Source: an uncultured Thermoleophilia bacterium (GTDB lineage Bacteria; Actinomycetota; Thermoleophilia; UBA2241). Taken from it: a DNA stretch of 64,000 nucleotides. The stretch lies in assembly GCA_963751215.1 (NCBI GenBank), contig CAVVTV010000024.1, forward strand, positions 1,052,178-1,116,177. The letters run 5' to 3'. Shown here one piece after another: positions 1 through 64,000 of this stretch; positions within the stretch are counted from its first letter, which is position 1; every line of letters begins with the position of its first letter. The translations under genes and the position numbers were made by a program. The notes below the pieces were generated by a model. It saw only the letters and a list, made by a program, of their open reading frames with translations. It did not search any database and was not told the DNA's origin.

Positions 1-972
1 GTCCATGCCGGCCGTCACCGGGAGCCAGTCGTCCGCGAACTTCACATGCTCCGCGTAGTCGGGGGAAACGACCACGACCTTCTGCCCCGCGTAGCGCGCC
101 TCGACCATGAAATGCGCGTCCGGCGTGCGCGTGACCGGCACGTTGCTGCCCCAGATCATAAGGTAGGCGGCGTGCCACCAGTCGGCAGACTCAGGCACGT
201 CGGTCTGATCGCCGAGGACCTGCGGCGAGGCCGGCGGCAGGTCGGCGTACCAGTCGTAGAAGGAGTTCTGCACGCCGCCGGTGAGCGCCACGTAGCGCGA
301 GCCCGAGGCGTGTGAGACGGGCGACATCGCAGGGATCGGACTCACGCCCGCGACGCGATCCGGTCCCCAGCGTGCGATCGTGTCCACATGCGCGGCAGCG
401 CAGAGCTCGAGCGCCTCCTCCCAACTCGCGCGCATGAAACCGCCATGGCCGCGCGCGTTCTTGTAGGCGGCGCTCTTGGCCGGGTCGGTCGCGATGCTGG
501 CCCAGGCGTCGACCGGGTCGCCGTGGTCCCGCCGTGCCTCTCGCCACATCGAAAGGAGAGCACCCCGTACGTAGGGATAGCGCACGCGCCCGGGCTGGTA
601 GGTGTACCAGGAGAAGGTGGCGCCTCGCGGGCAGCCCCTGGGCTCCACGTCCGGCATGTCCGGGGAGGTCTCGGGGTAATCGGTCGCCTGGGTCTCCCAA
701 GAGACGATGCCGTCGCGCACGTAGACCATCCAGGAGCACGAGCCGGTGCAGTTGACGCCGTGGGTGGAACGCACTTCGCGGTCGTGACGCCAGCGGTCGC
801 GGTAGAACTCCTCGGAGCGGCCGTCACCCTCGCGCACGACCACGCGGCCGTCGTCGCTAGGCTCGCCGGGCGTCAGATAACGGACCCGCGCGAGCAAGGC
901 CCGCGACGACTCGCCCCGCTCGGTGGGCCGTTTGGTCGCGTCGCCGCGCGCGTTTCTTGTTCGCTGCGTCAC
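1..972 (-). CDS. narG: respiratory nitrate reductase alpha subunit NarG, N-terminal ~324 aa; 3' end lies beyond window start
   Basis: Not in ORF track (no stop within window). Minus-strand translation: ...EFYRDRWRHDREVRSTHGVNCTGSCSWMVYVRDGIVSWETQATDYP...EPRGCPRGATFSWY...GPDRVAGVSPIPAMSPVSHASGSRY...FYDWYADLPPASPQ...VPESADWW...WGSNVPVTRTPDAHF, collinear with the E. coli NarG N-terminus including the H-x3-C-x3-C [4Fe-4S] motif. GTG start at 970-972 follows two in-frame TGA stops and GAGGAGG 9 nt upstream. Confidence 0.85.
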   Translation of the reverse strand, partial: MTQRTRNARGDATKRPTERGESSRALLARVRYLTPGEPSDDGRVVVREGDGRSEEFYRDRWRHDREVRSTHGVNCTGSCSWMVYVRDGIVSWETQATDYPETSPDMPDVEPRGCPRGATFSWYTYQPGRVRYPYVRGALLSMWREARRDHGDPVDAWASIATDPAKSAAYKNARGHGGFMRASWEEALELCAAAHVDTIARWGPDRVAGVSPIPAMSPVSHASGSRYVALTGGVQNSFYDWYADLPPASPQVLGDQTDVPESADWWHAAYLMIWGSNVPVTRTPDAHFMVEARYAGQKVVVVSPDYAEHVKFADDWLPVTAGMD

Positions 973-1246
973 GCCTCCCAGCCTCCTCGCCGGTGGCCTC
1001 GCGCGCTCACCTCATCAACGGCTGCAAGCGAAAGTCTACGGCCTGAGCGAGCCTGGTGCCCTTGACTTCGGTCAAGCCTGCCTGTCCCTACCACGGGGCC
1101 TTATTCCCGACGCGAGCCCATTCATTGCTGTCGCGGTCGCCATCGGTGGCACAGCCTCGCCTACCCGCGGGGTGCAAGTACTCAGGTCACGCCGCGCTCC
1201 TGGGTGAGAAGGACCGGGACTGACTGAGATCGCCCGGGAGGGCAGA

Positions 1247-2062
1247 TCACCCGCCGCCGCCCGTCCCCGCATCCGTTGTGCCGGCCTCGACCGACACCAT
1301 GCCGCCTCTGATCATCCCGTAGCGGTAGTGACGCGGGTGGTCGCGCGAGCCGAGGCCGTAGCAGCCCGGGTCGATGAGGTACAGGCCGGCCGTACGGAAG
1401 TCGGCCTCGGTCCAGTGGCGCAGGACGCTCGGCGTGGTATGGCCGGCGATCTGCTCGATTCCCTCGAGTAAGCGCTCCGGCCCCACGTCGCTGTCGTCGA
1501 CGCGCAGCCACATCGGCGAGTGCCCATCGAGGGTCCGCGGCTCGGGCTGCTTCATGCCCACCGAGAGCTGGCGCTCCACGTCGCGGCGGAACTCCTCGTT
1601 GATCAGTTGCGCCAGGCGTACGGGGTCGCGCCCGACCGCGGCGAAGTCGGGGGCGAAGGCGCGCGCGAGCCCGGCGTGGCTGATCAGCACGCCTTCCACG
1701 TGCGTCACCAGGTTCAGGGCGCCGCTGTTGAAACGTCGCAGCAGTGCCCGGCGGTAGCCCCTGCTGGCCGGCGACTGCTCACCGATGAAGTAGCCGAGCA
1801 TCGTGGCGTGGTCGTGGTCGCCGATCAGCATCTCGGCGCGCAGCTCGTCGAGCCGCTCCAGGCACGCCCCCGGTTGACCGCCGCGGTCGAGCAGGTCGCC
1901 GGCGAACACCAAGTGGTCGACCCCCGCGCGATACCCCGAACGTCGCACGGCGTTCTCGAGGAACTCGGGGAAGGCGTGCACGTCCGAGACGACCAGCGTG
2001 AACGGTGCCGCCGACCGCGAAGCGCCTTCCCGCGCTGCCTCCTGATAGGCCATGGTCACCAT
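1247..2062 (-). CDS. calcineurin-like metallophosphoesterase (Ser/Thr phosphatase-like)
   Basis: ORF 1247..2188, trimmed to the internal ATG (MVTMAYQ). Motifs LVVSDVHAF, FAGDLLDRGG, LIGDHDHA match PPP/ApaH-type phosphoesterase motifs. Confidence 0.7.
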   Translation of the reverse strand: MVTMAYQEAAREGASRSAAPFTLVVSDVHAFPEFLENAVRRSGYRAGVDHLVFAGDLLDRGGQPGACLERLDELRAEMLIGDHDHATMLGYFIGEQSPASRGYRRALLRRFNSGALNLVTHVEGVLISHAGLARAFAPDFAAVGRDPVRLAQLINEEFRRDVERQLSVGMKQPEPRTLDGHSPMWLRVDDSDVGPERLLEGIEQIAGHTTPSVLRHWTEADFRTAGLYLIDPGCYGLGSRDHPRHYRYGMIRGGMVSVEAGTTDAGTGGGG

Positions 2063-2256
2063 GTGCCCGCGACTCGGGCAGCCCAGACGGGAGCACGGGC
2101 GTGGCGGGAATGCGTGAAGGGTACCGCAACGCGAATTCATCATGCCGCGGCCGCACAAAGCGCTTCCTGGCGCACCCGCAGCCGTCATACTTCTAACTGT
2201 TACGCTACTTAGCTCCTGATCACCCAGTGTTCCGAAGGATCCAGAAGGAGTACGCC

Positions 2257-2451
2257 ATGCCCGTCATCACCATTGAAGCGTCCCCACTCTCGCGCGAAGT
2301 GAAGGAGAGGCTCGTCAAAGAGCTTACAGACGCTGCCAGCGAGATCACGACTATCCCCGCAGAGGCTTTCGTCGTCATCGTCAAGGAGAACTCCTTCGAG
2401 AACATGGCCCAGGGTGGCGTGCTCCTCTCGGAGCGACTGAAGAACCGCTGA
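2257..2451 (+). CDS. 4-oxalocrotonate tautomerase family protein
   Basis: ORF 2227..2451. ATG at 2257 gives Met-Pro-Val-Ile (Pro1 catalytic residue of the tautomerase superfamily), 64 aa, AGGAG RBS upstream. Confidence 0.7.
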   Translation: MPVITIEASPLSREVKERLVKELTDAASEITTIPAEAFVVIVKENSFENMAQGGVLLSERLKNR

Positions 2452-2497
2452 TGTGACGTCGGCTCGCGCCGACCAGACCTTCACTGAGAGGAGAACG

Positions 2498-3730
2498 ATG
2501 CAGTATCGAAGCTTCGGCGGGATCGACTTTCGACCGTCGGTTTTGGGGTTCGGAGCCATGCGGCTGCCGCAACTGACGGATGGTACCGCGGCGACAGGCG
2601 ACGCCTACGGCCGTATCGACGTTGAGGCGGCCAACGCCATGTTGCGCCGCGCCGTGGAGGCCGGCGTCAACTACATCGACACGGCCTACCCTTACCACGA
2701 CGGCGCCAGCGAACGCTGGCTCGGCCAGGCGTTGCGCGTGGTGGCCCGGGACCTGTTCGGGCCGGGCGACGCCGGCTTCGCCGAGCTGCGCGCTCGGCTC
2801 AAAGTGGCTACCAAGCTGCCCATGTTCAGGGTCCAGTCGCACGACGACTGTGAGCGCTACTTCAGCGAACAGCTCGAGCGTCTGCAGCTCAACTCGGTCG
2901 ACTTCTACCTGTTGCACGGCCTGCGCGCCGGCAGTGTCGCTAAGCTACGCGAGTACGACGTGCTGGCCTGGGCTGAAGAGGCGCTGGCCGCCGGCCGCAT
3001 CGGCCACTTGGGGTTCTCGTTCCACGACCAGTACCCGATCTTCGAGGAGCTGGTCGACGCCACTGACCTCTGGGAGTTCTGCCAGATCCAGTACAACTTC
3101 ATGGACGAGGAGTTCCAAGCGGGCACGCGTGGGCTCGAGTATGCCGCGGCCAGGGGGCTCGGCGTGATTGTCATGGAGCCGCTACGCGGCGGCCGGCTGG
3201 CGCGGCGGCCGCCGGAGGCGGTCACCGCACTCTGGGCCGCCGCCAACGCGCGGCGCGAGGCCGTCGGCGCGGCGCCGCGCACGCCGGTCGACTGGGCGCT
3301 ACGCTGGGTCTGGGATCACCCCGAGGTCTCCTTCCTGCTCTCGGGCATGAGCAGCATGGAGCAGCTCGAGGAAGACCTCGCCTGCGCCGAGCATGCCGCA
3401 GTGGACGTGCTCAGCGCGGACGAGCTCGACCTGTATCGCCAGGTCCATGACGCATATCGGTCTTGCAGCCCGATCGACTGCACCAACTGCCGCTACTGTC
3501 TGCCCTGCCCCAGCGGCGTCGACATTCCCGAGGTGCTCGGGCTCTACAACGAGGCGATCATCTACAACGGCGGGCCGGCGGCGGCGCGCTTCGCCTACGG
3601 CTGGATCCCGGAGCCGCAGCGCGCCGAGGCCTGCACGCAGTGCCAGAACTGCGAGGAGCTCTGCCCGCAGCACATCGCCATCCCCGAATGGCTCGAGAAG
3701 ATCCGGGAGTTCCTGGCCGTCGGCGAGTAG
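2498..3730 (+). CDS. aldo/keto reductase fused to C-terminal 2x[4Fe-4S] ferredoxin-like domain
   Basis: ORF 2453..3730. AKR body (GFGAMRL, VNYIDTAYPY) plus C-terminal CTNCRYCLPCP and CTQCQNCEELCP cluster motifs. ATG at 2498 with GAGGAG RBS. 2-nt gap from the tautomerase gene. Confidence 0.85.
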   Translation: MQYRSFGGIDFRPSVLGFGAMRLPQLTDGTAATGDAYGRIDVEAANAMLRRAVEAGVNYIDTAYPYHDGASERWLGQALRVVARDLFGPGDAGFAELRARLKVATKLPMFRVQSHDDCERYFSEQLERLQLNSVDFYLLHGLRAGSVAKLREYDVLAWAEEALAAGRIGHLGFSFHDQYPIFEELVDATDLWEFCQIQYNFMDEEFQAGTRGLEYAAARGLGVIVMEPLRGGRLARRPPEAVTALWAAANARREAVGAAPRTPVDWALRWVWDHPEVSFLLSGMSSMEQLEEDLACAEHAAVDVLSADELDLYRQVHDAYRSCSPIDCTNCRYCLPCPSGVDIPEVLGLYNEAIIYNGGPAAARFAYGWIPEPQRAEACTQCQNCEELCPQHIAIPEWLEKIREFLAVGE

Positions 3731-3977
3731 AGCCGGCGTCGACCAGACAGTACTAGCCCCGACCGCTGAGGAGAACCATTCCTAATGGCCAGAAGCGCCA
3801 GGATCTTGCTGGCACAGGCGTCACGGCGCTCAGCCCCCTGGTTGGCCATGCTCGGAACAGGGGACGATACGTGCAAGCGACGCCGTCGGCCGCTCACGAC
3901 CAGCCTTCCGAATCGTCACTCCTCCCTCGACGGGCGAAGTGTCTTCTGGCTCGCAACAGCCATACGATAGGGACACC

Positions 3978-5108
3978 ATGACCGCTTGCCACAAGACATT
4001 ATCGACCGCCCGCGCAGCCCGGCGTCTGGTCTCGTCGCCGCGGCGCCGCTGGTGTGTGGGCGGCGTGGCCATCGCCTTGCTGGCTGCCCTCTTCGTCTCG
4101 CACACGGACCTGGCGCGTATGGGCCGATCGTTCCTGCGCGCCGACTGGCACTGGTTGGCCGTTGCGCTCGGCTTGATGTTTGTCTCGCTGCTGCTCAGGA
4201 GTGTGGCGCTGAAGGTGATCGTCGACGCCCTCGGCGCGCGGCGTGCCCGTCTGAGCGACACCTTCTCTGCGACCAGCATCGGCCTGCTGGCCAACACGGT
4301 GATCCCCGTCCGTGCTGGCACCGTGCTCGCACCGTACACTCTGTACGTGCTGCTGCGCCGCCGGGGGGCTGCACTGCCCTTTGCGACGGCGCTGGGCATG
4401 TCCTTGACCGAGCGGCTCTTTGCCACTGCGTCGTTTGTCGCCCTGTCGCTGCTGTTCGTCTCGGCGCTTTCCGTGCCGGGGTGGGCCGTCGAGGTGCTGA
4501 TCGCCAGCACGGCGTTCGCGGCCACATTCCTCGTCGGTGGGATCGCCCTCGAGCGTCGCCGGCGCAGGCTCGCCGCCGCTCCGGTGCTCGCGGCGCCGGG
4601 AACCGCCGCCGCGAGCGCGCGCCCTGGCGCGCTGCGACGCCACTGGCCAGAGCTCGTCGACAGCCAGCGCATCATGGGCAAGCCGTGGTCGGCGCTGCTT
4701 GTCGCTGCCATCCAGACGGTTGCCTGGTTGATCCAGCTCGCCGCTGCCTGGGCCGCGCTCCAGGCGTTCCACCTGGGCGGCGCCGGCCTGCGAGGCGCCG
4801 CCCTGGTGCTCGTGCTCACCAACCTGATCGGCCTGGTGTCGATCACCCCCGGCAACGTGGGCACGTTCCAGGCGGCCGCGCTGGCGGCGCTCGCAGTCTC
4901 GGGCGTGGCGGCCAGCCCGGCCGTCGCCTACGCACTGGGACTGCAGGGCCTGCAGCTGGCGGTTGCGACCGCTGCCGGGCTCGCGTCACTCAGCCTGCAG
5001 GACCTGACTCTCGCCGACCTTCGTGGCAAGAGCCGCCAAGCCGCGTCGCTGCTCTACCGCGGCGAACAGGCACCGCCCACGCCCGCCGAGGGGCCCGTCC
5101 GGCTCTGA
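3978..5108 (+). CDS. polytopic membrane protein, flippase-like / lysylphosphatidylglycerol-synthase TM-domain family (UPF0104-like)
   Basis: ORF 3939..5108. About 8 predicted hydrophobic helices. Family assignment is by overall resemblance only. Start could be GTG 3939 or ATG 3978. Confidence 0.55.
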   Translation: MTACHKTLSTARAARRLVSSPRRRWCVGGVAIALLAALFVSHTDLARMGRSFLRADWHWLAVALGLMFVSLLLRSVALKVIVDALGARRARLSDTFSATSIGLLANTVIPVRAGTVLAPYTLYVLLRRRGAALPFATALGMSLTERLFATASFVALSLLFVSALSVPGWAVEVLIASTAFAATFLVGGIALERRRRRLAAAPVLAAPGTAAASARPGALRRHWPELVDSQRIMGKPWSALLVAAIQTVAWLIQLAAAWAALQAFHLGGAGLRGAALVLVLTNLIGLVSITPGNVGTFQAAALAALAVSGVAASPAVAYALGLQGLQLAVATAAGLASLSLQDLTLADLRGKSRQAASLLYRGEQAPPTPAEGPVRL

Positions 5109-5194
5109 GGGCCTCAGGGGCGCGACACCCGAGCGCCTCGCACACGCCACCGTCTCGATCGCGCTCTGCGCCGCCATCTGGGAGACGATTTCCG

Positions 5195-5338
5195 CGTGTC
5201 GTCGTGTCGGGCGGCGAGAAACGCTTCGCACGCAAGCTCAAGGAGTGGGGGTTCGAACCCATCGAGTGCCCGTTCTGGGACTTCGAGACCATCGGCGGCG
5301 GCTTTCACTGCGCGAGCGTCGATGTGCGACGACGTGGC
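5195..5338 (+). pseudogene. C-terminal remnant of an amidinotransferase (glycine/inosamine amidinotransferase-like)
   Basis: Frame of ORF 3986..5413 reads RVVVSGGEKRFARKLKEWGFEPIECPFWDFETIGGGFHCASVDVRRRG, matching the conserved C-terminus (GGGFHC-x-T/S-x-DVRRRG, catalytic Cys) of AGAT/StrB1-type amidinotransferases. The upstream part of that frame is Arg-rich out-of-frame noise, so only about 48 aa survive. Confidence 0.5.
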
Positions 5339-5379
5339 GGGGGCTCCGGCGCGGCGGCATTGCCGACCGCGGCGGGCCC

Positions 5380-6840
5380 TCAAGGGGCGGCCCAGAGGTG
5401 CTGTACGGCGTAGGCGCGCCAAGGACGCCAGCGCGCGGAGAGCTCTTCGGCGGCTTTCGCAGTGTGAGGCACCCCGAGAGCCTCGAGCCCACGCAAGACA
5501 CCGTGGTCGGTGGAGGGAAAGGCATCGGTATCGGCGAGGGCCCGCATCGCGATGTACTCTGCCGTCCAAGGCCCTATGCCGGGGATTGCCAGCAGGCGGT
5601 GGCGCGTCTCGTCACGGTCGGCGCCGCCGTCGAGCTCTATCTGTCGCTCGGTGAGAGCTCGTGACAAGGAGCAGATCGCAACCGCGCGCGCGGCCGGCAG
5701 ATGCAGGAGTGCCGGGTCGGCGTCGGCCAGCGCTTCGGCCGTAGGAAAGGTGAAGGCAAGTGAGCCGAGCGGCTGCATCAGCGGCCCACCGAGAGCGGCG
5801 GCCAGCCGCCCGGCGGCGGTTCGAGCCGCAGCGATCGAAACCTGCTGCCCGAGCACGGCGCGAATAGCGATCTCGGCGCCGTCGGCGGCGCCGGGCACGC
5901 GCTTGCCGGGGGCGCGCCGCACGAGCGGCGCGAGCAGTGGGTCGCGGCCGAGAGCCGCGTCTGTCGTCTGCGGGTCGGCGTCGAGGTCGAGGAGGGCACG
6001 GCAGCGACTCACAGCCGCGGCCAAGTCGCGCAGATCGGCGAGCTGGAGTGTGCCGGCGACATGATCGTTGCGCGGCGTGAGCTGCACGATAGCGTTGCCG
6101 TGTCGTAGGCGCAGCGAGCGCCTGAACGTGCCGCCTGAGACCTCCTCCACGCCTTGCACGACGCGCGCGCCGAAGAAGCCGAGCAGGCCATCGGCATCGA
6201 GAGGCAGACGGTGCGGCAACCGCAAGACGATCGCGCCAAGGGGGACGGCCTGGTGCCGGCCGGCGGCGCGCAGCCTTCGGCGCCGCCGCCGCAGCGCTGT
6301 CGGCGTGAGGGCGAACACGTCGCGCACGGTGTCGTTGAACTGCCGCAGGCTAGCGAACCCCGCGGCGAAGGCGACCTCGGCGAAGCGCAGGTCCGTGGTC
6401 TCTATGAGCAGGCGCGCGGTCTGGGCGCGCTGGGCGCGGGCCAGACCGAGCGGCCCTGCACCGAGCTCATCATGCAATAAGCGGCGTAGCTGCCGCGGGC
6501 TGTAGGCCAGCCGCCGGGCCAGCCCCTCGACGCCCTCGCGATCGACGACGCCGTCGGCGATGAGCCGCATGGCGCGCCCCGCAGTATCGGCGCGCAGGTT
6601 CCACTGCGGCGATCCCGGCGAGGCGTCTGGGCGGCAGCGCAGGCAGGCTCGGTAGCCGACCGCCTGCGCCGCCGCGGCCGTGGGGTAGAACGTCACGTTC
6701 TCGCGCTTAGGCAGCCTCGACGGGCAGCTTGGGCGGCAGTAGATGCCGGTCGATGAGACGGCGACGTAGAACCACCCGTCAAAGCGCTGGTCACGGCTTT
6801 GCATGGCACGGTAGCAGGTGTCAGCTGCGGGCAGCATCAT
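5380..6840 (-). CDS. adaA-alkA: bifunctional Ada-N (methylphosphotriester-DNA methyltransferase, AraC-type regulator) / DNA-3-methyladenine glycosylase II (AlkA) fusion
   Basis: ORF 5380..7059 trimmed to ATG ATG at 6838-6840 (MMLPAAD). N-terminal FDGWFYVAVSSTGIYCRPSCPSR and CLRC Zn-binding Ada domain, AraC HTH, C-terminal HhH glycosylase (LLAIPGIGPWTAEYIAMRAL). Confidence 0.85.
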   Translation of the reverse strand: MMLPAADTCYRAMQSRDQRFDGWFYVAVSSTGIYCRPSCPSRLPKRENVTFYPTAAAAQAVGYRACLRCRPDASPGSPQWNLRADTAGRAMRLIADGVVDREGVEGLARRLAYSPRQLRRLLHDELGAGPLGLARAQRAQTARLLIETTDLRFAEVAFAAGFASLRQFNDTVRDVFALTPTALRRRRRRLRAAGRHQAVPLGAIVLRLPHRLPLDADGLLGFFGARVVQGVEEVSGGTFRRSLRLRHGNAIVQLTPRNDHVAGTLQLADLRDLAAAVSRCRALLDLDADPQTTDAALGRDPLLAPLVRRAPGKRVPGAADGAEIAIRAVLGQQVSIAAARTAAGRLAAALGGPLMQPLGSLAFTFPTAEALADADPALLHLPAARAVAICSLSRALTERQIELDGGADRDETRHRLLAIPGIGPWTAEYIAMRALADTDAFPSTDHGVLRGLEALGVPHTAKAAEELSARWRPWRAYAVQHLWAAP

Positions 6841-6862
6841 AGGCCGAGTGTACCCCACCGAG

Positions 6863-6876
6863 CGAGCGTGCGCTCG
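6863..6876. promoter_or_regulatory. perfect 6+2+6 inverted repeat CGAGCGtgCGCTCG in the adaA-alkA/ogt divergent intergenic region (candidate operator)
   Basis: Palindrome read directly, centred about 35 bp upstream of the ada start and about 125 bp upstream of the ogt start. Confidence 0.35.
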
Positions 6877-6993
6877 CGGAAATCGGTCGGGCAGGGCGCA
6901 CTGGTGCCACCCATCAGATCGTGACCGAAACCCGCCGGAACACGCCGCTGGCACCTGCCACAGTTGAGGGGCATTCGAGACAGGAGGACGAAC

Positions 6994-7593
6994 ATGGCGT
7001 CGCCGCTGCGTGCAACGAGAGCAACCGGGCACGACGAGCTTCTCGTCGCCTCGCCGCACGGGCAGTTGCTACTCAAGGCCAAAGACGACAGGCTCACCGA
7101 GGTCACGCTTACGGTACCCCGGCCAAACGGCGACGCGGCGAGTGCCGCCGCGGCCAGAACCACCGCCGTGCCGAGTGCAGGCTCCACGCCGGGCGCCGGC
7201 GGCGTGCTGGCCGAGGCCGCTCGCCAGCTTGCCGCGTATTTCTCCGGCGAGCGGCGCGAATTTGACCTTCCGCTGTGTCTTGTCGGGACGCCGTTCGAGT
7301 TGCGCGTGTGGGCGGCACTGGGAGAGATCGGGTATGGCGAGACCGTCTCGTACGGCGAGCTGGCACGACGTGTGGGCCGGCCGGCTGCGGCCCGCGCGGT
7401 CGGCCGCGCTGTCGGCTGCAATCCGATCGCCATCATCGTGCCGTGCCATCGCGTGGTTGGTGCAAGCGGCAAGCTCACCGGCTATGCGGGCGGCCCTGCG
7501 ATGAAGGCTAGGTTGCTCGCCGATGAGGCGGTGGTCATGCCGCCTGCAGGCCCTGGGTCGCAAGACCATCGAGAGCCGCGCCGATCAGCTTAG
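6994..7593 (+). CDS. ogt: methylated-DNA--protein-cysteine methyltransferase
   Basis: ORF 6964..7593. ATG 6994 with AGGAGG RBS. PCHRVV active-site motif and the helix-turn-helix of O6-alkylguanine transferases. Confidence 0.85.
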   Translation: MASPLRATRATGHDELLVASPHGQLLLKAKDDRLTEVTLTVPRPNGDAASAAAARTTAVPSAGSTPGAGGVLAEAARQLAAYFSGERREFDLPLCLVGTPFELRVWAALGEIGYGETVSYGELARRVGRPAAARAVGRAVGCNPIAIIVPCHRVVGASGKLTGYAGGPAMKARLLADEAVVMPPAGPGSQDHREPRRSA

Positions 7594-7659
7594 CCCGCTC
7601 TCCTTGGAGTCGCTGCGCCTGGGTCTTGCGGTGCGCGTCGAGGAGTACCTCGCCGCCGC

Positions 7660-10600
7660 TCAGGCAAGCCGCAGACACACAACCTGAAGGTCGTCCTTAA
7701 GGCTGCCCGCGAACTCGAGGGCGGCGGTCCGCACGCCGTCGGCAAACTCCTGAGCGGAGAGCCCTCTCAGCCGGCAGGCCAGGTTGGCGAGTCGCTTCTC
7801 GCCATACTGCCGACTACCGCGGCGGGCCTCGGTGACGCCGTCAGTGTAGAACAACAGGTAATCATCCAGGGAGAGCCAGAGATGCTCTTCGCGGTAGTTG
7901 CTCGGGAAGCTGCCGAGGGGAGGCCCGAACATGACCCCGAGCTGCCGGCAGGCGGAGGGAGTCACATGGACTGGAGCGGGATGGCCGGCGCTGGCGTAGA
8001 GCATGTGCCCGGTACGGGGATCGAGCACCACCATGAAGGCGGTGACGTGCGGTTCCTCGGAGTCGTAGCGCAACAAGACGTCACTAGTGTTGGCGAGGAC
8101 GAAGGCCGGAGAGGGGTTAACGGCGGCAAACGCGCGCACCGTGCTGCGCACCGTCTCGGTGTGCCCCGCTGCCTTGATGCCCTTGCCGGCCACGTCGCCG
8201 ATCAGCACCGCAATTCTACCGTCTGCCAGCTCGAAGACCTCGCTGAAGTCGCCGCCGATGAGCTCCGGCTCATAGGCCGTCTGCGAAACGATGCCAAGCT
8301 CGATGCCGGGCACGCCCGGCAGCGGGTGCTTGAAGCTCTCCTGCAGGGTCGTGGCGATGCGCTGCTGCTCTTCGTAGAGCCGGGCATTCTCGAGAGCCGA
8401 CGACATGGCACTGGCCAGCTGGCCGGCAAACTCGACGGTGCGCCGCTCGAACCTCGTAGCGGCTGCATGGCGGTTGAAGAAGACGACGCCCAGGACCTCT
8501 TCTCTGACGATCAGTGGTATGCAGAGAACGGAGCGCACGCCGAAGCGGGCTTGCACATCGGGGAAGCAGCGCGGGTCGGCCTCACAGTCGTCGATAGCGA
8601 TCGGGCGCCGCTCCGTGACCGCAGTGACGACGAACGGCACCTCGTCGGTGCTAACGCTCTCGTGGATGACCCCTGGCACCTCCGGATAGCCGTACTCGGC
8701 GACCCAGTCGTCGCCGTGCTTGAGCGCGACCATGACGCTGTCCGCCTCGACGACGGCGACAGCGCGCTCGACAACGGTCTGCATGATGGCCTTCGTATCC
8801 AGGGTCGAGTTGATCAAGCGGTTGATCTCGTTGAGGGCCGTGGCGAGGCGCGCCGCTTCAGTCTCGCGTGCGAGTAGACGCGCGTTCTCAAGGGCCAGAG
8901 AGACGGTGGCCCCGAGCTTGCGCGCGAAGTCGATCTCGGCGTCCTCGAAGTTGCGTGGCGTCTTGCCGTAGAGCAGCAGGCAGCCCATCGCCGAGCCCCT
9001 GGCTACCAGCGGCACCGCAAGCACGGACCGCACGGCATGGATGTGGACGAAACCGACGTCAAGTGACGGATCGGCGGCCATGTCGGCAATCGCAAAGGGT
9101 TCCAGGATTGCCGCGGCGCGCGTGGCGTTGGGCGCCTCCAGATCGCTCAGCCGCAGGCCGACATCGCCAGGCGAGAAGCCTGTCTGGTAGCTTACTACCC
9201 AGCAGGACTCCTCACGCATCTCGATCGCGCCGGTATCGACGGATAGAGCCCGCACGCCTTCCTCAAGGCCCCGCTGCATGATCACGTCGAGGTCGAGCTT
9301 GGAGTGCACCAAGTTGTCGATCGCGTTGAGCGCCTCGGCGAGGTCGGCGCGCAGTCTCAGCCCCTCCTCCGCCCGCAGGCGGGCTGTGACGTCGTTGAAG
9401 ATGGTCGCGAACTTGCCCGGCGAGGGAGTGTAGGCGACGACCTCATAATGCCGATCGAGAGCAATGGAGTAGTGATCGAAGGTCGCCTGGCGGCCAGTCT
9501 GCGCCACGTTGCCGCAGACCTCGATCCAGAGAGGCTCGCGGCTGGGAAGCACCTCACGAGCGGTGTGCCCGATGAGGTCATTGGCGCGCAGGCCGATGAG
9601 CTCCTCGAAAGCCCTGTTGACCTCGAGGAAACGATAGTCGACCGGGCGACCCTCCGAGTCGCTCACGATCTCGTGGACGGCGAAGCCGCTGGTCATCTCC
9701 GTGAAGAGTCTCTGATACGCGCCACGGCTGGCGGCCAAGCCCGCATTGGACGATTCGATCTCAAGCGCCTGCGCCTGCAACTCCTCGCCCTGAGAACGCA
9801 GCTCCTCGCCCTGCGTACGCAGCTCCTCGAGCGCTTGCTGATGCTCGAACTCGGCTTGCTTGCGCTCCGTGACGTCCGAGAACAAGACCGTGACTCCATC
9901 TGGGCTTGGGTAGTCTCGTTCCTCAACCCAGAGACCTAGCGGTTCGTAGTAGGCCTCGAAGGCGGCGGTCCGGCCCTCCTCCATCGCCTTCCGCTTGCTC
10001 AGCTCGAAGATGCTGCCCGCCATGTCTGGGAAGAGCGCCAGGAAGCTGCGACCGAGCAGCTCCTCCTTGGTGCGCTGGAAGTAGGCGGCCGCCCTGTCGT
10101 TCACGAACGTGAGACGCCAGCGGCGATCGAGCGTGAAGAAGGCGTCGCTGATCGTGCCCAGGATAGTGGCCAGACGCATGTGCGAATTGGCCAACTCCCG
10201 TTCAACGTACTTGCGCTCGTTGATCTGACGGTAGTAGGCGCTGACGCCTGCCGCGGTCGGGTAGATGCGCACCTCATACCAGTCTCTGTCGACGACCGAG
10301 CGATGTTCGAAGATGGAGGGCTGGCCGAGCTCCATGGCATCCCGGTAGTGAGCCGCGAGCGGGGTGTCGACCAGCTCCGGGAAGACCTCCCACGGCGTGC
10401 GGCCGAGCAGCTCTGCAAGCGACGTACCGGTCATCTTGAGGGCGGCGCTGTTGGCGTAGACGTAGCGGTACTGCCAGTCGAGTGCCAGGAAGGCCTCGTC
10501 GATCTCCTCGAGCAGGGCCCTCATCCTGATCTCGCGATGGGTGCTCTGCGGCGTGCCGGCAACCACGGCGAGACCGCTCTCAAGTGACCCCACGGGGCAC

Positions 10601-11034
10601 CCTTCGACCGCGCGCTTGACCATCCTCACGGTGAGACCCCCGTCTGGAGGCGTGTGCAGGCGCAGATCGTCCATCATTCGCGACATCATGAAGAGGCCCC
10701 GTCCGCCCATACTCATAGGGTCGGGCGCCGCCTCGGGGTCAAAAGAGGCGACGTCAAAGCCCCGGCCTCTATCCTTCACCTCGACAATCAGAGTCGCGCC
10801 GTTGATCCCGAGCGAGACCCGCATCTCCTCATCGGACCCCGAGTGAGTGATGACGTTGGCGCAGGCCTCGTCAACGCAGAGAAGCACGTCATCGACGAGA
10901 CCGTCCCCGGCGCAGTGCATGCGCAGGTAGTCGCGAATGCGCTCCCGGGCGCGCAGCAGCAACGCCGGGTCGGGGGCCAGGCGAAAGCGCAGGGACGGTG
11001 GTGAGATCTCAGGGAGGTGACTTGGTGCTGACAC
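7660..11034 (-). CDS. multidomain signalling protein: N-terminal RsbW/SpoIIAB-like HATPase (anti-sigma Ser kinase) - PAS x3 with coiled-coil - GAF x2 - C-terminal PP2C (SpoIIE/RsbU-type) phosphatase
   Basis: 1124-aa ORF with GTG start. N-terminus LRMHCAGDGLVDDVLLCVDEACANVITHSG...GRGLFMMSRMMDDL...GGLTVRMVKRA (HATPase_c of anti-sigma kinases). PAS-like segments, EELRTQGEELRSQGEELQAQ coiled coil, two GAF domains. C-terminus GDFSEV...VLIGDVAGKGIKAAG...YASAGHPAP...YTDGVTEAR (PP2C). Confidence 0.85.
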   Translation of the reverse strand: MSAPSHLPEISPPSLRFRLAPDPALLLRARERIRDYLRMHCAGDGLVDDVLLCVDEACANVITHSGSDEEMRVSLGINGATLIVEVKDRGRGFDVASFDPEAAPDPMSMGGRGLFMMSRMMDDLRLHTPPDGGLTVRMVKRAVEGCPVGSLESGLAVVAGTPQSTHREIRMRALLEEIDEAFLALDWQYRYVYANSAALKMTGTSLAELLGRTPWEVFPELVDTPLAAHYRDAMELGQPSIFEHRSVVDRDWYEVRIYPTAAGVSAYYRQINERKYVERELANSHMRLATILGTISDAFFTLDRRWRLTFVNDRAAAYFQRTKEELLGRSFLALFPDMAGSIFELSKRKAMEEGRTAAFEAYYEPLGLWVEERDYPSPDGVTVLFSDVTERKQAEFEHQQALEELRTQGEELRSQGEELQAQALEIESSNAGLAASRGAYQRLFTEMTSGFAVHEIVSDSEGRPVDYRFLEVNRAFEELIGLRANDLIGHTAREVLPSREPLWIEVCGNVAQTGRQATFDHYSIALDRHYEVVAYTPSPGKFATIFNDVTARLRAEEGLRLRADLAEALNAIDNLVHSKLDLDVIMQRGLEEGVRALSVDTGAIEMREESCWVVSYQTGFSPGDVGLRLSDLEAPNATRAAAILEPFAIADMAADPSLDVGFVHIHAVRSVLAVPLVARGSAMGCLLLYGKTPRNFEDAEIDFARKLGATVSLALENARLLARETEAARLATALNEINRLINSTLDTKAIMQTVVERAVAVVEADSVMVALKHGDDWVAEYGYPEVPGVIHESVSTDEVPFVVTAVTERRPIAIDDCEADPRCFPDVQARFGVRSVLCIPLIVREEVLGVVFFNRHAAATRFERRTVEFAGQLASAMSSALENARLYEEQQRIATTLQESFKHPLPGVPGIELGIVSQTAYEPELIGGDFSEVFELADGRIAVLIGDVAGKGIKAAGHTETVRSTVRAFAAVNPSPAFVLANTSDVLLRYDSEEPHVTAFMVVLDPRTGHMLYASAGHPAPVHVTPSACRQLGVMFGPPLGSFPSNYREEHLWLSLDDYLLFYTDGVTEARRGSRQYGEKRLANLACRLRGLSAQEFADGVRTAALEFAGSLKDDLQVVCLRLA

Positions 11035-11083
11035 ATGACCTCGCAGGCAAGATGACCAGAGCGCGAGCCCCGCGGGAACTGTT

Positions 11084-14000
11084 CTACCCAGCAGCCTGCT
11101 GCCTCAGCCTCTCGTTGTCGACGGCCAGGGCAACCAAGGCGGCGATCTTGGCGGCGAAGTCGATTTGCGCCTCGGAGAAGGCCATCGAGATAACCTTCCA
11201 ATTGAACAGCAACACGCCGACCACGCTGCCGGCAACCACGAGTGGGGCAGCGAGCACCGAGCTCAGCCCCAGTGTCTTCAGCACCTTCGCAGAGACGCCC
11301 TCTGGGCTACTGCCCAGGCTTATCGCCACCGGCAAGCGCGTCTCCGCGGCCAGCACCGCATGCGGAAACTCGGCATCGGAGAAACGAGCTCCTGCGGCGC
11401 TGGGCGGCAGGTTGTGGCTGTGGCGCGCGACCCAAACCGCATCCTCGCGAACGGCGACCGTGGCGGAGTCGGCGCCCAGCGTGGCGCTGGCCTCCTGCAG
11501 CAGCCCGGGCAGAGCGGCAGCCGGCGTCTGGTTTGCGGCAAAGCCGGCGAGAACGCGGTTCACACTCTCGTTCATCGTCAAGGAGATCTGGATCTGCTCC
11601 AGGCTGCGATGCAGCTCGTCGATGTCGAGGAAGGTGAGCACAGCGCCGTCAACGCGCCTCTCTGCCGTCTGGAAGGGCCGCACCCGCAGGGTGTACCAGC
11701 GCCCGGCGGCGTCTCGCACCTCGCGCACCACCGTCGTCGCGTTCTCGATCACCTCGCCGAGAAGCTCTCGCAGGTCGGGGACGACCAGGCCGCTCGAGAT
11801 GTCGGTGACGGGCCGCCCCACGTCTGTGGCGATCAGGTTGAGCACCGCCTCGGTACCCGGCGTGAAGCGCCGAATGGTGAGATCGCGGCCGACGATCACT
11901 GTGGGTACACTCATGGCGCGCAGCAGGTTGCTGACGTCGTCGTAGGCGCCCGCCAGCTGCTGGTTGCGGCTCACGAGCTCCTCGTTGACGGTGCGCAGCT
12001 CCTCGTTTGTTGACTGCAGCTCCTCCTTGGCGGTCTCGAGCTCTTCGTTGATGCTCTGCAACTCCTCGTTTGTAGACTGGATCTCCTCGTTGGCGGCGCG
12101 CAGCTCCTCGTTACTCTTCTCTCGCTGCTGAATGACCGACTGCAGGTAGACCTGGGTAGAGGCACGCTCGCGTCTGAGGGCGAGGATCTCCTGCCTTTCC
12201 GCACCGCTTGGCGGGCTCGTCTCCGGCGAGGCTTCGATCGCCTCCCGGTGAGGCGTCATGAAGAGCACCAGCACGTGCTCTTGATCGGGCGGTCCGGCGA
12301 GCGGCACGGCCTCCAGGTCGACCATCTGACCGGCCTCGGTACCGTGCACGGCGACGCCGGCTTCGCTCTGCGCGCTGGCCTCATGGCGCACGCGCTCGAC
12401 GAGCTCGCGCAGGGGTGCCGAGAGGCCTTCGCGAGCCATGGCGAGCAGGTTGAGCGTAGCGCGCCCAGCGGCATGCTGCAGGTAGGGGTCCGTGTCGCCG
12501 AAGAACTGCACGATCTCAAGGCGGTGATCGACCACTACGGCCGGTGGCGTGAAGTCGGTGAGCAGGGTGTGGGCGGCCGCCTCGAGCGGGTCGGGGTATG
12601 CCACGGAACCCGGCTCGCCGATCGGCTCCACTCGGGGCTCACCGCGATGCTCGAGGATCGCCGGGAAGGGGTAGGCGAACTCGATCGGCAGGCGCGGTGG
12701 CACGTCGTTCTTGACGAAGATCTTGTTGCGATTGTCGATCACGGTGAAGAGATCTCCGGCGGCGCCGAGCGATTCTGAGAGCCCCAGCATGAGGAAGGCG
12801 CCGGGCAGCAGGGCGTAGTGCAACATCGGTAGCACGCGCTCCTGTAACACGCGGCCGAGGTAGATGAGCACGTTGCGACAGACGATCAGGTCGAGCCGTG
12901 AAAAGGGCGGGTCGCGAGTGACGTCGTGGCGGGCGAAGACGCACATGTCGCGAATAGCTCGGTCGATCTGGTAAGCACCGTCGGTGCGCGTCAAGAAGCG
13001 CTCGCGCAGGTCGGCGGGTATGGACGCCACGCGGCTCTCCGGGTACTCTCCCGCCCGCGCCAGCGCCAGCTCACGTTCGTTGATGTCGGTAGCAAGGATC
13101 TTGATGGGGAACCGGTTTCCGGCTCCCTGCATGGCCTCGGCCAGCACCATGGCGAGGCTGTAGGGCTCCTCGCCGGCGGCGCAGCCGGGCACCCAAACGC
13201 GCACCTCGCGGCCGGGATCGCGACCGGCAAGAAGAGCAGGCAAGACGTGCTCTTTGAGACCCTCGTAGGTCTCTGGCTCGCGGAAGAAGTCGGTCACCAT
13301 CACCAGAATGTCGTGATAGAGCTCGTCGAGCTCACCGCGGTCGACGGCGATGAGATTGGCATACGCATGGCGCGAGTCGAGGCGCTGCAGGACCATACGC
13401 CGTTCGATGCGCCGGCTGACCGTGCCGCTCTTGTAGCCCGCGAAGTCGACGCCAAAAGCCTCGCGCAGGGCGATGAGGATGCGCGTCGTGTCGTCGTCCG
13501 TGCGGGCCGTCGGGGCTGATTTCTTGCCAGCGGACTCGCTCACATAGGGGTGTCCGCCGAGGCGCACGAGCTCCCCGGCGATCTGCCCGGGCGCCAGCAC
13601 CTTGTCGGCGACACGGGCGTGGATCGCGCTCGAGGGCATGCCGTCGAAGCGTGCGGTAGCCGGGTCCTGGGCGAAGGCGATGCCGCCTGCGCCTTTGACG
13701 GCAGCGAGGCCCAGCGTGCCGTCGGTGCCCACGCCCGAAAGCACTACGCCGATCGCCCTTTCCCCGAGGTCTTGCGCGAGCGATTTGAGGAACTGATCGA
13801 TGACCAGATGCCGGGCGCTGGGTTCAAGGCGCTCCAGCAGATCGAGGTGGCCATGGTATATCACCATGTCGACGCCGGGCGGGATGACGTAGACATGATC
13901 GGGTTGCACGGCCATGCGGTTCTCGACCTTGACGACCGGCATGGCCGTGTGCCGAGCGAGAAGCTCGGGCAGGATGCTGCTGTGCTGCGGCGCCAGATGC

Positions 14001-14143
14001 TGCACCAGGACGAGCGCCACCCCGGGGCTCTGCGGTAGCTTGTCGAGCAGGGCGGAGACCGCCTCGAGGCCACCCGCGGAGGCGCCTATACCAACGACGG
14101 GGAAGCGCATCGTTACGCCGCGCTTCTGTTTCGCTGTTGCCAT
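11084..14143 (-). CDS. CheB methylesterase - CheR methyltransferase - coiled-coil - PAS - GAF fusion protein
   Basis: ORF 11084..14167. ATG at 14143 (MATAKQ), alternative 14110. VVGIGASAGGLEA (CheB-type), VWVPGCAAGEEPYSLAMVL with MVTDFFREPETYE (CheR SAM methyltransferase), heptad NEELQSTNEELRTVNEEL block, PAS, C-terminal GAF. 50-bp gap to 7660..11034 on the same strand. Confidence 0.8.
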   Translation of the reverse strand: MATAKQKRGVTMRFPVVGIGASAGGLEAVSALLDKLPQSPGVALVLVQHLAPQHSSILPELLARHTAMPVVKVENRMAVQPDHVYVIPPGVDMVIYHGHLDLLERLEPSARHLVIDQFLKSLAQDLGERAIGVVLSGVGTDGTLGLAAVKGAGGIAFAQDPATARFDGMPSSAIHARVADKVLAPGQIAGELVRLGGHPYVSESAGKKSAPTARTDDDTTRILIALREAFGVDFAGYKSGTVSRRIERRMVLQRLDSRHAYANLIAVDRGELDELYHDILVMVTDFFREPETYEGLKEHVLPALLAGRDPGREVRVWVPGCAAGEEPYSLAMVLAEAMQGAGNRFPIKILATDINERELALARAGEYPESRVASIPADLRERFLTRTDGAYQIDRAIRDMCVFARHDVTRDPPFSRLDLIVCRNVLIYLGRVLQERVLPMLHYALLPGAFLMLGLSESLGAAGDLFTVIDNRNKIFVKNDVPPRLPIEFAYPFPAILEHRGEPRVEPIGEPGSVAYPDPLEAAAHTLLTDFTPPAVVVDHRLEIVQFFGDTDPYLQHAAGRATLNLLAMAREGLSAPLRELVERVRHEASAQSEAGVAVHGTEAGQMVDLEAVPLAGPPDQEHVLVLFMTPHREAIEASPETSPPSGAERQEILALRRERASTQVYLQSVIQQREKSNEELRAANEEIQSTNEELQSINEELETAKEELQSTNEELRTVNEELVSRNQQLAGAYDDVSNLLRAMSVPTVIVGRDLTIRRFTPGTEAVLNLIATDVGRPVTDISSGLVVPDLRELLGEVIENATTVVREVRDAAGRWYTLRVRPFQTAERRVDGAVLTFLDIDELHRSLEQIQISLTMNESVNRVLAGFAANQTPAAALPGLLQEASATLGADSATVAVREDAVWVARHSHNLPPSAAGARFSDAEFPHAVLAAETRLPVAISLGSSPEGVSAKVLKTLGLSSVLAAPLVVAGSVVGVLLFNWKVISMAFSEAQIDFAAKIAALVALAVDNERLRQQAAG

Positions 14144-14261
14144 GAGCCTACCTTCGGGGTCGATCACATTCTAGCCCCTCGAGGGTCGGCACGCGGCCGG
14201 CGTCGTTATAGAGGTCTGCCGGCAGCATCTCCTCAACTGATGCCAACGCCTTTGACTCAGC

Positions 14262-14320
14262 CGCCTGGCGGGTACATACATCTTCGCGGTGCCACGAGGT
14301 GGGGCCGAGTGTTCGTAGCG
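14262..14320. promoter_or_regulatory. conserved ~55-nt non-coding motif, copy 1 (ACGAGGTGGGGCCGAGTGTTCGTAGCGCGACGCAGCGCACGCCTGGTACG)
   Basis: About 85% identical to 42243..42300. Lies about 120-180 nt upstream of the CheBR-PAS-GAF start on the minus strand. Coordinates are approximate (+/-2). Confidence 0.5.
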
Positions 14321-14581
14321 CGACGCAGCGCACGCCTGGTACGCAGAAGCAGTCGACCCGGTGCAGCGAGCCCTCGTTGCCAGCTCAGCCCCCCTCGGCG
14401 CGCCTCTTCTTGGCCCCCCATACCCTCTGCTGGACGAGGCCTCGCCTACTGCTGCTCTTACTCGTCGTGCGAGAAGATGGGACAACCTTCACCAGCGACG
14501 CTCCCATGCCACGGAAAGCCACGATTGCCGCCCTCACCTGGTGGGAAGACATCGGCAGTCGCATCACCCGAGGAGGACGTC

Positions 14582-14794
14582 ATGGGCGCATCGCACACCG
14601 AAGAGCATCGCCTGGAGGCGCGCTGGGGCACGAGAAGCTGCGCGCTCTGCGGGGCCACGATTATCCTCGGCCAGCCCTACACGAAGACGCACATCAAGGG
14701 TCGCCGAGTATCGCTCTGTTACGCCTGCGCGACCGAGCCGCGGTCGCTCCTGCGCTCGGCAGAGCCAGGCCAGCGGCTCGCGCGAGCGGCGTAA
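14582..14794 (+). CDS. small zinc-ribbon protein (CxxC...CxxC), hypothetical
   Basis: Frame of ORF 14240..14794 trimmed to the ATG with GAGGAGG RBS. 70 aa, SCALCG...CYAC. Followed directly by hairpins. Confidence 0.45.
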   Translation: MGASHTEEHRLEARWGTRSCALCGATIILGQPYTKTHIKGRRVSLCYACATEPRSLLRSAEPGQRLARAA

Positions 14795-14812
14795 GCGAAA
14801 AGCATGAGCTAG

Positions 14813-14908
14813 TGCGGACCCCCCCTTGTCCGCACATCCGCTCAGCGGTTCCCCCACCGCTGAGCTCCAGGCAAGGGCCTGTTGCCGGTTGCCATGGCGA
14901 CAGGCCCT
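14813..14908. terminator. cluster of three GC-rich hairpins (8-bp, 9-bp and 9-bp stems) between convergent small ORFs
   Basis: GTGCGGAC-cccccct-GTCCGCAC; GCTCAGCGG-ttccccca-CCGCTGAGC; AGGGCCTGT-17 nt-ACAGGCCCT, each read directly. Positions +/-2. Confidence 0.6.
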
Positions 14909-14958
14909 TCGCATGTGCTCCACCGGCATGGCAAGGGCGCGGTTCCGGTGAGGTCGGT

Positions 14959-15135
14959 TTAGGCCTTCAGCGTGAGCGGCTGTCCGCAGCAGGTCACGGG
15001 CTCCGTGCAGGAACAGGTGCCGGAACCGCCGTCGTAGTCTTCGCCGGCGTCGCAGGAACGCATCACCTTGAGCTCCAGGCCGCAGGTTCCGCAGACGTAG
15101 GTCTCGCCCGGCTTCATCTCGTGACAGATCGCCAT
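14959..15135 (-). CDS. 58-aa Cys-rich small protein (8 Cys), hypothetical metal-binding
   Basis: Not in ORF track (<60 aa). MAICHEMKPGETYVCGTCGLELKVMRSCDAGEDYDGGSGTCSCTEPVTCCGQPLTLKA. ATG preceded by GGGAGAAGG RBS. Frame verified against neighbouring track ORF 14564..15187. Confidence 0.45.
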   Translation of the reverse strand: MAICHEMKPGETYVCGTCGLELKVMRSCDAGEDYDGGSGTCSCTEPVTCCGQPLTLKA

Positions 15136-15404
15136 GCCTTCTCCCTTTCGACGGCTGCCGGCGAGGCGCGCGGGCAGCTTCCCACAACGCCTACAATGCC
15201 CACGCAGGCGGGCCGTGAGGCGACGCTGCCGTCTCTCCCAGGACCGGCCGCCTCTGACTTGAGATGGCAGGTCGTTCTGGCCTTTGATTCAAGGCCCCAC
15301 CGGCGGCGGTCGCCCGTGCAACGGAACCCTCGCACTTGAAGACCCGCGACAACGGGCACAGTCAGCCGTGAAGGCCGCTGGTAACTGTGAATCGGGGAGT
15401 CGTC

Positions 15405-16061
15405 ATGGGTACAGGGCTTGCTCGCCTCACCGAAGAGGAGACCGACGAAGAGGTGCTAACGCCCCTTGCCGCTGTGCCGACCAGCACGGCTCCCACCGAG
15501 GCGCAGGACATCGCCGGCGACCAAGCCAACGAGACAGAGCCGACCGTGGGACCTCGGCAAGGCTTGGACCTGGCAGATCACCCGGCGGCGCCCCCGCTCG
15601 CAGCGCCGCCGGCCGCCGGCCTCGCGCTCTCGGGCCAGCGTCGCCGGCGCGCCGTCGAGCTCTGCTGCGTGCTAGCCCTGCTCGGCAGCGTAGCGACCGC
15701 GGGACTGCTCGCCTGGAGTGCTGTCGAGGCAGTGTCGAGCCCCACGCACTTCCGCACCGTGCTGACCATGAGCTCGAGTGACCGGCGGGGCGCCGGCGGT
15801 AGCATGGTCAGCTCCCCCTTCTTGACCTACAACGATGTCCGCGTGCTGCTCTCTACCCCACACAGCGGCTCGCCGGCTCACCTTAGCGGGCTCATCGTCG
15901 CGCTCAATCAGGCCAACGCCTCGAGGCCGCCGACCAGCAAGACCATAACGCTGAGCACCACGGCCGCGGCGACCGTGACCGGGCTTGGGGGCCTCTATGA
16001 GCTGCGCATCACTACGCCCGGTCGGCGACGCTGGTCGCTCGCCATTCAGACGCCGTCGTGA
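15405..16061 (+). CDS. hypothetical membrane-anchored protein (acidic N-terminus, one TM, Ser/Thr-rich C-terminus)
   Basis: ORF 15387..16061. ATG 15405 with GGGGAG RBS. Hydrophobic segment LCCVLALLGSVATAGLLAW. Confidence 0.4.
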   Translation: MGTGLARLTEEETDEEVLTPLAAVPTSTAPTEAQDIAGDQANETEPTVGPRQGLDLADHPAAPPLAAPPAAGLALSGQRRRRAVELCCVLALLGSVATAGLLAWSAVEAVSSPTHFRTVLTMSSSDRRGAGGSMVSSPFLTYNDVRVLLSTPHSGSPAHLSGLIVALNQANASRPPTSKTITLSTTAAATVTGLGGLYELRITTPGRRRWSLAIQTPS

Positions 16062-16239
16062 CGCCAAGCCGTGGCGGCGCCGACCGGCGGACCGCCGGGA
16101 GGCGGCCCGCCGTCCAGCGCTACGCCACGACTCTCACCCGCGCACCGGCAGTCGTGTTGCGCCTGGCTTGCGCTGGGCAGCGGTAACGGTAGTGTGCGGT
16201 GCGCCTGCGGCTCACCACACCTTAGCCCGCCTGCGGTGG

Positions 16240-17004
16240 CTAATCGTGAACGGGAAACTGCGAGACCGATACTTCCCTGGCGCCCGACGGCAGCGTGAAC
16301 CAGCACGTCGCTTGAGCAGCGGCCGGTAGCCAACCGTAGTCGATGGTCACCAGGCCGAGACCGTCGGGACGTTCCAGCATACGGATCGGCAGATACGTCT
16401 GAGGATCGACGTAGTAGCGCCGGTGCATACTGGGCTCCGAGTCAGCCAGCACCAGCACCTGCTGGCCGCGCAGGACGGTCTGGCCCACCCGGGTGATGTC
16501 GGCTGCCTGTAGCGGCGCCTGCAGCGCCGCCAGGGGCGCGGGCACGCCAGTGGCCGGAGCAGTGCTCGGCAGCGCCTGGCCGGGATGAGCGGCCTGCCAG
16601 GCTGCCTGCTTCTGCGCCAGGCCCTTGGCGAGAGCAGCGTGTGAGGTGGCGCCCAGCCGTTCGAGGAGGTCCCAGATGCAAGCCTCCTCCTCGGGAAGTT
16701 GCTCCCAGGCCGGGCTCCCCTCAACGGCCGAGGCTCGCACTGCCTCGCGCACCTCGCGTTGCCGCCGCCGCCGCTGACTGCGCCGCATATTGAGGTGAAC
16801 GTTGCGTGAGGCCGCGAGGAGCCAAGGGAGCGGCGCCTCGCCGGGAATGCCTTCGAGGCGGCGCCAGGCGACGAGGAAAGTCTCTGCGACGATGTCGTCA
16901 GCGAGCGCCGGCTCTCGCCGCCAGGCGAACGCACGCACGGCCCCGTAGTGGGCGTTGTAGAGCGCATTGAACCCGCTCTCTCGCCGCTTTCGATCGAGCG
17001 TCAT
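16240..17004 (-). CDS. ECF-type sigma-70 region-2 domain protein with a non-sigma C-terminal domain (no recognisable region 4)
   Basis: ATG 17004 with GGGGAGG RBS. FNALYNAHYGAVRAFAWRR...DDIVAETFLVAWRRL...PWLLAASRNVHLNMRRSQRRRR is a canonical ECF region 2. The remaining about 150 aa have no HTH or region-4 signature. Confidence 0.55.
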   Translation of the reverse strand: MTLDRKRRESGFNALYNAHYGAVRAFAWRREPALADDIVAETFLVAWRRLEGIPGEAPLPWLLAASRNVHLNMRRSQRRRRQREVREAVRASAVEGSPAWEQLPEEEACIWDLLERLGATSHAALAKGLAQKQAAWQAAHPGQALPSTAPATGVPAPLAALQAPLQAADITRVGQTVLRGQQVLVLADSEPSMHRRYYVDPQTYLPIRMLERPDGLGLVTIDYGWLPAAAQATCWFTLPSGAREVSVSQFPVHD

Positions 17005-17331
17005 AGTCCTCCCCGTCCGGCGTGGATGCTGTCACACGTCACTGTCCACAGCGACCGCCGGAGATTTCGGGCAGACGTCTTCAGCTGTGCTCGGCGGCAA
17101 GATCGCCCTGCTGCAGGACGGTCGGGGGGCGCTCCCGCTCAGCGAGGGCAGGCGGTGCTCAAGGCAAGGGCGGCGTCTGGAAGGTCTCGGCGCCAAGCGT
17201 CGAGGCCCTGCTCAAGCTGGAGCAGAGTCAGTGCGGCAGCCCGCCTTTCGGCGTCGCCATAAGCCGCCGCGCCCGGTGAAGCCAGGCGCGGCGGCTGGTG
17301 TGAATGGCTCTTTCAGAATCGTGGTGCAGCC

Positions 17332-17526
17332 TCAGGCGACGTCCTTCATGCGCTCGTCCATCTGGCGCATCATCTCTGCCTTGTCCTCGTCGCTCATGCC
17401 GGCAAGCATCTCGGAATGAGCGTCCTGGGCGTGCGCCGACAGGTCGTCTTTCACCTCTTCCGCGGTGGGCTTGGTCGCAACGTAGCTGCACTCGATTCCC
17501 ATGTCGTTGCACGAAAGCGTCTTCAT
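17332..17526 (-). CDS. DUF1059 family small protein
   Basis: ORF 17332..17718 trimmed to ATG (MKTLSCNDMGIECSYVAT...), 64 aa, GAGGAAAGG RBS. Confidence 0.6.
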   Translation of the reverse strand: MKTLSCNDMGIECSYVATKPTAEEVKDDLSAHAQDAHSEMLAGMSDEDKAEMMRQMDERMKDVA

Positions 17527-17669
17527 GGTCGGCCTTTCCTCAAGGTTCGCATCTGACTCGGGTGTAGCTACCCAGAACTTGGGCGGGGACGCGACAGTCA
17601 CCGTTGGGCTCCCCACAGGGGAAATTGCCGGCTGAGAGGGTGGCGGTCGGTGCGAACCTGCCGCCGGGC

Positions 17670-18782
17670 TCAGCCGCCCACACGCTGCAGGAAACGCTCG
17701 CGCCGCTCCCTGGGCCAACGCACGCAGTACGCGGGCTTCTGGGCGACGATGCGCTTGCTACACAAGCTGCACCCGGGCGCACACACGGTGATGGGCTCGC
17801 TGATCTGCCCGCGCGCCTTCTTGGGCCACTGCGGGTCGGCAAAGACGATGCGCCCCAGCCCGACCAGGTCGGCAGCGCCATCGCTCAGGACGGTCCGCGC
17901 CGTCTCCGGCCGTTGGATGCGCCCGGCAGCGATGACGGGCATCGCCGGGAGCCCCTGTTTGATGGCGGCCGCAAACGGCACCATGAAAGCCTCACGACGG
18001 TCGTCCTTGGCGTACTCGGACGAGGAGTCGTAGCACCCGGCCATGACGGAGAGGTAGGTCGCACCGGCGCGCGCCAACTCCAGGGCGAACAGGCGCGTCT
18101 CATCCAGCGTGATGCCACCCGGGACGTACTCATCCGCGAGGAAGCGATACCCTACCGGGAACCCGTCGCCCACCGCCGAACGTACGGCTGCGAACACTTC
18201 GAGTGGGAAGCGCATCCGACCCGCGAGCTCGCCGCCGTAGCCGTCGTGGCGCAGATTGGTGCGCGCCGAGAGGAATTGCGTCAGGAGGTAGCCCATGCCG
18301 CCGTGCAACTCCACCGCGTCGAATCCCGCCTCTTGCGCCCGCCTCGCCGCGGCCGCGAAGGCGCGGACGACCCGGTCGATGTCGGCCTGGTCCATGACCT
18401 TCGGTGTAGCTCCCCAGGCCTCCACGGCCGAGGGCGCGATGCGGTCGGCGCGCTTTGCGTACCTTCCGGCGTGATGGATCTGCAGCACAGCCGGCACGCC
18501 GCGCGCCTTGATGGCCTTCGCCAAACGCGCCAACCCCGGAACGAAGCGATCCTCGGAGACGAGGAGGGTGCGCGGGTTGGTGAGGCCGCGCGGCTCGACG
18601 GTGGCGTTCTCTACAACCACCATCCCCGGCCCCGAGTCAGCCATCTCGGAGTAGTAGTCGAGCACGAGACTGTTCACCTCGTGGTCGGGGTCCGGATACG
18701 CGAGGTACATGGGCAGGCAGACGATGCGATTCGCGAGGGTCAGGGTCCCGAGACGGAACGGCGAAAATAGAGGGTCCGGCAT
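17670..18782 (-). CDS. Old Yellow Enzyme family NADH:flavin oxidoreductase with C-terminal Cys cluster (CAPGCSLC...YC)
   Basis: ORF 17670..18986 trimmed to ATG 18782 (AAGGAGTG RBS). FSPFRLGTLTLANRIV, LQIHHAGRY, VELHGGMGYLLTQFLS are OYE/2,4-dienoyl-CoA-reductase N-domain motifs. Confidence 0.8.
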   Translation of the reverse strand: MPDPLFSPFRLGTLTLANRIVCLPMYLAYPDPDHEVNSLVLDYYSEMADSGPGMVVVENATVEPRGLTNPRTLLVSEDRFVPGLARLAKAIKARGVPAVLQIHHAGRYAKRADRIAPSAVEAWGATPKVMDQADIDRVVRAFAAAARRAQEAGFDAVELHGGMGYLLTQFLSARTNLRHDGYGGELAGRMRFPLEVFAAVRSAVGDGFPVGYRFLADEYVPGGITLDETRLFALELARAGATYLSVMAGCYDSSSEYAKDDRREAFMVPFAAAIKQGLPAMPVIAAGRIQRPETARTVLSDGAADLVGLGRIVFADPQWPKKARGQISEPITVCAPGCSLCSKRIVAQKPAYCVRWPRERRERFLQRVGG

Positions 18783-19261
18783 GAACAGTTCACTCCTTGC
18801 CCAAACGACGACGGCGTGGTCACCGCCGACTGATTGTGACCGTATCGTGGTTTGTACTTCCGGCATGATGGTTGCACCATTTCTTGCTCGGGTACAGCCG
18901 GCGCTCCCCACCTGGGCGACCGCCGACGACGTCACCGCTTGAGTCGCCGCCAACGCTCTCATGGGCGTGCACTGGGCTTTGGTCAATCACGTCCGCCGGC
19001 GGGTGCTGGCCGGCACACCTGACCCAAGCGTCGCCCGCGAGGTCCGCTCGCGTGCGCAGCGCGCTCATACTGATCGAGCGAGGGCTTGGCGACTATGCAC
19101 TCAAAGCACGCTGAGCAGGCACTCGCCGTCGCACGCGCTTGAGCCGGAGCCAACGCCTCTCGCGTGATGCTAACCGTACGCGGGCACAATCCGACGATCG
19201 ATGAACCAGGATCGTCCCACAGAGCACGCTGGAAGCAGTAACGGCTGAGCGGCGGGTGCCG

Positions 19262-20440
19262 ATGAGCGAGGCACACGGCGAGCGGGTCTCACTCGCCACG
19301 ATCGCGCGTGAATGGCTGCGCATCGGCGTCACCGGCTTCGGCGGCCCGCCGGCGCATATTGCTCTCCTGAGCAGCCTCGCCGTGAGGCGGCGCGGCTGGC
19401 TTACCGAACGCGAGTTCGAGGAGGGCGTCGCCGCCACCAACCTGCTGCCGGGACCGGCCTCGACGCAGCTCGCGATCTTCATCGCCTGGCGCCTGCGGGG
19501 CGCAGTTGGTGGCATCCTCGCCGGGGTCTGCTTCATCGTCCCCGGCCTCGCCCTCATCCTGGCCCTCGCGACGCTCTTCCTTGCCGCGCACCCGCCGCTC
19601 TGGACCGAAGGAGCCGCTGCAGGAGCCGGTGCCGCCGTGCCGGCCGTCGCCGTGCAGGCGGCCCTGGGCCTGGCGCCGGCGAGCTGGCGGCGGGCGGGCG
19701 CTTCCCGGGCCGCGCAGACGCGCTGGCTGCTCTACCTGCTCGCCGGCGTCGCGGCGTCTGCGGGCCTTGGACCGTACCTGGTCCTCGTGCTGTTCGCCTG
19801 CGGCGCAGTCGAGGTCGCGACCCTGCGCCCGGGCCGCTGTGCTGTGGGCGGACGGACGAGGGTCCTCCTCGCCGTGCCGCTCGCCCTCACCGGCAGCGCC
19901 GTCGGTGGCCTCGCGGCCCTCGTCTGGGTGGCCTTCAAGGTGGGGGCGCTCTCCTACGGCGGCGGCTTTGTGATCATCCCCCTGATGCAGCACGATGCGG
20001 TCAGCACCTACCACTGGATGAGCGCCGCTCAGTTCCTCAACGCCGTCGCCCTGGGCCAGATTACGCCGGGCCCTGTGGTGCAGACGGTCGCGGTGGTCGG
20101 TTACGCCGCTGCCGGGCTCGCCGGCGGCCTGCTCGCGGCGCTCGTCGCCTTCGCCCCATCGTTCCTCTTCGTCATCGTCGGCGGGCCCCGCTTCGGGCGC
20201 CTGCGCACCAGCACCCGGGCGCAAGCCTTCCTGACCGGCGCCGGCGCGGCGGCCATCGGCGCGATCATGGGGGCTGCCATCCCCCTGGCGCTGGCGCTCT
20301 CCCACCTCTGGCAGCTTGGCGTGCTCGCGCTCGCGGCGGCCTGGCTGCTACGACTGCGCCGGGGCGTCGTCCCGGCGCTCCTCGGGGCGGCGCTGCTCGG
20401 CGTCGTCGCGGCACTCTTGGGTGCACCAATTGGCCACTGA
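19262..20440 (+). CDS. chrA: chromate ion transporter ChrA (two CHR domains)
   Basis: ORF 19256..20440. ATG 19262. GVTGFGGPPAHIAL and GALSYGGGFVIIPLM CHR-domain motifs, polytopic. Confidence 0.85.
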   Translation: MSEAHGERVSLATIAREWLRIGVTGFGGPPAHIALLSSLAVRRRGWLTEREFEEGVAATNLLPGPASTQLAIFIAWRLRGAVGGILAGVCFIVPGLALILALATLFLAAHPPLWTEGAAAGAGAAVPAVAVQAALGLAPASWRRAGASRAAQTRWLLYLLAGVAASAGLGPYLVLVLFACGAVEVATLRPGRCAVGGRTRVLLAVPLALTGSAVGGLAALVWVAFKVGALSYGGGFVIIPLMQHDAVSTYHWMSAAQFLNAVALGQITPGPVVQTVAVVGYAAAGLAGGLLAALVAFAPSFLFVIVGGPRFGRLRTSTRAQAFLTGAGAAAIGAIMGAAIPLALALSHLWQLGVLALAAAWLLRLRRGVVPALLGAALLGVVAALLGAPIGH

Positions 20441-20553
20441 GCCTTGGGCAACGGTATGCCGATGCCCCGAGTCGGTGCCCATGGGCAGCGCCCCCAAAGG
20501 CGAAACCGACAGCTACCAAGCAGGAAGTTCTGGTCGGTGGCGGATCGAGCCTC

Positions 20554-21483
20554 TCATTGCTGCTCCCTTTCCTGCATGCGCCGACGGCTTAGGCGCTGCC
20601 GGCAGGCAGCGCTGCAGGTCTTCTGGTCGGTGCGGCAGCGGGGCACAAAGGGCTTGCCGCAGCTCTCGCAGGAGTTCATCTGCCAGATGCCCGAGAGCTG
20701 CTCGGCAAGCATCATGTAGAAGGCGCCGAGCAGCGACTCGACTCTCACTCTGCGGCCGAGTGCCTCGCTTACGTGGGAGGAGGTGTGCTCGCTCAAACGC
20801 CTGTTGATCTCACCATAGAGGTAGTGCTCAAGGGGGGCGATGTAGCGCCCAATGTCGCTCGTTGAGGCGCTCCAGTCCCTTAACTTGTCGTAGGCAACGG
20901 CAGGCGCGGCCTGCGAGATCGTAACGTGGGCGTCCTCATGGGTTCCCGGCCAGCGGTAGACGAGCTTGACGCCACGCAGGCCATCCTGCCAGTGCACGTA
21001 GCGCCTTGCCACGTTCGTATCTTTGCGCTTGCAGATCTGGACTAGCTCGAGCAAGCCGCCCACAGAGCTGATCGCCTGCCCCCAGCCGAACAGGTGCTCG
21101 GCCATATAGACGCCTGCATCTCGTCCATCATCGTCGGCGAGCCAACTCCTGACTGCTCCTTGCGCCCAGCCGAGGGTGCCGTAACGCGAAGCGAAGGCGG
21201 CCAAGACACCGAGGCTCTCCCGGTCGTTGCCGAGCGGCAGGCCGGCGAACTCCACGTGCAGGTTGCGATTCCAGCGCAGAGGCTCGTACACGCGAGCCGC
21301 AAAGTGTGCCCCCACGGGCACCGGCGGCACCAGCCAGGGACCCTGGGGAGCCACTCTCGTCCAAGAGGGCTGCTCCTCTCGGCCTGGTCTGCAGAGCTTG
21401 TACTCGGTGCTCCAGTGGTAGCCATCGTCGGCGACCAGCCAGCGCAGGCGCATGCACGAGTCGTCCATGAGCGACCTTGGCAT
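20554..21483 (-). CDS. hypothetical protein with C-terminal CxxC...C-x3-C zinc ribbon
   Basis: ORF 20554..21513 trimmed to ATG 21483 (MPRSLMDDS) with GGGAGAAGAGG RBS. C-terminus CESCGKPFVPRCRTDQKTCSAACRQRL. The conserved operator module lies 25-55 bp upstream. Confidence 0.5.
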   Translation of the reverse strand: MPRSLMDDSCMRLRWLVADDGYHWSTEYKLCRPGREEQPSWTRVAPQGPWLVPPVPVGAHFAARVYEPLRWNRNLHVEFAGLPLGNDRESLGVLAAFASRYGTLGWAQGAVRSWLADDDGRDAGVYMAEHLFGWGQAISSVGGLLELVQICKRKDTNVARRYVHWQDGLRGVKLVYRWPGTHEDAHVTISQAAPAVAYDKLRDWSASTSDIGRYIAPLEHYLYGEINRRLSEHTSSHVSEALGRRVRVESLLGAFYMMLAEQLSGIWQMNSCESCGKPFVPRCRTDQKTCSAACRQRLSRRRMQEREQQ

Positions 21484-21536
21484 CCTCTTCTCCCGGACAC
21501 GCCCCAGACTCACATGTGAGTGTGCACTCTATCACA
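21472..21536 (-). promoter_or_regulatory. promoter/operator module copy 1: identical 30-mer GACTCACATGTGAGTGTGCACTCTATCACA (CRP-like TGTGA-N6-GCACA plus perfect palindrome CTCACATGTGAG) with conserved RBS/start region
   Basis: 66-bp near-identical repeat of 26692..26757. Contains the ATG and RBS of gene 20554..21483. Confidence 0.6.
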
Positions 21537-21691
21537 TGCACGGTAGGCATGACGGGGACGAGGTGCGGAAGGGAGAAGTGCATACAGACGTGCCGATCCT
21601 GTGCTGCGGCGGACCTCGCGCACCACGATTCCGCTAGCCGACCGTCAGCCGGGCTTCCACATCGCCAGATCAGCCACTCTGTGCCTGCTCG

Positions 21692-22004
21692 TTAGTCCCG
21701 GAGCAACCCGCGGAGCGCGTCTATCTCCAAATCGCGCTCGACCAGCATATGCCTGAGACACGCGTTCTCAGACTCCAGCTCGCGCATGTGCTTTACATCG
21801 GCGGTTGTCATTTGACCGTAGCATCGCTTCCAGCGGTAGAACGTCTGCTCGGAGATGCCATGGATGCGGCAGACCTCGACCGCCGTGGTCACGCCCCCGG
21901 CGGTCGCGGCCAGGATATCGACGATTTGTGCCTCGGTGTGCTTCACTGCAGCCCCCAGATGCGAGCAGTTGGGAACACCAAGTTGCCCCCGGTGAGTGGG
22001 TACA
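21692..22004 (-). mobile_element. IS3-family remnant: putative left inverted repeat (TGTACCCACTCACC...) plus solo orfA (HTH/leucine-zipper InsN-like, 84 aa, GTG start ~21946); orfB absent
   Basis: ORF 21692..22105 C-terminal 84 aa: KHTEAQIVDILAATAGGVTTAVEVCRIHGISEQTFYRWKRCYGQMTTADVKHMRELESENACLRHMLVERDLEIDALRGLL, a typical IS3/IS911 OrfA. No transposase catalytic ORF follows before the operator module. Confidence 0.65.
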
Positions 22005-22164
22005 ATCCCACCCCCTTCCGTATGGCTATCATAGCTCACCAGAGGCCGTCGTGCCCGTTTCAAGCAATGTCCGCACGGCTCGCTGATCGTTCGCCAGCTC
22101 ATCACGGATTCGCACGCCCCACGGTCGCGTCACGGCGACCCGTTGGTTGCAGAGACCGGCCGCC

Positions 22165-22830
22165 ACCCCCTAGTATCGTTCGCCGCGGTAGCCGGCTTCG
22201 GTGGCGCGCTGGAACCAGCGCTCAGCTTCGTCGAGCTCACCCAACTGCTCCAGTAGCAGGCCGAGGTCGAACATCGCATCTGCTTCGCCTGCCTCGGCGG
22301 CCTGCCGATACCACTCTTTGGCCTGCTCGGGCTGGCCCTGTTCCTTCAGCAGGGCGCCGAGGTTGAACATGGCGTGGGCGTCGCCCGCCTCGGCGGCCAG
22401 GCGATACCACTCTTTGGCCTCGCCGATGTCGCCGCGCAGGTAGAGGAGCGCGCCCAGGTTGAACATCGCGCGCACGTCGCCTGCCTCGGCGGCCAGGCGA
22501 TACCAGTGGTCGGCGCCCTCGATGTCGCCGCGCAGGTAGAGGAGCGCGCCCAGGTTGAACATCGCGCGCACGTCGCCTGCCTCGGCGGCCAGGCGATACC
22601 AGTGGTCGGCGCCCTCGATGTCGCCGCGCAGGTACAGCAGGTGGCCGAGGTCGCACCGCGCCTCGGTATCGCCTGCCTCGGCCGCCTGCCGATACCAGCG
22701 CTCAGCGCCCGTGGTGTCGCCCTGCTCTCTGAGCAGCCGGCCGAGGTCGCGCATCGCCTGGGTATCGCCCGCCTCGGCCGCCTCCCCAAGCCTTTCTGCT
22801 TCGTCGGACATGTGGTGCTGCTCCCCTTGT
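22165..22830. repeat. 0.66-kb direct repeat, copy A (about 95% identical to 27143..27808)
   Basis: Contains whole Sel1 gene A plus its start region. Identity breaks about 20 bp upstream of the ATG and at ctagtatcg just past the stop. Confidence 0.8.
22170..22811 (-). CDS. Sel1-like/TPR repeat protein, copy A (213 aa)
   Basis: ORF 22170..22868 trimmed to ATG 22811 (MSDEAERLGE). Repeated 36-aa units EWYRLAAEAGDxxAMFNLGALL. Internal 108-bp tandem units are nearly identical at DNA level. Confidence 0.8.
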   Translation of the reverse strand: MSDEAERLGEAAEAGDTQAMRDLGRLLREQGDTTGAERWYRQAAEAGDTEARCDLGHLLYLRGDIEGADHWYRLAAEAGDVRAMFNLGALLYLRGDIEGADHWYRLAAEAGDVRAMFNLGALLYLRGDIGEAKEWYRLAAEAGDAHAMFNLGALLKEQGQPEQAKEWYRQAAEAGEADAMFDLGLLLEQLGELDEAERWFQRATEAGYRGERY

Positions 22831-23051
22831 GCTCTTCCGGGCACGCCCAGTTCTTGTACGCCGCACACGAATGACGTGCTCAGACGCGATCACGTCGCGA
22901 TCGGCTATCCATTCCCACCCCGCGACTTCTTCATACTGGCAGCTCGAATTGCGGCACGCCGACCGGTGAGGTGTGCGGCCGAACGAGGAATGCGTCTTGA
23001 CCGAGCGTGTCCTCAGAGCCGGCGGTGTGCCTGGCTCCGTCTTGGACCGGG

Positions 23052-23525
23052 CTACGAGCGAAGGCGGTAGAGACTCAGGGTGGAAGGAGCGGCGATCGGC
23101 CAAGACTGCGCAGCTACGACCTGACCGCCGACAGCCACCTTGCTCAGATGCTCGCTGGGCAGCGACATGGCTTCGATCTCATCGAGATTGCCAGCCTTCA
23201 TCTCGCGCGCAATGTTCTGCGCCACGCACTGAACAACGCTGTGCGCGCGATTTGATCCGCGTTCGCCAGCCGGGAAATCGAGAGCCTCCACGACGTCCGG
23301 GTATCTCTTGTAGAGCGCCGTGGCGATCTGAAACGCAGTGAGAAACGGGCGGCCCTGGTGATCGCCCCCAGCCACGCGCACATCCCCAAGAATCGTCAAG
23401 ATCTTGGCGACCAAGTCATGCTCCACCCAGCTATTCACGTGCCACTCCAAACCCAGTACGCGCCCCCGCTTTGGCGCCAAATGGCACCACCAGGTGCACG
23501 GCGCAGGCGCCAGCGTCAACGGCAA
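23052..23525 (-). CDS. hypothetical protein (lower-GC segment)
   Basis: TTG-started track ORF with no family match. GC3 only about 60% versus about 88% elsewhere. Local GC near 52% in places. Preceded upstream by hairpin 23544..23574. Confidence 0.3.
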   Translation of the reverse strand: MPLTLAPAPCTWWCHLAPKRGRVLGLEWHVNSWVEHDLVAKILTILGDVRVAGGDHQGRPFLTAFQIATALYKRYPDVVEALDFPAGERGSNRAHSVVQCVAQNIAREMKAGNLDEIEAMSLPSEHLSKVAVGGQVVAAQSWPIAAPSTLSLYRLRS

Positions 23526-23543
23526 CCATCGTGTGCGGGGAGA

Positions 23544-23574
23544 GGGGCGGGCGGCTCATTGAGCCGCCCGCCCC
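23544..23574 (-). terminator. 14-bp perfect stem hairpin GGGGCGGGCGGCTC-att-GAGCCGCCCGCCCC downstream of the CXXCH-protein gene
   Basis: Read directly, 52 nt after the stop at 23626. Confidence 0.6.
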
Positions 23575-23625
23575 CGCCTCGCCTGCCCCGCTCCGATTGC
23601 GCCGGAGCGCGGGATCAGACGACGC

Positions 23626-24777
23626 TCAGTTGACCTTGAACGACTTCCACAAGGTCGCTGCCGAGCCGAAGAGTGTGGTCTTCGCGACCGACGTCTTCAC
23701 ACGGTAGCTGCCCGTCTTCGTCGGCTTGTAGGTGTAGCTGTAGGCGCCGCTGGTAGCGTTGATGGTGCGCGCCGCCGTCTTCACGTTGACCCACTTCTTG
23801 CCGACCTTGCGCTGGATCGTGACCGTCGCCGTGCCACTGCGCGCCGGCTTCACGGCGCCCTTGACGGTCATCTTCTTGCCGAGTTTCAGTGCCCCGGCCT
23901 TGAGGCCGGTGAGCTTGATGGTTACGCTGCTCTTCTGCAGCGCACTCGTGAACGTCACGGCGAGCGTGTGATTCGCGGTGACGTTATCAAAGGTGTAGTA
24001 GTCGCCGAAGATCGCCTGCACTGCAGCACCATCGGCGAGCAGTGTGCCGATCTTGTAGCCGGCGTCCGGCACGATCAAGCAGGTGACTGTGCCCCCGGAA
24101 GTCACGGTCCAGGGCCCGACCGGGGAGATCTTGCCATGAGCGCCCGCGGTAGCCGTGATCGTGAAGCTCGGGTTGGCGGCAAACGTGGCCGAGATAGTTT
24201 CGTTGGCAGTGACGTTCGTGAACGTGTACGAGCTGACAGCGCCGACAGACGTGCCGTTGACCTTCACGTCGGCGATGGAGTAGCCGGCGTTGGCGGTGAT
24301 GGTGAACGTGACGCTGCCGCCTGACGCCACGCTCTGCGCGGTCGTGGGCGTGATCGATCCGTTCGCACCGGCGGTCGGTGTGACCGTGAAGTTGCCCGTC
24401 CCACCTGTCGACGTAACGTCGGTTTCGCTGATGGGACCTGGGGAGCCGGACACGGAGAAGACCTTGAACGTGTCCCCCGCGGTACCAGTAAACGTGCCAC
24501 CCGAGGTCGTATCGCCGGCGATCCGGGTGGCGCCGTCGAAGGCCGCCCAAGCGGATCCGACCTGTGTGACGCTATACGTCGCAGTGGTACCGTTGTTGCT
24601 TACGAGCGTGACGACGGGGGCCGCGAGGCCGGATCCAGAGTGACACGCGCTGCATATTTGGGTTTCGTCCGGCGTTGCATAGGCACTCGTAGCCAGTACG
24701 GTGAAAAGGGCAGCGACGGCTAGCAACGCCACCGCGAAACTTGCCGATCTCCTCATGTGCCAGGACTCCTTTTTCAT
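23626..24777 (-). CDS. secreted CXXCH (monoheme c-type cytochrome-like) protein with Ig-like/Listeria-Bacteroides-type repeat domains
   Basis: ORF 23626..24861 trimmed to ATG 24777 (GGAGG RBS). Signal peptide MKKESWHMRRSASFAVALLAVAALFTVLATSAYA, then ETQICSACHSG (CXXCH). Repeats TFTNVTANETISATF / YTFDNVTANHTLAVTF. Lys-rich Ig-like C-terminus. Confidence 0.65.
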   Translation of the reverse strand: MKKESWHMRRSASFAVALLAVAALFTVLATSAYATPDETQICSACHSGSGLAAPVVTLVSNNGTTATYSVTQVGSAWAAFDGATRIAGDTTSGGTFTGTAGDTFKVFSVSGSPGPISETDVTSTGGTGNFTVTPTAGANGSITPTTAQSVASGGSVTFTITANAGYSIADVKVNGTSVGAVSSYTFTNVTANETISATFAANPSFTITATAGAHGKISPVGPWTVTSGGTVTCLIVPDAGYKIGTLLADGAAVQAIFGDYYTFDNVTANHTLAVTFTSALQKSSVTIKLTGLKAGALKLGKKMTVKGAVKPARSGTATVTIQRKVGKKWVNVKTAARTINATSGAYSYTYKPTKTGSYRVKTSVAKTTLFGSAATLWKSFKVN

Positions 24778-24818
24778 GGGTGCAGAACCTCCGTCGACTC
24801 GCTCACGATTCCAGAGAC

Positions 24819-26603
24819 TCATTTGACTGCCGGCACATTCTTCGCGGCGTTCATGCCGCAAAGGCGAGCGGCGGTCACGTAGTGGGCCAACGTGTTGTGA
24901 CCCCGGCGATAGCCGACGATATCGCCGGACTCGCCCGCGACGTACAGATGGGGGATCGTCGTCAACTGGTCGATCGACTGCGGCGCGGCATCGCCCTGCT
25001 CGGCCTCGATCACCTGCATCTTGGTGTTGACGCGGAGCCCATTGCGCTGCGTGTGCCGGATCAAGCTCAGCTTCGCACCGTAGAACGGCCCTGTGAGGAT
25101 CTTGCCCTTTGGCGACGGCTTGCCGAAGTCGGCATCCGTGCCGGAGTCGACGAAGCCATTGTAGCGAGTGATGGTGGCCTGCAGATTGGCCGCGTTCACG
25201 CCCATCTTGGCCGCCAGGCCCGCGATCGTGTCGTCGATGGCGAGGCAGGTCGGATCGAGCTGAATCCCACTCTTGGGATCGGGGTTCTGCATCGTGCTAA
25301 TGGGCCACCCCAGAGTGGCAGCGGTGGTCGAGTCCGCGATCATCCACACGTTGCGCGGCTGCGGCAGTGCCAGGTAGGACGTGGTCCACGTCATCTCGGG
25401 GTTCTCGGAGTAGGAGCCTCGTCCCGCAGGGATCGCGTCGAAGCGCGTGGACTCGTTGACGTAACGTTGGCCGTTGTTCGCCACACAGATGGTGCTCTGG
25501 AACGTGGCGGCACTCTGGGTCAGACCCTTGCCGGCGGCATAGTTCGTGTTCGTCGTCCAGTCGATCGGGTCGTGTCCCCAGCCCCAGTACGAGCGGCCAC
25601 CGAAGAAGGTATAGAGGTAGGAAGTGAACGACATATCGGCAAGTCCAGCCCCGATGTCGGCACACGCCCTTTGACCATCGCCGGCGCTGTCGATGTAGAG
25701 CGTCCCGTCGATCGGCGTCCCGCCATCTCCGTAGCAGTCAGGCCCGACTGTCCGCGGGTCCCACTGCTGCATCATGGTCTGGTTGTCGGTCCACGTACCG
25801 GCGGCGACAACGACACCCTTGCGGGCTCTGATGTTCATGAGCCCCTTAGGCCCACGCGCCTGAATGCCGACCACGACGCCGTTCCTGTCCCGGTACAGCT
25901 TCAGCATCCGCGTGTTCAGAAGGATGGGCGTGCCCTGCTTCTGCACCTTCTTCCACATGACCCAGCTGAAGGAGATACCGGTGTTCGGCGTGCCCGACCC
26001 GCCGGGATAGACACCCGGGTTCTGCAGGGCGGTAATGCCACGCCAGATCGGCGGACGCAAGACACCTGCGGACAGCGGCGCATACTTGATGCCGAGATCC
26101 TGGAACCACTTGACTGTGTCCGCACCATTGGCCACCAGCGTGCGCACGATCTCCGGCTGTGCACGGTACTGGCTGGTGTACATCTCGTCCTCGAACCACT
26201 GCTCGTCGTTGTCAACGACGCCGGCAGCCTGCTGCACGACGTTGTTGCCACCCATCGTGAAGCTGCCACCAGCGGTCATGTACAGCCCGCCGACGTGGTC
26301 AGCCTTCTCGACGATGAGCGCGCTGGCGCCGAGGTTCTTGGCCTCAATCGCGGCGGCGAGCCCGCAACCGGTGCCGACCACGACCACGTCGACGGTCCGC
26401 TGCCACTTGCTGGGCAGCTTTGACGACTGTGCCGACTCGGCCAGCGCGGCAGGCACTCCGAGGAAGCCTCGCGAGCCTACGCCAACAACCGCTGCTCCCA
26501 CGGCAGCCCCAGCGAGGAACTTCCGCCGGGTAAAGCCCTTCTTCACGCCATCGTCGTCAGCGACTTCCATCTGACGTTCGTCCTTCTCGTCAATGTCATC
26601 CAT
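24819..26603 (-). CDS. Tat-exported FAD-dependent oxidoreductase (fumarate reductase/succinate dehydrogenase flavoprotein-like, KstD/flavocytochrome flavin-domain-like)
   Basis: ATG 26603. Twin-arginine signal TRRKFLAGAAVGAAVVGVG. Dinucleotide-binding VDVVVVGTGCGLAAAIEA. C-terminus HLYVAGESGD typical of the FRD/SDH flavoprotein superfamily. 41-bp gap to the CXXCH gene. Confidence 0.85.
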   Translation of the reverse strand: MDDIDEKDERQMEVADDDGVKKGFTRRKFLAGAAVGAAVVGVGSRGFLGVPAALAESAQSSKLPSKWQRTVDVVVVGTGCGLAAAIEAKNLGASALIVEKADHVGGLYMTAGGSFTMGGNNVVQQAAGVVDNDEQWFEDEMYTSQYRAQPEIVRTLVANGADTVKWFQDLGIKYAPLSAGVLRPPIWRGITALQNPGVYPGGSGTPNTGISFSWVMWKKVQKQGTPILLNTRMLKLYRDRNGVVVGIQARGPKGLMNIRARKGVVVAAGTWTDNQTMMQQWDPRTVGPDCYGDGGTPIDGTLYIDSAGDGQRACADIGAGLADMSFTSYLYTFFGGRSYWGWGHDPIDWTTNTNYAAGKGLTQSAATFQSTICVANNGQRYVNESTRFDAIPAGRGSYSENPEMTWTTSYLALPQPRNVWMIADSTTAATLGWPISTMQNPDPKSGIQLDPTCLAIDDTIAGLAAKMGVNAANLQATITRYNGFVDSGTDADFGKPSPKGKILTGPFYGAKLSLIRHTQRNGLRVNTKMQVIEAEQGDAAPQSIDQLTTIPHLYVAGESGDIVGYRRGHNTLAHYVTAARLCGMNAAKNVPAVK

Positions 26604-26691
26604 CGAACACGACTCCCCTCATCCATTGGTCTGACAGCTGCAGACGCGCCACGAACGAATAACCTCCTCGAACGGACTTGCCTAGTCGATC

Positions 26692-26757
26692 GACCTTGGC
26701 ATCCTCTCCCTCCACGGAGACATCCCGGACTCACATGTGAGTGTGCACTCTATCACA
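26692..26757 (-). promoter_or_regulatory. promoter/operator module copy 2 (same 30-mer palindrome); carries a decayed 6-codon start MPRSID* of a paralog of gene 20554..21483
   Basis: Near-identical to 21472..21536. About 125 bp upstream of the FAD-oxidoreductase ATG. Confidence 0.6.
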
Positions 26758-26928
26758 ACCACCCCCACAGCCGCACACAAGAAGACATCTGAATTCACGA
26801 TTCTTCACATCGGACACCGCGCGCTGGGGCGTCCGCAGGCCTAGCGTCGTGGGTACGCCTCTTTCGCTGCAGTCCTGTCGCGGCCACCTACCGACTGCCA
26901 AGACCGGCCGTCAGGCGGGGTCGTTCGC

Positions 26929-27147
26929 CGCGCTAACCGCTTCGGTGGCGTGCTGTAGGGCGGCGGCGGCGGCGAGGGCGCTCTTCGCCGCGCAGCCGGC
27001 GTAGTTGGCGCAGGAGAGCAGGGTGCCGTCGACGAGGCGCACGCTGCCGGCCGCGACGAGCTCGGCGACGGCCAGCTGCACGCGCGTGATCTGCGGTGTC
27101 AGGCGACGCAGGCGGCGGTTGAACTGCGACTGCCCGGGCGGGAGCTT
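26929..27147 (-). pseudogene. orphan C-terminal gene fragment (about 72 aa, no start), unknown origin, possibly mobile-element derived
   Basis: Minus-frame ...SQFNRRLRRLTPQITRVQLAVAELVAAGSVRLVDGTLLSCANYAGCAAKSALAAAAALQHATEAVSAANDPA* with about 93% GC3, so it is a coding frame. It abuts the stop of Sel1 copy B with no upstream start. Confidence 0.4.
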
Positions 27148-27808
27148 CTAGTATCGCTCGCCGCGGTAGCCGGCTTCGGTGGCGCGCTGGAACCAGCGCT
27201 CAGCTTCGTCGAGCTCACCCAACTGCTCCAGTAGCAGGCCGAGGTCGAACATCGCATCTGCTTCGCCTGCCTCGGCGGCCTGCCGATACCACTCTTTGGC
27301 CTGCTCGGGCTGGCCCTGTTCCTTCAGCAGGGCGCCGAGGTTGAACATGGCGTGGGCGTCGCCCGCCTCGGCGGCCAGGCGATACCACTCTTTGGCCTCG
27401 CCGATGTCGCCGCGCAGGTAGAGGAGCGCGCCCAGGTTGAACATCGCGCGCACGTCGCCTGCCTCGGCGGCCAGGCGATACCAGTGGTCGGCGCCTTCGA
27501 TGTCGCCACGCAGGTAGAGGAGCGCGCCCAGGTTGAACATCGCGCGCACGTCGCCTGCCTCGGCGGCCAGGCGATACCAGTGGTCGGCCTCGTCGAGCTC
27601 ACCCTGCTCCTTGAGCAGCTGGCCGAGGTCGCACCGCGCCTCGGTATCGCCTGCCTCGGCCGCCTGCCGATACCAGCGCTCAGCGCCCGTGGTGTCGCCC
27701 TGCTCTCTGAGCAGCCGGCCGAGGTCGCGCATCGCCTGGGTATCGCCCGCCTCGGCCGCCTCCCCAAGCCTTTCTGCTTCGTCGGTCATGTGGTGCTGCT
27801 CCCTTTTT
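27143..27808. repeat. 0.66-kb direct repeat, copy B
   Basis: See copy A. Same orientation, about 5 kb apart. Confidence 0.8.
27148..27789 (-). CDS. Sel1-like/TPR repeat protein, copy B (213 aa)
   Basis: ORF 27148..28149 trimmed to ATG 27789 (MTDEAERLGE). About 93% identical to copy A, differing mainly in one repeat (QLLKEQGELDEADHWY versus HLLYLRGDIEGADHWY). Confidence 0.8.
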   Translation of the reverse strand: MTDEAERLGEAAEAGDTQAMRDLGRLLREQGDTTGAERWYRQAAEAGDTEARCDLGQLLKEQGELDEADHWYRLAAEAGDVRAMFNLGALLYLRGDIEGADHWYRLAAEAGDVRAMFNLGALLYLRGDIGEAKEWYRLAAEAGDAHAMFNLGALLKEQGQPEQAKEWYRQAAEAGEADAMFDLGLLLEQLGELDEAERWFQRATEAGYRGERY

Positions 27809-28252
27809 CGTAGGCACCATTGGTGCTGTCGTGTGCCGGCCGCCGTCATCCTGGTCCGGTGAGTCAATGTACGCTTGAGACTAACGTCGGGCAACCGGTC
27901 CTGGACGACCCTGTGCTCGCGGCCGGACGGAAGCGACGACCTCGAGCAGAGATCAGCCGAGCGCGGGCATGCCGCCCCAACCCACAGGCCCGCGGGCCCA
28001 CTCGCGCGGAGCCCCGGGAACTCGTTGTCACGGTCCACGAGGGCTTGCCACGCTTTCCGGGAAGGCCATGCGTCGGCCTCGAAGCGAGCCTGGCTCGCTG
28101 CGCGCCGGGTCCTCCGGCGGAAGAACGCAGCTCCCGCTATGCCACGCATGCCAGGCTGACCGCGAGCGCTCCTGGGTTGACGGTCTCCTCCGCATCAACC
28201 ACGATGGCGGTCAGGTCTTCCGGACTGACTGCTATGCAACGGAGGTAAGAGG

Positions 28253-28495
28253 ATGTTCAGCGGCGCGCTTCAACCCATGCACGTGCTAATCGTGGTCGTC
28301 ATCGTGCTGCTACTCTTCGGCGCCAAGCGGCTGCCCGAGCTGGGCCGCTCGATGGGAACTGGCATTCGCGAGTTCAAGAAGGGTGTCTCCGAATTACACG
28401 CAGACGTATCCGACGAGCAGCCGGGAGGCGCCGCTGCCGGGCCAACTGCCCCCGTCAAGGTAGAGAGCGTTGCCTCTCAGAGCGAGGCTGAGTAG
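28253..28495 (+). CDS. tatA: twin-arginine translocase subunit TatA/E
   Basis: LLLFGAKRLPELGRSMGTGIREFKKG with N-terminal TM. GGAGGTAAGAGG RBS. Confidence 0.85.
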   Translation: MFSGALQPMHVLIVVVIVLLLFGAKRLPELGRSMGTGIREFKKGVSELHADVSDEQPGGAAAGPTAPVKVESVASQSEAE

Positions 28496-28865
28496 GAAGG
28501 CGACCCCGCGCCGCCGCTTCAGGGGTAAGACGAATCACGCCACAACGGCGTGCCTGAGATCGCTCCCACGATCTGCGCCTGCGCCGCGAGATGAAGACCT
28601 GGGAGGCCGCCTCAGATCCCGGCGGGGGATCGTCGTGCAGCACCGTGGCGCGTTCTGCGGCGCTCTTCGGCGAGCTCGGTGCACACATAGCGGCGTAGGC
28701 TGGCGACGCTTGATCGCCGACACGTGGCACACCCCCTCGAGAAGCGGGTGCGGGATGCCCGAGGTGAACTGCTCCTCCGAGTGAGAGGGCCCCGGCTGGG
28801 GCGGTACCGCTAGCAGCGGGCGCGCCGCTGAACGGGCTGCTGCCTAGCGTAGCGGTCGGGCCTGC

Positions 28866-29282
28866 TCAAGGGGCAGGCGAGGCGAACGCGCAGCTCTCGT
28901 ACGGCGACATGCCCGAGATCAGCTCCTCCAGGCAAGCGTGCACCTCGTCGAGCTCGTCGTGCTCGCGCCGCAGTGCGACGCGCTCATCGCGCAGCTCCAG
29001 GGCCAGGTAGCTGTCGATGTCGATCAGTGCCGCGATCTCGTCGGCGGGGAACTCCGCGAGCCAGATCTCATGGAAGATGCGACCATCCCCGGTTGAGGCC
29101 AAGTTTCGAGAGACGTACAGGGAGGGCGTCCTGAGATAGGCGAGCGTCGCCCTGCGGCTGATAAGGCCGTCCGGCAGGTGAGGGTACCGACGCCCGAGGG
29201 CCAGGTTGATCTCGTCGAGCCTCGCGATGGTCACGTTGTCTCGCTTCCTTTCCAAGAGCCAGTTGTGCCTCTTAGGGTGCAC
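28866..29282 (-). CDS. hypothetical protein (about 138 aa; start uncertain, GTG at 29282 suggested)
   Basis: ORF 28866..29483. GC3 rises from about 50% upstream to about 85% downstream of about 29290, indicating the real coding part. No family match. Confidence 0.35.
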   Translation of the reverse strand: MHPKRHNWLLERKRDNVTIARLDEINLALGRRYPHLPDGLISRRATLAYLRTPSLYVSRNLASTGDGRIFHEIWLAEFPADEIAALIDIDSYLALELRDERVALRREHDELDEVHACLEELISGMSPYESCAFASPAP

Positions 29283-29545
29283 AGACCCGGCATCGCATCT
29301 GAGATTTCTATTACAGTGTTCCCCATGTGCCGGCCCGAGCGAGCACGGGAGCGCCGCCCGGAATCGCGGCGACGTGGTCGTCCGGGTCGATCGACGCGGC
29401 GGGCTGATCCACGAGTAACAGCGGACTGCGGCGTGCATCGCGGATAGGCGCATCCTCACCGTAATCGGCAACTTAGGGAACAATCAGAGATGCGGCGCTC
29501 GCAGGCAGGGGCGCCTGGTGGCGATGGAGGCTGAGGAGGCATCTC

Positions 29546-30172
29546 ATGAGCCTGTTAGTTGCGGTCTTCAATCAGAGGTCGGAACGGTCGGGCAAGACCG
29601 TCAGCTATGAAGACGCCCAGCGCCAGTTCATCCTCCAAGACCACGGGCCCATCACCGCCCAGGCCCTTTTGGGCTACGACGCGCAGGGCCAGCTCGACTG
29701 GGCAGACGAGGGTCTGCGCGAGTGGGCCCAGAAGGCGGCACAGGCCGCGGCAGCGCCGGCACGCGGAGCTACCGAACGGCCGTCGCCGACGGTCGAGGCG
29801 GCCGCTGCGCCGTCTCAGGCCATGGCCGGCGCGGAGCCAAAGCGGCAGGCAGGTCGCGGAGTACAAGGTGCTGCGCTTACGGAGTCCTTCGACTCCGGCC
29901 CGGTGCCAGCCGCCGAGGACTCCAGGCCAGGCGCTGAGAGGTCGCGGACCACGAGCGCTTCGAACCCGGGCATCGGGGTAGCCGGGTTCATCTGCTCGCT
30001 GGTCGGTTTTGGCGTCCCCCTCCTCGGTGTTCTTGGGCTCATCCTCTCGATCGCCGGCCGGCGAGAGGCCGAGCGACTCGGCATGGCGAAGGGGCTCTCC
30101 GCCACCGGCATCGTCATCGGCGTCATCAGCACGCTGTTCGGCCTTCTGGTTCTGGTCGCGCTTCTTGGCTAG
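29546..30172 (+). CDS. DUF4190-like membrane protein (Ala/Gln-rich N-terminus, C-terminal two-TM domain)
   Basis: ATG with GAGGAGG RBS. C-terminus GIGVAGFICSLVGFGVPLLGVLGLILSIAGRREA. Confidence 0.55.
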   Translation: MSLLVAVFNQRSERSGKTVSYEDAQRQFILQDHGPITAQALLGYDAQGQLDWADEGLREWAQKAAQAAAAPARGATERPSPTVEAAAAPSQAMAGAEPKRQAGRGVQGAALTESFDSGPVPAAEDSRPGAERSRTTSASNPGIGVAGFICSLVGFGVPLLGVLGLILSIAGRREAERLGMAKGLSATGIVIGVISTLFGLLVLVALLG

Positions 30173-30531
30173 CGCCGGCCTCACGCACTGAAGGTGAGGC
30201 TCCCGGCGCAACAGCAACGCCATCCGCGCTGGCCTGCCGAACCCGACCGCGTGGGCTACGGCGGCTGCACGCGCGCAGTGCGGACCGCTACTTGAGTTCG
30301 CTGCGGCACTACTCGCGGCAGACATCACGGCAGGTGGCCGACGCCAGGGTGCCGCGCGCTCCGATGAGGACGACCACGACCGTGAGGACGATCGCCGAGA
30401 CCGTAAGGCTGACGGTTGTGAGCCTGAATCTCACTTAGTCGAAGGTCCGAGGACGATCGGACGGATCTTGGCGACCGTATTCCTGCACGCTACTTGTGAC
30501 CTGTCGCCGCGCGGCCGGGAACAATGGCATC

Positions 30532-31005
30532 ATGACTCTCTGGAAGCTCCCTCCACCCGCCAAGGTCTATGAAGCGTTCAGCGCCATCGGCGACGACCGC
30601 GTCCGGCTAGAGGAGCCGGGACGCGCCACGGTGCGGTCCTCAGGCGGCGAGAAGGCCTACACGGTCGAGTGGACGGACGATTTGGCGGCCGTCACGTCGA
30701 ACGACAACGCCTCGTACTGGCAGGGCTACCTTGGCTACCCGATCGTGGCTGTCCTCATCGCGGCGGGCAAGGTGCGGGTGGACGAGACCGCGCCCAGAGT
30801 GCTCGCGGGGATCGACTGGCATGCCCTAAACGAGCGCTTCAAGCGCGACTACGATGCCGCGGTCGGCCATGTGCTCGACGGACTCGCTCAGCGCGGAGAG
30901 GATCCCGAGCGCGTCAGGCGCGAGGTCGACAGCGTGATGGGCCAGCTCGCCGAGCTCAAGCTGGAGCGTGCGGGCCGAGGCAGGCGGCCGCCTTCCCCAA
31001 GCTGA
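30532..31005 (+). CDS. hypothetical protein
   Basis: ORF 30496..31005 trimmed to the second ATG (MTLWKLPPP). No family match. Confidence 0.45.
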   Translation: MTLWKLPPPAKVYEAFSAIGDDRVRLEEPGRATVRSSGGEKAYTVEWTDDLAAVTSNDNASYWQGYLGYPIVAVLIAAGKVRVDETAPRVLAGIDWHALNERFKRDYDAAVGHVLDGLAQRGEDPERVRREVDSVMGQLAELKLERAGRGRRPPSPS

Positions 31006-31065
31006 GGCTCACGCGCCATGGTGACGGTCGCGGGCTGAGTAGTCGCAGGCAGCGCTCCGCGCGGT

Positions 31066-31097
31066 GTATGCTAGAAACGTCAGATCGATGCGGCTTC
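31066..31097 (+). promoter_or_regulatory. conserved motif copy 1: TATGCT-agA-AACGTCAGATCGATGCGGCTTC (-10-like hexamer plus conserved 23-mer)
   Basis: 27/32 identical to 50944..50974. About 70-100 nt upstream of the MFS transporter ATG at 31164. Positions +/-2. Confidence 0.45.
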
Positions 31098-31163
31098 CCC
31101 TTGACCGGCCTTCCACTCCGACGTGTTGGCTAGCGGCTGGGCCGCGCCCACAAGGAGCAAGCC

Positions 31164-32948
31164 ATGACTGATGTCGCCGTTGCGACCGCAGCAGAGCCCG
31201 CAGCGACCGTCGACCCCTACAAGGGCAAGTGGTCGACGCTATCCAATACCACCCTCGGCATGCTGATGGCCTCGATCGACGCCTCCATCGTGCTCATCGC
31301 CCTGCCCGACATCTTCCGCGGCATCCACCTCAACCCGCTCCTGCCGGGCAACACCAGCTACTTCTTGTGGATGATGATGGGCTACATGCTGGTAACAGCG
31401 GTGCTGGTGGTGAGCTTCGGCCGCCTCGGCGATATCTTCGGTCGGGTGCGCATGTACAACATGGGCTTCGCCCTCTTCACCGTCTTCTCGATCATGCTCT
31501 CGGTGACCTGGATGCACGGGCGTGACGCCGTCCTGTTCATGATCGTCATGCGCATCTTCCAGGGCGTCGGCGGGGCCCTCATCATGGCCAATTCGATGGC
31601 CATCCTGACCGACGCCTTCCCCCCCAAGCAGCGTGGCCTGGCCCTCGGGACCAACATGATGGCGGCCATCGCAGGCTCGTTCATCGGCCTTGTGCTGGGC
31701 GGCATCCTGGGGCCCATCGACTGGCGCCTCGTGTTCCTGGTCTCGGTGCCGGTGGGCATCGTCGGCACCATCTGGGGCGTGATCAACCTCAAAGAGAAGG
31801 GCGTACGCACCCCGGCCAGGATCGACTGGCTGGGCAACGCCACCTTCGCTCTCGGCCTGGTGGCGCTGCTCACCGGCATCGTCTACGGCATCGAGCCCTA
31901 CGGTCGCCACACCATGGGCTGGAGCAGCCCCTGGGTCCTGGCGGCCCTGATCGGCGGCGTGCTGATGCTCTGCCTGTTCGTGTGGATCGAGACCAGAGTT
32001 GCCTCGCCGATGTTCCACATCCCGCTGTTTCGCATCCGTTCGTTCGCGGCCGGCAACGTGGCCAGCCTCATGGCCGCCCTCGGGCGCGGCGGGCTCATGT
32101 TCGTGCTCATCATCTGGCTGCAGGGCATCTGGCTGCCCGAGCACGGCTACAGCTTCGCTCGGACCCCGCTCTGGGCCGGCATCTTCATGCTGCCCCTGAC
32201 CGGTGGGTTCCTCCTCGCCGGGCCGCTGTCGGGCTACCTCTCGGACCACTTCGGAGCGCGGCCCTTCGCCACCGGCGGGATGCTGGCGGCGGCCGCGAGC
32301 TTCGCGCTCCTGGAGCTCCTGCCAATCGACTTCTCCTACGTCTGGTTCGGGCTCCTGCTGCTGGCCAACGGCTTGGCCATGGGCCTGTTCGCCTCGCCCA
32401 ACCGGGCCGCCGTCATGAACTCGCTGCCCCCCGACCAGCGCGGCGCCGGCTCGGGCATGGGCGCCACCACCATGAACGCCGCCATGGTGCTCTCCATCGG
32501 CATCTTCTTCACGCTGATCATCGTCGGCCTTGCCGCCTCGCTGCCGGGCGCCCTCTACCAGGGCCTCACCGCCCACGGGGTGCCCGCTGCCGCCGCCCAG
32601 AGGGTGGCCGACCTGCCGCCCACCGCCTCGGTCTTCGCCGCCTTCCTTGGCTACAACCCCGTGCAGAACCTGCTCGGACCGAGCGGCGTGCTCGCCCACA
32701 TGCCCCCTGCTCAGGCCGCCTTCCTGACCGGCCGCTCGTTCTTCCCGAGCCTCATCGCGGGGCCATTCAGCCACGGCCTGCACGAGGCCCTCGACTTCGC
32801 CATCGCCGCTTGCCTGCTGGCGGCCGGCGCTTCCGCCCTGATGGGCAAGCAGTACTTTCACGAGGCCCCGACCGAGACCACGCCCGCCGACACCGGGCCG
32901 GTGTTGCCTCGTCTTGATGCCGGCAATCTCTTTGACGATGGTCTGTAG
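31164..32948 (+). CDS. MFS transporter, DHA2 (EmrB/QacA-like, 14-TMS) family
   Basis: 594 aa. GRLGDIFGRVRMY motif, 14 hydrophobic segments. Confidence 0.85.
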   Translation: MTDVAVATAAEPAATVDPYKGKWSTLSNTTLGMLMASIDASIVLIALPDIFRGIHLNPLLPGNTSYFLWMMMGYMLVTAVLVVSFGRLGDIFGRVRMYNMGFALFTVFSIMLSVTWMHGRDAVLFMIVMRIFQGVGGALIMANSMAILTDAFPPKQRGLALGTNMMAAIAGSFIGLVLGGILGPIDWRLVFLVSVPVGIVGTIWGVINLKEKGVRTPARIDWLGNATFALGLVALLTGIVYGIEPYGRHTMGWSSPWVLAALIGGVLMLCLFVWIETRVASPMFHIPLFRIRSFAAGNVASLMAALGRGGLMFVLIIWLQGIWLPEHGYSFARTPLWAGIFMLPLTGGFLLAGPLSGYLSDHFGARPFATGGMLAAAASFALLELLPIDFSYVWFGLLLLANGLAMGLFASPNRAAVMNSLPPDQRGAGSGMGATTMNAAMVLSIGIFFTLIIVGLAASLPGALYQGLTAHGVPAAAAQRVADLPPTASVFAAFLGYNPVQNLLGPSGVLAHMPPAQAAFLTGRSFFPSLIAGPFSHGLHEALDFAIAACLLAAGASALMGKQYFHEAPTETTPADTGPVLPRLDAGNLFDDGL

Positions 32949-33110
32949 AGACCGTGCCTGCGCGGCGCACGACGCCATCGCCGTCGCGCTGGCCCGCTCG
33001 GCTCCTGTGGAGTGCACAAACTCGATCACGCCGCCAGTACAGGGCCGCGGCGGCGACCTGCAGATCCAGTTCCCGGCGTCTGACTGACACGCAGATGGGA
33101 AGACGCACCA

Positions 33111-33152
33111 GAGAGGGGGCCGGCGGAGCGTTTGCTCCGCCGGCCCCCTCTC
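33111..33152. terminator. perfect 19-bp stem hairpin GAGAGGGGGCCGGCGGAGC-gttt-GCTCCGCCGGCCCCCTCTC between convergent genes
   Basis: Read directly. Confidence 0.7.
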
Positions 33153-33318
33153 GCGTGCCGCCCGGCTGACCGTCGCGACGGCGTCTGCGATTGGCCGCTT
33201 ACCGGCTCCTGTAGTGGTTGGGCGGCGACGCTCATCGCGAGGCTGGTGTTCGCTGGAAAGTAGGTCGCGTCGTCAGCCTCACACGGCGGGTCTGCCGCGA
33301 GTCACCCGAGCACAAGGG

Positions 33319-34062
33319 TCACGGCACGCTCTCGTAGACGCCCGCCGCCGCCAGCCTGCCGGCCTCGACCGTCACCGTCGTCGGCGTCATCCCGACACCG
33401 CTGGAGTCGCCCAGCCTGAAGGTGTAGTCGCCTGGCGCCAGCTTGAGAGAGAAGAAGCCGGCCCAATCGGAGCGCACCTTCGTCAGTGGTGGACTGCTGG
33501 CAGGCGCAGCGCCGCCCTGCCAGACCACGACTTGGACATGCGTGAGCGGCCTGGGGCCGCCGGGGAAGGGGCCGCCCTCCATTAAGGCGTGACCCCAGAC
33601 GCCTTCACCGGCGGACGGCGGCGGGACGTAGGAGTGGAGCTGCCCGAGGGGCGCCAGGTGGAGGCCGCGGGCACGGGTGAAGCCGTGCGCCAGATAGATG
33701 TGACCGTCGACCTCCAGGACCAGGTAGAGCCGGCTCGCTTTGGTGCCCGGCGCGTCGGGCGGCCTGAAGTGACCGCGCAGCACGACCACGAAGACCCTGC
33801 CCGAGCCGAAGAGGGAGAGGTAGCTCGTGGCACCGCCCGCGAGGCTGGCGGCGCGCGCCGGAGTCGTCAGAGTCCAGCGGAGGGCGCCGGGCTGAGGGTC
33901 GCCGGCAGCGAGCGCTTGCCAGAGGGCCTCGCGCTGCACCCAGGCGGGCGGTCGCACGACGACAGGGGCCGCGGCACGGGGCTCGGAGGCGGCGCTTGCG
34001 GAGCCGCCGGCAGCGAGTGCCAGCAGGGCGAGTAGCGCAATCACAAGCAGAGCGCGGCGCAT
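33319..34062 (-). CDS. secreted hypothetical protein
   Basis: ORF 33319..34071 trimmed to ATG (MRRALLVIALLALLALAAGGSASA signal peptide). GGAGG RBS. Confidence 0.6.
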   Translation of the reverse strand: MRRALLVIALLALLALAAGGSASAASEPRAAAPVVVRPPAWVQREALWQALAAGDPQPGALRWTLTTPARAASLAGGATSYLSLFGSGRVFVVVLRGHFRPPDAPGTKASRLYLVLEVDGHIYLAHGFTRARGLHLAPLGQLHSYVPPPSAGEGVWGHALMEGGPFPGGPRPLTHVQVVVWQGGAAPASSPPLTKVRSDWAGFFSLKLAPGDYTFRLGDSSGVGMTPTTVTVEAGRLAAAGVYESVP

Positions 34063-34129
34063 GAGGCTCACCTCCGTCTAGACCACCGTTCGCTCACGGT
34101 GAGACGCACGGGTCGGGCGGAGAGTTCGT

Positions 34130-36220
34130 CTACAGAGACCGTCTAGCGCCTGCCTTCCCGGCCCCAAAGCCTGCGGTCGCCGCGGCGGGGGCGAAGCCTC
34201 CCGTGGTCGTCTTCAGGATGTCGCCGCCTTCACCGGCCGCCCAGCCCAGCGTCGGGTTTACGAAGCTCAGGGCGTCGAGAGGCTCAGAGTCGAGATCGTT
34301 GGGTATCAGCTGCTTGGTCCACGTGGCGCCGCCATCGCTTGTGTGGATGATGTAGGCGGCACGGCCGAACTCGCCGCCACCAACCGCCCAGCCGTGCGTG
34401 GCGTCGGCGAAGACCACGTCGCTGAGACTCGGCTGGCCGTACCGCGGCCAGAGCTTCTGGGCGACCCTTGTCCAGGTCTGTCCGCCGTTCGTGGTGCGCC
34501 AGATCTCGGCGTTGTCATCGTCGTAGCCCACGGCGACGGCGTGCTCGGCGTCGGTGCAGGCGACGCTGGTCAGCGTGGCGTCGTCCTCCATGCTCACATA
34601 GGGTGGCGAGAAGTCGAGCTGCTTGGTCCAAGTGGCGCCAGCGTCGGAGGTGTGCATGATCACGGTGCTGTTGAAGGTGGAGTCCGACCCCTGGGTCTCA
34701 CCGACCGCCCAGCCGTCCTGCGCATCGGTGAAGGTGACGGCGCTGAAGGCGACCCCCGCGTTCATCGTGTTGAGGTCGAAGGGCGAGGCGTACTGCGTCG
34801 TCCAGTGCTGACCGCCGTCGGTGGTGTGCAGGATGACGCCGCTGCTGTAGTCGTCGTAGGGGGTGAAGGTCTGGCCGGTGGCCCAGCCCGTTTGGGCGTC
34901 GGTGAAGGTCACGCCGGTGAGGTCATAGCTTGTGCCTGAGCTCTGGGATGCCCAGGTGGCGCCGCCGTCGGAGGTGTGGATGATGGTGCCTTGGTCGCCG
35001 ACGGCCCAACCGTTCGACCGGTCGACGAAATGGACGGCGCTCAGACCCGCGCTGGTGTTCGAGGTCTGGGCGGTCCATGTGAGGCCCCCGTCTGTGGTTG
35101 CCAGGACCTCGCCGCCGCCGCCCACGGCCCAACCGTGCAGGGCATCGCTGAACTGCAGGGCGGTGAGGGTGCCGAAGTAGTCGCCCGCCGCGCGCGTGCT
35201 GGGCTGCCAGCTGGTGCCGCCGTCGGTGGTATGGCTCAGGCGCCCGCTGTAGCCGGTATACGAGGAGTCTGAAGAGGCACCCGTGACGGCCACGAGGGGC
35301 GTGAGCGCTTCGACCCAGCTGGCCGGAGGGGCCGTGCCCTCGGGCGCCCAGTGGACGCCACCGTCGGCGGTGTGGTAGACCGTGCCGTCGACGGCCGCCC
35401 AGCCGTGGTCGCGATCGGCGAAGGAGAGGCCGCTCACCGGCCCGGAGAGCTGGACGGTCCAGTGCAGACCGCCGTCGCTGGTGTGGGCGATCTGGCCACC
35501 GTCTTGGTCGATGTCGCCGACCCAGCCGTTGCGTGCGCCCTTGAAGACGACGAGGCCCGGAGAGGAGACCTGGGCCAGGTGGACATGCTGCCAGCTGCGG
35601 CCGCCATCGACAGTACGGAGCAGCGCGTGGCTGCCGAAGCCGTCGGCGATCCAGGCGCGCCTGGCACTGAGCGCCGCCACGCCTTCCGGCCGGTCGCGGC
35701 TGCCCAGCTTCTGGGCGCTCCAGGTCAGGCCGCCGTTGGTGGTGTGCAGGATGCGGTGCCCGATGGTCGCCCAGCCGACCTTCGTCGTGGCGAAGCCGAT
35801 GGCTTTGATGGCGCCCCGCCACTGCAGGCGCACGCGCGTCCACCTCTGGCCGCCGTTCGTGGTGCGATAGAGGATGCCCGTGCCCTTGGCGCCGGCCGGC
35901 GCGCCGGCCGCCCAGCCACACCTGGTTCCGACGAAGGTGATCGCGCTGAAGTCGACGTTGTGCCGAGCCTGCACGGTCAGCGTGCGGCCTCCGTTAGTCG
36001 TGTGGAAGATGGTGCTGCCGCTGATGAGCCAGCCGTGTGTCGCATCGAGGAAGTAACCGCTGGCGTAGCCGTTGCCCTGAGGCAGCGGGTTCTGCCACTG
36101 CCAGGCACCGTTGCCGGTGCCGATCAGGGCGAGGGCCGCCGCGGGCAGGACGAGCAACGCCAGCACGGCGCCGCACAGCGCCAGGGCGAAAGGCGGTAAG
36201 GAACGTGCCGAGCCTGTCAT
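34130..36220 (-). CDS. secreted BNR/Asp-box (Ycf48/sialidase-like beta-propeller) repeat protein
   Basis: ORF 34130..36241 trimmed to ATG 36220. Signal peptide, then at least 12 repeats of HT[ST]DGGxTW / TTNGGxTW (S-x-D-x-G-x-T-W). Confidence 0.8.
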   Translation of the reverse strand: MTGSARSLPPFALALCGAVLALLVLPAAALALIGTGNGAWQWQNPLPQGNGYASGYFLDATHGWLISGSTIFHTTNGGRTLTVQARHNVDFSAITFVGTRCGWAAGAPAGAKGTGILYRTTNGGQRWTRVRLQWRGAIKAIGFATTKVGWATIGHRILHTTNGGLTWSAQKLGSRDRPEGVAALSARRAWIADGFGSHALLRTVDGGRSWQHVHLAQVSSPGLVVFKGARNGWVGDIDQDGGQIAHTSDGGLHWTVQLSGPVSGLSFADRDHGWAAVDGTVYHTADGGVHWAPEGTAPPASWVEALTPLVAVTGASSDSSYTGYSGRLSHTTDGGTSWQPSTRAAGDYFGTLTALQFSDALHGWAVGGGGEVLATTDGGLTWTAQTSNTSAGLSAVHFVDRSNGWAVGDQGTIIHTSDGGATWASQSSGTSYDLTGVTFTDAQTGWATGQTFTPYDDYSSGVILHTTDGGQHWTTQYASPFDLNTMNAGVAFSAVTFTDAQDGWAVGETQGSDSTFNSTVIMHTSDAGATWTKQLDFSPPYVSMEDDATLTSVACTDAEHAVAVGYDDDNAEIWRTTNGGQTWTRVAQKLWPRYGQPSLSDVVFADATHGWAVGGGEFGRAAYIIHTSDGGATWTKQLIPNDLDSEPLDALSFVNPTLGWAAGEGGDILKTTTGGFAPAAATAGFGAGKAGARRSL

Positions 36221-36304
36221 CTCAAAGTCCTTTCGCACCATGGCATCCGGCCGGACATAGACACACTAACGCTGACACCGGTTAGACGGAAGTTTGGCCG
36301 CAAA

Positions 36305-36337
36305 GTATCGGCCGACAACGGCCTGGGAGAGGCTTCT
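36305..36337 (-). promoter_or_regulatory. conserved 33-nt motif copy X (TTAGACGGAAGTTTGGCCGCAAAGTATCGGCCG) with 5-bp stem / 8-nt loop
   Basis: 28/33 identical to 47615..47647, with compensatory stem change (GGCCG/CGGCC versus GCCGG/CCGGC). About 85-115 nt upstream of the BNR-protein start on the minus strand. Confidence 0.5.
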
Positions 36338-36477
36338 GGGGCTCCATCACTAAGCAGGCTAGCGCACGTGCAGCGTGTTGACCGCCGTCTTGCGCCCGCG
36401 CTTGCCGCCCGCAGCAATCGCCGAGACGTAGAACTTGTCCGGCGCTACGGGCGTGGGCGTCTCGGTATCGCCCCAGA

Positions 36478-37824
36478 TCACATCATGGATGTGGACCTGC
36501 TGACCCTCGGCCAAGGTGATGATCTGGGCCTCCTCGGGGAGACAGGTGCTGTCGTAGTAGCGGCGTGCATGCGCGGCGGGGCGGCGGGGCCGATGCCGCC
36601 GGCGTGCGCACCCGGTGCGACGAAGCCCCCGAGAAGAGCGCCGGGCGCCGCACGCGAGAGTGAGTTGACCCGGACGAAGGCATACCAGCTGGGCTTGCGG
36701 CGCCCCGAGACCTCTACGAGGCCCATGTAGCTGCCGTGCTGAGCGCCTCGCGGGGGCAGATCCTGCACCTCGAACCAGAGCAGCGCCTTCACCTGGGGGT
36801 ACTTCTTGGCCACGAACGCATAGGCCTGGGTGAGGTAACGCGCCTGGTCGGCTGCCGAGACGACCCGGCCGAATACCGACTGGGGGTGCGTATCGTAGCC
36901 GTACTCCGTGAGGTAGAAGGGCTTGCCCGGGAACAGCTTGATGAGCACATTGAGGTTCCCCAGCGTGACGATGCCCGAGGGATGCTTCGCCGGGGGGGCG
37001 CTCGGCGCGGGCTGCGGCGCGGCCGGCAGCGTGTAGGGATGGTGTGAGTAGGCGTCGCAGTACTTGGCCGCCCCGTGCTGGCTCAAGTAGGTCGCGAAGG
37101 CCAGGGGCGACGTGCTGTCGGCGTCGTTGTAGCCGCGCGGGCAGGTGGCCCCGGCGATCACCACGGCGTTGCTCGCGCCACGCTTGGCGCCGTCGTGGAA
37201 GGCCTTCAGCATCTGCAAGTAGACCTGCTCGGCGTAGTGGGCATTGCCGGAGCGGGTCTGGGGACACAGAGAGAGGCTCAGATTGGGCTCGTTCCAGCAT
37301 TCAAAGTGGTTCACGGAGCCGGCGAAGTGCGAGGCCAGAAAGGCGCCCAGGTCGTCGAACTGGGTGCGCACCGTGGAGTTGGCGATGTTCATCGCATAGT
37401 TGGACTGATAGCCCTTCGAGTTCCAGAGCGCCGAGTTGCTGGCCCACCGCGGAACGCTGACGAGCGTGAAGATGACGTTGATCTTGTTGGCGCGCAGCTG
37501 CGCCACGATGTCGTCGAGCTGGGCAACGTAGGCGTCGTTGTAGCCATCGGCGTTGGTGTCGTCCGCAGTGGGGCCGTACGGCGGCGCCGTAGGCTGCAGC
37601 TTGGACCAGTACACCATGACCCGCGTCCACGTCGCCCCGAGCCCCGCAGGGCCCATCTCGCTGGCCATGGCCGGCACCTGAGCAAGATTCACGTCGGCCA
37701 TGGTCTCCAGGCGCCAGTCGGTGACACCCTTGCCCAGGGCGGCGGCCTGCGCAGCGCCAACGGCCAGCGAACCAGCCACGAGCACCAGGACGAGCAGAGC
37801 AAGACACAGCGAGCGGCGGCGCAT
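36478..37824 (-). CDS. secreted glycoside hydrolase, GH5-like (clan GH-A); C-terminus apparently frameshifted (continues in another frame to ~36359)
   Basis: Signal peptide MRRRSLCLALLVLVLVAGSLAVGAAQA. HFECWNEPN (acid/base Glu) and FYLTEYGYD (nucleophile Glu). The track frame ends in noise (...SRSTSMM*) while the overlapping frame of ORF 36359..37300 ends in a protein-like EAQIITLAEGQQVHIHDVIWGDTETPTPVAPDKFYVSAIAAGGKRGRKTAVNTLHVR*. Confidence 0.7.
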   Translation of the reverse strand: MRRRSLCLALLVLVLVAGSLAVGAAQAAALGKGVTDWRLETMADVNLAQVPAMASEMGPAGLGATWTRVMVYWSKLQPTAPPYGPTADDTNADGYNDAYVAQLDDIVAQLRANKINVIFTLVSVPRWASNSALWNSKGYQSNYAMNIANSTVRTQFDDLGAFLASHFAGSVNHFECWNEPNLSLSLCPQTRSGNAHYAEQVYLQMLKAFHDGAKRGASNAVVIAGATCPRGYNDADSTSPLAFATYLSQHGAAKYCDAYSHHPYTLPAAPQPAPSAPPAKHPSGIVTLGNLNVLIKLFPGKPFYLTEYGYDTHPQSVFGRVVSAADQARYLTQAYAFVAKKYPQVKALLWFEVQDLPPRGAQHGSYMGLVEVSGRRKPSWYAFVRVNSLSRAAPGALLGGFVAPGAHAGGIGPAAPPRMHAATTTAPVSPRRPRSSPWPRVSRSTSMM

Positions 37825-38044
37825 GGCGGTCTCCTTCTCTTGACGGCCTCAGGGATCGTCGCGGCACCCATCCGCGCCGCTTCCCGGTCATTGTATCTGT
37901 TGTCAGAGACAGACGACGGCGTCTGCAAGGCCGGCCGTCCCGCAATCGCACGAACGGCTTGAGGCCGGCGCCGTCGGGGCAAACCGCGCCGCAGAGGCTG
38001 ACGCCAGCCACTGCAAGGTAGCACAGACCATCCGGAGGCATGGA

Positions 38045-39424
38045 ATGAGCCCGAACCACGAAAATGGCCGCAATGAGCGCCTGCGCGAGCTCGCCGATTC
38101 GCTGGAGGGCCGGCTCGTCAGGCCCACAGATGCCGACTATGACGAGGTGCGCGCGCTCTTTAATGGCATGATCGATCGCCACCCGGGGGCGATCGCACGC
38201 TGCGCCTCGGTCGACGATGTGCGACGCAGCGTGACCTTCGCCCGCGAGCAGCGGCTGCCGCTCTCTATCCGCGGCGGAGGCCACAACGTCGCTGGCAATG
38301 CGCTCTGCGACGGTGGCCTGGTCATCGACATGTCGGAGAGGCGTCGAGTCGCTGTTAGCGCCAAGGAAGGCCTGGCACATGCCGAAGCGGGGGCAAGGTG
38401 GGCCGATTTCGACGCGGCCACCCAGGCCGAAGGGTTGGCCACCACGGGGGGCCTCGTCTCCACGACAGGCATCGCCGGCTTCACCCTCGGGGGCGGCGTC
38501 GGTTGGCTGGTGCGCAAGCACGGCTTGGCCTGCGACAACCTCGTGGCCGCCGACCTCGTGACGGCAGACGGCGAGGTATTACACGCCAGCGAGAGCGAGC
38601 ATCCCGACCTGCTCTGGGGACTGCGGGGCGGCGGCGGCAACTTCGGCGTCGTGACCTCGTTCGAGTATCGGCTTCACCCGCTCGATCAGGTCTTCGGCGG
38701 GCTCGTAGCCCACCCCCTCGAGAAGGCCCCGGAGGTACTGAGATTCGTGCGCGACTTCGTTGCCGACGCGCCCGACGAGCTCACCGTCCTGGCGGCCATG
38801 CTCACGGCGCCCGACGGCATCCCGGTGATCGGCGTGGCGGCCTGCTATGCGGGCGACCTGGCCGCCGGGGAGCGCCTGATCGCGCCGCTACGCAGCTTCG
38901 GTCCACCAGCGATGGACCTGATGGCGCCCATGCCATACACAGAGCTGCAGACGCATTTCGACGACTCGGCTCCCGCCGGCATGCAGAACTACTGGAAGTC
39001 GGACTTCCTGGGGTCGCTCAGCGACGAGGCTATCGAAACCCTGGCAGCCCACGCGGTGCGGCGCCCCTCACCCATGATGCAGGTGCACATCCATCTCCTG
39101 GGCGGCGCCATGGCGCGGGTATCCGAGGAGGCGACGGCGTTCGCCCACCGCGACGCGCCGTTTCTCTACAACATCATCGGCATGTGGTCGGATCGCGCCG
39201 ACTCCGAGCGCAACACGCAGTGGGTGCGGGAACTCTGGGAGGAGATGCGCCCCCTGGGCAGCGGCGCCTACATCAACTTCCTGGCTGACGAGGACCCCGC
39301 GCGCGTGCGCTCAGCGTACGGGGGCAACTACGAACGGCTCGTCGCAGTGAAAGACAAGTACGACCCTGCCAACCTCTTCCACTTCAACCAGAACATCCCG
39401 CCGTCGGCACCAGGGACGGCCTGA
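38045..39424 (+). CDS. FAD-linked oxidase with C-terminal berberine-bridge-enzyme (BBE) domain
   Basis: FAD_binding_4-like N-terminus (RGGGHNVAG) and C-terminal YGGNYERLVAVKDKYDPANLFHFNQNI BBE signature. GGAGG RBS. Confidence 0.85.
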   Translation: MSPNHENGRNERLRELADSLEGRLVRPTDADYDEVRALFNGMIDRHPGAIARCASVDDVRRSVTFAREQRLPLSIRGGGHNVAGNALCDGGLVIDMSERRRVAVSAKEGLAHAEAGARWADFDAATQAEGLATTGGLVSTTGIAGFTLGGGVGWLVRKHGLACDNLVAADLVTADGEVLHASESEHPDLLWGLRGGGGNFGVVTSFEYRLHPLDQVFGGLVAHPLEKAPEVLRFVRDFVADAPDELTVLAAMLTAPDGIPVIGVAACYAGDLAAGERLIAPLRSFGPPAMDLMAPMPYTELQTHFDDSAPAGMQNYWKSDFLGSLSDEAIETLAAHAVRRPSPMMQVHIHLLGGAMARVSEEATAFAHRDAPFLYNIIGMWSDRADSERNTQWVRELWEEMRPLGSGAYINFLADEDPARVRSAYGGNYERLVAVKDKYDPANLFHFNQNIPPSAPGTA

Positions 39425-39443
39425 GAGGGGGCTGGGAGCAACC

Positions 39444-39769
39444 TCAGCGCGCGAGCCGCCAACCCGGGGTCATGCCGTCAACGTCGAACGTGGCGTAGCG
39501 CCGGCCGTCTTGGCGGCTCAGCACGTAGCGCGACACGTTGAGCACGGGGATGCCTTCGGCAGTGGTTCCTGCGGGCGAGCCGTAGTGAGCGTGGCCGTGG
39601 ACGACCGCATCGGCTCGAGGGCGCGCTCGAGCCTAGCCACCTCGTCGAGGCCGACCTGCACGAAGCTCTTCAGGGCGGCTTCGCCGAAGGCGGCGAGGCG
39701 ATGGCGGAAACTCGCCGGCGATGGGCGTGCGCATGACGGCTCCTTCTCGTCGTGGCGAGCACGACATGG
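39444..39769 (-). pseudogene. metallophosphoesterase C-terminal fragment, internally frameshifted
   Basis: Two minus frames: ...FRHRLAAFGEAALKSFVQVGLDEVARLERALEP then shift to DAVVHGHAHYGSPAGTTAEGIPVLNVSRYVLSRQDGRRYATFDVDGMTPGWRLAR* (GHxH motif of calcineurin-like phosphoesterases). No start. Begins right after the stop of 39770..40135. Confidence 0.4.
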
Positions 39770-40135
39770 CTAGCCCTGCTGCTGTGTCCCCACGGCAGCG
39801 GGCACGCCGTTGCCTGGCTGTGAGCCGATGCAGACCTCGCAGCCACACGAGGCCTGGTGGCGCCAGCCGTCGCTGGGCACGACCGCCATGGCGACCATGA
39901 CGCGCTCGTCACGACGCGGCTGCCACCAGAAGTTGATGCCGTCGAAGCTGTAGGTGGGAAACTCAGCCGAGCTTCCGGGTCGCCACGCCCAGCGTTGCGT
40001 TCGTAGCACGTCGCGTAGAGTGAGCAAGGCGGAAGAGAGGTTCCTCGGTTCTGGGATCTTGCGGCCGACCGCCTCGTGCCGAACGTGCTTGGCCATGAGA
40101 CTGTCGGCGATCGTTTGCAGATCAAACTTGTTCAC
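39770..40135 (-). CDS. small hypothetical protein, DGINFW...SCxCxxC family member 1
   Basis: 121-aa track ORF (start possibly internal). C-terminal half YSFDGINFWWQPRRDERVMVAMAVVPSDGWRHQASCGCEVC aligns with 56358..56585 (YRYDGINFWRMHGEHSLLASAGDAPASGWWHRDSCNCPLC). Confidence 0.5.
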   Translation of the reverse strand: MNKFDLQTIADSLMAKHVRHEAVGRKIPEPRNLSSALLTLRDVLRTQRWAWRPGSSAEFPTYSFDGINFWWQPRRDERVMVAMAVVPSDGWRHQASCGCEVCIGSQPGNGVPAAVGTQQQG

Positions 40136-40261
40136 TGAAGAGACTCCCGCTACTAGTCGCGCTATTGGTGGGCAATAGGTACCCGCCGAGCCGGCAAGAT
40201 GAACGAGGGGCTTAGAGAGCCGACTGCGGCCGGGGCCGAGTGCTCGCGGCCCGATGACTCT

Positions 40262-40648
40262 TCAACCACTCTTGAGATCGAAGGGGTTGGCCCGCTTTTC
40301 GCGGAGGGTCGCGAGCTCTAGGGCGCCGTCTGCGCCGCCGCCGCGGAGGTGTGCCCTGACCTCTCTCAGCTCGCGCAGCGGCCCGCCGCCTTGCAGGCGG
40401 ACGTGCCGGAGGCTCGAGGCGGGGCGGCTGTGCAGCCGCCCGCTGAAACGCTGGCCTTCAGTGCCGGTCGCCGAGAAGCTGGTCGCAGCGATTACCCGCT
40501 CGAAGTCGGCGGGGCGCACGTCGAGTATGCTGATCACCCAGTCGAAGGTCTCCCTTGCGCCACTCTCGCTGATCAGCACGGCGTGCTTGCAGGTAACCGG
40601 CCGACCATCGAGCTTAAGGGCGCTCAGAAGGCGAGAGAGTTCGCACAT
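40262..40648 (-). CDS. hypothetical protein (weak call)
   Basis: Internal ATG (MCELSRLL) of ORF 40262..41089. GC3 not decisive versus the overlapping plus-strand ORF. Confidence 0.25.
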   Translation of the reverse strand: MCELSRLLSALKLDGRPVTCKHAVLISESGARETFDWVISILDVRPADFERVIAATSFSATGTEGQRFSGRLHSRPASSLRHVRLQGGGPLRELREVRAHLRGGGADGALELATLREKRANPFDLKSG

Positions 40649-40873
40649 CGCGACTCCAGCACATGCGTCCCGGTGTGAATCCTCGCCATGACGTCCTCCT
40701 CGATGGTGCACCCTGCTGAGGCATGGTTCCCAACGGGAAGGGGTGGCAATCGTGGTTCGCCGTAGACTTTTGCCGACTGATACCCTGCCGGCGAGCCAAG
40801 GAGGCGGCCGCTGGGTAGCTTGCCTCAACTCGTCGAGGAGGAGGCGGTCTTGGAGAAGACCAGGGTCCTGTTC

Positions 40874-41050
40874 ATGTGCGAGGTTCGCCTGCGGGTCTAT
40901 CATGAGGTTCGCGATGCCATTGAGGTGCGCCTCCACGGCTGGCTCGACGAACTTGCCGCACGGTGAAGGCGCCTGCCCGGCCTCGAGGCGATCCTCGCCG
41001 ACGCCGAGCGGCGCGGCGTGCCCCACGTCATCTGCCTCGGTGACCTCGTC
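40874..41050 (+). pseudogene. possible metallophosphoesterase N-terminal fragment with in-frame TGA
   Basis: Plus frame ...LDELAAR*RRLPGLEAILADAERRGVPHVICLGDLVGYRPE resembles motif II (GDLVGYGP) of YfcE-like phosphoesterases. Short; coordinates +/-3. Confidence 0.25.
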
Positions 41051-41104
41051 GGCTATCGGCCTGAAGCGCAAGGCGCCTCGCGCCGTCACCGGCGGGCAGC
41101 CGCT

Positions 41105-41590
41105 TTAGCCTTCCTGCGGCTCGCCGAGGGGCCGCGGGACGGTCCACTGATAGACGTCCTTGAGCTTCCAGGGGACGAGGGCGGTGCGCGTGCCCGTAAC
41201 GCCGGGCATGACGCCCACGACCTCCTCGACGAAGCGCAGCAGCTCCGCCTCGTTGCGGGCGTACACCTGGATTGAGAGGTCGCCCTGGCCGATCGAGCCC
41301 GCCACGTAGCTTACGTTGGCGAGCGCTGCGAAGCGCTCCGCCAGTTCGTGCAGGCGACCGGGGGAGACCTCGAGGAAGACGTCGGCGATGACCTTGAATC
41401 CCAGGGCCAGAGGGTTGACGATGGCGCTCACCTGGATCACCCCGCTGCGCATCAGACGCGCGATGCGGTAGCGGGCCGTGCGCGCCGAGATCTCGCCGAC
41501 GGCGCGCGCCACGGTGGCGCACGGCGTGCGCCCGTCTTTCACGAGCAGCGCGATGATCTGGCGGTCGACGTCATCGAGGCGCACTGCCAC
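41105..41590 (-). CDS. lrp: Lrp/AsnC family transcriptional regulator
   Basis: GTG start with AGAGGGGA RBS. N-terminal HTH (LDDVDRQIIALLVKDGRTPCATVARAVGEIS), C-terminal RAM domain. Confidence 0.85.
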   Translation of the reverse strand: MAVRLDDVDRQIIALLVKDGRTPCATVARAVGEISARTARYRIARLMRSGVIQVSAIVNPLALGFKVIADVFLEVSPGRLHELAERFAALANVSYVAGSIGQGDLSIQVYARNEAELLRFVEEVVGVMPGVTGTRTALVPWKLKDVYQWTVPRPLGEPQEG

Positions 41591-41648
41591 GGGCTTCCCC
41601 TCTTAGCCTGCCGGCCTGGCAGGGCTTGTCTTCCCGCCCGGCCTGGTC

Positions 41649-42035
41649 TTAGGCGGGCTGGCTGCCCGGCTCTAGAGTTCCCAGGTCTGACGCCGCCAGC
41701 GCCTCGGTGCGCTGCGCGTAGATGGCCAGGATGCGATCGAGGCCGGTGAGCTCGAAGAGGCGCTTGATCGCGGCGTTACTGCAGACGATGACAAGCGAGC
41801 CCTCGGCCGCGGCCAAGCGCTTGACGCCGCCGATCACGACGCCGAGCACCGTCGAGTCGATGAAGCTCACCTCGCTGAGGTCCACGATGACGCGGCGGGC
41901 ACCGTCGTTGATGCCACGCAGAAGAGCCTCCTTGAACTGCGGCGCGGTACAGAGATCGACCTCGCCTTGGAGCGCGACCACCGCGCAGCCCGCAGCTGGC
42001 ACAATGAGCTCCACGTGGAACGGTGGCGTAGTCAC
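41649..42035 (-). CDS. STAS-domain anti-sigma-factor antagonist (SpoIIAA/RsbV-like)
   Basis: ORF 41649..42188 trimmed to the GTG with GGAGAGGTGAGG RBS. ELIVPAAGCAVVALQGEVD...VIVDLSEVSFIDSTVLGVVIGGVKRLAAAEGSLVIVCSNAAIKRLFELTGL with conserved phosphorylatable Ser in DSTVLG. Confidence 0.7.
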   Translation of the reverse strand: MTTPPFHVELIVPAAGCAVVALQGEVDLCTAPQFKEALLRGINDGARRVIVDLSEVSFIDSTVLGVVIGGVKRLAAAEGSLVIVCSNAAIKRLFELTGLDRILAIYAQRTEALAASDLGTLEPGSQPA

Positions 42036-42242
42036 GGGCGGCCTCACCTCTCCGGGTGGCGCCGCCGGCACGCCGACACCCTGCTCCTGATGCGCTTGCG
42101 CCCGCCTTGCAGAGCCCGGCGACTCGGAAGATCTTGGGGCGGCGGCATGAACCCTAGCACAGCGCAGTGGTCGGCGATGTCTCCCCAACTGACGCCAACA
42201 TCTTTGACTCGGGCCGCCTGCCGGGTCGACACACGCTCACGG

Positions 42243-42300
42243 CGTCACGAGGTGGAGCCGAGCGTTCGTAGTATGACGCAGCGCCCCCTGGTATGGGACC
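42243..42300. promoter_or_regulatory. conserved ~55-nt non-coding motif, copy 2
   Basis: ACGAGGTGGAGCCGAGCGTTCGTAGTATGACGCAGCGCCCCCTGGTATG. About 210 nt upstream of the STAS gene start (minus strand). Confidence 0.5.
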
Positions 42301-42418
42301 GGTGTGTGCGAAGCCCAGGACGAGGCTGAGATGCAGGACCTGTTGGCGCATGATCCCGCCAGGGGCCTGCTACGCCATGAGATGCAGCCGTTGGTTCGCG
42401 CAGCCGTCGGCAGCAGGC

Positions 42419-43066
42419 TCACTGGCCGCTCATCCGCCGCCGGGAGCGTCGCCAGAGCATCACCGCGGCCACCAAGCCGATGGCCGTGGCGGCGATCAGG
42501 CCCGCGAGGCCGAGATCGTCGACGAGCGCGTCGAGATGGCGCACTAGAAGTGTGGCGAGCAGGGTTACCGCCGTCGCCCAGGCGACGCAGCCGAGAGCGT
42601 TGAAGGCCGCGAACCGACGCCAGCGTACCTGCGCAGTGCCGGCCGAGAGGGCGGCAAGACCGCGGACCGGAGAGAGCTGCCGCGCAATGATGAGCGTGAG
42701 GCCGGCGTGCAGACCGAAGTAGGCGTCGAGCCGCTCGAGGTGGGCTGAGCGGACATGTAGCAGCCGCAGCAGCCGCACGACCAAGGCGCGACCGCTGCGA
42801 CGACCGAGGAGGTAGGCAAGATTGTCGCCGCTGATCGCCGCCAGGGCGCCGACGACGATGACCCAGCCGAGGCCGAAGACGCCGCGCTGGGCCTCATAGG
42901 CGCCGACCAGGAGGCTCACCTCGCCCGGCACGGGAAAAGCGAAGCTCTCGGCCGCGATCAGGACGAAGAGGATAATGTAGCCGTGGTGCGCGACCTCGTC
43001 CGCGACTTCACGAAGGGCGCCATGCAGGGCGGTTGTGCCGATGAGGTGCACGAGTGCGGTCGCCAT
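42419..43066 (-). CDS. DedA/SNARE-associated family membrane protein
   Basis: ORF 42419..43117 (GTG) or ATG 43066. AESFAFPVPGEVSLLVGAY and ISGDNLAYLLGRRSG DedA motifs. Confidence 0.75.
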   Translation of the reverse strand: MATALVHLIGTTALHGALREVADEVAHHGYIILFVLIAAESFAFPVPGEVSLLVGAYEAQRGVFGLGWVIVVGALAAISGDNLAYLLGRRSGRALVVRLLRLLHVRSAHLERLDAYFGLHAGLTLIIARQLSPVRGLAALSAGTAQVRWRRFAAFNALGCVAWATAVTLLATLLVRHLDALVDDLGLAGLIAATAIGLVAAVMLWRRSRRRMSGQ

Positions 43067-43416
43067 CACCAGATCATTCCAAAGCGCCGGCTCGACATAA
43101 CGACAGCAGTCGCTCACGCGCCCGCCGCGCGATACTGTCTCAGGTGATGAGCGACGGTGACTGCCCCTATCTCAGATGCGAGCGGACGGCGTGGCGGGAG
43201 AGCCTCGACCTCTCCAACGCGGCACCGATGAGCGTCACCCTGACGTGGTGCTGCCAGCACCCGTTCCACGGCATCCCTCTGGATCTCGGGGAGACACGCC
43301 TCACGGTGGAGCGGCACTGCGCGGCCTGCTCGCTGCCACGGCCAGAGACCGACGTTGGTCGCGACTGACGCAGCGAGGATCCGGTGCTGCGTTTGCTTAG
43401 CCCCGCCCTGCCACCG

Positions 43417-43584
43417 TCAGTCCATGAAGGCTCCGCCGTTGATGTTCAGTGCCTCGCCGGTGACAAAGGCGGTATCCGGTCCAAGCAGAAAGGCGATGGT
43501 CCGCGCCACGTCGTCGCCGGTCTCAATGCGCCCGAGCGGCGTGTTGTCGACGAAACCCTGGCGCACCTGCTCCGGCGTTATGCC
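43417..43584 (-). pseudogene. short-chain dehydrogenase/reductase C-terminal fragment
   Basis: ...ITPEQVRQGFVDNTPLGRIETGDDVARTIAFLLGPDTAFVTGEALNINGGAFMD* is a typical SDR C-terminus. The upstream part of the ORF is antisense of the adjacent fragment. Confidence 0.5.
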
Positions 43585-43656
43585 GCGCAGCCGCCGCGCG
43601 AGATGCCCGACGACCTGCTCGAGCATCACCTCGAGGACCACCTCGTCGATCTCGAG

Positions 43657-43992
43657 GATCCCGCGCGCGCGATCTTCAACGTCCACGCGCCTCCCTACGG
43701 CAGCGGCCTCGACCAGGCCCCCGTGTTAGACGCAAGGCCTAAACCGGTGGTCAGCGGTGGGGCCGTGACGGTCACCGCCGTCGGCTCCAAGGCCGTGCGC
43801 GCCGTCATCGAGCGCCACCAGCCGGCGCTCGGGCTTCACGGCCATATTCACGAGTCGCGCGGTATCGCAAAGATCGGCCACACGATCTGCATCAACACAG
43901 GCAGCGCCTATGCTGACGGCGTGCTCCATGGAGCGATCATCACACTGGACCGCAAGAAGGGCGTTAGGCAGCACCTCATGGCGTCTGGATAG
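43657..43992 (+). pseudogene. metallophosphoesterase C-terminal fragment
   Basis: ...AIFNVHAPPYGSGLD...LGLHGHIHESRGIAKIGHTICINTGSAYADGVLHGAIITLD resembles the C-terminal half of a phosphoesterase. No motif I/II upstream, since the N-terminal region is occupied by the antisense SDR fragment. Confidence 0.45.
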
Positions 43993-44041
43993 GGCTGGCG
44001 TCTGGATAGGGCTGGCGTCTGGATAAGGCGTCTGGATAGGG
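43981..44041. repeat. short tandem repeat (GCGTCTGGATAGGGCTG x2, then two shortened units)
   Basis: Read directly. Overlaps the stop codon of the phosphoesterase fragment. Confidence 0.8.
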
Positions 44042-44077
44042 CCCGAGCACAATCCTTTGGCAGCTTCGCGCGTCCCT

Positions 44078-46057
44078 TCAGCTGATCTTCGAGGCGATCG
44101 GGCTGACGGGGGCCGGCGCGCCGACCTGCGGCCGGCGAGGGGGCCGCTGCCGCGCGGGTTCGTTCCTGCCGGTGCGGCCACGCTGCTTGTCCTTCTCGCG
44201 GAACACCTCTTCGGCCGACACGCCGTCGACCAGCGCCTGGAACTCCGAGGCCTCGATGGTCTCGCGCTCCATGAGGATGTGGCTGATCCGGTCGAGCATC
44301 TCACGCTTCTCGGTGAGCAGGTCGCGGGCGCGCTGGTGGGCGTCTTCGATGATGCGCCGGATCTCGTCGTCGATCTGCCGCGCCACCTCGTCGGAGTAGT
44401 CGGCCTGCTGCTGGAACTCGCGTCCCAGGAAGGGCATGGACTGGTCGTGGCCCAGCGTGCGGGGACCGAGCTCTTCGCTCATGCCGTAGCGCATGATCAT
44501 CTGCTTGGCGGTGGCCGTGGCCTTCTCGAGGTCGTTGGCGGCGCCGGTCGTGATCTCGCCGAAGACGACCTCTTCGGCGGCGCGCCCGCCGAGCGTCATC
44601 GCCAGGGTGTCCATGAGCTCACCCTTGGTGGTGAGGAACTTATCCTCGGTGGGCAGCGAGATGGTGAAGCCCAGGGCCTGGCCGCGGCTGACCACGCTGA
44701 TCTTGTGCACGGGATCGGTGTACTCGAGGAAGTGGCCGACCAGGGCGTGGCCCATCTCGTGGTAGGCGGTGATCGCCTTCTCCTTCTCGCTGATGATGCG
44801 GGTCTTCTTCTCGGGACCGGCGAGCACCCGCATGATGCCCTCTTCGAGCTCGTGCATGTCGATCACCTTCTTGCCGTAGCGCGCCGCCAAAAGGGCGGCC
44901 TCGTTCACCAGGTTGGCGAGGTCGGCGCCGGTGAAGCCCGGCGTTTGCGCGGCCAGCGTGTCGAGGTCGATCTCCTTGCTGATGGGCTTGCCGCGGCTGT
45001 GCACCTCGAGGATCGCCTTGCGGCCGGGGCGGTCGGGGCGGTCGACCACGATCTGGCGGTCGAAGCGCCCGGGGCGCAAGAGCGCCGGGTCCAAGATGTC
45101 GGGCCGGTTGGTGGCGGCGATCAGGATGATGTTGTCCTTCATCTCGAAGCCGTCCATCTCGACGAGCAGCTGGTTGAGGGTCTGCTCGCGCTCGTCGTGG
45201 CCACCGCCGAGGCCGGCACCGCGGTGCCGACCGACGGCGTCGATCTCGTCGACGAAGATGATGCAGGGGGCGTTCTGCTTGGCCTGCTCGAAGAGGTCGC
45301 GCACGCGTGAGGCGCCGACGCCCACGAACATCTCGACGAAGTCGGAGCCGGAGATGCTGAAGAAGGGCACGCCGGCCTCGCCGGCCACGGCCCTCGCGAG
45401 CAGCGTCTTGCCGGTACCGGGAGGGCCGAAGAGCAGCACACCCTTGGGAATGCGCGCGCCGAGCTGCTGGAACTTCTTGGGGTTCTCGAGGAACTCCTTG
45501 ATCTCGTGCAGCTCCTCCACCGCCTCGTCGGCGCCGGCCACGTCCTTGAAGGTGACCTTGGGCGAGTCGACGCTGACGCGCTTGGCGCGGCTCTTGCCGA
45601 AGCTCATGACCTGGGAACCGGCGCCCTGCATGCGGCGCAGCATGAGCATCATGAAGCCGATAATGAGCACCACCGGCAGCAGCAGCATGAGCAAGCCGGT
45701 CCACGATGAGCCGCTGCTGCTCGTCGCGGCGACCGTCACCCCCGGGTGCGCAGCAAGCTGCTGAGCGAGCAGGGTGGAGTCGGGGTAGCCCGTCGTGTAC
45801 GTGGGACCGCTCGTCGGCGTAACCTGGATCGTCTGACTGCTCGTATTGATGAGCACGGACTGAACCTTGCCGGCGTCGAGCTGGCTGACGAAGCTCTGGG
45901 AACCACCGGCGTAGGAATAATGGACGGTGCTTCCACTGCCGCCGCGCATTGTCTGCAAGACGGCCAGAAACACGAGAAGTACAAGTAGCGGGATGATGAG
46001 TCGCCCGAATCTGCTCACGTCGGACCTATGCCTTTGAGGTCGTGGGTCATCACTCAT
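44078..46057 (-). CDS. ftsH: ATP-dependent zinc metalloprotease FtsH
   Basis: [23 protein letters not shown] (Walker A), second region of homology, HEMGHALVG zinc site. ATG 46057 (or GTG 46102). Confidence 0.9.
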
Positions 46058-46322
46058 CCTGTATTTACCCTGTTGAGGGTTACCCACCACGGAGTTGCCC
46101 ACTCGAAGTTGGAAAGCGTAGACATGATCGGGCGGTCGGTGCCGAGCGCGCCCAAGTCACGGCGCAGTGCGGGCCCAACAACGGCGCAGTGCGGCGTACA
46201 AGGGGGCGGTGTGGGCTCGCGTCATCCGGAGGCCGGGGGAACAACGCCCGACTAGACATGCTGCCGGGGGGCGCCCAGGGGGACGTGAAGGTGAGCTCGA
46301 CGACCGCGCAGAACGCCTCGCG

Positions 46323-47438
46323 CTATTGGCCGCCTGCAGGGTGGGAGCTCGTGCCAGTAGGTGTCGCGCGCACACCCGCGGCTTTGAAGAGCTCGGGGAT
46401 CGTGACCATCTGGTAACCACGCGCGTGCAGGCCAGCGATGATCAGCGGCAGAGCCTTGGGGGTTTGGCCGCGCGTGTGCATGAGGATGATGCTGCCGTCG
46501 TGCACGTGATCGAGCACGTTGGCCACGATGGTGTTGACGCCGGGCTTGGTCCAATCGAGTGAGTCGACGTCCCAGAGGATGATGCGTGAGTAGCCCATCT
46601 GCCCAGCGAGGGCCAGCAGGTGGGTGTTGAAGGCCCCATAAGGGGGCCGCAGGTAGGGCACCGTGGAGGCATGGAAGTCCTGCCACCAGATGTCGTCCGG
46701 CTGCTTGAGCTGCATGCGCACCTGTGCGTCGGTCACCGTCGTGAGATCGGGGTGGCTCCAGGAGTGGCTGCCGATCGCCATGTGGTCCTTGAGTGTGAGG
46801 CCGGCATCGCGATTGGCGTAGTCGGCTACGTATTCGCCGATCGGAAAGAAGGTGCCCTGGGCGTGCCCGGCGATGAGCTCACGCAGGATCCAGTACCAGG
46901 CGGTCTTGCCGCCACCGTCATCGAAGGTGAGGGCGACGCGCTTGCCGGCGGCCGGAAGGCTGGTGTAGACCTTGGCGGTGACGGGAGGCTGGAAACGCAC
47001 CCAGCCGACCGTGGTTGTGGTGCTCACCGGGGCGCCGTTGGCACCCACCTTGACCAGGTAGAGGCCGGGGCCGGCGGGCGAACCGTTGGCCTGCGTGCAG
47101 CTCCAGCTCACGCTCCCGGTGTGCGCCCCGGCGGCGGTCTGCCCCTTGCCGGAGGCCATCAAGTCACCATAGGCGCCCAGCACCCGCCAGCTCCAGCTGC
47201 TCGGCGCCGCCCCGGCGAAGCGGAAGCTGAAGGTCACGCTCTGCCGGCTGTGCAGCAGCACAGCGTCGGCACCAACGGTGCTCACGCGCACGCGCCGCGC
47301 CGTGCCCACGGAGGATTGGCTGAGGTGCGGCGCCGGGGCGACCGCCCCGCCGCAGGCGTCGGCGAAAAGAAGCAGGCATACCACCACGGGCACTGCCGCG
47401 GTGCGACGAAGAACCCGGGTGAGGCCTCGGGCCGGCAT
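46323..47438 (-). CDS. polysaccharide deacetylase (NodB-homology) lipoprotein/secreted protein
   Basis: ORF 46323..47597 trimmed to ATG 47438 (MPARGLTRVLRRTAAVPVVVCLLLFADACGG). RVALTFDDGGG, HSWSHPDL, LRPPYG NodB motifs. Confidence 0.8.
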   Translation of the reverse strand: MPARGLTRVLRRTAAVPVVVCLLLFADACGGAVAPAPHLSQSSVGTARRVRVSTVGADAVLLHSRQSVTFSFRFAGAAPSSWSWRVLGAYGDLMASGKGQTAAGAHTGSVSWSCTQANGSPAGPGLYLVKVGANGAPVSTTTTVGWVRFQPPVTAKVYTSLPAAGKRVALTFDDGGGKTAWYWILRELIAGHAQGTFFPIGEYVADYANRDAGLTLKDHMAIGSHSWSHPDLTTVTDAQVRMQLKQPDDIWWQDFHASTVPYLRPPYGAFNTHLLALAGQMGYSRIILWDVDSLDWTKPGVNTIVANVLDHVHDGSIILMHTRGQTPKALPLIIAGLHARGYQMVTIPELFKAAGVRATPTGTSSHPAGGQ

Positions 47439-47614
47439 GATCGGGGGGTGCCCTGCCACGCCGCCGAATGTATGGCGCCGCGGCGAAGAGCGCAACCCGC
47501 GACGCTGACGATCGACGGCGAGGGGCGAGGTTGGCCGGGGGGCAGATGTGCCGAACGGCTGCCCTGGCGCCGCAGGCCTCTCCACTTGCAGGCTCACTGG
47601 CCGGGCCGAAAACC

Positions 47615-47647
47615 TTAGACGGAAGTCTGGCCGGAAAGGATCGCCGG
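47615..47647 (-). promoter_or_regulatory. conserved 33-nt motif copy Y (TTAGACGGAAGTCTGGCCGGAAAGGATCGCCGG)
   Basis: See 36305..36337. About 180 nt upstream of the deacetylase start on the minus strand. Confidence 0.5.
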
Positions 47648-48096
47648 CGGCTGCCGGCGGGGGTCCTCGCCACCATGCGCGACTGTGTCTGCGCCCGTTA
47701 CTTCACCTTCAACGCAAGCCACTTCGTGGTGACCGCCGCGTGTCGCGCGGTCTTGGCGATCACGGCCCTCATCCGGTAGGCGCCCTTCTTGGCGGGTTTG
47801 TCAGTTCCCCGCGGACCGTGGTAGCCGGTGAGTCCGTCGTGTTTGCGATCGTCTAACTGGTCTTGCGGCGGCCAAGAGCATGACCCTGGTCGCCGTGCTC
47901 TTCGCCGTCTACGGCTCGCACGAGGGATAGAGCAGCGCCCGCAGAAAGGTTGACGAGCAACGCTCTGGCCTAGCTGATCTGCTGCTGAGAGGTTTGGAGC
48001 TCGACTTGGCGTTGAAGTATGAGGGCAGTCCAGTAACCGCGCACCAGCCGAACTCCTGAGGAAGGACGGCGCAGCGTCCCGCGCAAGGGGAGGAAC

Positions 48097-48999
48097 ATGG
48101 CGAAGCCCATCCACAGACAGCTCGACAAGCTCATCGAGCCACTACTCGTCGAACCGGGGAGCACGGTGTCGCTCGCGCGCGACTTCGATCCTGGCCACCG
48201 AGCCCACTTCCTGCGGCGAGAGGATGCCGCGGAGGAGCTCCAGGCAGGCATCGAGCTGCTGACCGAGTACCAGGCAAGGCTGGCAGCCCAGGACTCTTGT
48301 GCCCTGCTGGTCGTGCTCCAGGCCATGGATGCCGCCGGCAAGGACGGCACGATCAAGCACGTGATGAGCGGCGTGAACCCGCAGGGCGTCCGCGTGACGA
48401 GCTTCAAGGCGCCGTCGTCGGAGGAGCTCGAGCATGACTTCCTCTGGCGCTGCCAGCGGGCGTTGCCCAAACGTGGCGAGATCGGCATCTTCAACCGCTC
48501 GCACTACGAGGAGGTCCTCTCCGTGCGTGTGCACCCGGAGTTCCTCGCCGCCCAGCAGCTTCCAACCGCGGCCACGAGCAAGGGGGTCTGGCAGCGGCGC
48601 TACCGCGAGATCAACGACTGGGAGCACTACCTCGTCGATAACGGCATTCACGTCGTGAAGCTCTTCCTCAATCTCTCGAAAGAGGAGCAGCGGCAGCGCT
48701 TCCTGGCGCGCATCGAAGAGGCCGACAAGAACTGGAAGTTCTCCGCCGCCGACGCTCGGGAGCGCCAGTACTGGGACGCCTACCAGGAGGCGTTCTCAGA
48801 GATGCTCAGCGCCACGAGCACGAAATGGGCGCCCTGGCACGTCATCCCCGCCGACCACAAGTGGTTCAGCCATCTGGCGACGGCCGCCGCGATCATCCGC
48901 GAGCTCGCGGCCATAAACCCGCAGTACCCCACGATGAGCAAGACGCGACGGCAGGCCATGGCCGAAGCCAAGAGAGAGCTCGAAGCCGAGGCGCGATAG
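48097..48999 (+). CDS. ppk2: polyphosphate kinase 2 (PPK2, single-domain class)
   Basis: LLVVLQAMDAAGKDGTIKHVMSGVNPQGVRV (Walker A-like) and IFNRSHYEEVLSVRVHPE. GGGGAGG RBS. Confidence 0.85.
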   Translation: MAKPIHRQLDKLIEPLLVEPGSTVSLARDFDPGHRAHFLRREDAAEELQAGIELLTEYQARLAAQDSCALLVVLQAMDAAGKDGTIKHVMSGVNPQGVRVTSFKAPSSEELEHDFLWRCQRALPKRGEIGIFNRSHYEEVLSVRVHPEFLAAQQLPTAATSKGVWQRRYREINDWEHYLVDNGIHVVKLFLNLSKEEQRQRFLARIEEADKNWKFSAADARERQYWDAYQEAFSEMLSATSTKWAPWHVIPADHKWFSHLATAAAIIRELAAINPQYPTMSKTRRQAMAEAKRELEAEAR

Positions 49000-49090
49000 C
49001 GCGCTCAGCGGGCGATCGGGAGAGGCCGGACATTACGGAACCGGTCAACTCCAACTCCAAGTCTCCCGGCATGGCCGCAGCCACCCTGCC

Positions 49091-49513
49091 TCAGGCCAGC
49101 CCCATGCGCCGCAGCTGCGTCTCCGAATAGCCGAAGAAGTGGGCTGTCTCGTGCAGCACCACGACGCGGATGCGCTCGACCAGCGCCGCACGGGTCGCCG
49201 CGACGCGCTCCAGGTTGGCGCGAAAGAGATGGATGGTGTCGGCGTATGGCGCACCGAAGCTCACCGAGCGCCTCGCCATGGGCACGCCATGATAGAGCCC
49301 GAGGAGGCGCGGGTCGACTCCGTCGGCCACCATCTCCGGTGAGGGGCGCTCGGCGATCAGGACGGCCACGTTGCCCAGCCGCTCGAGATGCTCCTGCGGC
49401 AGCTCGGCCAGCGCCGCCTCGGCGACCGACGCGAACTCCTCCGCTGCCAGAAGCGGCGCGCAGTGCGCCGCGACGGCGTCCAGTCGCAGCACGGTGACCC
49501 ACTCCGCGGTCAT
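49091..49513 (-). CDS. zincin-like metallopeptidase family protein (HExxH; Zincin_1-like); true start probably further upstream (GTG/TTG) with a helical N-terminal extension
   Basis: C-terminus VVVLHETAHFFGYSETQLRRMGL. ORF extends to 49888 with helix-rich sequence but no upstream ATG. Confidence 0.55.
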   Translation of the reverse strand: MTAEWVTVLRLDAVAAHCAPLLAAEEFASVAEAALAELPQEHLERLGNVAVLIAERPSPEMVADGVDPRLLGLYHGVPMARRSVSFGAPYADTIHLFRANLERVAATRAALVERIRVVVLHETAHFFGYSETQLRRMGLA

Positions 49514-50005
49514 GCCGTCGCGGTCTCCGCTCGCCCCGAGTGCGCGACCGAGCAGGTAGCGCACGTCTGCCTCGCGGGCGGGGAGCAGCGGGCCGGCAGC
49601 GAGCACGCCGCGTAGATGCCGTGCCGCGGCGCGGGCATCGCCTACGGCCAGCAGCCGTTGAGCCTCACGCACCTCGTGCTCTGGATGATCCTCGCTCACG
49701 GCCACATCATACGCGGGGACCCCGAGGCGTAGCACGAGCTCCGGCGCAGCTTGGGGCGGCCGGCCTTGCGCTTCAGCACCTTCACCTGGTGGCAAAGGAC
49801 GAGGCTCTCGACCTCGCGGTCTGCCGCTCGCCTGAGAGCGCCAAGCGGAGGACAGCGCGGCCATCGCCGAACGGCCGTGCACCGCCACGACCTGGCGCCG
49901 TCCTCTTCGAGATGTTCATAGCAGGGAAGAAGTTCGGAGACGGCCGGTTGTTGTGTGTCCTTGCGGCGACCGCGATGGAAGCCAACTGAGGAAAGGGAGC
50001 AATTC

Positions 50006-50383
50006 ATGAGACGATTCAGCAGGCTCTTGGCCGTGCTTACCGCAGTGGCGATCGTCTCGGCGATCGTTGTGCCGCTCGCCCTGGCCGCCACAGCGACACC
50101 GTCGCTTAGCCTCAAGGCCAAGCCGGCCTCGATCAAGGTCGGCGAGACCGTCACCTTCAGCGGCACGGTGCAGCACGCCGTCGCCAGGGACACGACCGTT
50201 GAGCTCTGGCTGGTGAAGGCCAAGAGGTCCACCCTGAAGGCAAGCGGCACGATCTCCAGCACGGGCGCCTTCAAGTTCACCGCCAAGGGGGCGAGGGCCG
50301 GCACCTGCACCTTGAGGGTCACCTACAAGGCCGGCAAGACCACCTACAAGAGCAATGAGGTCGAAGTCACAGTCACTAAGTGA
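50006..50383 (+). CDS. secreted Ig-like (Big-type) domain protein
   Basis: ORF 49955..50383 trimmed to ATG with GAGGAAAGGGAG RBS. Signal peptide MRRFSRLLAVLTAVAIVSAIVVPLALAATA. Lys/Thr-rich beta-domain. Confidence 0.55.
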   Translation: MRRFSRLLAVLTAVAIVSAIVVPLALAATATPSLSLKAKPASIKVGETVTFSGTVQHAVARDTTVELWLVKAKRSTLKASGTISSTGAFKFTAKGARAGTCTLRVTYKAGKTTYKSNEVEVTVTK

Positions 50384-50444
50384 CCGCGGTTCGAGGAGTG
50401 AGAGAAGACCCAGACGACGCCATCGCGGGCAGGAGGGCAGGGCC

Positions 50445-50951
50445 ATGGACGCGCGCATCGCCGTGATCTCGGACACGCATGGGCGGCTCGGCCGTCGTGT
50501 GCTCGAGGCCTGCGCCGGCGCCGACCACATCATCCACGCCGGCGACGTGGGCTCGCGCACGGTACTGGACGACCTGGCACGGCTGGCTCCTCTGACCGCG
50601 GTGCGCGGCAACCGCGACAGAGACGCGCTCGGCACCGAGCTGCCGTGCGAGGCCGCCGGCGAGGTGGCGGGCCTCCGCTTCGTGGTCGTGCACAAGCGTC
50701 GCGACCTCAAGGCCGCCCACCCGGATCCGGCGGCCGAAGGGCTGGGGCTCCTCGTGTACGGCCACACCCATCAGCCGGAGCTGCGCTTCGGCGGGCACGT
50801 GCCGGGCCGGCTACCGGTCCTCTGGCTCAACCCCGGCAGCTGCATGGCACCGCTCCCGCACGATCCGCGCCCCAGCATGGCGCTCCTGGTCGTGCGCGAC
50901 GGCGAGCCCGACGCCCACCTCATCTTCCTCCCCTCGCGAGGTATATACTAA
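50445..50951 (+). CDS. YfcE-like metallophosphoesterase (intact copy)
   Basis: ORF 50355..50951 trimmed to ATG (MDARIAVISDTHG). Motifs DTHG, IIHAGDVG, AVRGNRD, GHTHQPE. GCAGGAGGG RBS. Confidence 0.8.
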   Translation: MDARIAVISDTHGRLGRRVLEACAGADHIIHAGDVGSRTVLDDLARLAPLTAVRGNRDRDALGTELPCEAAGEVAGLRFVVVHKRRDLKAAHPDPAAEGLGLLVYGHTHQPELRFGGHVPGRLPVLWLNPGSCMAPLPHDPRPSMALLVVRDGEPDAHLIFLPSRGIY

Positions 50952-50974
50952 AAACGTCAGACCGACGCGGCTTC
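50944..50974 (+). promoter_or_regulatory. conserved motif copy 2: TATACT-aaA-AACGTCAGACCGACGCGGCTTC
   Basis: Overlaps the stop of 50445..50951. About 45 nt upstream of the GTG start of 51020..51529. Confidence 0.45.
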
Positions 50975-51019
50975 ACATGACGGCACGCTGGCTAGAAGGC
51001 CGAGGCGAGGAGCGTCCAC

Positions 51020-51529
51020 GTGAAGGTCCCTCTGCAGTGGGTCTGGGAGAACGACCCCGAAGGACTCCCCGATGATGACCATGCGCGCTGCATCGCCGCC
51101 CCCGGCGAGCGCTTCCTCGCCTGCGACGGGCAACTGTTCAAGCTGATGACGCGCCCCTGCACCTACCTCTCCGGGTCCCACGGCGGGCGCAGCACGACGA
51201 CCTTCGCGACGCTGCAGATGGAGTACCTCGGCCGCAACTGGGCACGTGGCCTTGCGCAGAAGTCCTGGGGCAGTGAGCCCTTCGTCGTCGGGCCGTTCGG
51301 CGGCGAGACCCAGCAGGCGGCCGGCCGCGCCCTGCTTGCCACGCTGAAGGGTGCGCTGACGGCAATGTCGTCAATGCGCCACAAGCCCACGTACCCAGCA
51401 CAGGCCGAGTGTGACGGCCCGGAGCAGCCCCTGCGACCGGCCGGTTGGCCCCCTTGCGGACACGCCGCCCGCGTGCGGCGCCCTGCGCTCCTACCCCTCA
51501 CGGTGGGCCGCGCTGGCGACCTGCGGTAG
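51020..51529 (+). CDS. hypothetical protein
   Basis: GTG start with GAGGAG RBS. No family match. Confidence 0.4.
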   Translation: MKVPLQWVWENDPEGLPDDDHARCIAAPGERFLACDGQLFKLMTRPCTYLSGSHGGRSTTTFATLQMEYLGRNWARGLAQKSWGSEPFVVGPFGGETQQAAGRALLATLKGALTAMSSMRHKPTYPAQAECDGPEQPLRPAGWPPCGHAARVRRPALLPLTVGRAGDLR

Positions 51530-51653
51530 CGGGTACTGAGTCAGCGACAACTCGTGGAACCCGGGGATCGCTAGTATGCTCCGCGAGCTCCCTGGCTAGT
51601 GTCCTGGAGAAGCGCGACTGGCGTTCGCGGCCGGCGGCGCGCGACTGACGAGC

Positions 51654-52391
51654 TCACTCCGACGGGACCGGCGCATTCATCGGGTAGCCGTTCTGCTCCC
51701 AGTAGCCGGTCACGGGATGGTCGGTGACCTCGAGCCGCACCACCCACTTGACGTTCTTGTAGCCGAGCTGCTTGGGGACGACGAGGCGCAGGGGGCCGCC
51801 GTGCGCGTCTGGGAGGGGCTGCTCATCGAGGGTGTCGGCGAGCACGGTCTGCGCGTCGTCGACGAGGCTCAGCGGCAGGCTGTCGGCATAGGTGCCGCCG
51901 AGGGCATGGAAGTTGACATAGGCGGCGCCGGTCTTGAGCACCGCCAGGTCGAGAAGCGTGCGCGGCGCAACGCCCGCCCAACGCAGGCGGTCAACCGACC
52001 AGCCCTCGACACAGTGGAAGTCGGCGGTTTCCGTCTTGCGCGCAAGCGCCGCCCAGGCGGCGTGGTCGAGCCGCAGCGGCTTCTCCACGAGTCCGTCGAC
52101 GGTGACGACCCAGTTCTGCGGCGAGACGTGCGGTACGCTCTCGACGTGCAGGGTCGGGAAGGAAGCCTGCCCGGGAATCCTGCCGCCAGTGGTCGTTCCG
52201 CCAGCGGTTGCGCTGCCGCCGCTTGCGCCCCTGCGGAAGATGACGTCGACCAGCGTGAAGTAGCTGGCGACGCCCGTCAGCAGGGCGCCGAGGCCGATGA
52301 GGAAGCGTTTGCGCGTGGTGCGCAGGTGCCGTTCTTCTTGTCGCTCTTCCTCTTCCCCTTCGGGCTCAGATGCGTCGTCCATGTCGGCCAT
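51654..52391 (-). CDS. sulfite-oxidase-family molybdopterin oxidoreductase (YedY/MsrP-like), Tat-type signal
   Basis: ORF 51654..52559 trimmed to ATG 52391. TRKRFLIGLGALLTGVASY. FHCVEGWS Mo-cofactor motif. Confidence 0.75.
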   Translation of the reverse strand: MADMDDASEPEGEEEERQEERHLRTTRKRFLIGLGALLTGVASYFTLVDVIFRRGASGGSATAGGTTTGGRIPGQASFPTLHVESVPHVSPQNWVVTVDGLVEKPLRLDHAAWAALARKTETADFHCVEGWSVDRLRWAGVAPRTLLDLAVLKTGAAYVNFHALGGTYADSLPLSLVDDAQTVLADTLDEQPLPDAHGGPLRLVVPKQLGYKNVKWVVRLEVTDHPVTGYWEQNGYPMNAPVPSE

Positions 52392-53028
52392 CAGGTACCG
52401 CCTGTTCGCGAGTTCTGGCGCCACTGCAGTGTTCCCGCGGACAAACTCGACGTGAGCTGCTCCTCCCGCCGGCATCCCTTGCTGGGCGCTTGGCCACGGC
52501 GGCGTCTCACTCCCCGCCCAGGCCTTTAGTGCAGCAAGGTGCCGAGGCCGCCACACCACGCCGTGGTGGTGCCGATGGCCACGAGGATGACGACAATCAG
52601 GGGAAGCATTGCCGGGCGGCGCACGATGGCGCGCAAGCGCAGCATCAAGCTCCTTTGCTGGAACGACACTCTTATTGTACCCGTGGTCACCCCGCGCCTC
52701 GCGCCGCGGGAGGGAGTCAGCACGGAGGGAGGCGACAGCCGAGGCGCTGAGGACCGTCGCCGATCGTTACCGCGCGGCCGTGTTCTGCGCCATGGCCTCT
52801 TTCAGCCCTGCGAACTCGGCATTGTGCACGTAGAGACGGTCGAAGTCGCGCTCTGCCTCGGCCCGCTTGCCGAGCGCCTGCTAGCAGGGACGGCGCAGGA
52901 AGAGGCAGTACTGCGGGACGAGGTCGAGGTTCTGGCGGCGCAGCGGCGCCGATCTGGCGTTATTGACAGCAAGCATCTTCTGTTAGAGACTACCAGTAGT
53001 TAGTCAATAACGAAAGGAGGTGGCTGCT

Positions 53029-54666
53029 ATGAAGATCATCGGTGCGCGCCGCTGGTGGGCCCTGGCGGCGATCACGCTGGCGGTACTCGCGGTTGGCATG
53101 GACCTGACGGTCCTGAGCATCGCCTTGCCGACACTCGCCGGCGCGCTCAAAGCCACCGAGTCTGACCTGCAGTGGTTCTCCTCGGGCTATGCCCTCGTGC
53201 TCGCCGCGGCCATGCTGCCGGCTGGGCTGCTGGGCGACCGCTACGGGCGTAAGAAGGTGCTGCTAGGCTCGCTTGCTCTGTTCGCCGCGGGCTCGCTTGC
53301 CTGTGCGCTGTCACGCTCGCCCGACCAGTTCCTCGTTAGCCGGATCGTCCTAGGCCTGGCCGGCGCCGGGATCATCGTCATGGCGATCTCGGCACTGACT
53401 GTGATGTTCTCCGAGGCGGAGCGTCCCCGCGCCGTGGGCATCTGGGCGGCAGCCAACTTCCTCGCCTTTCCCATCGGTCCGATCCTCGGGGGCTGGCTGC
53501 TCACCCACTTCTGGTGGGGCTGGGTGTTTCTGCTCAACGTGCCGGTGGCCGCCATCGGCTTTGCCGCAGTCGTTGCTCTGGTACCGGAGTCGCGCGCGCC
53601 CGTGCGCCCCGGGCTGGACTGGCTTGGGGTACTTGCCTCGAGCGGCGGCCTTGCCGCGGTGACCTACGGCCTGATCGAGGCCGGCCAGAACGGTTGGAGC
53701 AGCCGAGGGGCGTTGCTTGCCATCGTCTGCGGAGTCGCCCTGCTGGTCGCCTTCTTTGCCTGGGAGCGCCGGCTCACACGCAAGCCCGAAGGGCAGCCGC
53801 TCGTCGACCTCGGCCTGTTTGCCTCGGCCTCCTTTACCTGGGGCGTGCTGCTGATGACCATCATGACCTTGGCCATGATCGGCATCCTGTTCACGATGCC
53901 CCAATACTTCCAGGCCGTGCTGGGGACTAGCGCACAAGGCTCTGGTCTGCGCCTGCTGACGATCGTCGGAGGGCTATTGATCGGCGCTCTGCCGGCCGAT
54001 CGCCTGGCGCGCCGGCTGGGCGCCAAGATCACCGTCGTCATCGGCTTTCTCGTACTGGCCGCCGGTCTTGGGCTGGGCGCACAGACCAACCTGGCCTCGC
54101 ATGGCAGCTTCGTCGCTGCCTGGATGGCCCTGGCCGGCGTCGGGGTGGGCATCACCATGGCCACCACCGCCTCGGCTGCCCTCTCGGAGCTTTCCGCAGA
54201 CAAGGCGGGCGTGGGCTCGGGGGTCCTGCAGGCGCTCAAGAACGTGGGCGCACCCTTCGGCGCGGCCGTGCTGGGCAGTGTCCTGGCCTCCGCCTACCGC
54301 AGCCACCTGCCCCTGCCCGGTCTGTCGGGCGCCGTCGCCGGCGCTATGCGTGGCAGCGTCTTTGCCGGCTTGACCGTCGCCGAGAAGCTGGGCTCGCCGG
54401 CACTGGTTGTCTCGGTGCGCGGAGCCTTTGTTAAGGGTATGGATGCAGCCTTGCTAGTATCGGTAGGATTCGCTCTAGCGGGCAGCATCCTGGCTCTGGC
54501 CTTCCTGCCCGCCCGCAGTGCAGCGCGCAAGACAGCGGCCAGCGAAGGAGAACACGCCGAGCATGAGCTCATCGTCGCAAAGCAAGCCGACCCGCCTCAG
54601 CCTGCGGGAGCGCAAGAAGCTCAAGACTCATCTGGCGATCCAGCGCCAGGCGCTTCGTCTCTTTAA
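53029..54666 (+). CDS. MFS transporter, DHA2 family (14-TMS)
   Basis: ORF 53020..54666. ATG 53029 with AAGGAGG RBS. LPAGLLGDRYGRKKVL motif. Confidence 0.85.
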   Translation: MKIIGARRWWALAAITLAVLAVGMDLTVLSIALPTLAGALKATESDLQWFSSGYALVLAAAMLPAGLLGDRYGRKKVLLGSLALFAAGSLACALSRSPDQFLVSRIVLGLAGAGIIVMAISALTVMFSEAERPRAVGIWAAANFLAFPIGPILGGWLLTHFWWGWVFLLNVPVAAIGFAAVVALVPESRAPVRPGLDWLGVLASSGGLAAVTYGLIEAGQNGWSSRGALLAIVCGVALLVAFFAWERRLTRKPEGQPLVDLGLFASASFTWGVLLMTIMTLAMIGILFTMPQYFQAVLGTSAQGSGLRLLTIVGGLLIGALPADRLARRLGAKITVVIGFLVLAAGLGLGAQTNLASHGSFVAAWMALAGVGVGITMATTASAALSELSADKAGVGSGVLQALKNVGAPFGAAVLGSVLASAYRSHLPLPGLSGAVAGAMRGSVFAGLTVAEKLGSPALVVSVRGAFVKGMDAALLVSVGFALAGSILALAFLPARSAARKTAASEGEHAEHELIVAKQADPPQPAGAQEAQDSSGDPAPGASSL

Positions 54667-55171
54667 GAAGCAGGGCTATGAGGCGACCACGGTCGAGCAG
54701 ATCGCGGAGGCCGCCGAAGTCTCACAGACCACCTTCTTTCGCTACTTCGGCAGCAAGCAGGACGTTGTGCTCCACGACGCGCTCGATCCGCTTGCGGTGG
54801 CGGCCCTGGAGGCACAACCGGCCGAGCTCTCGCCCGTGGAGGCGCTGCGCCGAGCAGTGCGCGAGGTCTACGCGGGCCTTGACGCCGAGGAGCTCGCCGC
54901 AGAGCGCGAACGTCAGGCGCTGATACGAGCGACACCCGAGCTGTGGACCGGCATGCTCAGCGACGTCACCGGCGCGCTTGGCATGTTCTGCGACGTCATT
55001 GCCCGGCGCACGGGGCGCAAGACCGATGACATCGCCGTGCTCACCCTGGCCGGCGCCGTCTTTGGGGCCGGCATTGCCGTCTGGCTGAGCCATCCCGCGG
55101 ACGAGGTGGACGACTTTCTGGAGCTCTTCGACGCCGCTCTGGCTCAGCTCGAGGCGGGCCTGAGACTGTAG
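54563..55171 (+). CDS. TetR/AcrR family transcriptional regulator
   Basis: ORF 54518..55171 trimmed to ATG. TetR_N HTH LAIQRQALRLFKKQGYEATTVEQIAEAAEVSQTTFFRYFGSKQD. Overlaps the MFS gene 3' end by about 100 nt. Confidence 0.75.
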   Translation: MSSSSQSKPTRLSLRERKKLKTHLAIQRQALRLFKKQGYEATTVEQIAEAAEVSQTTFFRYFGSKQDVVLHDALDPLAVAALEAQPAELSPVEALRRAVREVYAGLDAEELAAERERQALIRATPELWTGMLSDVTGALGMFCDVIARRTGRKTDDIAVLTLAGAVFGAGIAVWLSHPADEVDDFLELFDAALAQLEAGLRL

Positions 55172-55568
55172 TGCCCACCCATCGGACGAGAATCTTGATC
55201 GGCTTACTGGAGGGGCCGCCTGCGACGGCCCCAGGAGTCTCTTTCCATGCGGCTCTCACCGCACTCTCCTCCCTTTTGAACAGATCTGCCGATTATGGTT
55301 ATTCCGGAGCCGAACACGCTGCTAACAGGGTCCGCAACGACCTGGTCGCCCCTCACTTGCCGCGTAGAACCTGACGCAGCTTGAGGCGCTCGCCAGTGTG
55401 CAGGATCGCCCGGCCGTAGATCGCGCCGGCTACCCGGGCCATCCTAGCTGACGCCTCCCGCGTGATCGGTAGCTCAGAGCGAAGACGGGCGGAGCGATCA
55501 GAGGCACACACTGTTTCTCGGAGAGCGTGTCCGGGTAGCCTGCCGCCAGGCTTTCGAGGAGGGGTGAG

Positions 55569-56036
55569 ATGCACGGTGACGCAAGGGTGATCGACGAGCT
55601 CAACGCCAGGCTGGCCGAGGAGCTTACCGCAGTTAATCAGTACATGGTGCACGCCGCGATGTGCGAGGACTGGCACTACGGCCGCCTGCGTGAGCCGATC
55701 AAGAAGCGCGCCGTCACGGAGATGAAGCACGCCGAGAGGCTGATCGAGCGCCTTCTCTTCCTCGACGCCCACCCGATCGTGAGCAAGCTCAACCAGATCC
55801 ACATCGGGGCGGCCGTGCCGGAGATGCACACCAACGACCTTGCCAGCGAAGTCGAGGCCGTCAAGGCCTACAACGAGAGCATCCGTGTGTGCGCTGAGCT
55901 GAAGGACGACGGCACTAAGGAAATGCTCGAGGCGATCCTCGCCGATGAGGAAGGCCACGTCGACTGGCTCGAGGCCCAGCTTGCCCAGATCGAGCAGGCC
56001 GGCCGCGAGAACTATCTGGCTGAACAGATCGGCTAG
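55569..56036 (+). CDS. bfr: bacterioferritin
   Basis: 155 aa. VIDELNARLAEELTAVNQYMVHAAMCEDWHY, EMKHAERLIERLLFLDA, EEGHVDWLEAQL are ferroxidase-centre and heme Met motifs. GGAGGGGTGAG RBS. Confidence 0.9.
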   Translation: MHGDARVIDELNARLAEELTAVNQYMVHAAMCEDWHYGRLREPIKKRAVTEMKHAERLIERLLFLDAHPIVSKLNQIHIGAAVPEMHTNDLASEVEAVKAYNESIRVCAELKDDGTKEMLEAILADEEGHVDWLEAQLAQIEQAGRENYLAEQIG

Positions 56037-56357
56037 GGGCCACCAGGCGGCTCTCGGGGCGCGGCCGTCAGGAGGGTGGGCTCGGCGCTTCCCTGGCGTC
56101 CCGGGCGGGTTGTTGGCCGGCACGCCGCTCAGCTCTCGCGATGGCGCGACCAGACGAGGCTGTCCGGGCCGGAGGCCCGGTCCATGCTCCCAACGCACAT
56201 TCATCTCAGCCATCTCGAATCAGCCGACTAGCGGAGGTAGGGGCCTGCTCCAGGACTCCATGTAAGGCACGGCCCGAGTCAACTGTTCGACCCCGGCAGG
56301 GGCGGGTAAGAGTCTTGTTTCAATGGGCCAGATAGGCGAAGGAGCCCGGTTTTGGAG

Positions 56358-56585
56358 ATGCGACACGGACCCTACTCACGCGAGCAGATCACGGCCGCAG
56401 GACGGCCTGCGACCTGCGAGCCCCTCAGCCCCGGCGAAGACCACTATCGCTACGACGGCATCAACTTCTGGCGCATGCACGGCGAGCACTCCCTCCTTGC
56501 GTCTGCCGGCGACGCCCCCGCCAGCGGCTGGTGGCACAGGGACAGCTGCAACTGCCCTCTGTGTCGCGGTGAAACGACGGAGTAA
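56358..56585 (+). CDS. small hypothetical protein, DGINFW...SCxCxxC family member 2
   Basis: ORF 56352..56585 (TTG) trimmed to ATG. 75 aa. See 39770..40135. Confidence 0.5.
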   Translation: MRHGPYSREQITAAGRPATCEPLSPGEDHYRYDGINFWRMHGEHSLLASAGDAPASGWWHRDSCNCPLCRGETTE

Positions 56586-56806
56586 TCGACTCCAGCGACA
56601 GTCCAGACGGCCATGCGGCCGTTTCACCCTCTCGGCCGACAAGCGCTGCGGTTCCTGCTAGCAGAACGACCCCCGATGTGCAATATTAGTGGGGACCCCC
56701 GGCACGCCGCCGTCTCGTCGAGATGCACCACGCCGCGGCGTCTGGCCGAAGTCAGGAAGCACCTTGCGGCACGCGACCGGCCAGTCCAGCACCACGAAGC
56801 CAGCAG

Positions 56807-58375
56807 ATGGCGGCTGAAGGTCGCCACTCCACCGGCGGCCCGGGGCAGACAGGTCTCGCGCCGCGGATCCTTTTGATCGAGGACAATCCCGGCGATGCGC
56901 GCCTCGTACGGGAGCTCCTCGCCGAGGCCAACCCGGGTTTCGAGTTGCACTGGGTGCAGCAGCTCGCGGCCGGCCTTGCGTACCTCGCCGAGGGCGATCA
57001 GATCGCCGCCGTGCTGCTCGACCTCTCACTACCCGATAGCCAGGGATTGGCGACCTTCGAACGCCTGCACGCCGCAGCCCTCGAGGTGCCCATCATCATG
57101 CTCACCGGCCTAGCCGACGAGGAACTCGCCCTGCAGGCCCTGCGCGGCGGTGCCGCTGACTACCTGACCAAGGACGACATCAGCGGGGCGCTGCTCGTGC
57201 GCGCGGTGCGCTACGCGGTCGAGCGCCGCCAGAGCAACGAGGTGCTGCGGCTCAGCGAGGAGAAGCTGCGTCTCGCTATGGAGGCGAGCGAGTCGGGCAT
57301 CCTCGACCTCGACGTCCCCACCCGCCAGATGACCTCGAGCGCCGACTGCCAGGCGATGCTCGGCCAGCCGTCGGTCGAGGTGAGCGGCCCACTCGAAGAG
57401 ATCTGGGCCGCCTACATCCACCCCGAGGACCGCGCGGCCAGCTTGCAGGCGCTCGAGGAGACGATCGCGGGACGCTCTCCCTACTTCGAGCGCGAGCACC
57501 GCCTGCGCACCACGCGTGGCGGTTGGGCCTGGGTGTACGACAAGGGCAAAGTGGTCGAGCGCAACGCCCAAGGCGCCGCGCTTCGCCTGCTCTCCACCTG
57601 CACGAACATCACGACGCGCAAGAAGGCAGAGGAAGATGCCGTCACCACGGCCACCCTGCTTGCCGAGCAGCGCCGCATCGCCACCACCCTGCAGGAGAGC
57701 TTCAAGCACCCGCTGCCGGACGTGGCCGGCATCGAGCTCGGCGTGGTCTCACAGACGGCCTACGAGCCCGAGCTCATCGGCGGCGACTTCAGCGAGGTCT
57801 TCGAGCTCCCCGACGGGCGGATCGTCGTCCTCATCGGCGACGTGGCCGGCAAGGGAATCAAAGCGGCGGGGCTCACCGAGACGGTGCGCAGCATGGTGCG
57901 CGCCTTCTCCGCCATCGATCCCTCACCGGCCTTCGTCCTTGCGAAGACCAATGAGGTCTTGTTGCGCTACGACCCCGAGGAGCCCCACGTCACGGCCTTC
58001 CTGGCCGTGCTCGACCCGCAGAGCGGACATCTGAGCTACGCGAGCGCCGGCCACCCCGCCCCACTGCACCTGAGTCCCTTCTCCTGTCGCCCGCTCGGCG
58101 TCGGCTTCGGCTCGCCGCTGCACAGCTTCCCGGGCCCATACCAGGAGGAGCACCTCAGGCTCTCGCTAGACGACTACCTGCTGCTCTACACTGACGGCGT
58201 CACCGAGGCACGCCGCGGCGAGGAGGAGTTCGGTGAGGAGCGGCTGATCGAAGTGGCCAGGCGGCTGCGTGGCGCTTCCGCCCAGGAGGTCGCCGAGGGC
58301 GTGCGCGCCGCGGCGCTCGAGTTCGCCGGCAGCCTGAGAGACGACCTGCAAGTTGTGTGCCTGAGGCTCGCCTAG
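56807..58375 (+). CDS. response-regulator receiver (REC) - PAS - PP2C (SpoIIE/RsbU-type) phosphatase
   Basis: ORF 56723..58375 trimmed to first ATG. RILLIEDNPGDARLV...DLSLPDSQG (REC, Asp pocket). PAS. PP2C about 80% identical to the C-terminus of 7660..11034, with the same terminal DDLQVVCLRLA. Confidence 0.8.
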   Translation: MAAEGRHSTGGPGQTGLAPRILLIEDNPGDARLVRELLAEANPGFELHWVQQLAAGLAYLAEGDQIAAVLLDLSLPDSQGLATFERLHAAALEVPIIMLTGLADEELALQALRGGAADYLTKDDISGALLVRAVRYAVERRQSNEVLRLSEEKLRLAMEASESGILDLDVPTRQMTSSADCQAMLGQPSVEVSGPLEEIWAAYIHPEDRAASLQALEETIAGRSPYFEREHRLRTTRGGWAWVYDKGKVVERNAQGAALRLLSTCTNITTRKKAEEDAVTTATLLAEQRRIATTLQESFKHPLPDVAGIELGVVSQTAYEPELIGGDFSEVFELPDGRIVVLIGDVAGKGIKAAGLTETVRSMVRAFSAIDPSPAFVLAKTNEVLLRYDPEEPHVTAFLAVLDPQSGHLSYASAGHPAPLHLSPFSCRPLGVGFGSPLHSFPGPYQEEHLRLSLDDYLLLYTDGVTEARRGEEEFGEERLIEVARRLRGASAQEVAEGVRAAALEFAGSLRDDLQVVCLRLA

Positions 58376-58715
58376 AGGCGGGGCTCAGACCGCGGCTCAC
58401 CCCTCAAGGCGCACATCACCTGCACCGCTGTGCGTCAGCCGAAGACCGTCATCTGCTGTGGCGGCTCAGCGGGCGGCGCGTGCGGAGCACTTCCTCGGCC
58501 CGACACTGCTCCCACGCCTAAAAGGCCGCCGAACATGTCGCCTGGGGTGGCCGCCAGCCCAGCCAACGGCTGTTGGGAAGGAGCAGGAGCGGGAGGCGAG
58601 AACATGGCGAGGCCATGTAAGGCCTCCCGCCCGGGGGCACGCTGGAGGGCAAGTGCAGTCGTTCTATCTAGCCCGGCGCGCGTCGGCCGCGCGCACGCGC
58701 GAGGCTCTTCGCGCC

Positions 58716-58811
58716 AGGGGCCTTTTCCTCATAGAGCACGTGATGGACGAGGTCACCGTCAGCTCCGATAGTCGGGGCACGACCGTGCGTATGGTCAGGC
58801 GCGTCGCCTGA
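58716..58811 (+). pseudogene. possible remnant of an RsbW-like anti-sigma kinase C-terminus
   Basis: End of ORF 58458..58811 reads RGLFLIEHVMDEVTVSSDSRGTTVRMVRRVA*, resembling GRGLFMMSRMMDDL...GGLTVRMVKRA of 7660..11034. The upstream part of the ORF is Arg-rich noise. Confidence 0.3.
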
Positions 58812-58879
58812 CTGGAATGGCGAAGCATGAGGCGGCGCCTGGCGCGGGGCCTGGATGAGCGGCACAGGTTCCTACTTCA

Positions 58880-59680
58880 CTAGGAGCCTGCTGCCGGCGG
58901 TACTCGTCTGGACGTTGTCGGCCGAGGCTCGGGTGGAGTCTCCGGTCCGGCCTTGACGTGGCCGGCACCTTCGGCAAGGACCTCGTCGACCGACCGCGAG
59001 GCGATGTCGGCCCAGAGCCTGAAGACGCGATCGACGTCCACTCCCTCGGGATCGAGCGCTCGCTGGATGGCCACTCCCTCGACCACCGCAAGCATCAGGC
59101 AGGCATATGTCTTGGCGAGCTCTCGATGCGCCTCGTCTTCGCGATCGGCGAATAGCTGGGCACCGTGGCCGCGATAGGTGTCGTAGAGGCGAGCCACTGC
59201 TGCGCGCAACGCATCGTTGCGTAGCACGTGCGGGAGCAGCTCCCACTCGCTCAAGTACTCCTCGGACTCAGGGAGAATCCTGCTGGCCCGGATCAGCCGT
59301 CCGAGCCGCTCCGGCAGGGGCTCATCCATTCGCAGGCTGGCGAAGACCTCGACGCTGAGGTCGTGTGTGGAAGCATCGATCAGTGCCTGGATCAGACCGT
59401 CCTTGCTGCCGAAGTAGTAGCGGACGGCAGACTGGTATACGCCCGCTTCCCCCGCGACATTCGCAAACGACAGGTGGCTAAAGCCGTCGCGAATGACGAT
59501 CCGCTGCGCGGCGGCTAGAAGCTGGCGGGCCTTGGGCGCGAGCGTCGAGAGAGGTCTCGGCGGACTCGTCTCGAGACTATCGAGAATGCGTGGTCGCTTC
59601 GTCGGCCGATCGGATGCTGGCACCCTGCTGCCCCCTGTTGATCTCCGTCTGGATAAATTGGCTACTGTGTCGCGCTCCAC
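58880..59680 (-). CDS. TetR family transcriptional regulator (start uncertain, GTG)
   Basis: TetR_N HTH LLAAAQRIVIRDGFSHLSFANVAGEAGVYQSAVRYYFGSKDGL. Long N-terminal extension suggests a later real start. Confidence 0.65.
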   Translation of the reverse strand: MERDTVANLSRRRSTGGSRVPASDRPTKRPRILDSLETSPPRPLSTLAPKARQLLAAAQRIVIRDGFSHLSFANVAGEAGVYQSAVRYYFGSKDGLIQALIDASTHDLSVEVFASLRMDEPLPERLGRLIRASRILPESEEYLSEWELLPHVLRNDALRAAVARLYDTYRGHGAQLFADREDEAHRELAKTYACLMLAVVEGVAIQRALDPEGVDVDRVFRLWADIASRSVDEVLAEGAGHVKAGPETPPEPRPTTSRRVPPAAGS

Positions 59681-59728
59681 GCGGTCCAGCCTGCTCGACG
59701 AGCGTACAGGACTCGTGAGGCGAGCACA

Positions 59729-61402
59729 CTACCGACGGCGCAGCACGCGCCCACAACGCTCGCCCGTAGTGCTACCCGCATCGATGGCAAGTTCCCCATT
59801 GACGAACACATAGTCCATGCCCTCGGCGTAGCGTGGCGGCATGTTCTTGAATGGGTAGTCGTGTGGATACTCGTTCGTCGCTCTATCGCGGATCGCCTCC
59901 AGGTCGAACACAACTACGTCTGCCCACAGGCCCGGTCGTAGAACACCACGATCCCAGAGTCCGAACCGTTGCGCCGGGAAGCTAGTCATCTTGCGCACCG
60001 CCTCTTCGAGACGCAAAACACCGCGCTCCTTCACGAAGGACTCGAGCACCCGGGCGTACTCGCCGTAACAGCATGGCCAGTAGTCCGGCGACTCGCCATC
60101 TTGTGAAGGAAGCTGGGCGACGAAGCCGTCGGAGGAGACCATGGAAAGCGGATGTGAGAGAACCTCGTCGACATCGTCGCTTCCGACATAGTCGAAGATC
60201 GCGACGATGTTGTCGTCATTCTCCACTATCAGGTCGAGATACGTCTCGAGAGGGTCGCCAGGGCGCTCGCCCGCGATATCGTCTACTGAACGTCCGACCA
60301 GGCACGCGTTGGATGCCGACATGATGACGATACGGTCGAAGCGCGCATGCCGGAGAAGGCCCGCGTAGCCGGGGGCGGGCAACAGATCGGCAGAGATCTG
60401 CCGTCTGAGTGTCCCCCTTCTGGCCGGATCCGCAAGAATCGCCATCATCTCGGCGTGTTCCAAATCGGCGATCGGCTGCGGAAGGGCACGAGACAGCCGC
60501 GGGGCAAGATCGGTATGCGTGTCGTTGTCGATTGTCACATCGATGCCACGCCGACGGGCCAGCTCGATCTCCTCAAGGCTTCTTGCGGCCGGCGGTCCGC
60601 CCCATTTTGGAGCGTTATGGGATATCTCGACCGGAAGCCCGGTCTCCTCGGCGATAGAGAGCGCCTCTCTCATGGCATCGAGAAGTGTCTCCCGCTCTCC
60701 GCGCACGTGCGACGTGTAGATCCCTCCGTATTTCGCGACGACACCCGCGAGCTCCTGGAGCTCTGCGGTCTGCGCATAGCAGCCGGGGGGGTAGACAAGG
60801 CCAGTGGACAGACCGAGCGCGCCGTCTGCCAGGCTCTGGGCGAGGAGCTCCTTCATCGTATCCATCTCGTCGCTGGTGGGCACCCGACGCTCAAAGCCCA
60901 TGGCAGAGGCGCGCAGCGTTCCGTGACCGACGAGCGGAGCTACGTTGATGCCGATGCCCCGCGCCCCGAGGACATCCAGGTACTCCTTGAACGAGGTCCA
61001 ATTCCACTCGAAGCCACTGACGTCCCAGTAGTACGAGAGCTGATGAATCACATCGTCACGTCGCGCTTCCAAGATGGGCGCCGACGACATGCCGCAGTTG
61101 CCGGTGACATGGGTGGTTACGCCCATCCTAAGGATGCTCTCCGCACCCGGAGACCCGAGTATGGTGACGTCAGAATGCGTGTGTGGGTCGATGAATCCGG
61201 GTGTCACGTAGCGATCCTCGGCCTCAATCACGCGCACGTCGGAGCTATCGGATGGTGCGCGAAGCCGTCCCGGAGAAGCGATCTCGGCAATCACACCACC
61301 GTCGATGAGCACGTCGGCTCTCACCCAGGGATTGCCACAACCGTCAATGACGCGACCGCCGCGTATGACAGTCTTCTCAGCAGTGTCTCGCTTGGCGCTC
61401 AT
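59729..61402 (-). CDS. N-acyl-D-amino-acid deacylase (D-aminoacylase, amidohydrolase superfamily)
   Basis: Part of track ORF 59729..62527. ATG 61402 with ACGGAGGGAAGAG RBS. IRGGRVIDGCGNPWVRADVLIDGGVIAEI, PGFIDPHTHSD metal-ligand motif. Confidence 0.8.
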   Translation of the reverse strand: MSAKRDTAEKTVIRGGRVIDGCGNPWVRADVLIDGGVIAEIASPGRLRAPSDSSDVRVIEAEDRYVTPGFIDPHTHSDVTILGSPGAESILRMGVTTHVTGNCGMSSAPILEARRDDVIHQLSYYWDVSGFEWNWTSFKEYLDVLGARGIGINVAPLVGHGTLRASAMGFERRVPTSDEMDTMKELLAQSLADGALGLSTGLVYPPGCYAQTAELQELAGVVAKYGGIYTSHVRGERETLLDAMREALSIAEETGLPVEISHNAPKWGGPPAARSLEEIELARRRGIDVTIDNDTHTDLAPRLSRALPQPIADLEHAEMMAILADPARRGTLRRQISADLLPAPGYAGLLRHARFDRIVIMSASNACLVGRSVDDIAGERPGDPLETYLDLIVENDDNIVAIFDYVGSDDVDEVLSHPLSMVSSDGFVAQLPSQDGESPDYWPCCYGEYARVLESFVKERGVLRLEEAVRKMTSFPAQRFGLWDRGVLRPGLWADVVVFDLEAIRDRATNEYPHDYPFKNMPPRYAEGMDYVFVNGELAIDAGSTTGERCGRVLRRR

Positions 61403-61428
61403 CTCTTCCCTCCGTAATACGAAACTCG

Positions 61429-62527
61429 TCATGACTCTCCCGCGGCCACCCTCAAGCAGGCGGCGTAGTGGTCCCCGGCGATCTGCACGTCGGCGGGGTC
61501 GCTCTCGGAGCAGGCCGCGATGGCCTCCGGGCATCTCGGGTGAAAGCGGCAACCCGAGGGGATGTCGACCGGGTTCGGGGTCTCGCCCTTCAAGATCACG
61601 TGCTCCCGCTTGGCCAGCGGGTCGGGCACCGGGATCACGCTGATCAGCGCCTTGGTGTAGGGGTGCCGGGGGTGGGCGACGACCTCCTCGGTCTCGCCGA
61701 TCTCGACGATCCGTCCCAGGTACATCACGGCGATGCGATCGCTGATCACCCAGGCGAGCGAGAGGTCGTGCGTGATGAAGATGTAGGTGACGCCGAGGCG
61801 CTCCTTCTGCTCGACCATGAGCTTCAAGATGTCGTTGCGGATCGAGACGTCGAGCGCTGGCCACCGGCTCGTCGGCGACGATCACGTCGGGTGAGAGCAC
61901 CGTGGCGCCGGCGATGCAGACGCGCTGCCGCTGCCCGCCGGAGAGCTCGTGCGGGTAGCGGTAGAGATACTCGGTGGCGGGCCGCAGGCCGGCCTCGCTG
62001 ATCGCCTTGATGACGCGCTCCTCCTTCTCGCGCTCGCTGGCGCAGAGGCCATTGACCTCGAGCGGCTCGGCGACGATGTCGAAGATCGTCTGCTTGGGGT
62101 TGATCGAGTTGTAGGGGTCCTGGAAGATGATCTGCGCCTTCTTGCGGTACTCGTGGAGCGTCTTCTGCGTGAAGCGCTCCACGGGCAGGCCCTTGTAGAG
62201 GATGTGGCCGCCGGTGGGCTCTTCGAGGCGCAAGAGGGTGCGCCCGGTGGTCGTCTTGCCGCAACCGCTCTCGCCGACCAGGGCGAGGATCTCGCCCTGG
62301 CGGACCTGGAAGGAGATGCCGTCGACGGCGCGCACGAACTTCTTCTCGGAGGAGACCAGGCCGCGGAAGAAGCCCTGCTGGATGGGGAAGTGCACCTCGA
62401 GCGCGCGGATATCGAAGAGCACGCCGTCGGTGATCTGGGCCGCGGCGAGGTCGCGGACGGCGACCTTGCCCTTCTCGTAGGTGGGGCCGGGAGCGCTGCC
62501 GGCGGGGGCCTGCTGTGTGGCAGCCAT
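61429..62527 (-). CDS. peptide ABC transporter ATP-binding protein (DppF/OppF-like) carrying an apparent 2-nt frameshift near 61845
   Basis: N-terminal frame (ORF 59729..62527): [16 protein letters not shown] (Walker A), [14 protein letters not shown] (signature), ...ADEPVASA then noise. C-terminal frame (ORF 61429..61827): ...[26 protein letters not shown] plus oligopeptide C-terminal domain. Expected [16 protein letters not shown] is restored by inserting 2 nt in a GCGCGC context. Confidence 0.7.
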
Positions 62528-62532
62528 CGCTT

Positions 62533-63551
<1,019 letters not shown>

Positions 63552-63555
<4 letters not shown>

Positions 63556-64000
63556 GGTGCGCCCCGTTTCGCCTCACGCGCGCCGGCCAGACCACTACCG
63601 GGCCCACCCGCATCGTCGACGCCGTTGGGGAGGCCCTGCTTCCTTGGCATGCGCGAACCACCGGCGGAGCGCTTGCGCAGCTTGGGATCGAGAATAGCAT
63701 CGAACGCCCGCCCGATGAAGGTGAAACCCAGAACCACGAGAACGATGGCTGCGCCTGGAGGAACGATATACCACCACGCAGGAAGACTGGCGCCGCCGGA
63801 CACCCAGGCATTGCGCAGCATGGTACCCCAGCTGAAGTTGAGCGGGTCGCCGAGACCCAGGAAGGAGAGCGTCGTCTCAGCGAGGATGGCGATGGCCACA
63901 ACCAGAACGGTGTTGGCGAAGACCAGCGGCAGCACGTTGGGCAGAACATGGCGGCGCATAACGTGGACGTCGCCGGACCCGATCGCCTGAGCCCGCTCGA
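63552..64000 (-). CDS. ABC transporter permease (DppC/OppC-like), C-terminal part; start beyond window end
   Basis: Binding-protein-dependent transport inner-membrane component region (...LAETTLSFLGLGDP...). Overlaps the ATPase start by 4 nt. Confidence 0.8.

Follow-up and report, generated by a model that had tools for sequence, protein, structure and literature searches.

A probable ECF sigma promoter upstream of a YCF48-like beta-propeller gene and a polysaccharide deacetylase gene in an uncultured actinobacterial lineage

We found two copies of a 33-nt motif in the window, by which we mean the whole 64-kb stretch of DNA analysed here (67% G+C). One degenerate 33-mer fits both copies, A and B, with 0 mismatches; they are identical at 28 of 33 bases, and 0 matches are expected by chance. 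With as many as 3 mismatches allowed, the 64 kb contains no third copy (0 expected from 100 shuffles). An earlier note on this DNA had described the pair; it was right that two copies exist and right about the coordinates of the second (47615..47647), while the first, which it put at 36305..36337, in truth lies 23 nt further left, at 36282..36314. Both sites are intergenic, 5′ of minus-strand genes and in sense orientation toward each gene, the motif as it was then written being, as said, the strand opposite to both genes. In gene orientation (reverse complement) copy A reads CGGCCGATACTTTGCGGCCAAACTTCCGTCTAA and copy B reads CCGGCGATCCTTTCCGGCCAGACTTCCGTCTAA. When 200 nt around each site are aligned, likeness is confined to a block of 29–33 nt, with a sharp end after TAA on the gene-proximal side. 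The features are:

36282..36314, minus strand: site A, 33-nt motif; its 29-nt core (36282..36310) is CGATAC-TTT-GCGGCCAAACTT-CCGTCTAA
36305..36310, minus strand: predicted −35 of site A, CGATAC, in register with CGATAC/CGAAAC/TGAAAC 5′ of ECF sigma genes and BNR orthologues
36302..36304, minus strand: T-tract of site A, TTT, directly after the predicted −35
36282..36289, minus strand: predicted −10 of site A, CCGTCTAA, with 16 nt between GATAC and CGTCTAA; the likeness of A and B ends here
34130..36220, minus strand: target gene A, for a 696-aa BNR/YCF48-like beta-propeller protein (Pfam PSII_BNR, 1.6e-44)
33319..34071, minus strand: 250-aa ORF from the ORF list, 58 nt after the BNR gene
47615..47647, minus strand: site B, 33-nt motif; its core (47615..47643) is CGATCC-TTT-CCGGCCAGACTT-CCGTCTAA
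47638..47643, minus strand: predicted −35 of site B, CGATCC, the weakest −35 among the family; TTT follows at 47635..47637
47615..47622, minus strand: predicted −10 of site B, CCGTCTAA, from the family alignment
46323..47438, minus strand: target gene B, for a 371-aa polysaccharide/peptidoglycan deacetylase, PgdA/CDA1-like (Pfam Polysacc_deac_1, 7.1e-21)

The gene context had been read correctly as a BNR-repeat protein and a polysaccharide deacetylase, with Pfam matches on the minus strand to PSII_BNR/BNR and to Polysacc_deac_1. The BNR protein has a signal-peptide-like N-terminus, and its start codon (ATG 36220) is preceded by an AAGGA ribosome-binding site; a database protein (P0121) is 100% identical to the 696-aa form, and the NCBIfam Ycf48 model matches below its cut-off. 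The deacetylase has a hydrophobic N-terminus ending in Cys; its matches to NCBIfam deacetylase families all fall short of the respective cut-offs. An entry for exactly this protein exists in a soil-type metagenome assembly at ENA (L017), whose DNA is identical to the window, site B included, making this comparison uninformative. The 250-aa ORF matches no Pfam or NCBIfam family and may be co-transcribed from site A. Between the end of the predicted −10 and the start codon there are 61 nt at site A (ATG 36220) and 176 nt at site B (ATG 47438); the earlier note gave 85–180 nt. Promoter prediction on both strands gave no sigma-70-type promoter at site A or B, and no intrinsic terminator is predicted there. 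Two other promoter assignments were set aside: a plus-strand sigma-70 reading (TTAGAC-N18-TATCGG), for which no promoter is predicted and no gene lies downstream on the plus strand, and a WhiG/sigma-28 reading of GCCGATAC, which has no TAAA 15 nt upstream and whose conservation runs downstream instead.

Both sites have the layout of an ECF promoter, namely GATAC (site A) or GATCC (site B), 16 nt, and CGTCTAA, with −35 words that deviate from the canonical AAC. Validated actinobacterial sigma-E promoters, which lie 5′ of envelope genes, have the form AAC...(C/G)GTCT(A/T) (PMC6767563), and ECF sigmas demand strict boxes and spacer length (PMC6411747). The spacers of A and B are identical at 14 of 16 positions, and CGGC-SAAACT recurs across lineages; within the spacer stands a second GAAACT-like word, 13 nt after the first. 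To our knowledge, the conserved CGGC-SAAACT part has no counterpart in the Bacillus subtilis sigma-V/M/W/X promoters. This is more conservation than a plain spacer should have, and it hints at an extra constraint; it may reflect common descent, a second factor, or extended contacts made by the sigma itself.

Searches with parts of the motif gave few sites. A scan of 185,579 species genomes for its left half (TTAGACGGAAGTNTGGCC) yielded only 16 single chance hits, in unrelated, mostly low-GC taxa and none with the rest of the motif. The full 29-base consensus had 0 hits in JGI metagenomes. The pattern CCGATACTTT-N12-CCGTCTAA had 5 in the metagenome scan, of which only one (L036) is clearly real; three (L032-34) were rejected because they fall within coding sequence or low-GC DNA, and at the other, L035 2337..2366, on a contig of 68% GC, both boxes match while the spacer is unrelated and there is no clear downstream gene.

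Further sites lie upstream of two kinds of gene in related genomes. One kind is a gene for an ECF sigma. In L030 it is preceded by CGGCCGATACTTTCGCCCGGATCTCCCGTCTAA (core CGATACTTTCGCCCGGATCTCCCGTCTAA), identical to site A in the −35 block, the −10 block and the gap between them, though different in the spacer; in L037, which shares its contig with L018, a genus-level relative, by CGATACTTTCCGGCGAAACTCCGGTCTAA; and in L039-42 by CGAAACTTTCCGGCGAAACTGCCGTCCAA. These were found via protein homology and not via the motif. L036, found by the motif scan and thus dependent on site A, has CGATACTTTTCGGCGAAACTTCCGTCTAA 5′ of a degenerate sigma copy. The other kind is the orthologue of the BNR gene itself: in L026 (65% identity) it follows GTTGAAACTTCGCGACGCGACTCCCGTCTAA, with TGAAAC-N16-CGTCTAA 69 nt before the ATG, and in L027-29 (64% identity) it follows GTGAAACCAAGAGGCCCAAACTGGGTCTAA, with TGAAAC-N16-GGTCTAA 66 nt before the ATG. 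The BNR orthologues in L020-25 and L031 have no such site upstream.

Several details of these loci are worth recording. In L036 (3690..4580), downstream of the motif, comes a degenerate sigma ORF, comprising the N-terminus and region 2.1/2.2 before the frame is lost, and then by a BNR-like ORF matching the C-terminal part of a 675-aa paralogue in L030; this degenerate operon is either a natural deletion variant or an assembly error. Upstream of the BNR orthologue in L026 (3873..3931) stand two −35-like words 20 nt apart (GGAACTTCGTGACGC AAGT TGAAACTTCGCGACGC), a local tandem duplication of the −35 region. The leaders 3′ of the −10 in the sigma operons and at the L026 BNR gene share TCGnnnnACGnTGGTyCACCA (L030 656..700, L036 3720..3760, L037 6923..6965, L040 6959..7000 and L026 3932..3965), with a small dyad, TGGTnnACCA, 13–22 nt after the −10; the dyad may act as an operator, or form a 5′ hairpin, peculiar to the sigma operon. 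Sites A and B of the window are without this leader element. L037 also encodes, at 13066..14484 and 1.3 kb past its sigma-BNR cluster, a further polysaccharide deacetylase of larger size (472 aa, carrying Big domains); the region upstream of this gene contains no motif that reaches 12 bits.

Eight distinct sites, the two of the window included, align without gaps over the 29-nt core from the −35 word to TAA, with the consensus YGAWAC-TTT-nCGGCs-AAACT-y-CCGTCTAA. Within the −10, GTC and the final AA are invariant over the eight sites and the T between them occurs in seven of eight; columns 5′ of the −35 word are unconserved. Weight matrices were trained on foreign sites only, with L036 left out, and used to scan 128 kb, that is, both strands of the window. 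Sites A and B ranked first and second with every foreign-trained matrix. With all 29 columns they scored 43.5 and 35.3 bits, against 7.9 for the next best position and 12.7 for the best shuffle. A matrix of the −35 and −10 boxes only gave 30.6 and 24.6 bits (next best 10.7, best shuffle 23.4), and one of the boxes from the three sigma-gene sites gave 32.5 and 27.3 bits (next best 11.7, best shuffle 25.5), so that with boxes alone site B stands only about 1–2 bits above the best shuffle. The foreign-trained matrices ranged over 43.5–46.0 bits for A and 35.3–37.2 for B, and including L036 left the picture the same.

The sigma genes of L030, L036, L037 and L039-42 belong to one family, with 70–100% identity to P0243. 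A search with the L030 sigma recovered a tight orthologous family (P0244-P0281, 64–88% identity), after which identity drops to 54% or less. Members have Pfam Sigma70_r2 and r4_2 and score above the NCBIfam cut-off for the sigma70-ECF superfamily; the best of the specific NCBIfam models, SigM, scores 105 bits where 190 is required, and the SigE-family model reaches 62 against 141. The L030 operon encodes the ECF sigma (196 aa, Sigma70_r2 and r4_2), a 202-aa protein, a BNR paralogue, a BNR orthologue and a rhomboid protease, the fourth gene being the true orthologue of target gene A (62% identity). In L037 and L039-42 the sigma heads the same operon (sigma, ~205-aa protein, BNR protein). The pattern across these related uncultured Actinomycetota, probably Thermoleophilia, is thus a sigma, a one-helix membrane protein and one or two BNR proteins, the last homologous to target gene A. 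The second gene overlaps the sigma stop codon by 8–25 nt; its ~205-aa product matches no Pfam or NCBIfam family and has a conserved N-terminal segment of ~45 aa, one hydrophobic helix and a Pro/Ser/Thr-rich tail. It looks like a small single-pass membrane anti-sigma factor, and we treat it as a putative anti-sigma. In the literature on ECF sigmas we found no description of a sigma/anti-sigma/BNR-YCF48-like context.

No sigma gene of the P0243-P0281 family lies within the 64-kb window; the genus-level relative L037 does encode one. The sole sigma-like ORF of the window (16240..17004, minus strand, 254 aa) matches sigma-70 region 2 only (Pfam 1e-7), with no region 4 detected, an unrelated C-terminal half and no ECF-type motif upstream.

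Judged only by the source names of homologues at 64% and 29% identity, the organism of the window itself probably belongs to Actinomycetota, class Thermoleophilia. The closest relative, L019, is 96–97% identical to the window in nucleotide sequence, and site A is unchanged there 5′ of the BNR gene, which is uninformative given this closeness. Site B has a different distribution. The deacetylase genes of the two nearest relatives, L019 (95% identical) and L018 (84% identical), have no site upstream, and homology to the window stops at 47506 in L019 and at 47530 in L018, short of site B. The 658-bp intergenic region that holds it (47439..48096), between the deacetylase gene and a divergent PPK2 gene (48097..48999), is strain-specific when set against L019 (3340..4261) and L018 (9651). 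The variable DNA around site B had no similarity in the sequences searched, plasmid and phage collections included. Since neither of the two nearest relatives has the DNA in which site B lies, the deacetylase gene seems to have been recruited to the regulon recently.

Comparison with L019 turned up three other differences or repeats. The 1.27-kb deacetylase module (L019 4262..5528, window 47506..46237) lies elsewhere in L019, after a VTT-domain gene, and the L019 contig ends (position 1, window 46102) exactly at the start of FtsH, the position that the deacetylase occupies in the window; the displacement would reflect either a rearrangement or a break in the assembly at a module present in duplicate. 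L019 also has a truncated Sigma70_r2 fragment (13724..14125, Pfam 1.6e-8) 3′ of the BNR gene and of a 247-aa gene homologous to the 250-aa ORF at 33319..34071, where the window has ~150 nt of unrelated DNA (gap near 33063..33221); with ~50% identity to every family member, it was rejected as the cognate sigma and is a different ECF. A dispersed similarity of ~100 nt, at 83–88% identity, links window 7652..7761 (minus strand), window 58275..58378 (plus strand) and L019 5569..5679; it is a conserved C-terminal coding segment (...PAQEIAEGVRAAALEFAGSLRDDLQVVCLRLA*) of paralogous proteins and not a non-coding repeat.

The block was originally proposed to be a hairpin with a compensatory stem change, as expected for a structured RNA or a dyad protein site. 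A 5-bp GC stem with an 8–9-nt loop can indeed be drawn in both copies, and the centroid fold of copy B on the plus strand shows it. The swap, however, is an artefact of alignment: once the copies are aligned in true register, A and B have one and the same 3′ arm, CGGCC, and their 5′ arms come from columns two positions apart, so that the paired columns differ between the copies and no compensatory change has occurred. In the register of copy A the helix pairs 70% of cells over the eight sites against 68.1% in shuffles (201 of 500 as good), and in that of copy B 45% against 42.9% (208 of 500); covariation in this count, whose power is limited by its eight sequences, is not above shuffles or slid controls beyond the effect of invariant CG columns. 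The minimum-energy folds differ among the eight sites, with mostly unremarkable z-scores, and that of copy A is without the proposed stem. Rfam, suggested earlier as a check, has no match over either site: there are 0 hits at gathering score in the whole window, and relaxing the threshold to E<=1 around either site adds only a chance snoRNA match that lies off the motif. The block, which terminates in a −10-like box, would also be 5′ of the predicted transcript. With a 5′ arm in unconserved columns, no covariation and inconsistent folds, a structured cis-regulatory RNA in the 5′ UTRs, be it a leader hairpin or a riboswitch-like motif, is extremely improbable; the dyad is not supported as a protein site either. 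The earlier note would have counted it against its own reading if no copies beyond these two existed; this does not apply, as other genomes have related copies, and what those show is a promoter, not a fold. Its broader claim of a shared cis-regulatory element, probably co-regulating two exported or envelope proteins, is supported.

An operator overlapping or replacing a promoter, with the sigma-like boxes secondary, might be read by a response regulator on the direct repeat GAWACT...SAAACT or by a dimer bound to the GC dyad. Across lineages and between non-orthologous sites the spacer is partly conserved, its second GAAACT-like word does follow the first at 13 nt, and A, B and L036 each allow a 5-bp dyad. 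Yet conservation is highest precisely in the −35 and −10 boxes, which have ECF geometry, and the boxes-only matrix still ranks both sites first, if barely above the best shuffle for B (24.6 against 23.4 bits). The left half-site columns (−32..−28) are unconserved over the eight sites, the dyad shows no covariation and its register differs between A and B; a 13-nt period does not put half-sites on one helix face, and L027 has its second word displaced by 1 nt with the box spacing unchanged. Position 5′ of ECF sigma genes is, moreover, the standard signature of autoregulation (PMC7826278), and we judge an operator unlikely. The likeness that ends abruptly at TTAG/CTAA, together with the placing of site B in DNA not common to the nearest relatives, might instead suggest that the block is a recombination site or the terminus of a mobile or repeat element, such as the terminal repeat of an IS or MITE, and that inserted DNA brought site B along. 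The earlier note had raised a repeat end as well, but we found no inverted partner within 800 bp, no similarity beyond 29–33 nt, no dispersed copies past the two in 64 kb and none among plasmids or phages, no transposase-like ORFs, no matches of the variable DNA in plasmid or phage collections and only chance hits in the genome-collection scan. Both copies have the same orientation relative to the downstream gene, and the position 5′ of orthologous genes is conserved between lineages with only 62–65% protein identity, which leaves this origin very improbable. A specific candidate, an IS5-like terminal repeat (GGAAG...AAAG after TTAG), was rejected for want of a partner repeat.

Given the observed sequence match, register, genomic contexts and matrix scan, we consider it probable that each copy is a promoter read by RNA polymerase with an ECF (group IV) sigma factor. 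The bipartite boxes with a 16-nt spacer and the likeness ending after TAA count for this ECF promoter, as do the same block 5′ of one orthologous ECF sigma family in four lineages and the lack of a predicted sigma-70-type promoter at either site. Against it count the weak −35 words (GATAC and GATCC, without AAC, that of B the poorest), the conserved spacer, the lack of a family sigma gene in the 64-kb window, and the missing site 5′ of the L019 and L018 deacetylase genes and of the BNR orthologues in L020-25 and L031. The ECF sigma-dependent upstream-of-self position expected under autoregulation is found in the relatives L030, L036, L037 and L039-42; ECF sigmas usually autoregulate and are co-encoded with regulators and targets (PMC7826278).

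From sequence we infer the further steps, namely sigma binding, start sites, the role of the anti-sigma and the inducing signal. Sigma region 4 would contact the −35 word CGA(T/A)(A/C)C and the adjoining T-tract, and region 2 would bind CCGTCTAA, the −10 word 16 nt downstream, and open the duplex there. The predicted transcription starts lie a few bases past TAA, at ~36272–36277 and 47605–47610 on the minus strand, which would give leaders of ~55 nt for the BNR/YCF48-like protein and ~170 nt for the polysaccharide deacetylase. The recogniser would be a sigma of the P0243-P0281 family, which would also drive its own operon from the same promoter (positive autoregulation). Held by the co-encoded membrane protein, it would be released, presumably on an envelope signal, and both window genes would then come on together.

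This puts a concrete regulatory assignment in place of an apparent covarying hairpin. It would place a YCF48-like beta-propeller protein and a peptidoglycan/polysaccharide deacetylase in the regulon of an uncharacterised ECF sigma from an uncultured actinobacterial lineage, and would link non-photosynthetic YCF48/BNR proteins, for which we know of no function, to envelope-type signalling. The promoter model YGAWAC-TTT-N12-CCGTCTAA could be used to find the rest of the regulon in complete genomes. The element is otherwise ordinary in kind; its interest lies in the partial regulon of a sigma/anti-sigma/YCF48-like module and in the long conserved promoter core. A more ambitious reading we hold, as a whole, to be unlikely: a previously undescribed ECF sigma group of uncultured soil Actinomycetota (Thermoleophilia-like) would have as its hallmark the module of sigma, short anti-sigma and YCF48-like beta-propeller; the promoters would require an unusually long, contiguous 29-nt recognition block, including the second GAAACT-like word and the CGGC core, read by the sigma or an accessory factor; and promoter copies would be able to move 5′ of new envelope genes, such as the strain-only deacetylase.

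Among known systems, the promoters of the sigma-E (ECF) regulon for cell-envelope stress in Streptomyces coelicolor are alike in having a −35 ending AC(C/G/T), a spacer of ~16–17 nt and a −10 of (C/G)GTCT(A/T), as in GGCAACCCGAGGGGCGATGCCCG-CGTCTA (PMC6767563). Their targets are likewise largely exported or cell-envelope proteins, and the target promoters are kept 5′ of orthologues in only some genomes (PMC6767563). The sites described here differ in a −35 of CGA(T/A)AC, not (G/C)(G/C)AAC, and in a partly conserved spacer. The B. subtilis sigma-V/M/W/X promoters share a TGAAAC-type −35 with an immediate T-run and a CGT-containing −10 that is 16–17 nt off, although phylum and sigma families are different; there, a T-tract next to the −35 tunes ECF selectivity, and spacer sequence contributes to sigma selectivity (PMC5758882). 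At the mapped RpoE1/RpoE3-dependent promoter of SMc01022 in Sinorhizobium meliloti, the −10 and its flank are identical, CGTCTAATCG (GCGAATAAAAACGAGGCCGCGGGCGTCTAATCGGA) (PMC6180224), whereas the −35 is GAATAA and phylum and regulon are unrelated; from what the two have in common it follows only that CGTCTAA is commonplace as the −10 of an ECF promoter. In genomic arrangement the likeness is to autoregulated ECF sigma/anti-sigma modules, in which a promoter of the kind that the sigma reads stands before the sigma gene itself, a membrane regulator and targets are co-encoded, and the motif is conserved within the subgroup (PMC7826278).

Follow-up and report, generated by a model that had tools for sequence, protein, structure and literature searches.

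The closest described systems to the two small proteins analysed here are found among metal-binding regulators, zinc-finger micro-proteins and products of general stress regulons. ZAS anti-sigma factors, such as RsrA, carry the motif H-x3-C-x2-C in an N-terminal helical domain. The Wbl proteins, which also have a helical fold, carry the motif C-Xn-C-X2-C-X5-C, the four cysteines of which bind a [4Fe-4S] cluster, and the CDGSH/mitoNEET proteins ligate a [2Fe-2S] cluster with three cysteines and one histidine in the signature C-x-C-x2-(S/T)-x3-P-x-C-D-G-(S/A/T)-H. HVO_0758 of Haloferax volcanii is a small zinc-finger micro-protein with C(P)XCG knuckles (PMC10716476). As for general stress promoters, the SigF consensus of Mycobacterium smegmatis is GTTT-N(14-19)-GGGTA, in a regulon that includes a Dps (PMC4694148), and the SigB promoter Pctc of Bacillus subtilis reads GTTTAA-N14-GGGTAT, given in a study in which promoters of the Streptomyces coelicolor SigB homologues are listed as well (PMC8346170). 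We compared with these systems two open reading frames, ORF A and ORF B, in a 64-kb stretch of DNA (the whole stretch is called the window below). Their sequences show them to be genuine copies, separated long ago, of a domain of ~70 residues that has not been described before.

Both reading frames had been put forward earlier as members of a small-protein family, and both proved to be real on the strands and at the positions given then, with the quoted peptides correct. ORF A (39770..40135, minus strand) has a GTG start and encodes 121 amino acids, made up of an N-terminal extension (residues 1-35, low confidence), the conserved domain (residues ~37-105) and a variable tail (residues 105-121). 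ORF B (56358..56585, plus strand) has an ATG start and, with 75 amino acids, is essentially the bare domain. A mechanical list of open reading frames has ORF B starting at the TTG at 56352, which gives 77 amino acids. The family HMM matches ORF A at 39815..40039 (E = 1.3e-24) and ORF B at 56355..56579 (E = 6e-27). In a BLASTP comparison, residues 62-104 of A align with residues 32-73 of B with 16/43 identities (37%), 58% positives and E = 1e-10; the alignment claimed in the original prediction is thus convincing and reflects a real shared domain. At the DNA level, the likeness between the two is limited to one 23-nt stretch, which codes for DGINFW. A and B are thus paralogues of long standing, and did not arise by a recent duplication or as a repeat.

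The base composition of both genes follows a coding-type pattern, with a GC3 of 0.80 in A and 0.81 in B against a GC2 of 0.51 and 0.58, respectively, in a window of 67% G+C, and both are predicted as genes by independent pipelines. Measured on small samples against the nearest metagenomic relatives (81% amino-acid identity for A and 75% for B), the dN/dS ratio of A comes to 0.17 over the core and about 1 over the C-terminal tail; that of B, taken whole, is only 0.58. By these ratios, the core of A is under purifying selection and the tail evolves neutrally.

A tblastn search of the whole window with A and B found only the other copy (E ~1e-8), the remaining matches having E > 0.4. The description of a two-member family therefore holds within the window but falls short beyond it, where the domain forms ~125 clusters at 50% identity in metagenomes and is typically present in multiple, tandem or fused copies. 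An HMMER profile search over 1.84 billion representative proteins gave 137 matches at E <= 1e-3, of which 24 reached E <= 1e-10; the count of ~125 clusters, nearly all of 70-120 amino acids, was reached after the removal of a dozen long multi-repeat proteins (P0097, P0102, P0114 and others) as false positives that matched through repeats or low complexity. With more than 100 homologous clusters and invariant residues, this is a real small-protein family. Word-indexed protein searches returned only three close relatives for A and three for B, and an alignment-based search gave 15 matches, every one a "hypothetical protein". Every member that was inspected stems from a metagenome assembly (ENA, JGI, Logan) and is either nameless or a "hypothetical protein", and none has a RefSeq-type accession. 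Among 185,579 species-representative genomes, the sole match is one metagenome-assembled genome (MAG) of the Thermoleophilia (Actinomycetota). The home of the domain is almost only uncultured soil bacteria.

The conservation of the domain was followed in an alignment of 115 members, with residues numbered as in ORF B. The family consensus reads [YLF]-[TS]-R-x-Q-V-x2-A-E-R-x-A-W-A ... [YF]-x-[FY]-D-G-I-x-F-W ... P-x2-G-W-x-H-x3-C-x-C-x-L-C. P54, W58 and C64 are invariant, and C66 (114/115), H60, C69 and D33 (113/115 each), G34 (111/115) and W38 (109/115) are nearly so; the exact pattern GW.H...C.C..C is present in 104 of the 115 members. ORF B is atypical in that the near-invariant tryptophan of "AER-x-AWA" is missing (B reads AGRPATC). 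ORF A falls into a subgroup with P0002, P0003, P0007, P0008 and P0013, which is marked by "RWAWRP ... FWWQPR-x-ER" and an N-terminal extension.

Neither A nor B has a match at E <= 10 in Pfam-A 2025, NCBIfam 20.0, PHROGs v4 or PADLOC 2.0, and the 115 relatives have no consistent match in these libraries either, where their best scattered hits have E values of 0.02-0.9. A profile search of all PDB sequences reached E = 0.96 at best. Hence, the earlier statement that no named family could be recognised is borne out for A, B and their relatives in all of these libraries, and a search of the literature for a described family found nothing specific. The AlphaFold2 model of ORF B, built from the family alignment, has a pLDDT of 89.9 and a pTM of 0.77, with strands at residues 3-7, 18-20, 29-32, 37-41, 44-48 and 56-60 and helices at residues 8-14 and 67-70. 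The predicted topology of the domain is accordingly beta1-alpha1-beta2-beta3-beta4-beta5-beta6-alpha2. In the model of ORF A, the same core is predicted with a pLDDT > 90, preceded by a helix of low confidence and followed by a disordered tail. The ORF B model has no significant structural match in the PDB or BFVD, and the domain is without a detectable relative in the family and fold libraries searched.

Within the window, ORF B is flanked by a bacterioferritin gene (55569..56036, plus strand) and a gene for a REC-PAS-SpoIIE (PP2C phosphatase) protein (56723..58375, plus strand), as had been noted earlier. The latter begins at least 138 nt after ORF B, its likely true start lying near 56808, and because of this gap, it is probably transcribed separately from ORF B. 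About 1.5 kb upstream of A and on the same strand lies a gene for a STAS-domain protein of the anti-sigma-factor antagonist type (41649..42188, minus strand). The disrupted phosphoesterase that was said to abut A could not be confirmed: the region 40136..41104 has no Pfam match and no BLAST similarity to the two Metallophos genes of the window. A plus-strand string near 41018-41060 (..VPHVICLGDLVGY..) looks phosphoesterase-like by eye and has no Pfam or BLAST support, and the window holds nothing equivalent to the HD-GYP fragments that adjoin the A homologue of contig L001. Scans of the window for Rfam families and tRNAs found nothing.

A, B and the bacterioferritin gene are each preceded by a motif that resembles a promoter of the SigB/SigF type. 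That of A, GTTCAT-N14-GGGTAC (40180..40204, minus strand), ends 44 nt upstream of the GTG, with a GGGAG Shine-Dalgarno sequence between the motif and the start. The motif of B, GTTCGA-N13-GGGTAA (56285..56308, plus strand), ends 49 nt upstream of the ATG, and that of bacterioferritin, GTTTCT-N14-GGGTAG (55513..55537, plus strand), ends 31 nt upstream of the gene. All three match the published SigF/SigB consensus of M. smegmatis, B. subtilis and Streptomyces. No sigB/sigF-like gene was identified in the 64-kb window, and scans for sigma-70 promoters and intrinsic terminators around A and B found nothing. The motif of A is fully conserved in its relative in L001 (GTTCAT-N14-GGGTAT) and that of B in L002 and L003 (GTTCGA-N14-GGGTAT). 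The upstream homology to the nearest relatives spans ~70-100 nt per gene and then breaks, with the flanks diverging; this short span implies that each gene moves with its own short regulatory region.

The pattern GTT-N15-18-GGGTA occurs four times on the two strands of the 64 kb, against 4.7 occurrences expected from shuffles. Three of the four sites are intergenic, precede the start codons of A, B and bacterioferritin by 32-50 nt, and have the form GTT[TC]-N15/16-GGGTA; placements like these three are expected by chance ~0.1 times. In a relaxed form, the motif, which was recognised post hoc after viewing the sequences, lies upstream of 4/20 independent family genes (A, B, P0007 and P0008), compared with a background of 2.7% (P = 0.002). 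It is absent upstream of the other 16, including that of the A-type member P0013 (L027). The occurrence of the same upstream motif suggests that A, B and bacterioferritin may be co-regulated.

The most conserved feature of the domain is the cysteine triad together with the histidine that precedes it, with H in 113 and the three cysteines in 115, 114 and 113 of the 115 members. The original prediction had singled out the triad, and this part stands; the ligand set, as the alignment suggests, would be His plus three Cys and not the triad alone. In A, the codons of the putative ligands H93-x3-C97-x-C99-x2-C102 (GWRHQASCGCEVC) are at 39830..39859 on the minus strand, in invariant or near-invariant columns. 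In B, those of H60-x3-C64-x-C66-x2-C69 (GWWHRDSCNCPLC) are at 56535..56564 on the plus strand, also in conserved columns, and the last two cysteines form a CPxC-type knuckle, in the local sequence C-P-L-C-R-G. The ORF B model places His60 at the end of beta6, Cys64 and Cys66 in the loop that follows and Cys69 in the short helix 67-70. Exactly three cysteines are present in 58/115 domain cores, and proline occupies the "CPxC" position in only 26/115 members. The conserved histidine and cysteine triad fit a metal-binding module. The site resembles a mononuclear zinc knuckle with His-Cys3 ligands, and the conservation, together with the predicted secondary structure, makes zinc the probable metal of the His-Cys3 clasp.

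None of the known motifs compared here accommodates this arrangement. Membership of the ZAS domain was rejected on the spacing H-x3-C-x-C-x2-C, the P, A or E at the C+3 residue, the C-terminal position of the motif in a beta-rich model and the lack of an anti-sigma Pfam match. The Cys4 zinc ribbons have two C(P)XCG knuckles; here, there is a single C-x2-C, with proline at the knuckle in the minority of members counted above. The WhiB-like family was rejected on the presence of only three conserved cysteines, and CDGSH/mitoNEET on the order and spacing of the ligands, with the histidine first. The last two comparisons also bear on the possibility that three cysteines and one histidine, perhaps across a dimer, ligate a [2Fe-2S] or [4Fe-4S] cluster and that the protein is a redox or NO sensor like WhiB or mitoNEET. 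We consider such an Fe-S protein unlikely. It would agree with the conserved ligands, with a small multi-copy family in actinobacterial-type high-GC genomes (as is Wbl, and the sole genome-level match is a Thermoleophilia MAG), with copies in tandem or fused, between which a cluster could be shared, and with the position of B next to bacterioferritin, which has the same promoter-like motif; however, the spacing fits neither the Wbl nor the CDGSH motif, the Pfam models Whib and zf-CDGSH match none of the members, a tight knuckle where a helix begins is characteristic of mononuclear zinc, and no Fe-S assembly genes were seen in any context surveyed.

The survey of the genomic contexts of homologs, which had been proposed as a check with the original prediction, revealed no single neighbour gene common to the contexts surveyed, and the idea of a conserved operon was consequently rejected. 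Genes for STAS, RsbW-like, PP2C and sigma-factor proteins nevertheless recur. P0104 lies directly after a CsbD gene and is also preceded by genes for an RsbW-like HATPase_c_2 protein and a CheB/CheR-PAS-PP2C protein; the pair in L015 has three sigma-factor genes in front of it; the copy in L022 is located between two RsbW-like genes; and the operon in L026 holds an ECF sigma factor and a STAS gene. In addition, HD-GYP or GGDEF genes are near the copies in L001, L002 and L019. A partner-switching or sigma-factor neighbour is found in ~7 of 17-19 independent contexts, and the chance of a partner-switching gene within three genes of any position, estimated from the density in the window (two SpoIIE genes and one STAS gene among 52 genes), is ~30%. 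Since such genes are this dense, the association of the family with partner-switching and sigma-factor genes is suggestive only. The informative context is not the one proposed earlier, and consists of the promoter-like motifs and the recurrent partner-switching neighbours.

Many of the contexts are unrelated to these functions, such as the metabolic genes in L014 and L016, the P0009 contigs and a prophage-like region in L008, where the member sits between phage portal and terminase genes. The L008 case raises the question of whether mobile elements or prophages carry the family as an accessory gene (a moron, an anti-defence or an exclusion factor) that has spread and been amplified in soil Actinomycetota, with the stress and signalling neighbours being incidental. 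The presence in L012 and L013 of several copies amid many small unannotated ORFs points the same way, as do the patchy, mostly metagenomic distribution and the conservation, relative to related contigs, of only the gene and ~70-100 nt upstream, with different flanks. Against this, family relatives are absent from the IMG/VR viral contigs, 50,697 deposited phages and 72,556 plasmids, no member has a PHROG or PADLOC match, the genes are surrounded by ordinary chromosomal genes in most contexts, and no integrase or transposase adjoins either copy in the window. We hold a mobile-element origin to be decidedly improbable.

In several contigs, copies of the domain lie next to one another or are joined. 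Adjacent pairs on the same strand occur in L011, L014 (with a 3-bp gap) and L015, where a further copy lies at a distance of 3 kb. Within 4.3 kb of L012 there are three copies, and in L026, two copies enclose the STAS gene, the stop codon of which overlaps the start codon of the second. Proteins with two fused domains are also found (P0011-type, L019, L021 and L024), in which the second domain is degenerate and retains GWHH..HC.C.FC. These tandem and fused copies suggest that the domain functions in pairs. Small genes in tandem multi-copy arrays, with a C-terminal cysteine cluster and then a variable tail, would also be expected of multiple RiPP precursors or of secreted cysteine-rich peptides. 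This is very improbable here, given that the whole domain and not a leader alone is conserved, with a confident fold prediction, that the sequences, read by eye, show no N-terminus resembling a signal peptide, and that no lanthipeptide, YcaO or radical-SAM enzyme or exporter adjoins the genes in ~19 contexts. High-GC DNA yields many long spurious ORFs in all frames, but chance similarity of non-coding ORFs is a negligible explanation, refuted by the A/B homology at E = 1e-10, the more than 100 homologous clusters with invariant residues, the coding constraint in codon-position GC and dN/dS, and the independent gene calls.

Our best reading, held with middling confidence, is that A and B belong to a family of small cytoplasmic Zn(His-Cys3) proteins that act in pairs and that, in this lineage, are part of a SigB/SigF-like stress regulon together with bacterioferritin. 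The ~70-residue cytoplasmic domain would be clasped at its C-terminal end by His-Cys3 (G-W-x-H-x3-C-x-C-x2-C), most likely around one Zn(II), and the last two cysteines would form a CPxC-like knuckle where a short helix begins. A and B would be stand-alone proteins, each expressed from its own promoter of the SigB/SigF type, which is the partner-switching-controlled, general stress type; the look of these promoters and the motif in common with bacterioferritin suggest that both would be expressed during stress or stationary phase. The domain core has a median pI of 6.3 and a net charge of -1, and this near-neutral charge argues against a primary role in nucleic-acid binding. Together with the adjacent pairs and the fused two-domain proteins, it points to a protein-binding module, probably a homo- or heterodimer, and not a nucleic-acid binder. 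The Zn-thiolate site could be structural, or it could be a thiol or metal switch that feeds into partner-switching signalling or acts downstream of it. The identity of the metal, dimerisation, dependence on a sigma factor and the signalling role are what we infer from these data.

If the stress-regulon reading is right, the known small metalloproteins of bacteria gain an unannotated domain family, as does the general stress regulon of poorly known, mostly uncultured soil Actinomycetota (Thermoleophilia-like). A bolder version, which we regard as a long shot, is that the domain is a new fold that acts, as an adaptor or as an input sensing redox state or metal through its Zn-thiolate, in partner-switching cascades of soil Actinomycetota, in which paired copies would bind STAS, RsbW-like or PP2C proteins and tune the SigB/SigF-like factor that drives their own expression. 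If true, an uncultured lineage would have a class of general stress component that had gone unrecognised. The family is a compact experimental target, with 75 amino acids, four obvious putative ligands, copies that are naturally paired or fused, and candidate partners in neighbouring genes. It would merit a Pfam/DUF entry, and the promoter-like motif offers a handle with which to predict a SigB/SigF-like regulon in these MAGs. Since soil metagenomes abound in small families without annotation, the impact for now is moderate.

Compared with the general stress proteins of SigB/SigF regulons, such as CsbD and the Dps/ferritins, the genes studied here have the GTT(T/C)-N15/16-GGGTA motif in common, B adjoins bacterioferritin and one homologue lies directly after CsbD; they have no sequence relationship to these proteins, and their candidate membership of the regulon is by motif alone. 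The micro-proteins of the HVO_0758 type are similar in being stand-alone proteins of <100 amino acids, the most conserved feature of which is a four-ligand site that includes a CPxC-type knuckle, and in having several copies per genome and largely obscure roles. They differ in having two C(P)XCG knuckles, which form a Cys4 zinc ribbon, whereas the domain described here combines one knuckle-like C-x2-C with H-x3-C; moreover, its site closes a larger six-stranded beta domain, and there is no match in sequence or fold. Like Wbl proteins, the members of the family are small, multi-paralogue, putatively Cys-ligated metalloproteins, are restricted to high-GC Gram-positive-type genomes and are tied to sigma factors and stress. 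In contrast to the four cysteines, the [4Fe-4S] cluster and the helical fold of Wbl, the domain has another putative ligand set and another predicted fold, and does not match Whib.

The ZAS proteins, with RsrA as the example, are alike in having a His and Cys3 set that starts with H-x3-C and in their association with sigma factors and oxidative or general stress, and a Zn-thiolate redox switch is a plausible mechanism in both cases. The two differ in the motif and in its place: H-x3-C-x2-C belongs to a helical domain at the N-terminus in ZAS, and H-x3-C-x-C-x2-C ends a domain rich in beta strands in the family described here. By analogy, the domain may work like a ZAS switch, although it is not a member of ZAS. 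What the analysis adds to the original prediction is the multi-copy tandem and fused organisation, the recurrent but only suggestive partner-switching and sigma-factor neighbours, and the promoter-like motifs.

Similarity between the window and a related contig carrying an ORF A homologue (L001) was confined to gene-sized islands with 81-85% nucleotide identity, including window 39719..40208 and 50958..51534, which are shared with L001 7807..8306 and 13905..14483. The order of the islands is non-collinear and their flanks are unrelated, which points to heavy local rearrangement between these close relatives. The interval beside ORF A (window 40262..41104), which gave no family match, is not kept in L001. 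Bounded by ORF A on one side and the Lrp/AsnC gene on the other, the interval contains a 275-aa mechanical ORF, and one pipeline called a 128-aa gene there. The original prediction had placed a disrupted phosphoesterase beside ORF A, and the plus-strand string VPHVICLGDLVGY, near window 41018-41060, may be what was read there as a remnant of such a gene.

Other loci also encode the ~70-residue domain of ORF A and ORF B. Fused two-domain proteins of the type of P0011, a relative in the profile search, are encoded at three metagenomic loci (L019 2993..3961, L021 71..1093 and L024 811..1656), and their second domain, which is strongly diverged, retains GWHH-x2-HC-x-C-x-FC. These ORFs also have long N-terminal regions, which resemble over-called sequence of low complexity. 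Family copies at two unrelated loci have a further small Cys-rich ORF as their immediate neighbour, on the plus strand (L004, ~6210..6632; L018, 4543..4854, with the same gene in L019). This ORF has the pattern ..GGR-x-C-x2-GC..S-x-YNPS..C..H .. C..C...FET.....YCS..CR.., gives only weak Pfam matches, to YacG and zf-CGNR (E ~1.5e-3), and may be a recurrent partner of the family. Another family member, in a prophage-like region (L008, 3434..7408), is on the opposite strand to the flanking phage genes, with a portal gene on one side and a terminase large-subunit nuclease gene on the other.

Just 3′ of the ORF B homologue in two further related contigs, there is a hairpin-forming segment of ~43-61 nt (L002 3948..4008; L003 2406..2466). 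This segment is absent downstream of ORF B itself in the window, and a stretch with 85-91% identity to it is found away from ORF B, at window 16186..16246. Possible identities for the segment are a small dispersed repeat and a terminator-like element.

Scans of the 64 kb with ARAGORN and with Rfam at its gathering thresholds gave no hit to a tRNA, an rRNA or any Rfam family. The proteins encoded in the window include SpoIIE/PP2C, GAF, large TPR and Metallophos proteins, two of each, and an FtsH-type peptidase. Upstream of the bacterioferritin gene (55569..56036), the plus strand carries the promoter-like motif GTTTCT-N14-GGGTAG (55513..55537), the end of which is followed by the bfr start 31 nt further on. 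The whole window has no more than four GTT-N15-18-GGGTA sites, of which this is one. Such a SigB/SigF-type promoter-like motif suggests a small stress regulon, which could be mapped genome-wide.

Follow-up and report, generated by a model that had tools for sequence, protein, structure and literature searches.

A probable mosaic REC-PAS-PP2C phosphatase gene with a PP2C module of OsaC-like ancestry and a decayed RsbW-like gene downstream

RESULTS

Partner-switching genes in the window

The window, by which we mean the whole 64,000-nucleotide stretch analyzed here, carries a gene (gene A, 56807..58375, forward strand) for a REC-PAS-PP2C response-regulator phosphatase of 522 aa, in which Pfam recognizes Response_reg (62.8 bits; cutoff, 30.2), PAS_3 (56 bits), and SpoIIE (145.7 bits; cutoff, 25). 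A database protein of 522 aa (P0001) is identical to its product, and the AF2 model has a mean pLDDT of 85.6. The receiver (REC) domain, delimited by AF2 secondary structure and invariant residues, covers residues 20 to 126 (56864..57184, +), adopts a (beta-alpha)5 fold in the model, and retains the acidic pocket (E25/D26), the phospho-acceptor aspartate (D72), the conserved threonine (T100), and the lysine (K122), all of which are invariant in 18 homologues. It is followed by a PAS domain (residues 164 to 267; 57296..57607, +; Pfam PAS_3 and AF2 model), a long helix that links PAS to PP2C (H269-298 in the AF2 model, also seen in alignments; 57611..57700, +), and the PP2C module (residues 286 to 522; 57662..58372, +). 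The metal-binding aspartates of the PP2C motifs GGDF, GDVxGKG, TDG, and DD (D327, D345, D463, and D512/D513) are likewise invariant in 18 homologues. The gene ends straight after PP2C, with no C-terminal kinase or anti-sigma domain. Only distant relatives of A (30 to 51% identity) were found in our genome-contig collection, and a metagenome-contig scan with A as the query returned nothing close.

Gene B (7660..11034, reverse strand; 1,124 aa) has an OsaC-like architecture by Pfam, consisting of an RsbW-like HATPase_c_2 domain, three PAS domains, two GAF domains, and PP2C. Its RsbW-like kinase domain (residues 20 to 140; 10615..10977, −) scores 78.7 bits against PF13581, and the N-box (DEACANVITH), G1 (DRGRGF), and G2 (GGRGLF) are readable in the translation. 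The PP2C module, placed at 7660..8373 (−) by alignment to A, scores 134.4 bits against SpoIIE (cutoff, 25) and keeps the same four metal-binding motifs. The combination of an RsbW-like kinase, PAS, GAF, and a C-terminal PP2C is widespread, occurring in hundreds of proteins, and an orthologue of B in a sister strain (P0149) is 98% identical. A CheB-CheR fusion gene adjoins gene B.

An orphan STAS gene had also been proposed for this DNA, and we could confirm it in the open reading frame at 41649..42188 (−), which matches PF01740 with an E value of 1e-20. No kinase gene adjoins it; the flanking genes encode an AsnC regulator and a DedA-type membrane protein. We located this BldG-like anti-anti-sigma gene by tblastn with BldG, RsbV, and SpoIIAA sequences (up to 45% identity), while a STAS regular expression gave no match. 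The STAS domain lies at about 41700 to 41990, with the true start probably internal to the frame, and its serine motif FIDSTVLG aligns to the DSTG motif of BldG and RsbV. Genes A (56.8 kb) and B (7.7 to 11 kb) lie 15 to 33 kb from the STAS gene (41.7 kb), and we identified no sigma factor or other target co-located with A, B, or STAS in the window.

Gene A is an orphan response regulator with no cognate histidine kinase alongside. In relatives, the REC-PAS-PP2C family forms the terminal gene of histidine kinase-(REC)-REC-PAS-PP2C operons, and the orthologues of A in L061 to L063 have a PAS-HisKA-HATPase kinase directly upstream, with or without a REC gene. Upstream of A we found a bacterioferritin gene and a 77-aa frame, and no remnant of a histidine kinase or REC gene in the window. 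The 77-aa frame (56352..56585, +) carries a Cys motif, is conserved upstream of A in both strains (gene calls in L064 and L065), has no Pfam match, and has a paralogue at 39770 to 40135. A search of 55 to 60 kb revealed no Rfam family, sigma-70-like promoter, or convincing terminator, and a 191-bp indel at 58419 to 58609, considered as a repeat or mobile element, proved to be neither.

The similarity between the PP2C modules of A and B does not reflect recent duplication

The sequence-only reading had described the C-terminal parts of A and B as about 80% identical, with unrelated N-termini, and had taken them for a duplicated and shuffled output module in a recently diversifying network. The description holds. 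A gapless alignment of the final 237 aa shows 78.9% identity, both proteins end in DDLQVVCLRLA, and BLASTP reports no segment with E < 0.05 outside this shared region. A recent duplication is not borne out: at the nucleotide level the shared region is about 75 to 78% identical, falling to 61% at third codon positions, with a dN of 0.135, a dS of 0.65 to 0.72, and a dN/dS of about 0.2. Both A and B are under purifying selection and retain every catalytic motif. The PP2C of A is also 82.6% identical to P0021 and 80.6% identical to P0025, which are B-like proteins from other organisms, compared to 79% for B itself. Because dS is this high and B-like proteins elsewhere are as close to A as B is, or slightly closer, the resemblance of A to B reflects no recent duplication. 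What is recent at this locus is the exchange of small tracts, described below, and not the A-B similarity as such.

The PP2C module of A groups apart from its REC-PAS half

The two halves of A have different nearest relatives. Its REC and PAS domains are 55 to 71% identical to those of P0002 to P0019, whereas its PP2C is only 55 to 59% identical to the PP2C of the same proteins, compared to 79 to 83% for B, P0021, and P0025 and 65 to 72% for more than 50 GAF-linked PP2Cs. In a bootstrapped tree of 118 PP2C domains, built by neighbor joining only, A, B, P0021, and P0025 form a clade with 88.5% support, and A falls outside the core PP2C clade of the REC family, which has 100% support; the branching order inside the former clade is supported at only 26 to 60%. 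A also lacks a 3-aa insertion found in REC-family PP2Cs. The B-type similarity begins within the linker helix, near residues 287 to 293. These findings indicate that the PP2C of A comes from a lineage other than that of its REC-PAS half, as the sequence-only reading had supposed in proposing that the module was moved between sensors, and thus the module exchange appears real.

We considered whether A and B could instead be ordinary old paralogues, with PP2C inherited vertically together with REC-PAS and strongly conserved. The high dS and low dN/dS would fit such a history, as would the many family PP2Cs from unrelated metagenomes that are 65 to 83% identical to A; moreover, the shortfall of PP2C identity relative to REC/PAS between A and its nearest orthologues (−0.06 to −0.12) is within the range of other pairs. 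However, vertical inheritance does not sit well with a PP2C nested in a terminal clade of kinase-PAS-GAF-PP2C proteins, outside the REC-family clade and without that clade's insertion, nor with the sister-strain allele, which is visibly chimeric, with REC-family sequence meeting B-type sequence at ELIGGDF. We therefore disfavor this explanation and regard it as very unlikely.

Two closely related strains differ in short tracts of the PP2C module

The sister-strain allele of A (A'; P0121, locus L064) is 98.3% identical to A at the nucleotide level across REC-PAS (15 differences in 876 nt), in keeping with the strain baseline of 97.5 to 98%. Identity drops in two places beyond it. The first is an 87-nt tract (57683..57769, +; residues 293 to 321), defined by the A/A'/B alignment and running from the last part of the linker helix through a loop and the first beta-strand, where A and A' are only 67.8% identical. 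Here A is of the B type: it matches B at 88.5% of nucleotides, shares an unbroken stretch of 33 nt with it, and has S298, K300, and I309, which are specific to B. A' is of the REC-family type (82.8% nt identity to P0002). The second is the 3' segment (57947..58375, +), where A and A' are 90.0% identical (43 differences in 429 nt, compared to 15 in 876 in REC-PAS; Fisher P = 5e-11). Since the alleles differ in the 87-nt tract and are only 90% identical over the last 429 nt, patchy exchange appears to have gone on after the strains split.

The change in the tract may have gone either way, with A acquiring sequence of the B type or A' returning to the REC type. No donor of at least 97% identity to the recent tracts was found in the window. 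B differs from the A tract at 10 of 87 nt, too many for B to have been the source of a conversion since the strains diverged, so that the donor is another B-like copy or a foreign allele. In the 3' segment, A matches B at 23 of the differing sites, A' matches B at 15, and neither does at 9, which points to no single donor, and A' is nearer to P0021 than A is (88% versus 83% aa identity).

These observations bear on whether the mosaic arose by homologous recombination with divergent A alleles of other populations rather than by conversion between paralogues of one genome. Import of alleles would account for a tract that matches B at just 88.5% with no closer donor in the window, for 3' differences without a single source, and for the affinity of A' to a protein of another metagenome; flanking blocks also differ between the strains, so the region is recombinationally active. 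On the other hand, residues specific to B occur in the tract, as does a 33-nt run shared without mismatch with this genome's own B gene, and an imported allele must itself stem from exchange between PP2C paralogue lineages. Allelic import, which we hold to be possible but somewhat doubtful, would thus shift the place of the exchange and not its occurrence.

The mosaic and the deletion junction recur in other assemblies

The sequence of the locus is no assembly artifact. Both the 87-nt tract and a deletion junction downstream of A (58715/58716; see below) recur exactly in L065, the assembly of another sample, and the junction is identical in a Logan contig as well (L066), which matches the window at 100% over 3,159 nt. 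A chimera, tract, or remnant created by long-read metagenome assembly, through collapsed paralogues or indel errors, could be suspected from the names of related contigs, which suggest Flye, from a 1-nt indel in gene A of L065 that breaks the gene call, and from a CheB-CheR gene that is split in L070. Identical tracts and junctions in independent assemblies speak against this. Furthermore, no frame upstream of 58716 codes for the missing kinase core, and hence a frameshift cannot account for the remnant. We consider an artifact extremely improbable. Separately, a 932-aa open reading frame at 59729 to 62527 was examined as a frameshift fusion and rejected: in a contig of 100% identity, the amidohydrolase gene is 557 aa long, and the extra length of the frame is an upstream extension.

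An RsbW-like pseudogene lies downstream of A

The sequence-only reading had suspected an RsbW-like C-terminus just downstream of A, and our searches bear this out. The piece at 58716..58811 (+), of 31 aa plus a stop, ends in RGLFLIEHVMDEVTVSSDSRGTTVRMVRRVA and matches positions 93/95 to 126 of the 127 in PF13581 (HATPase_c_2) with E values of 1.9e-5 to 4.8e-6; being a fragment, it scores 25 to 27 bits, just below the 27.4-bit cutoff. It is 64 to 75% identical to stand-alone RsbW-like proteins (P0260, 75%; P0263, 64%), with a best E value of 1.1e-4 among 1.84 billion proteins. As a copy of the kinase domain of B it was rejected, with 43% identity to B compared to 75% to a stand-alone RsbW-like protein.

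The remnant is larger than the mere C-terminal stub it was first taken for. Directly before it and in the same frame lies an N-terminal piece (58653..58715, +; VQSFYLARRASAARTREALRA), recognized by similarity through L064, with 92.5% nt identity to L064 6327-6431. In the sister strain, the frame carries on as RRASAARMREALRAYLAQHSLAEPIVIDVLLA, which is 56% identical to residues 18 to 49 of the RsbW-like protein P0263 (Smith-Waterman score of 94 versus 34.8 ± 4.8 for shuffled sequences; 0 of 500 reach it; z of about 12). The joined remnant frame, 58653 to 58811, is 52 aa long. About 76 codons are missing, the N-box and G1-box among them, leaving the ATP-binding fold incomplete, and L064 carries the same RsbW-like gene with a different truncation. 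No further kinase-domain remnant was detected in any frame of 58376 to 58715, and a metagenome-contig scan with the pseudogene peptide returned nothing close. These alignments indicate that a stand-alone RsbW-like gene underwent an in-frame internal deletion and is now a pseudogene.

Could the remnant have arrived with the neighboring TetR block through a rearrangement with its breakpoint at 58715/58716, never having been tied to A? Homology to the sister strain stops exactly at 58715, and the sequence between the TetR gene and the remnant, just downstream of TetR, differs in all relatives examined. However, the sequence up to the breakpoint is common to both strains and continues in L064 as an RsbW-like N-terminus, and the two pieces share one frame in the window, all of which is accounted for by internal deletion of a single gene. 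With an N-terminal piece of the same gene upstream of the break in both strains, import with the TetR block was rejected, and an origin unconnected with A is, in our judgment, unlikely.

The claim of a broken ancestral PP2C-kinase unit stands in part. The N-terminal pieces in both strains and the C-terminus in the window place an RsbW-like gene directly downstream of A in the past; from this adjacency, and from an analogous fusion of the two domain types in a relative (P0018), the genes may have formed one functional unit. No intact A-RsbW locus was found among the contexts of TetR homologues or of the nearest intact RsbW-like proteins, and the closest of the latter, P0260 and P0263, have no PP2C gene adjacent.

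DISCUSSION

Taken as a whole, the locus likely encodes a mosaic orphan REC-PAS-PP2C phosphatase whose PP2C was replaced from an OsaC-like lineage, whose short tracts are still being exchanged, and whose adjacent RsbW-like gene was destroyed in each strain. In the history we propose, the REC-PAS half would derive from the conserved REC-PAS-PP2C family, and the PP2C half would have been swapped for sequence of the OsaC-like kinase-PAS-GAF-PP2C lineage to which B belongs, with the junction in a conserved stretch of linker helix and first strand (EQRRIATTLQE...ELIGGDF). This bulk replacement would be old, and short tracts would have been exchanged among PP2C paralogues or alleles since the two 98%-identical strains split. 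Their common ancestor would have carried a stand-alone RsbW-like serine kinase/anti-sigma gene directly downstream of A, which each strain then lost independently, the copy in the window through an in-frame internal deletion and that of the sister strain through another truncation.

A is predicted to be an orphan phosphatase of the response-regulator type, with a STAS protein as its substrate. An unlinked histidine kinase would phosphorylate D72, and this signal, together with PAS input, would be relayed through the linker helix to the switch helices of PP2C, and the switched-on PP2C would dephosphorylate a phospho-STAS protein. The BldG-like gene at about 41.7 to 42.0 kb encodes a candidate substrate, which the kinase domain of B could phosphorylate.

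Among known systems, HsbR of Pseudomonas aeruginosa and CrsR of Shewanella combine REC, PP2C, and a kinase/anti-sigma domain and have the STAS partners HsbA and CrsA (PMC6482189). The likeness to A lies in receiver control of a PP2C that shares its STAS target with an RsbW-like kinase (PMC6482189). It extends to P0018, a 641-aa relative with REC-(PAS)-PP2C-HATPase_c_2 in a single polypeptide, and to the ancestor of A, in which the kinase was the next gene. Compared by architecture, A differs in its added PAS domain and in stopping at PP2C; the partner kinase was encoded separately, by what is now a pseudogene, and no Hpt or kinase gene lies nearby.

RsbY of Bacillus cereus (REC-PP2C), with the hybrid kinase RsbK, is an analogous response-regulator PP2C that starts a partner-switching cascade. 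Its operon-encoded hybrid kinase recalls the A-orthologous loci L061 to L063, whereas in A itself a PAS domain separates REC from PP2C, and no kinase, sigma factor, or STAS gene is adjacent. A CheR-type methyltransferase, RsbM, is associated with the RsbY pathway (PMC4574943), and a CheB-CheR fusion lies beside B here.

Gene B is likened to OsaC by architecture in joining an RsbW-like kinase, PAS, GAF, and a C-terminal PP2C and differs in having three PAS and two GAF domains. OsaC, too, has an RsbW-like kinase domain. OsaC (SCO5747 of Streptomyces coelicolor) is described as combining PAS, GAF, and a C-terminal PP2C and as returning SigB activity to the basal level (PMC8346170, reference 24; PMC12143880).

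It was known before that partner-switching PP2C phosphatases carry many different sensor domains, and this locus is a clear case of known module swapping in stress-signaling proteins, not a new kind of system. It captures exchange under way: a sensor from one paralogue lineage bears the catalytic module of a different one, and the gene for the partner kinase is decaying alongside. The "exchangeable toolkit" model for PPM phosphatases proposes that a helical linker in contact with helices alpha0 to alpha2 lets PP2C domains take REC, PAS, or GAF sensors interchangeably (Baral et al., eLife 2025, PMC12143880). Here the boundaries of exchange lie inside the predicted linker helix (H269-298) and immediately ahead of GGDF, and the junctions at which the near-identical strains differ are located in that helix and in the first strand. 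The work behind the model is structural and biochemical, on RsbU (PMC12143880), whereas ours offers an evolutionary footprint only.

The two strains might even constitute a natural domain swap, with one REC-PAS sensor and PP2C sequence from a GAF-controlled lineage joined inside the linker helix (A) or just before GGDF (A'). The B-type module may then have redirected A to the STAS substrate of B and made its own RsbW-like kinase redundant, which would account for the independent loss of the kinase in both strains. We offer this as speculation and think it rather improbable; if true, it would provide in vivo support for the toolkit model and for rewiring of partner switching by gene conversion. 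As ready-made chimeras, A and A' lend themselves to tests of which parts have to fit one another for regulation and for the choice of substrate.

By sequence, the closest solved structure to the PP2C of A is PDB 3KE6, of Mycobacterium tuberculosis Rv1364c (E = 1.6e-13, at low identity). Rv1364c (PAS-PP2C-kinase-STAS) resembles P0018 and the ancestral A locus in that an RsbW-like kinase module follows PP2C, and it differs in being without a receiver and in having kinase and STAS fused in one chain.

PP2C module exchange between sensor architectures

The REC-PAS-PP2C gene at 56807-58375 on the + strand (A) encodes 522 aa with Response_reg, PAS_3 and SpoIIE/PP2C domains, and the gene at 7660-11034 on the - strand (B) encodes 1124 aa with an N-terminal RsbW-like HATPase_c_2 domain, three PAS domains, two GAF domains and a C-terminal SpoIIE/PP2C domain. 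We found that A and B are 78.9% identical across their final 237 residues in a gap-free alignment, with both ending in DDLQVVCLRLA, and that there is no significant alignment between them outside these residues, just as the sequence-only reading had placed and described it. The window holds no third PP2C copy. Across the 237 shared codons, dN is 0.135 and dS 0.65 (NG86), giving a dN/dS of ~0.2, with third-position identity of 61%; judged from these values, the A-B relationship is old, is under purifying selection and excludes a fresh duplication. The earlier description of this network as recently diversifying thus does not hold for the bulk of the similarity, and the recent part is an exchange of small tracts.

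In a search of 5.8 billion proteins for homologues of A, its PP2C domain was 65-72% identical to >50 GAF- or PAS-linked PP2C proteins from unrelated metagenomes, indicating that this PP2C subtype is very well conserved. Two B-like database proteins from other sources, P0021 (82.6%) and P0025 (80.6%), are slightly closer to A's PP2C than B is; by the refuting test that the sequence-only reading had set itself, the A-B identity is not exceptional. The same search returned 18 full-length REC-PAS-PP2C proteins (P0002-P0019) with 53-64% identity to A, so A's architecture represents a conserved family. Compared with these proteins, the REC and PAS domains of A are 55-71% identical and its PP2C only 55-59%, and A lacks a 3-residue insertion present in the core of the family. 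In a neighbor-joining tree of 118 PP2C domains, A clusters with B, P0021 and P0025, all of which are GAF-linked and, where complete, kinase-linked. Bootstrapping of a 42-sequence subset gave 88.5% for this clade and 100% for the REC-family core clade, with A outside the latter. The tree comparison supports exchange of a PP2C module onto A's sensor half, and the shuffling first proposed from the sequence is real. Other REC-linked PP2Cs (P0008/14, P0010/13/17, P0012, P0018 and P0019) are scattered elsewhere in the tree, showing that re-assortment of sensors and PP2C domains is common in the family. All components here come from well-known families, and the idea that PP2C sensors re-assort as modules is already established.

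Short-tract exchange revealed by a sister strain

The counterpart of A in a sister strain, A' (P0121), is a 93%-identical protein encoded on contig L064 from a different sample, and its orthologue of B, named B' (P0149; 98% identity), sits on contig L070 from the same sample as L064. The strain baseline is 97.5-98.3% nucleotide identity in the upstream intergenic region, in the REC-PAS part of A and between B and B', and two segments within A's PP2C depart from it. The first is an 87-nt tract (57683-57769, + strand; residues 293-321), where A and A' are only 67.8% identical; the second is the last 429 nt, which are 90.0% identical, with 43 differences vs 15 in the 876 nt of REC-PAS (Fisher p = 5e-11). 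Within the 87-nt tract, A' carries the REC-family sequence LQENFIRPLPQVKGLELGTVMRAAHKA, with 86% amino acid and 82.8% nucleotide identity to P0002, and A carries the B-type sequence LQESFKHPLPDVAGIELGVVSQTAYEP, with 89.7% and 88.5% identity to B, including 33 consecutive nt shared exactly with B and the residues S298, K300 and I309, which are specific to B. It follows that in A' REC-family sequence meets B-type sequence at ELIGGDF; the boundary in A lies ~30 codons farther upstream, at the conserved EQRRIAT motif. Over the 3' segment, A' is closer to P0021 (88% vs 83% aa), and a few residues of A resemble the REC family. A third assembly, L065, which shares 99.66% identity with the window, has the exact 87-nt tract as well. 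These alignments are most simply read as replacement of the PP2C module long ago, with short-tract exchange among PP2C lineages continuing since. Since 10 of the 87 nt differ between A's tract and B, B itself is not the donor, and the comparison points to a B-like donor, which is a further paralogue or else an allele brought in from outside.

An AlphaFold2 model of A (mean pLDDT 85.6) places the REC domain at residues 20-126, followed by a long helix, the PAS domain at 164-267, a 30-residue linker helix at 269-298 and the first PP2C strand at 309-316, with GGDF next at 325-328. In this model, the 5' limit of A's B-type sequence falls within the linker helix, and the polymorphic tract spans the end of that helix, the next loop and the first strand. 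N-terminal sensors have been proposed to control PPM phosphatases through this linker-helix/first-strand region, which is also proposed to make them exchangeable (PMC12143880). A and A' are a natural pair of chimeras.

A former RsbW-like gene next to A

Downstream of A lies an RsbW-like pseudogene (+ strand) with an N-terminal piece at 58653-58715 and a C-terminal piece at 58716-58811. The suspected RsbW-like C-terminus is detectable: the frame that stops at 58811 aligns to the final 32-34 positions of PF13581 (E 1.9e-5 to 4.8e-6), and an exhaustive phmmer run against 1.84 billion proteins gave stand-alone RsbW-like proteins as its best hits, namely P0260 (161 aa, 75% identity, E 1.1e-4) and P0263 (139 aa, 64%). 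We rejected a copy of B's kinase domain as its source, given only 43% identity vs 75% to P0260. Between the window and L064, homology extends through A, is interrupted by a 191-bp indel (58419-58609), picks up again at 58610 and ends exactly at 58715; the N-terminal piece lies upstream of this break in both strains, and on that ground we rejected the reading that the remnant belongs to the neighboring TetR block. The shared sequence just 5' of the break encodes ...ARRASAAR(T/M)REALRA, and L064 continues past it with YLAQHSLAEPIVIDVLLA, the N-terminus of the same RsbW-like family (56% identity to P0263 residues 18-49; Smith-Waterman score 94 vs 34.8 +/- 4.8 for 500 shuffles). In the window, the N-terminal piece is fused in frame to the C-terminal 31 residues, with ~76 codons deleted, including the N-box and G1-box, and L064 lost the rest of the gene by a different route. 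L065 has the identical deletion junction, as does L066, a contig of a separate Logan assembly that matches the window at 100% identity. Together, the shared N-terminal piece and the different losses indicate that the common ancestor of these strains carried an intact stand-alone RsbW-like gene right 3' of A, which was inactivated independently in each. The earlier idea of a broken-up PP2C-kinase unit is thus upheld as to a former adjacent RsbW-like gene, with the remnant being an internally deleted stand-alone gene.

By analogy, pairing of PP2C and kinase is plausible in A's family, since its relative P0018 fuses REC-PAS-PP2C to a C-terminal HATPase_c_2, as in HsbR/CrsR. P0018 (5001-6926 on the metagenome contig L063) has an added PAS relative to HsbR/CrsR, and its gene lies downstream of one for a PAS histidine kinase and one for a single-domain REC protein. 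No PP2C genes adjoin the nearest intact homologues of the remnant, and metagenome contig scans with the pseudogene peptide and with A found no intact A-RsbW locus. The 191-bp stretch missing from L064 is single-copy in the window and contains no repeats.

Genomic surroundings and predicted function

At three orthologous loci, an operon ends with the REC-PAS-PP2C gene; upstream of it is a PAS-HisKA-HATPase (hybrid) kinase gene and, usually, after that a single-domain REC gene. The window has no histidine kinase or REC genes, or their remnants, upstream of A, where bacterioferritin and a conserved 77-aa ORF are found. In L064 (3247-4149), a glyoxalase gene and a truncated fragment of a dienelactone hydrolase gene take the place of the bacterioferritin block (55181-56241), and the right-hand flank differs as well, making both flanks strain-variable; from this gene content, A is an orphan regulator within a rearranging region.

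A retains all receiver residues (E25/D26, D72, T100 and K122) and every PP2C metal-binding aspartate, and the closest solved structure to its PP2C is Rv1364c (3KE6, E 1.6e-13). In B, the PP2C motifs are kept, as are the N, G1 and G2 boxes of its kinase domain. Judging by the analogous RsbY, HsbR/CrsR, OsaC and Rv1364c, A would be phosphorylated on its receiver by an unlinked kinase and would then probably dephosphorylate a phospho-STAS protein, and B can probably both phosphorylate and dephosphorylate a STAS-type protein. The orphan STAS gene noted previously is present in the ORF 41649-42188 (- strand); it is BldG-like, has the phosphorylatable serine and has no adjoining kinase gene.

Other genes in the window

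A 1027-aa CheB-CheR-PAS_10-GAF fusion without an output domain (11084-14167, - strand) ends 50 nt upstream of B, a spacing that suggests the two genes probably form one operon. The pairing is conserved in L070, CheR-PAS_10-PP2C fusions occur in relatives (P0090), and the arrangement is reminiscent of RsbM, the CheR-type enzyme in the RsbK/RsbY pathway of B. cereus. Single-base indels cut the gene call for A to 280 aa in L065 and split the CheB-CheR gene in two in L070; they probably reflect errors in the long-read consensus, which calls for caution with pseudogene calls in such assemblies.

Two small ORFs, at 56352-56585 (+ strand; just upstream of A and conserved in L064 and L065) and 39770-40135 (- strand; ~1.5 kb from the STAS gene), are paralogues sharing the motif DGINFW...GW.H..SC.C..C (37% over 43 aa, E 1e-10); neither matches a Pfam family. 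They could be uncharacterised small Cys-motif proteins with a link to the signalling network. A 932-aa ORF (59729-62527, - strand) was rejected as a gene fusion; it is a 557-aa amidohydrolase gene whose frame stays open on the upstream side, across the final part of an oligopeptide ABC ATPase gene that is read in a different frame (61429-61827). The ORF at 21692-22105 (- strand) has an HTH_Tnp_1 domain of the IS3 transposase type, which indicates at least a piece of an insertion sequence in the window. Lastly, a 254-aa protein (16240-17004, - strand) has Sigma70 region 2 as its sole match (E 1e-7); its C-terminal half is long and uncharacterised, and the protein may be an extended ECF-like sigma factor.
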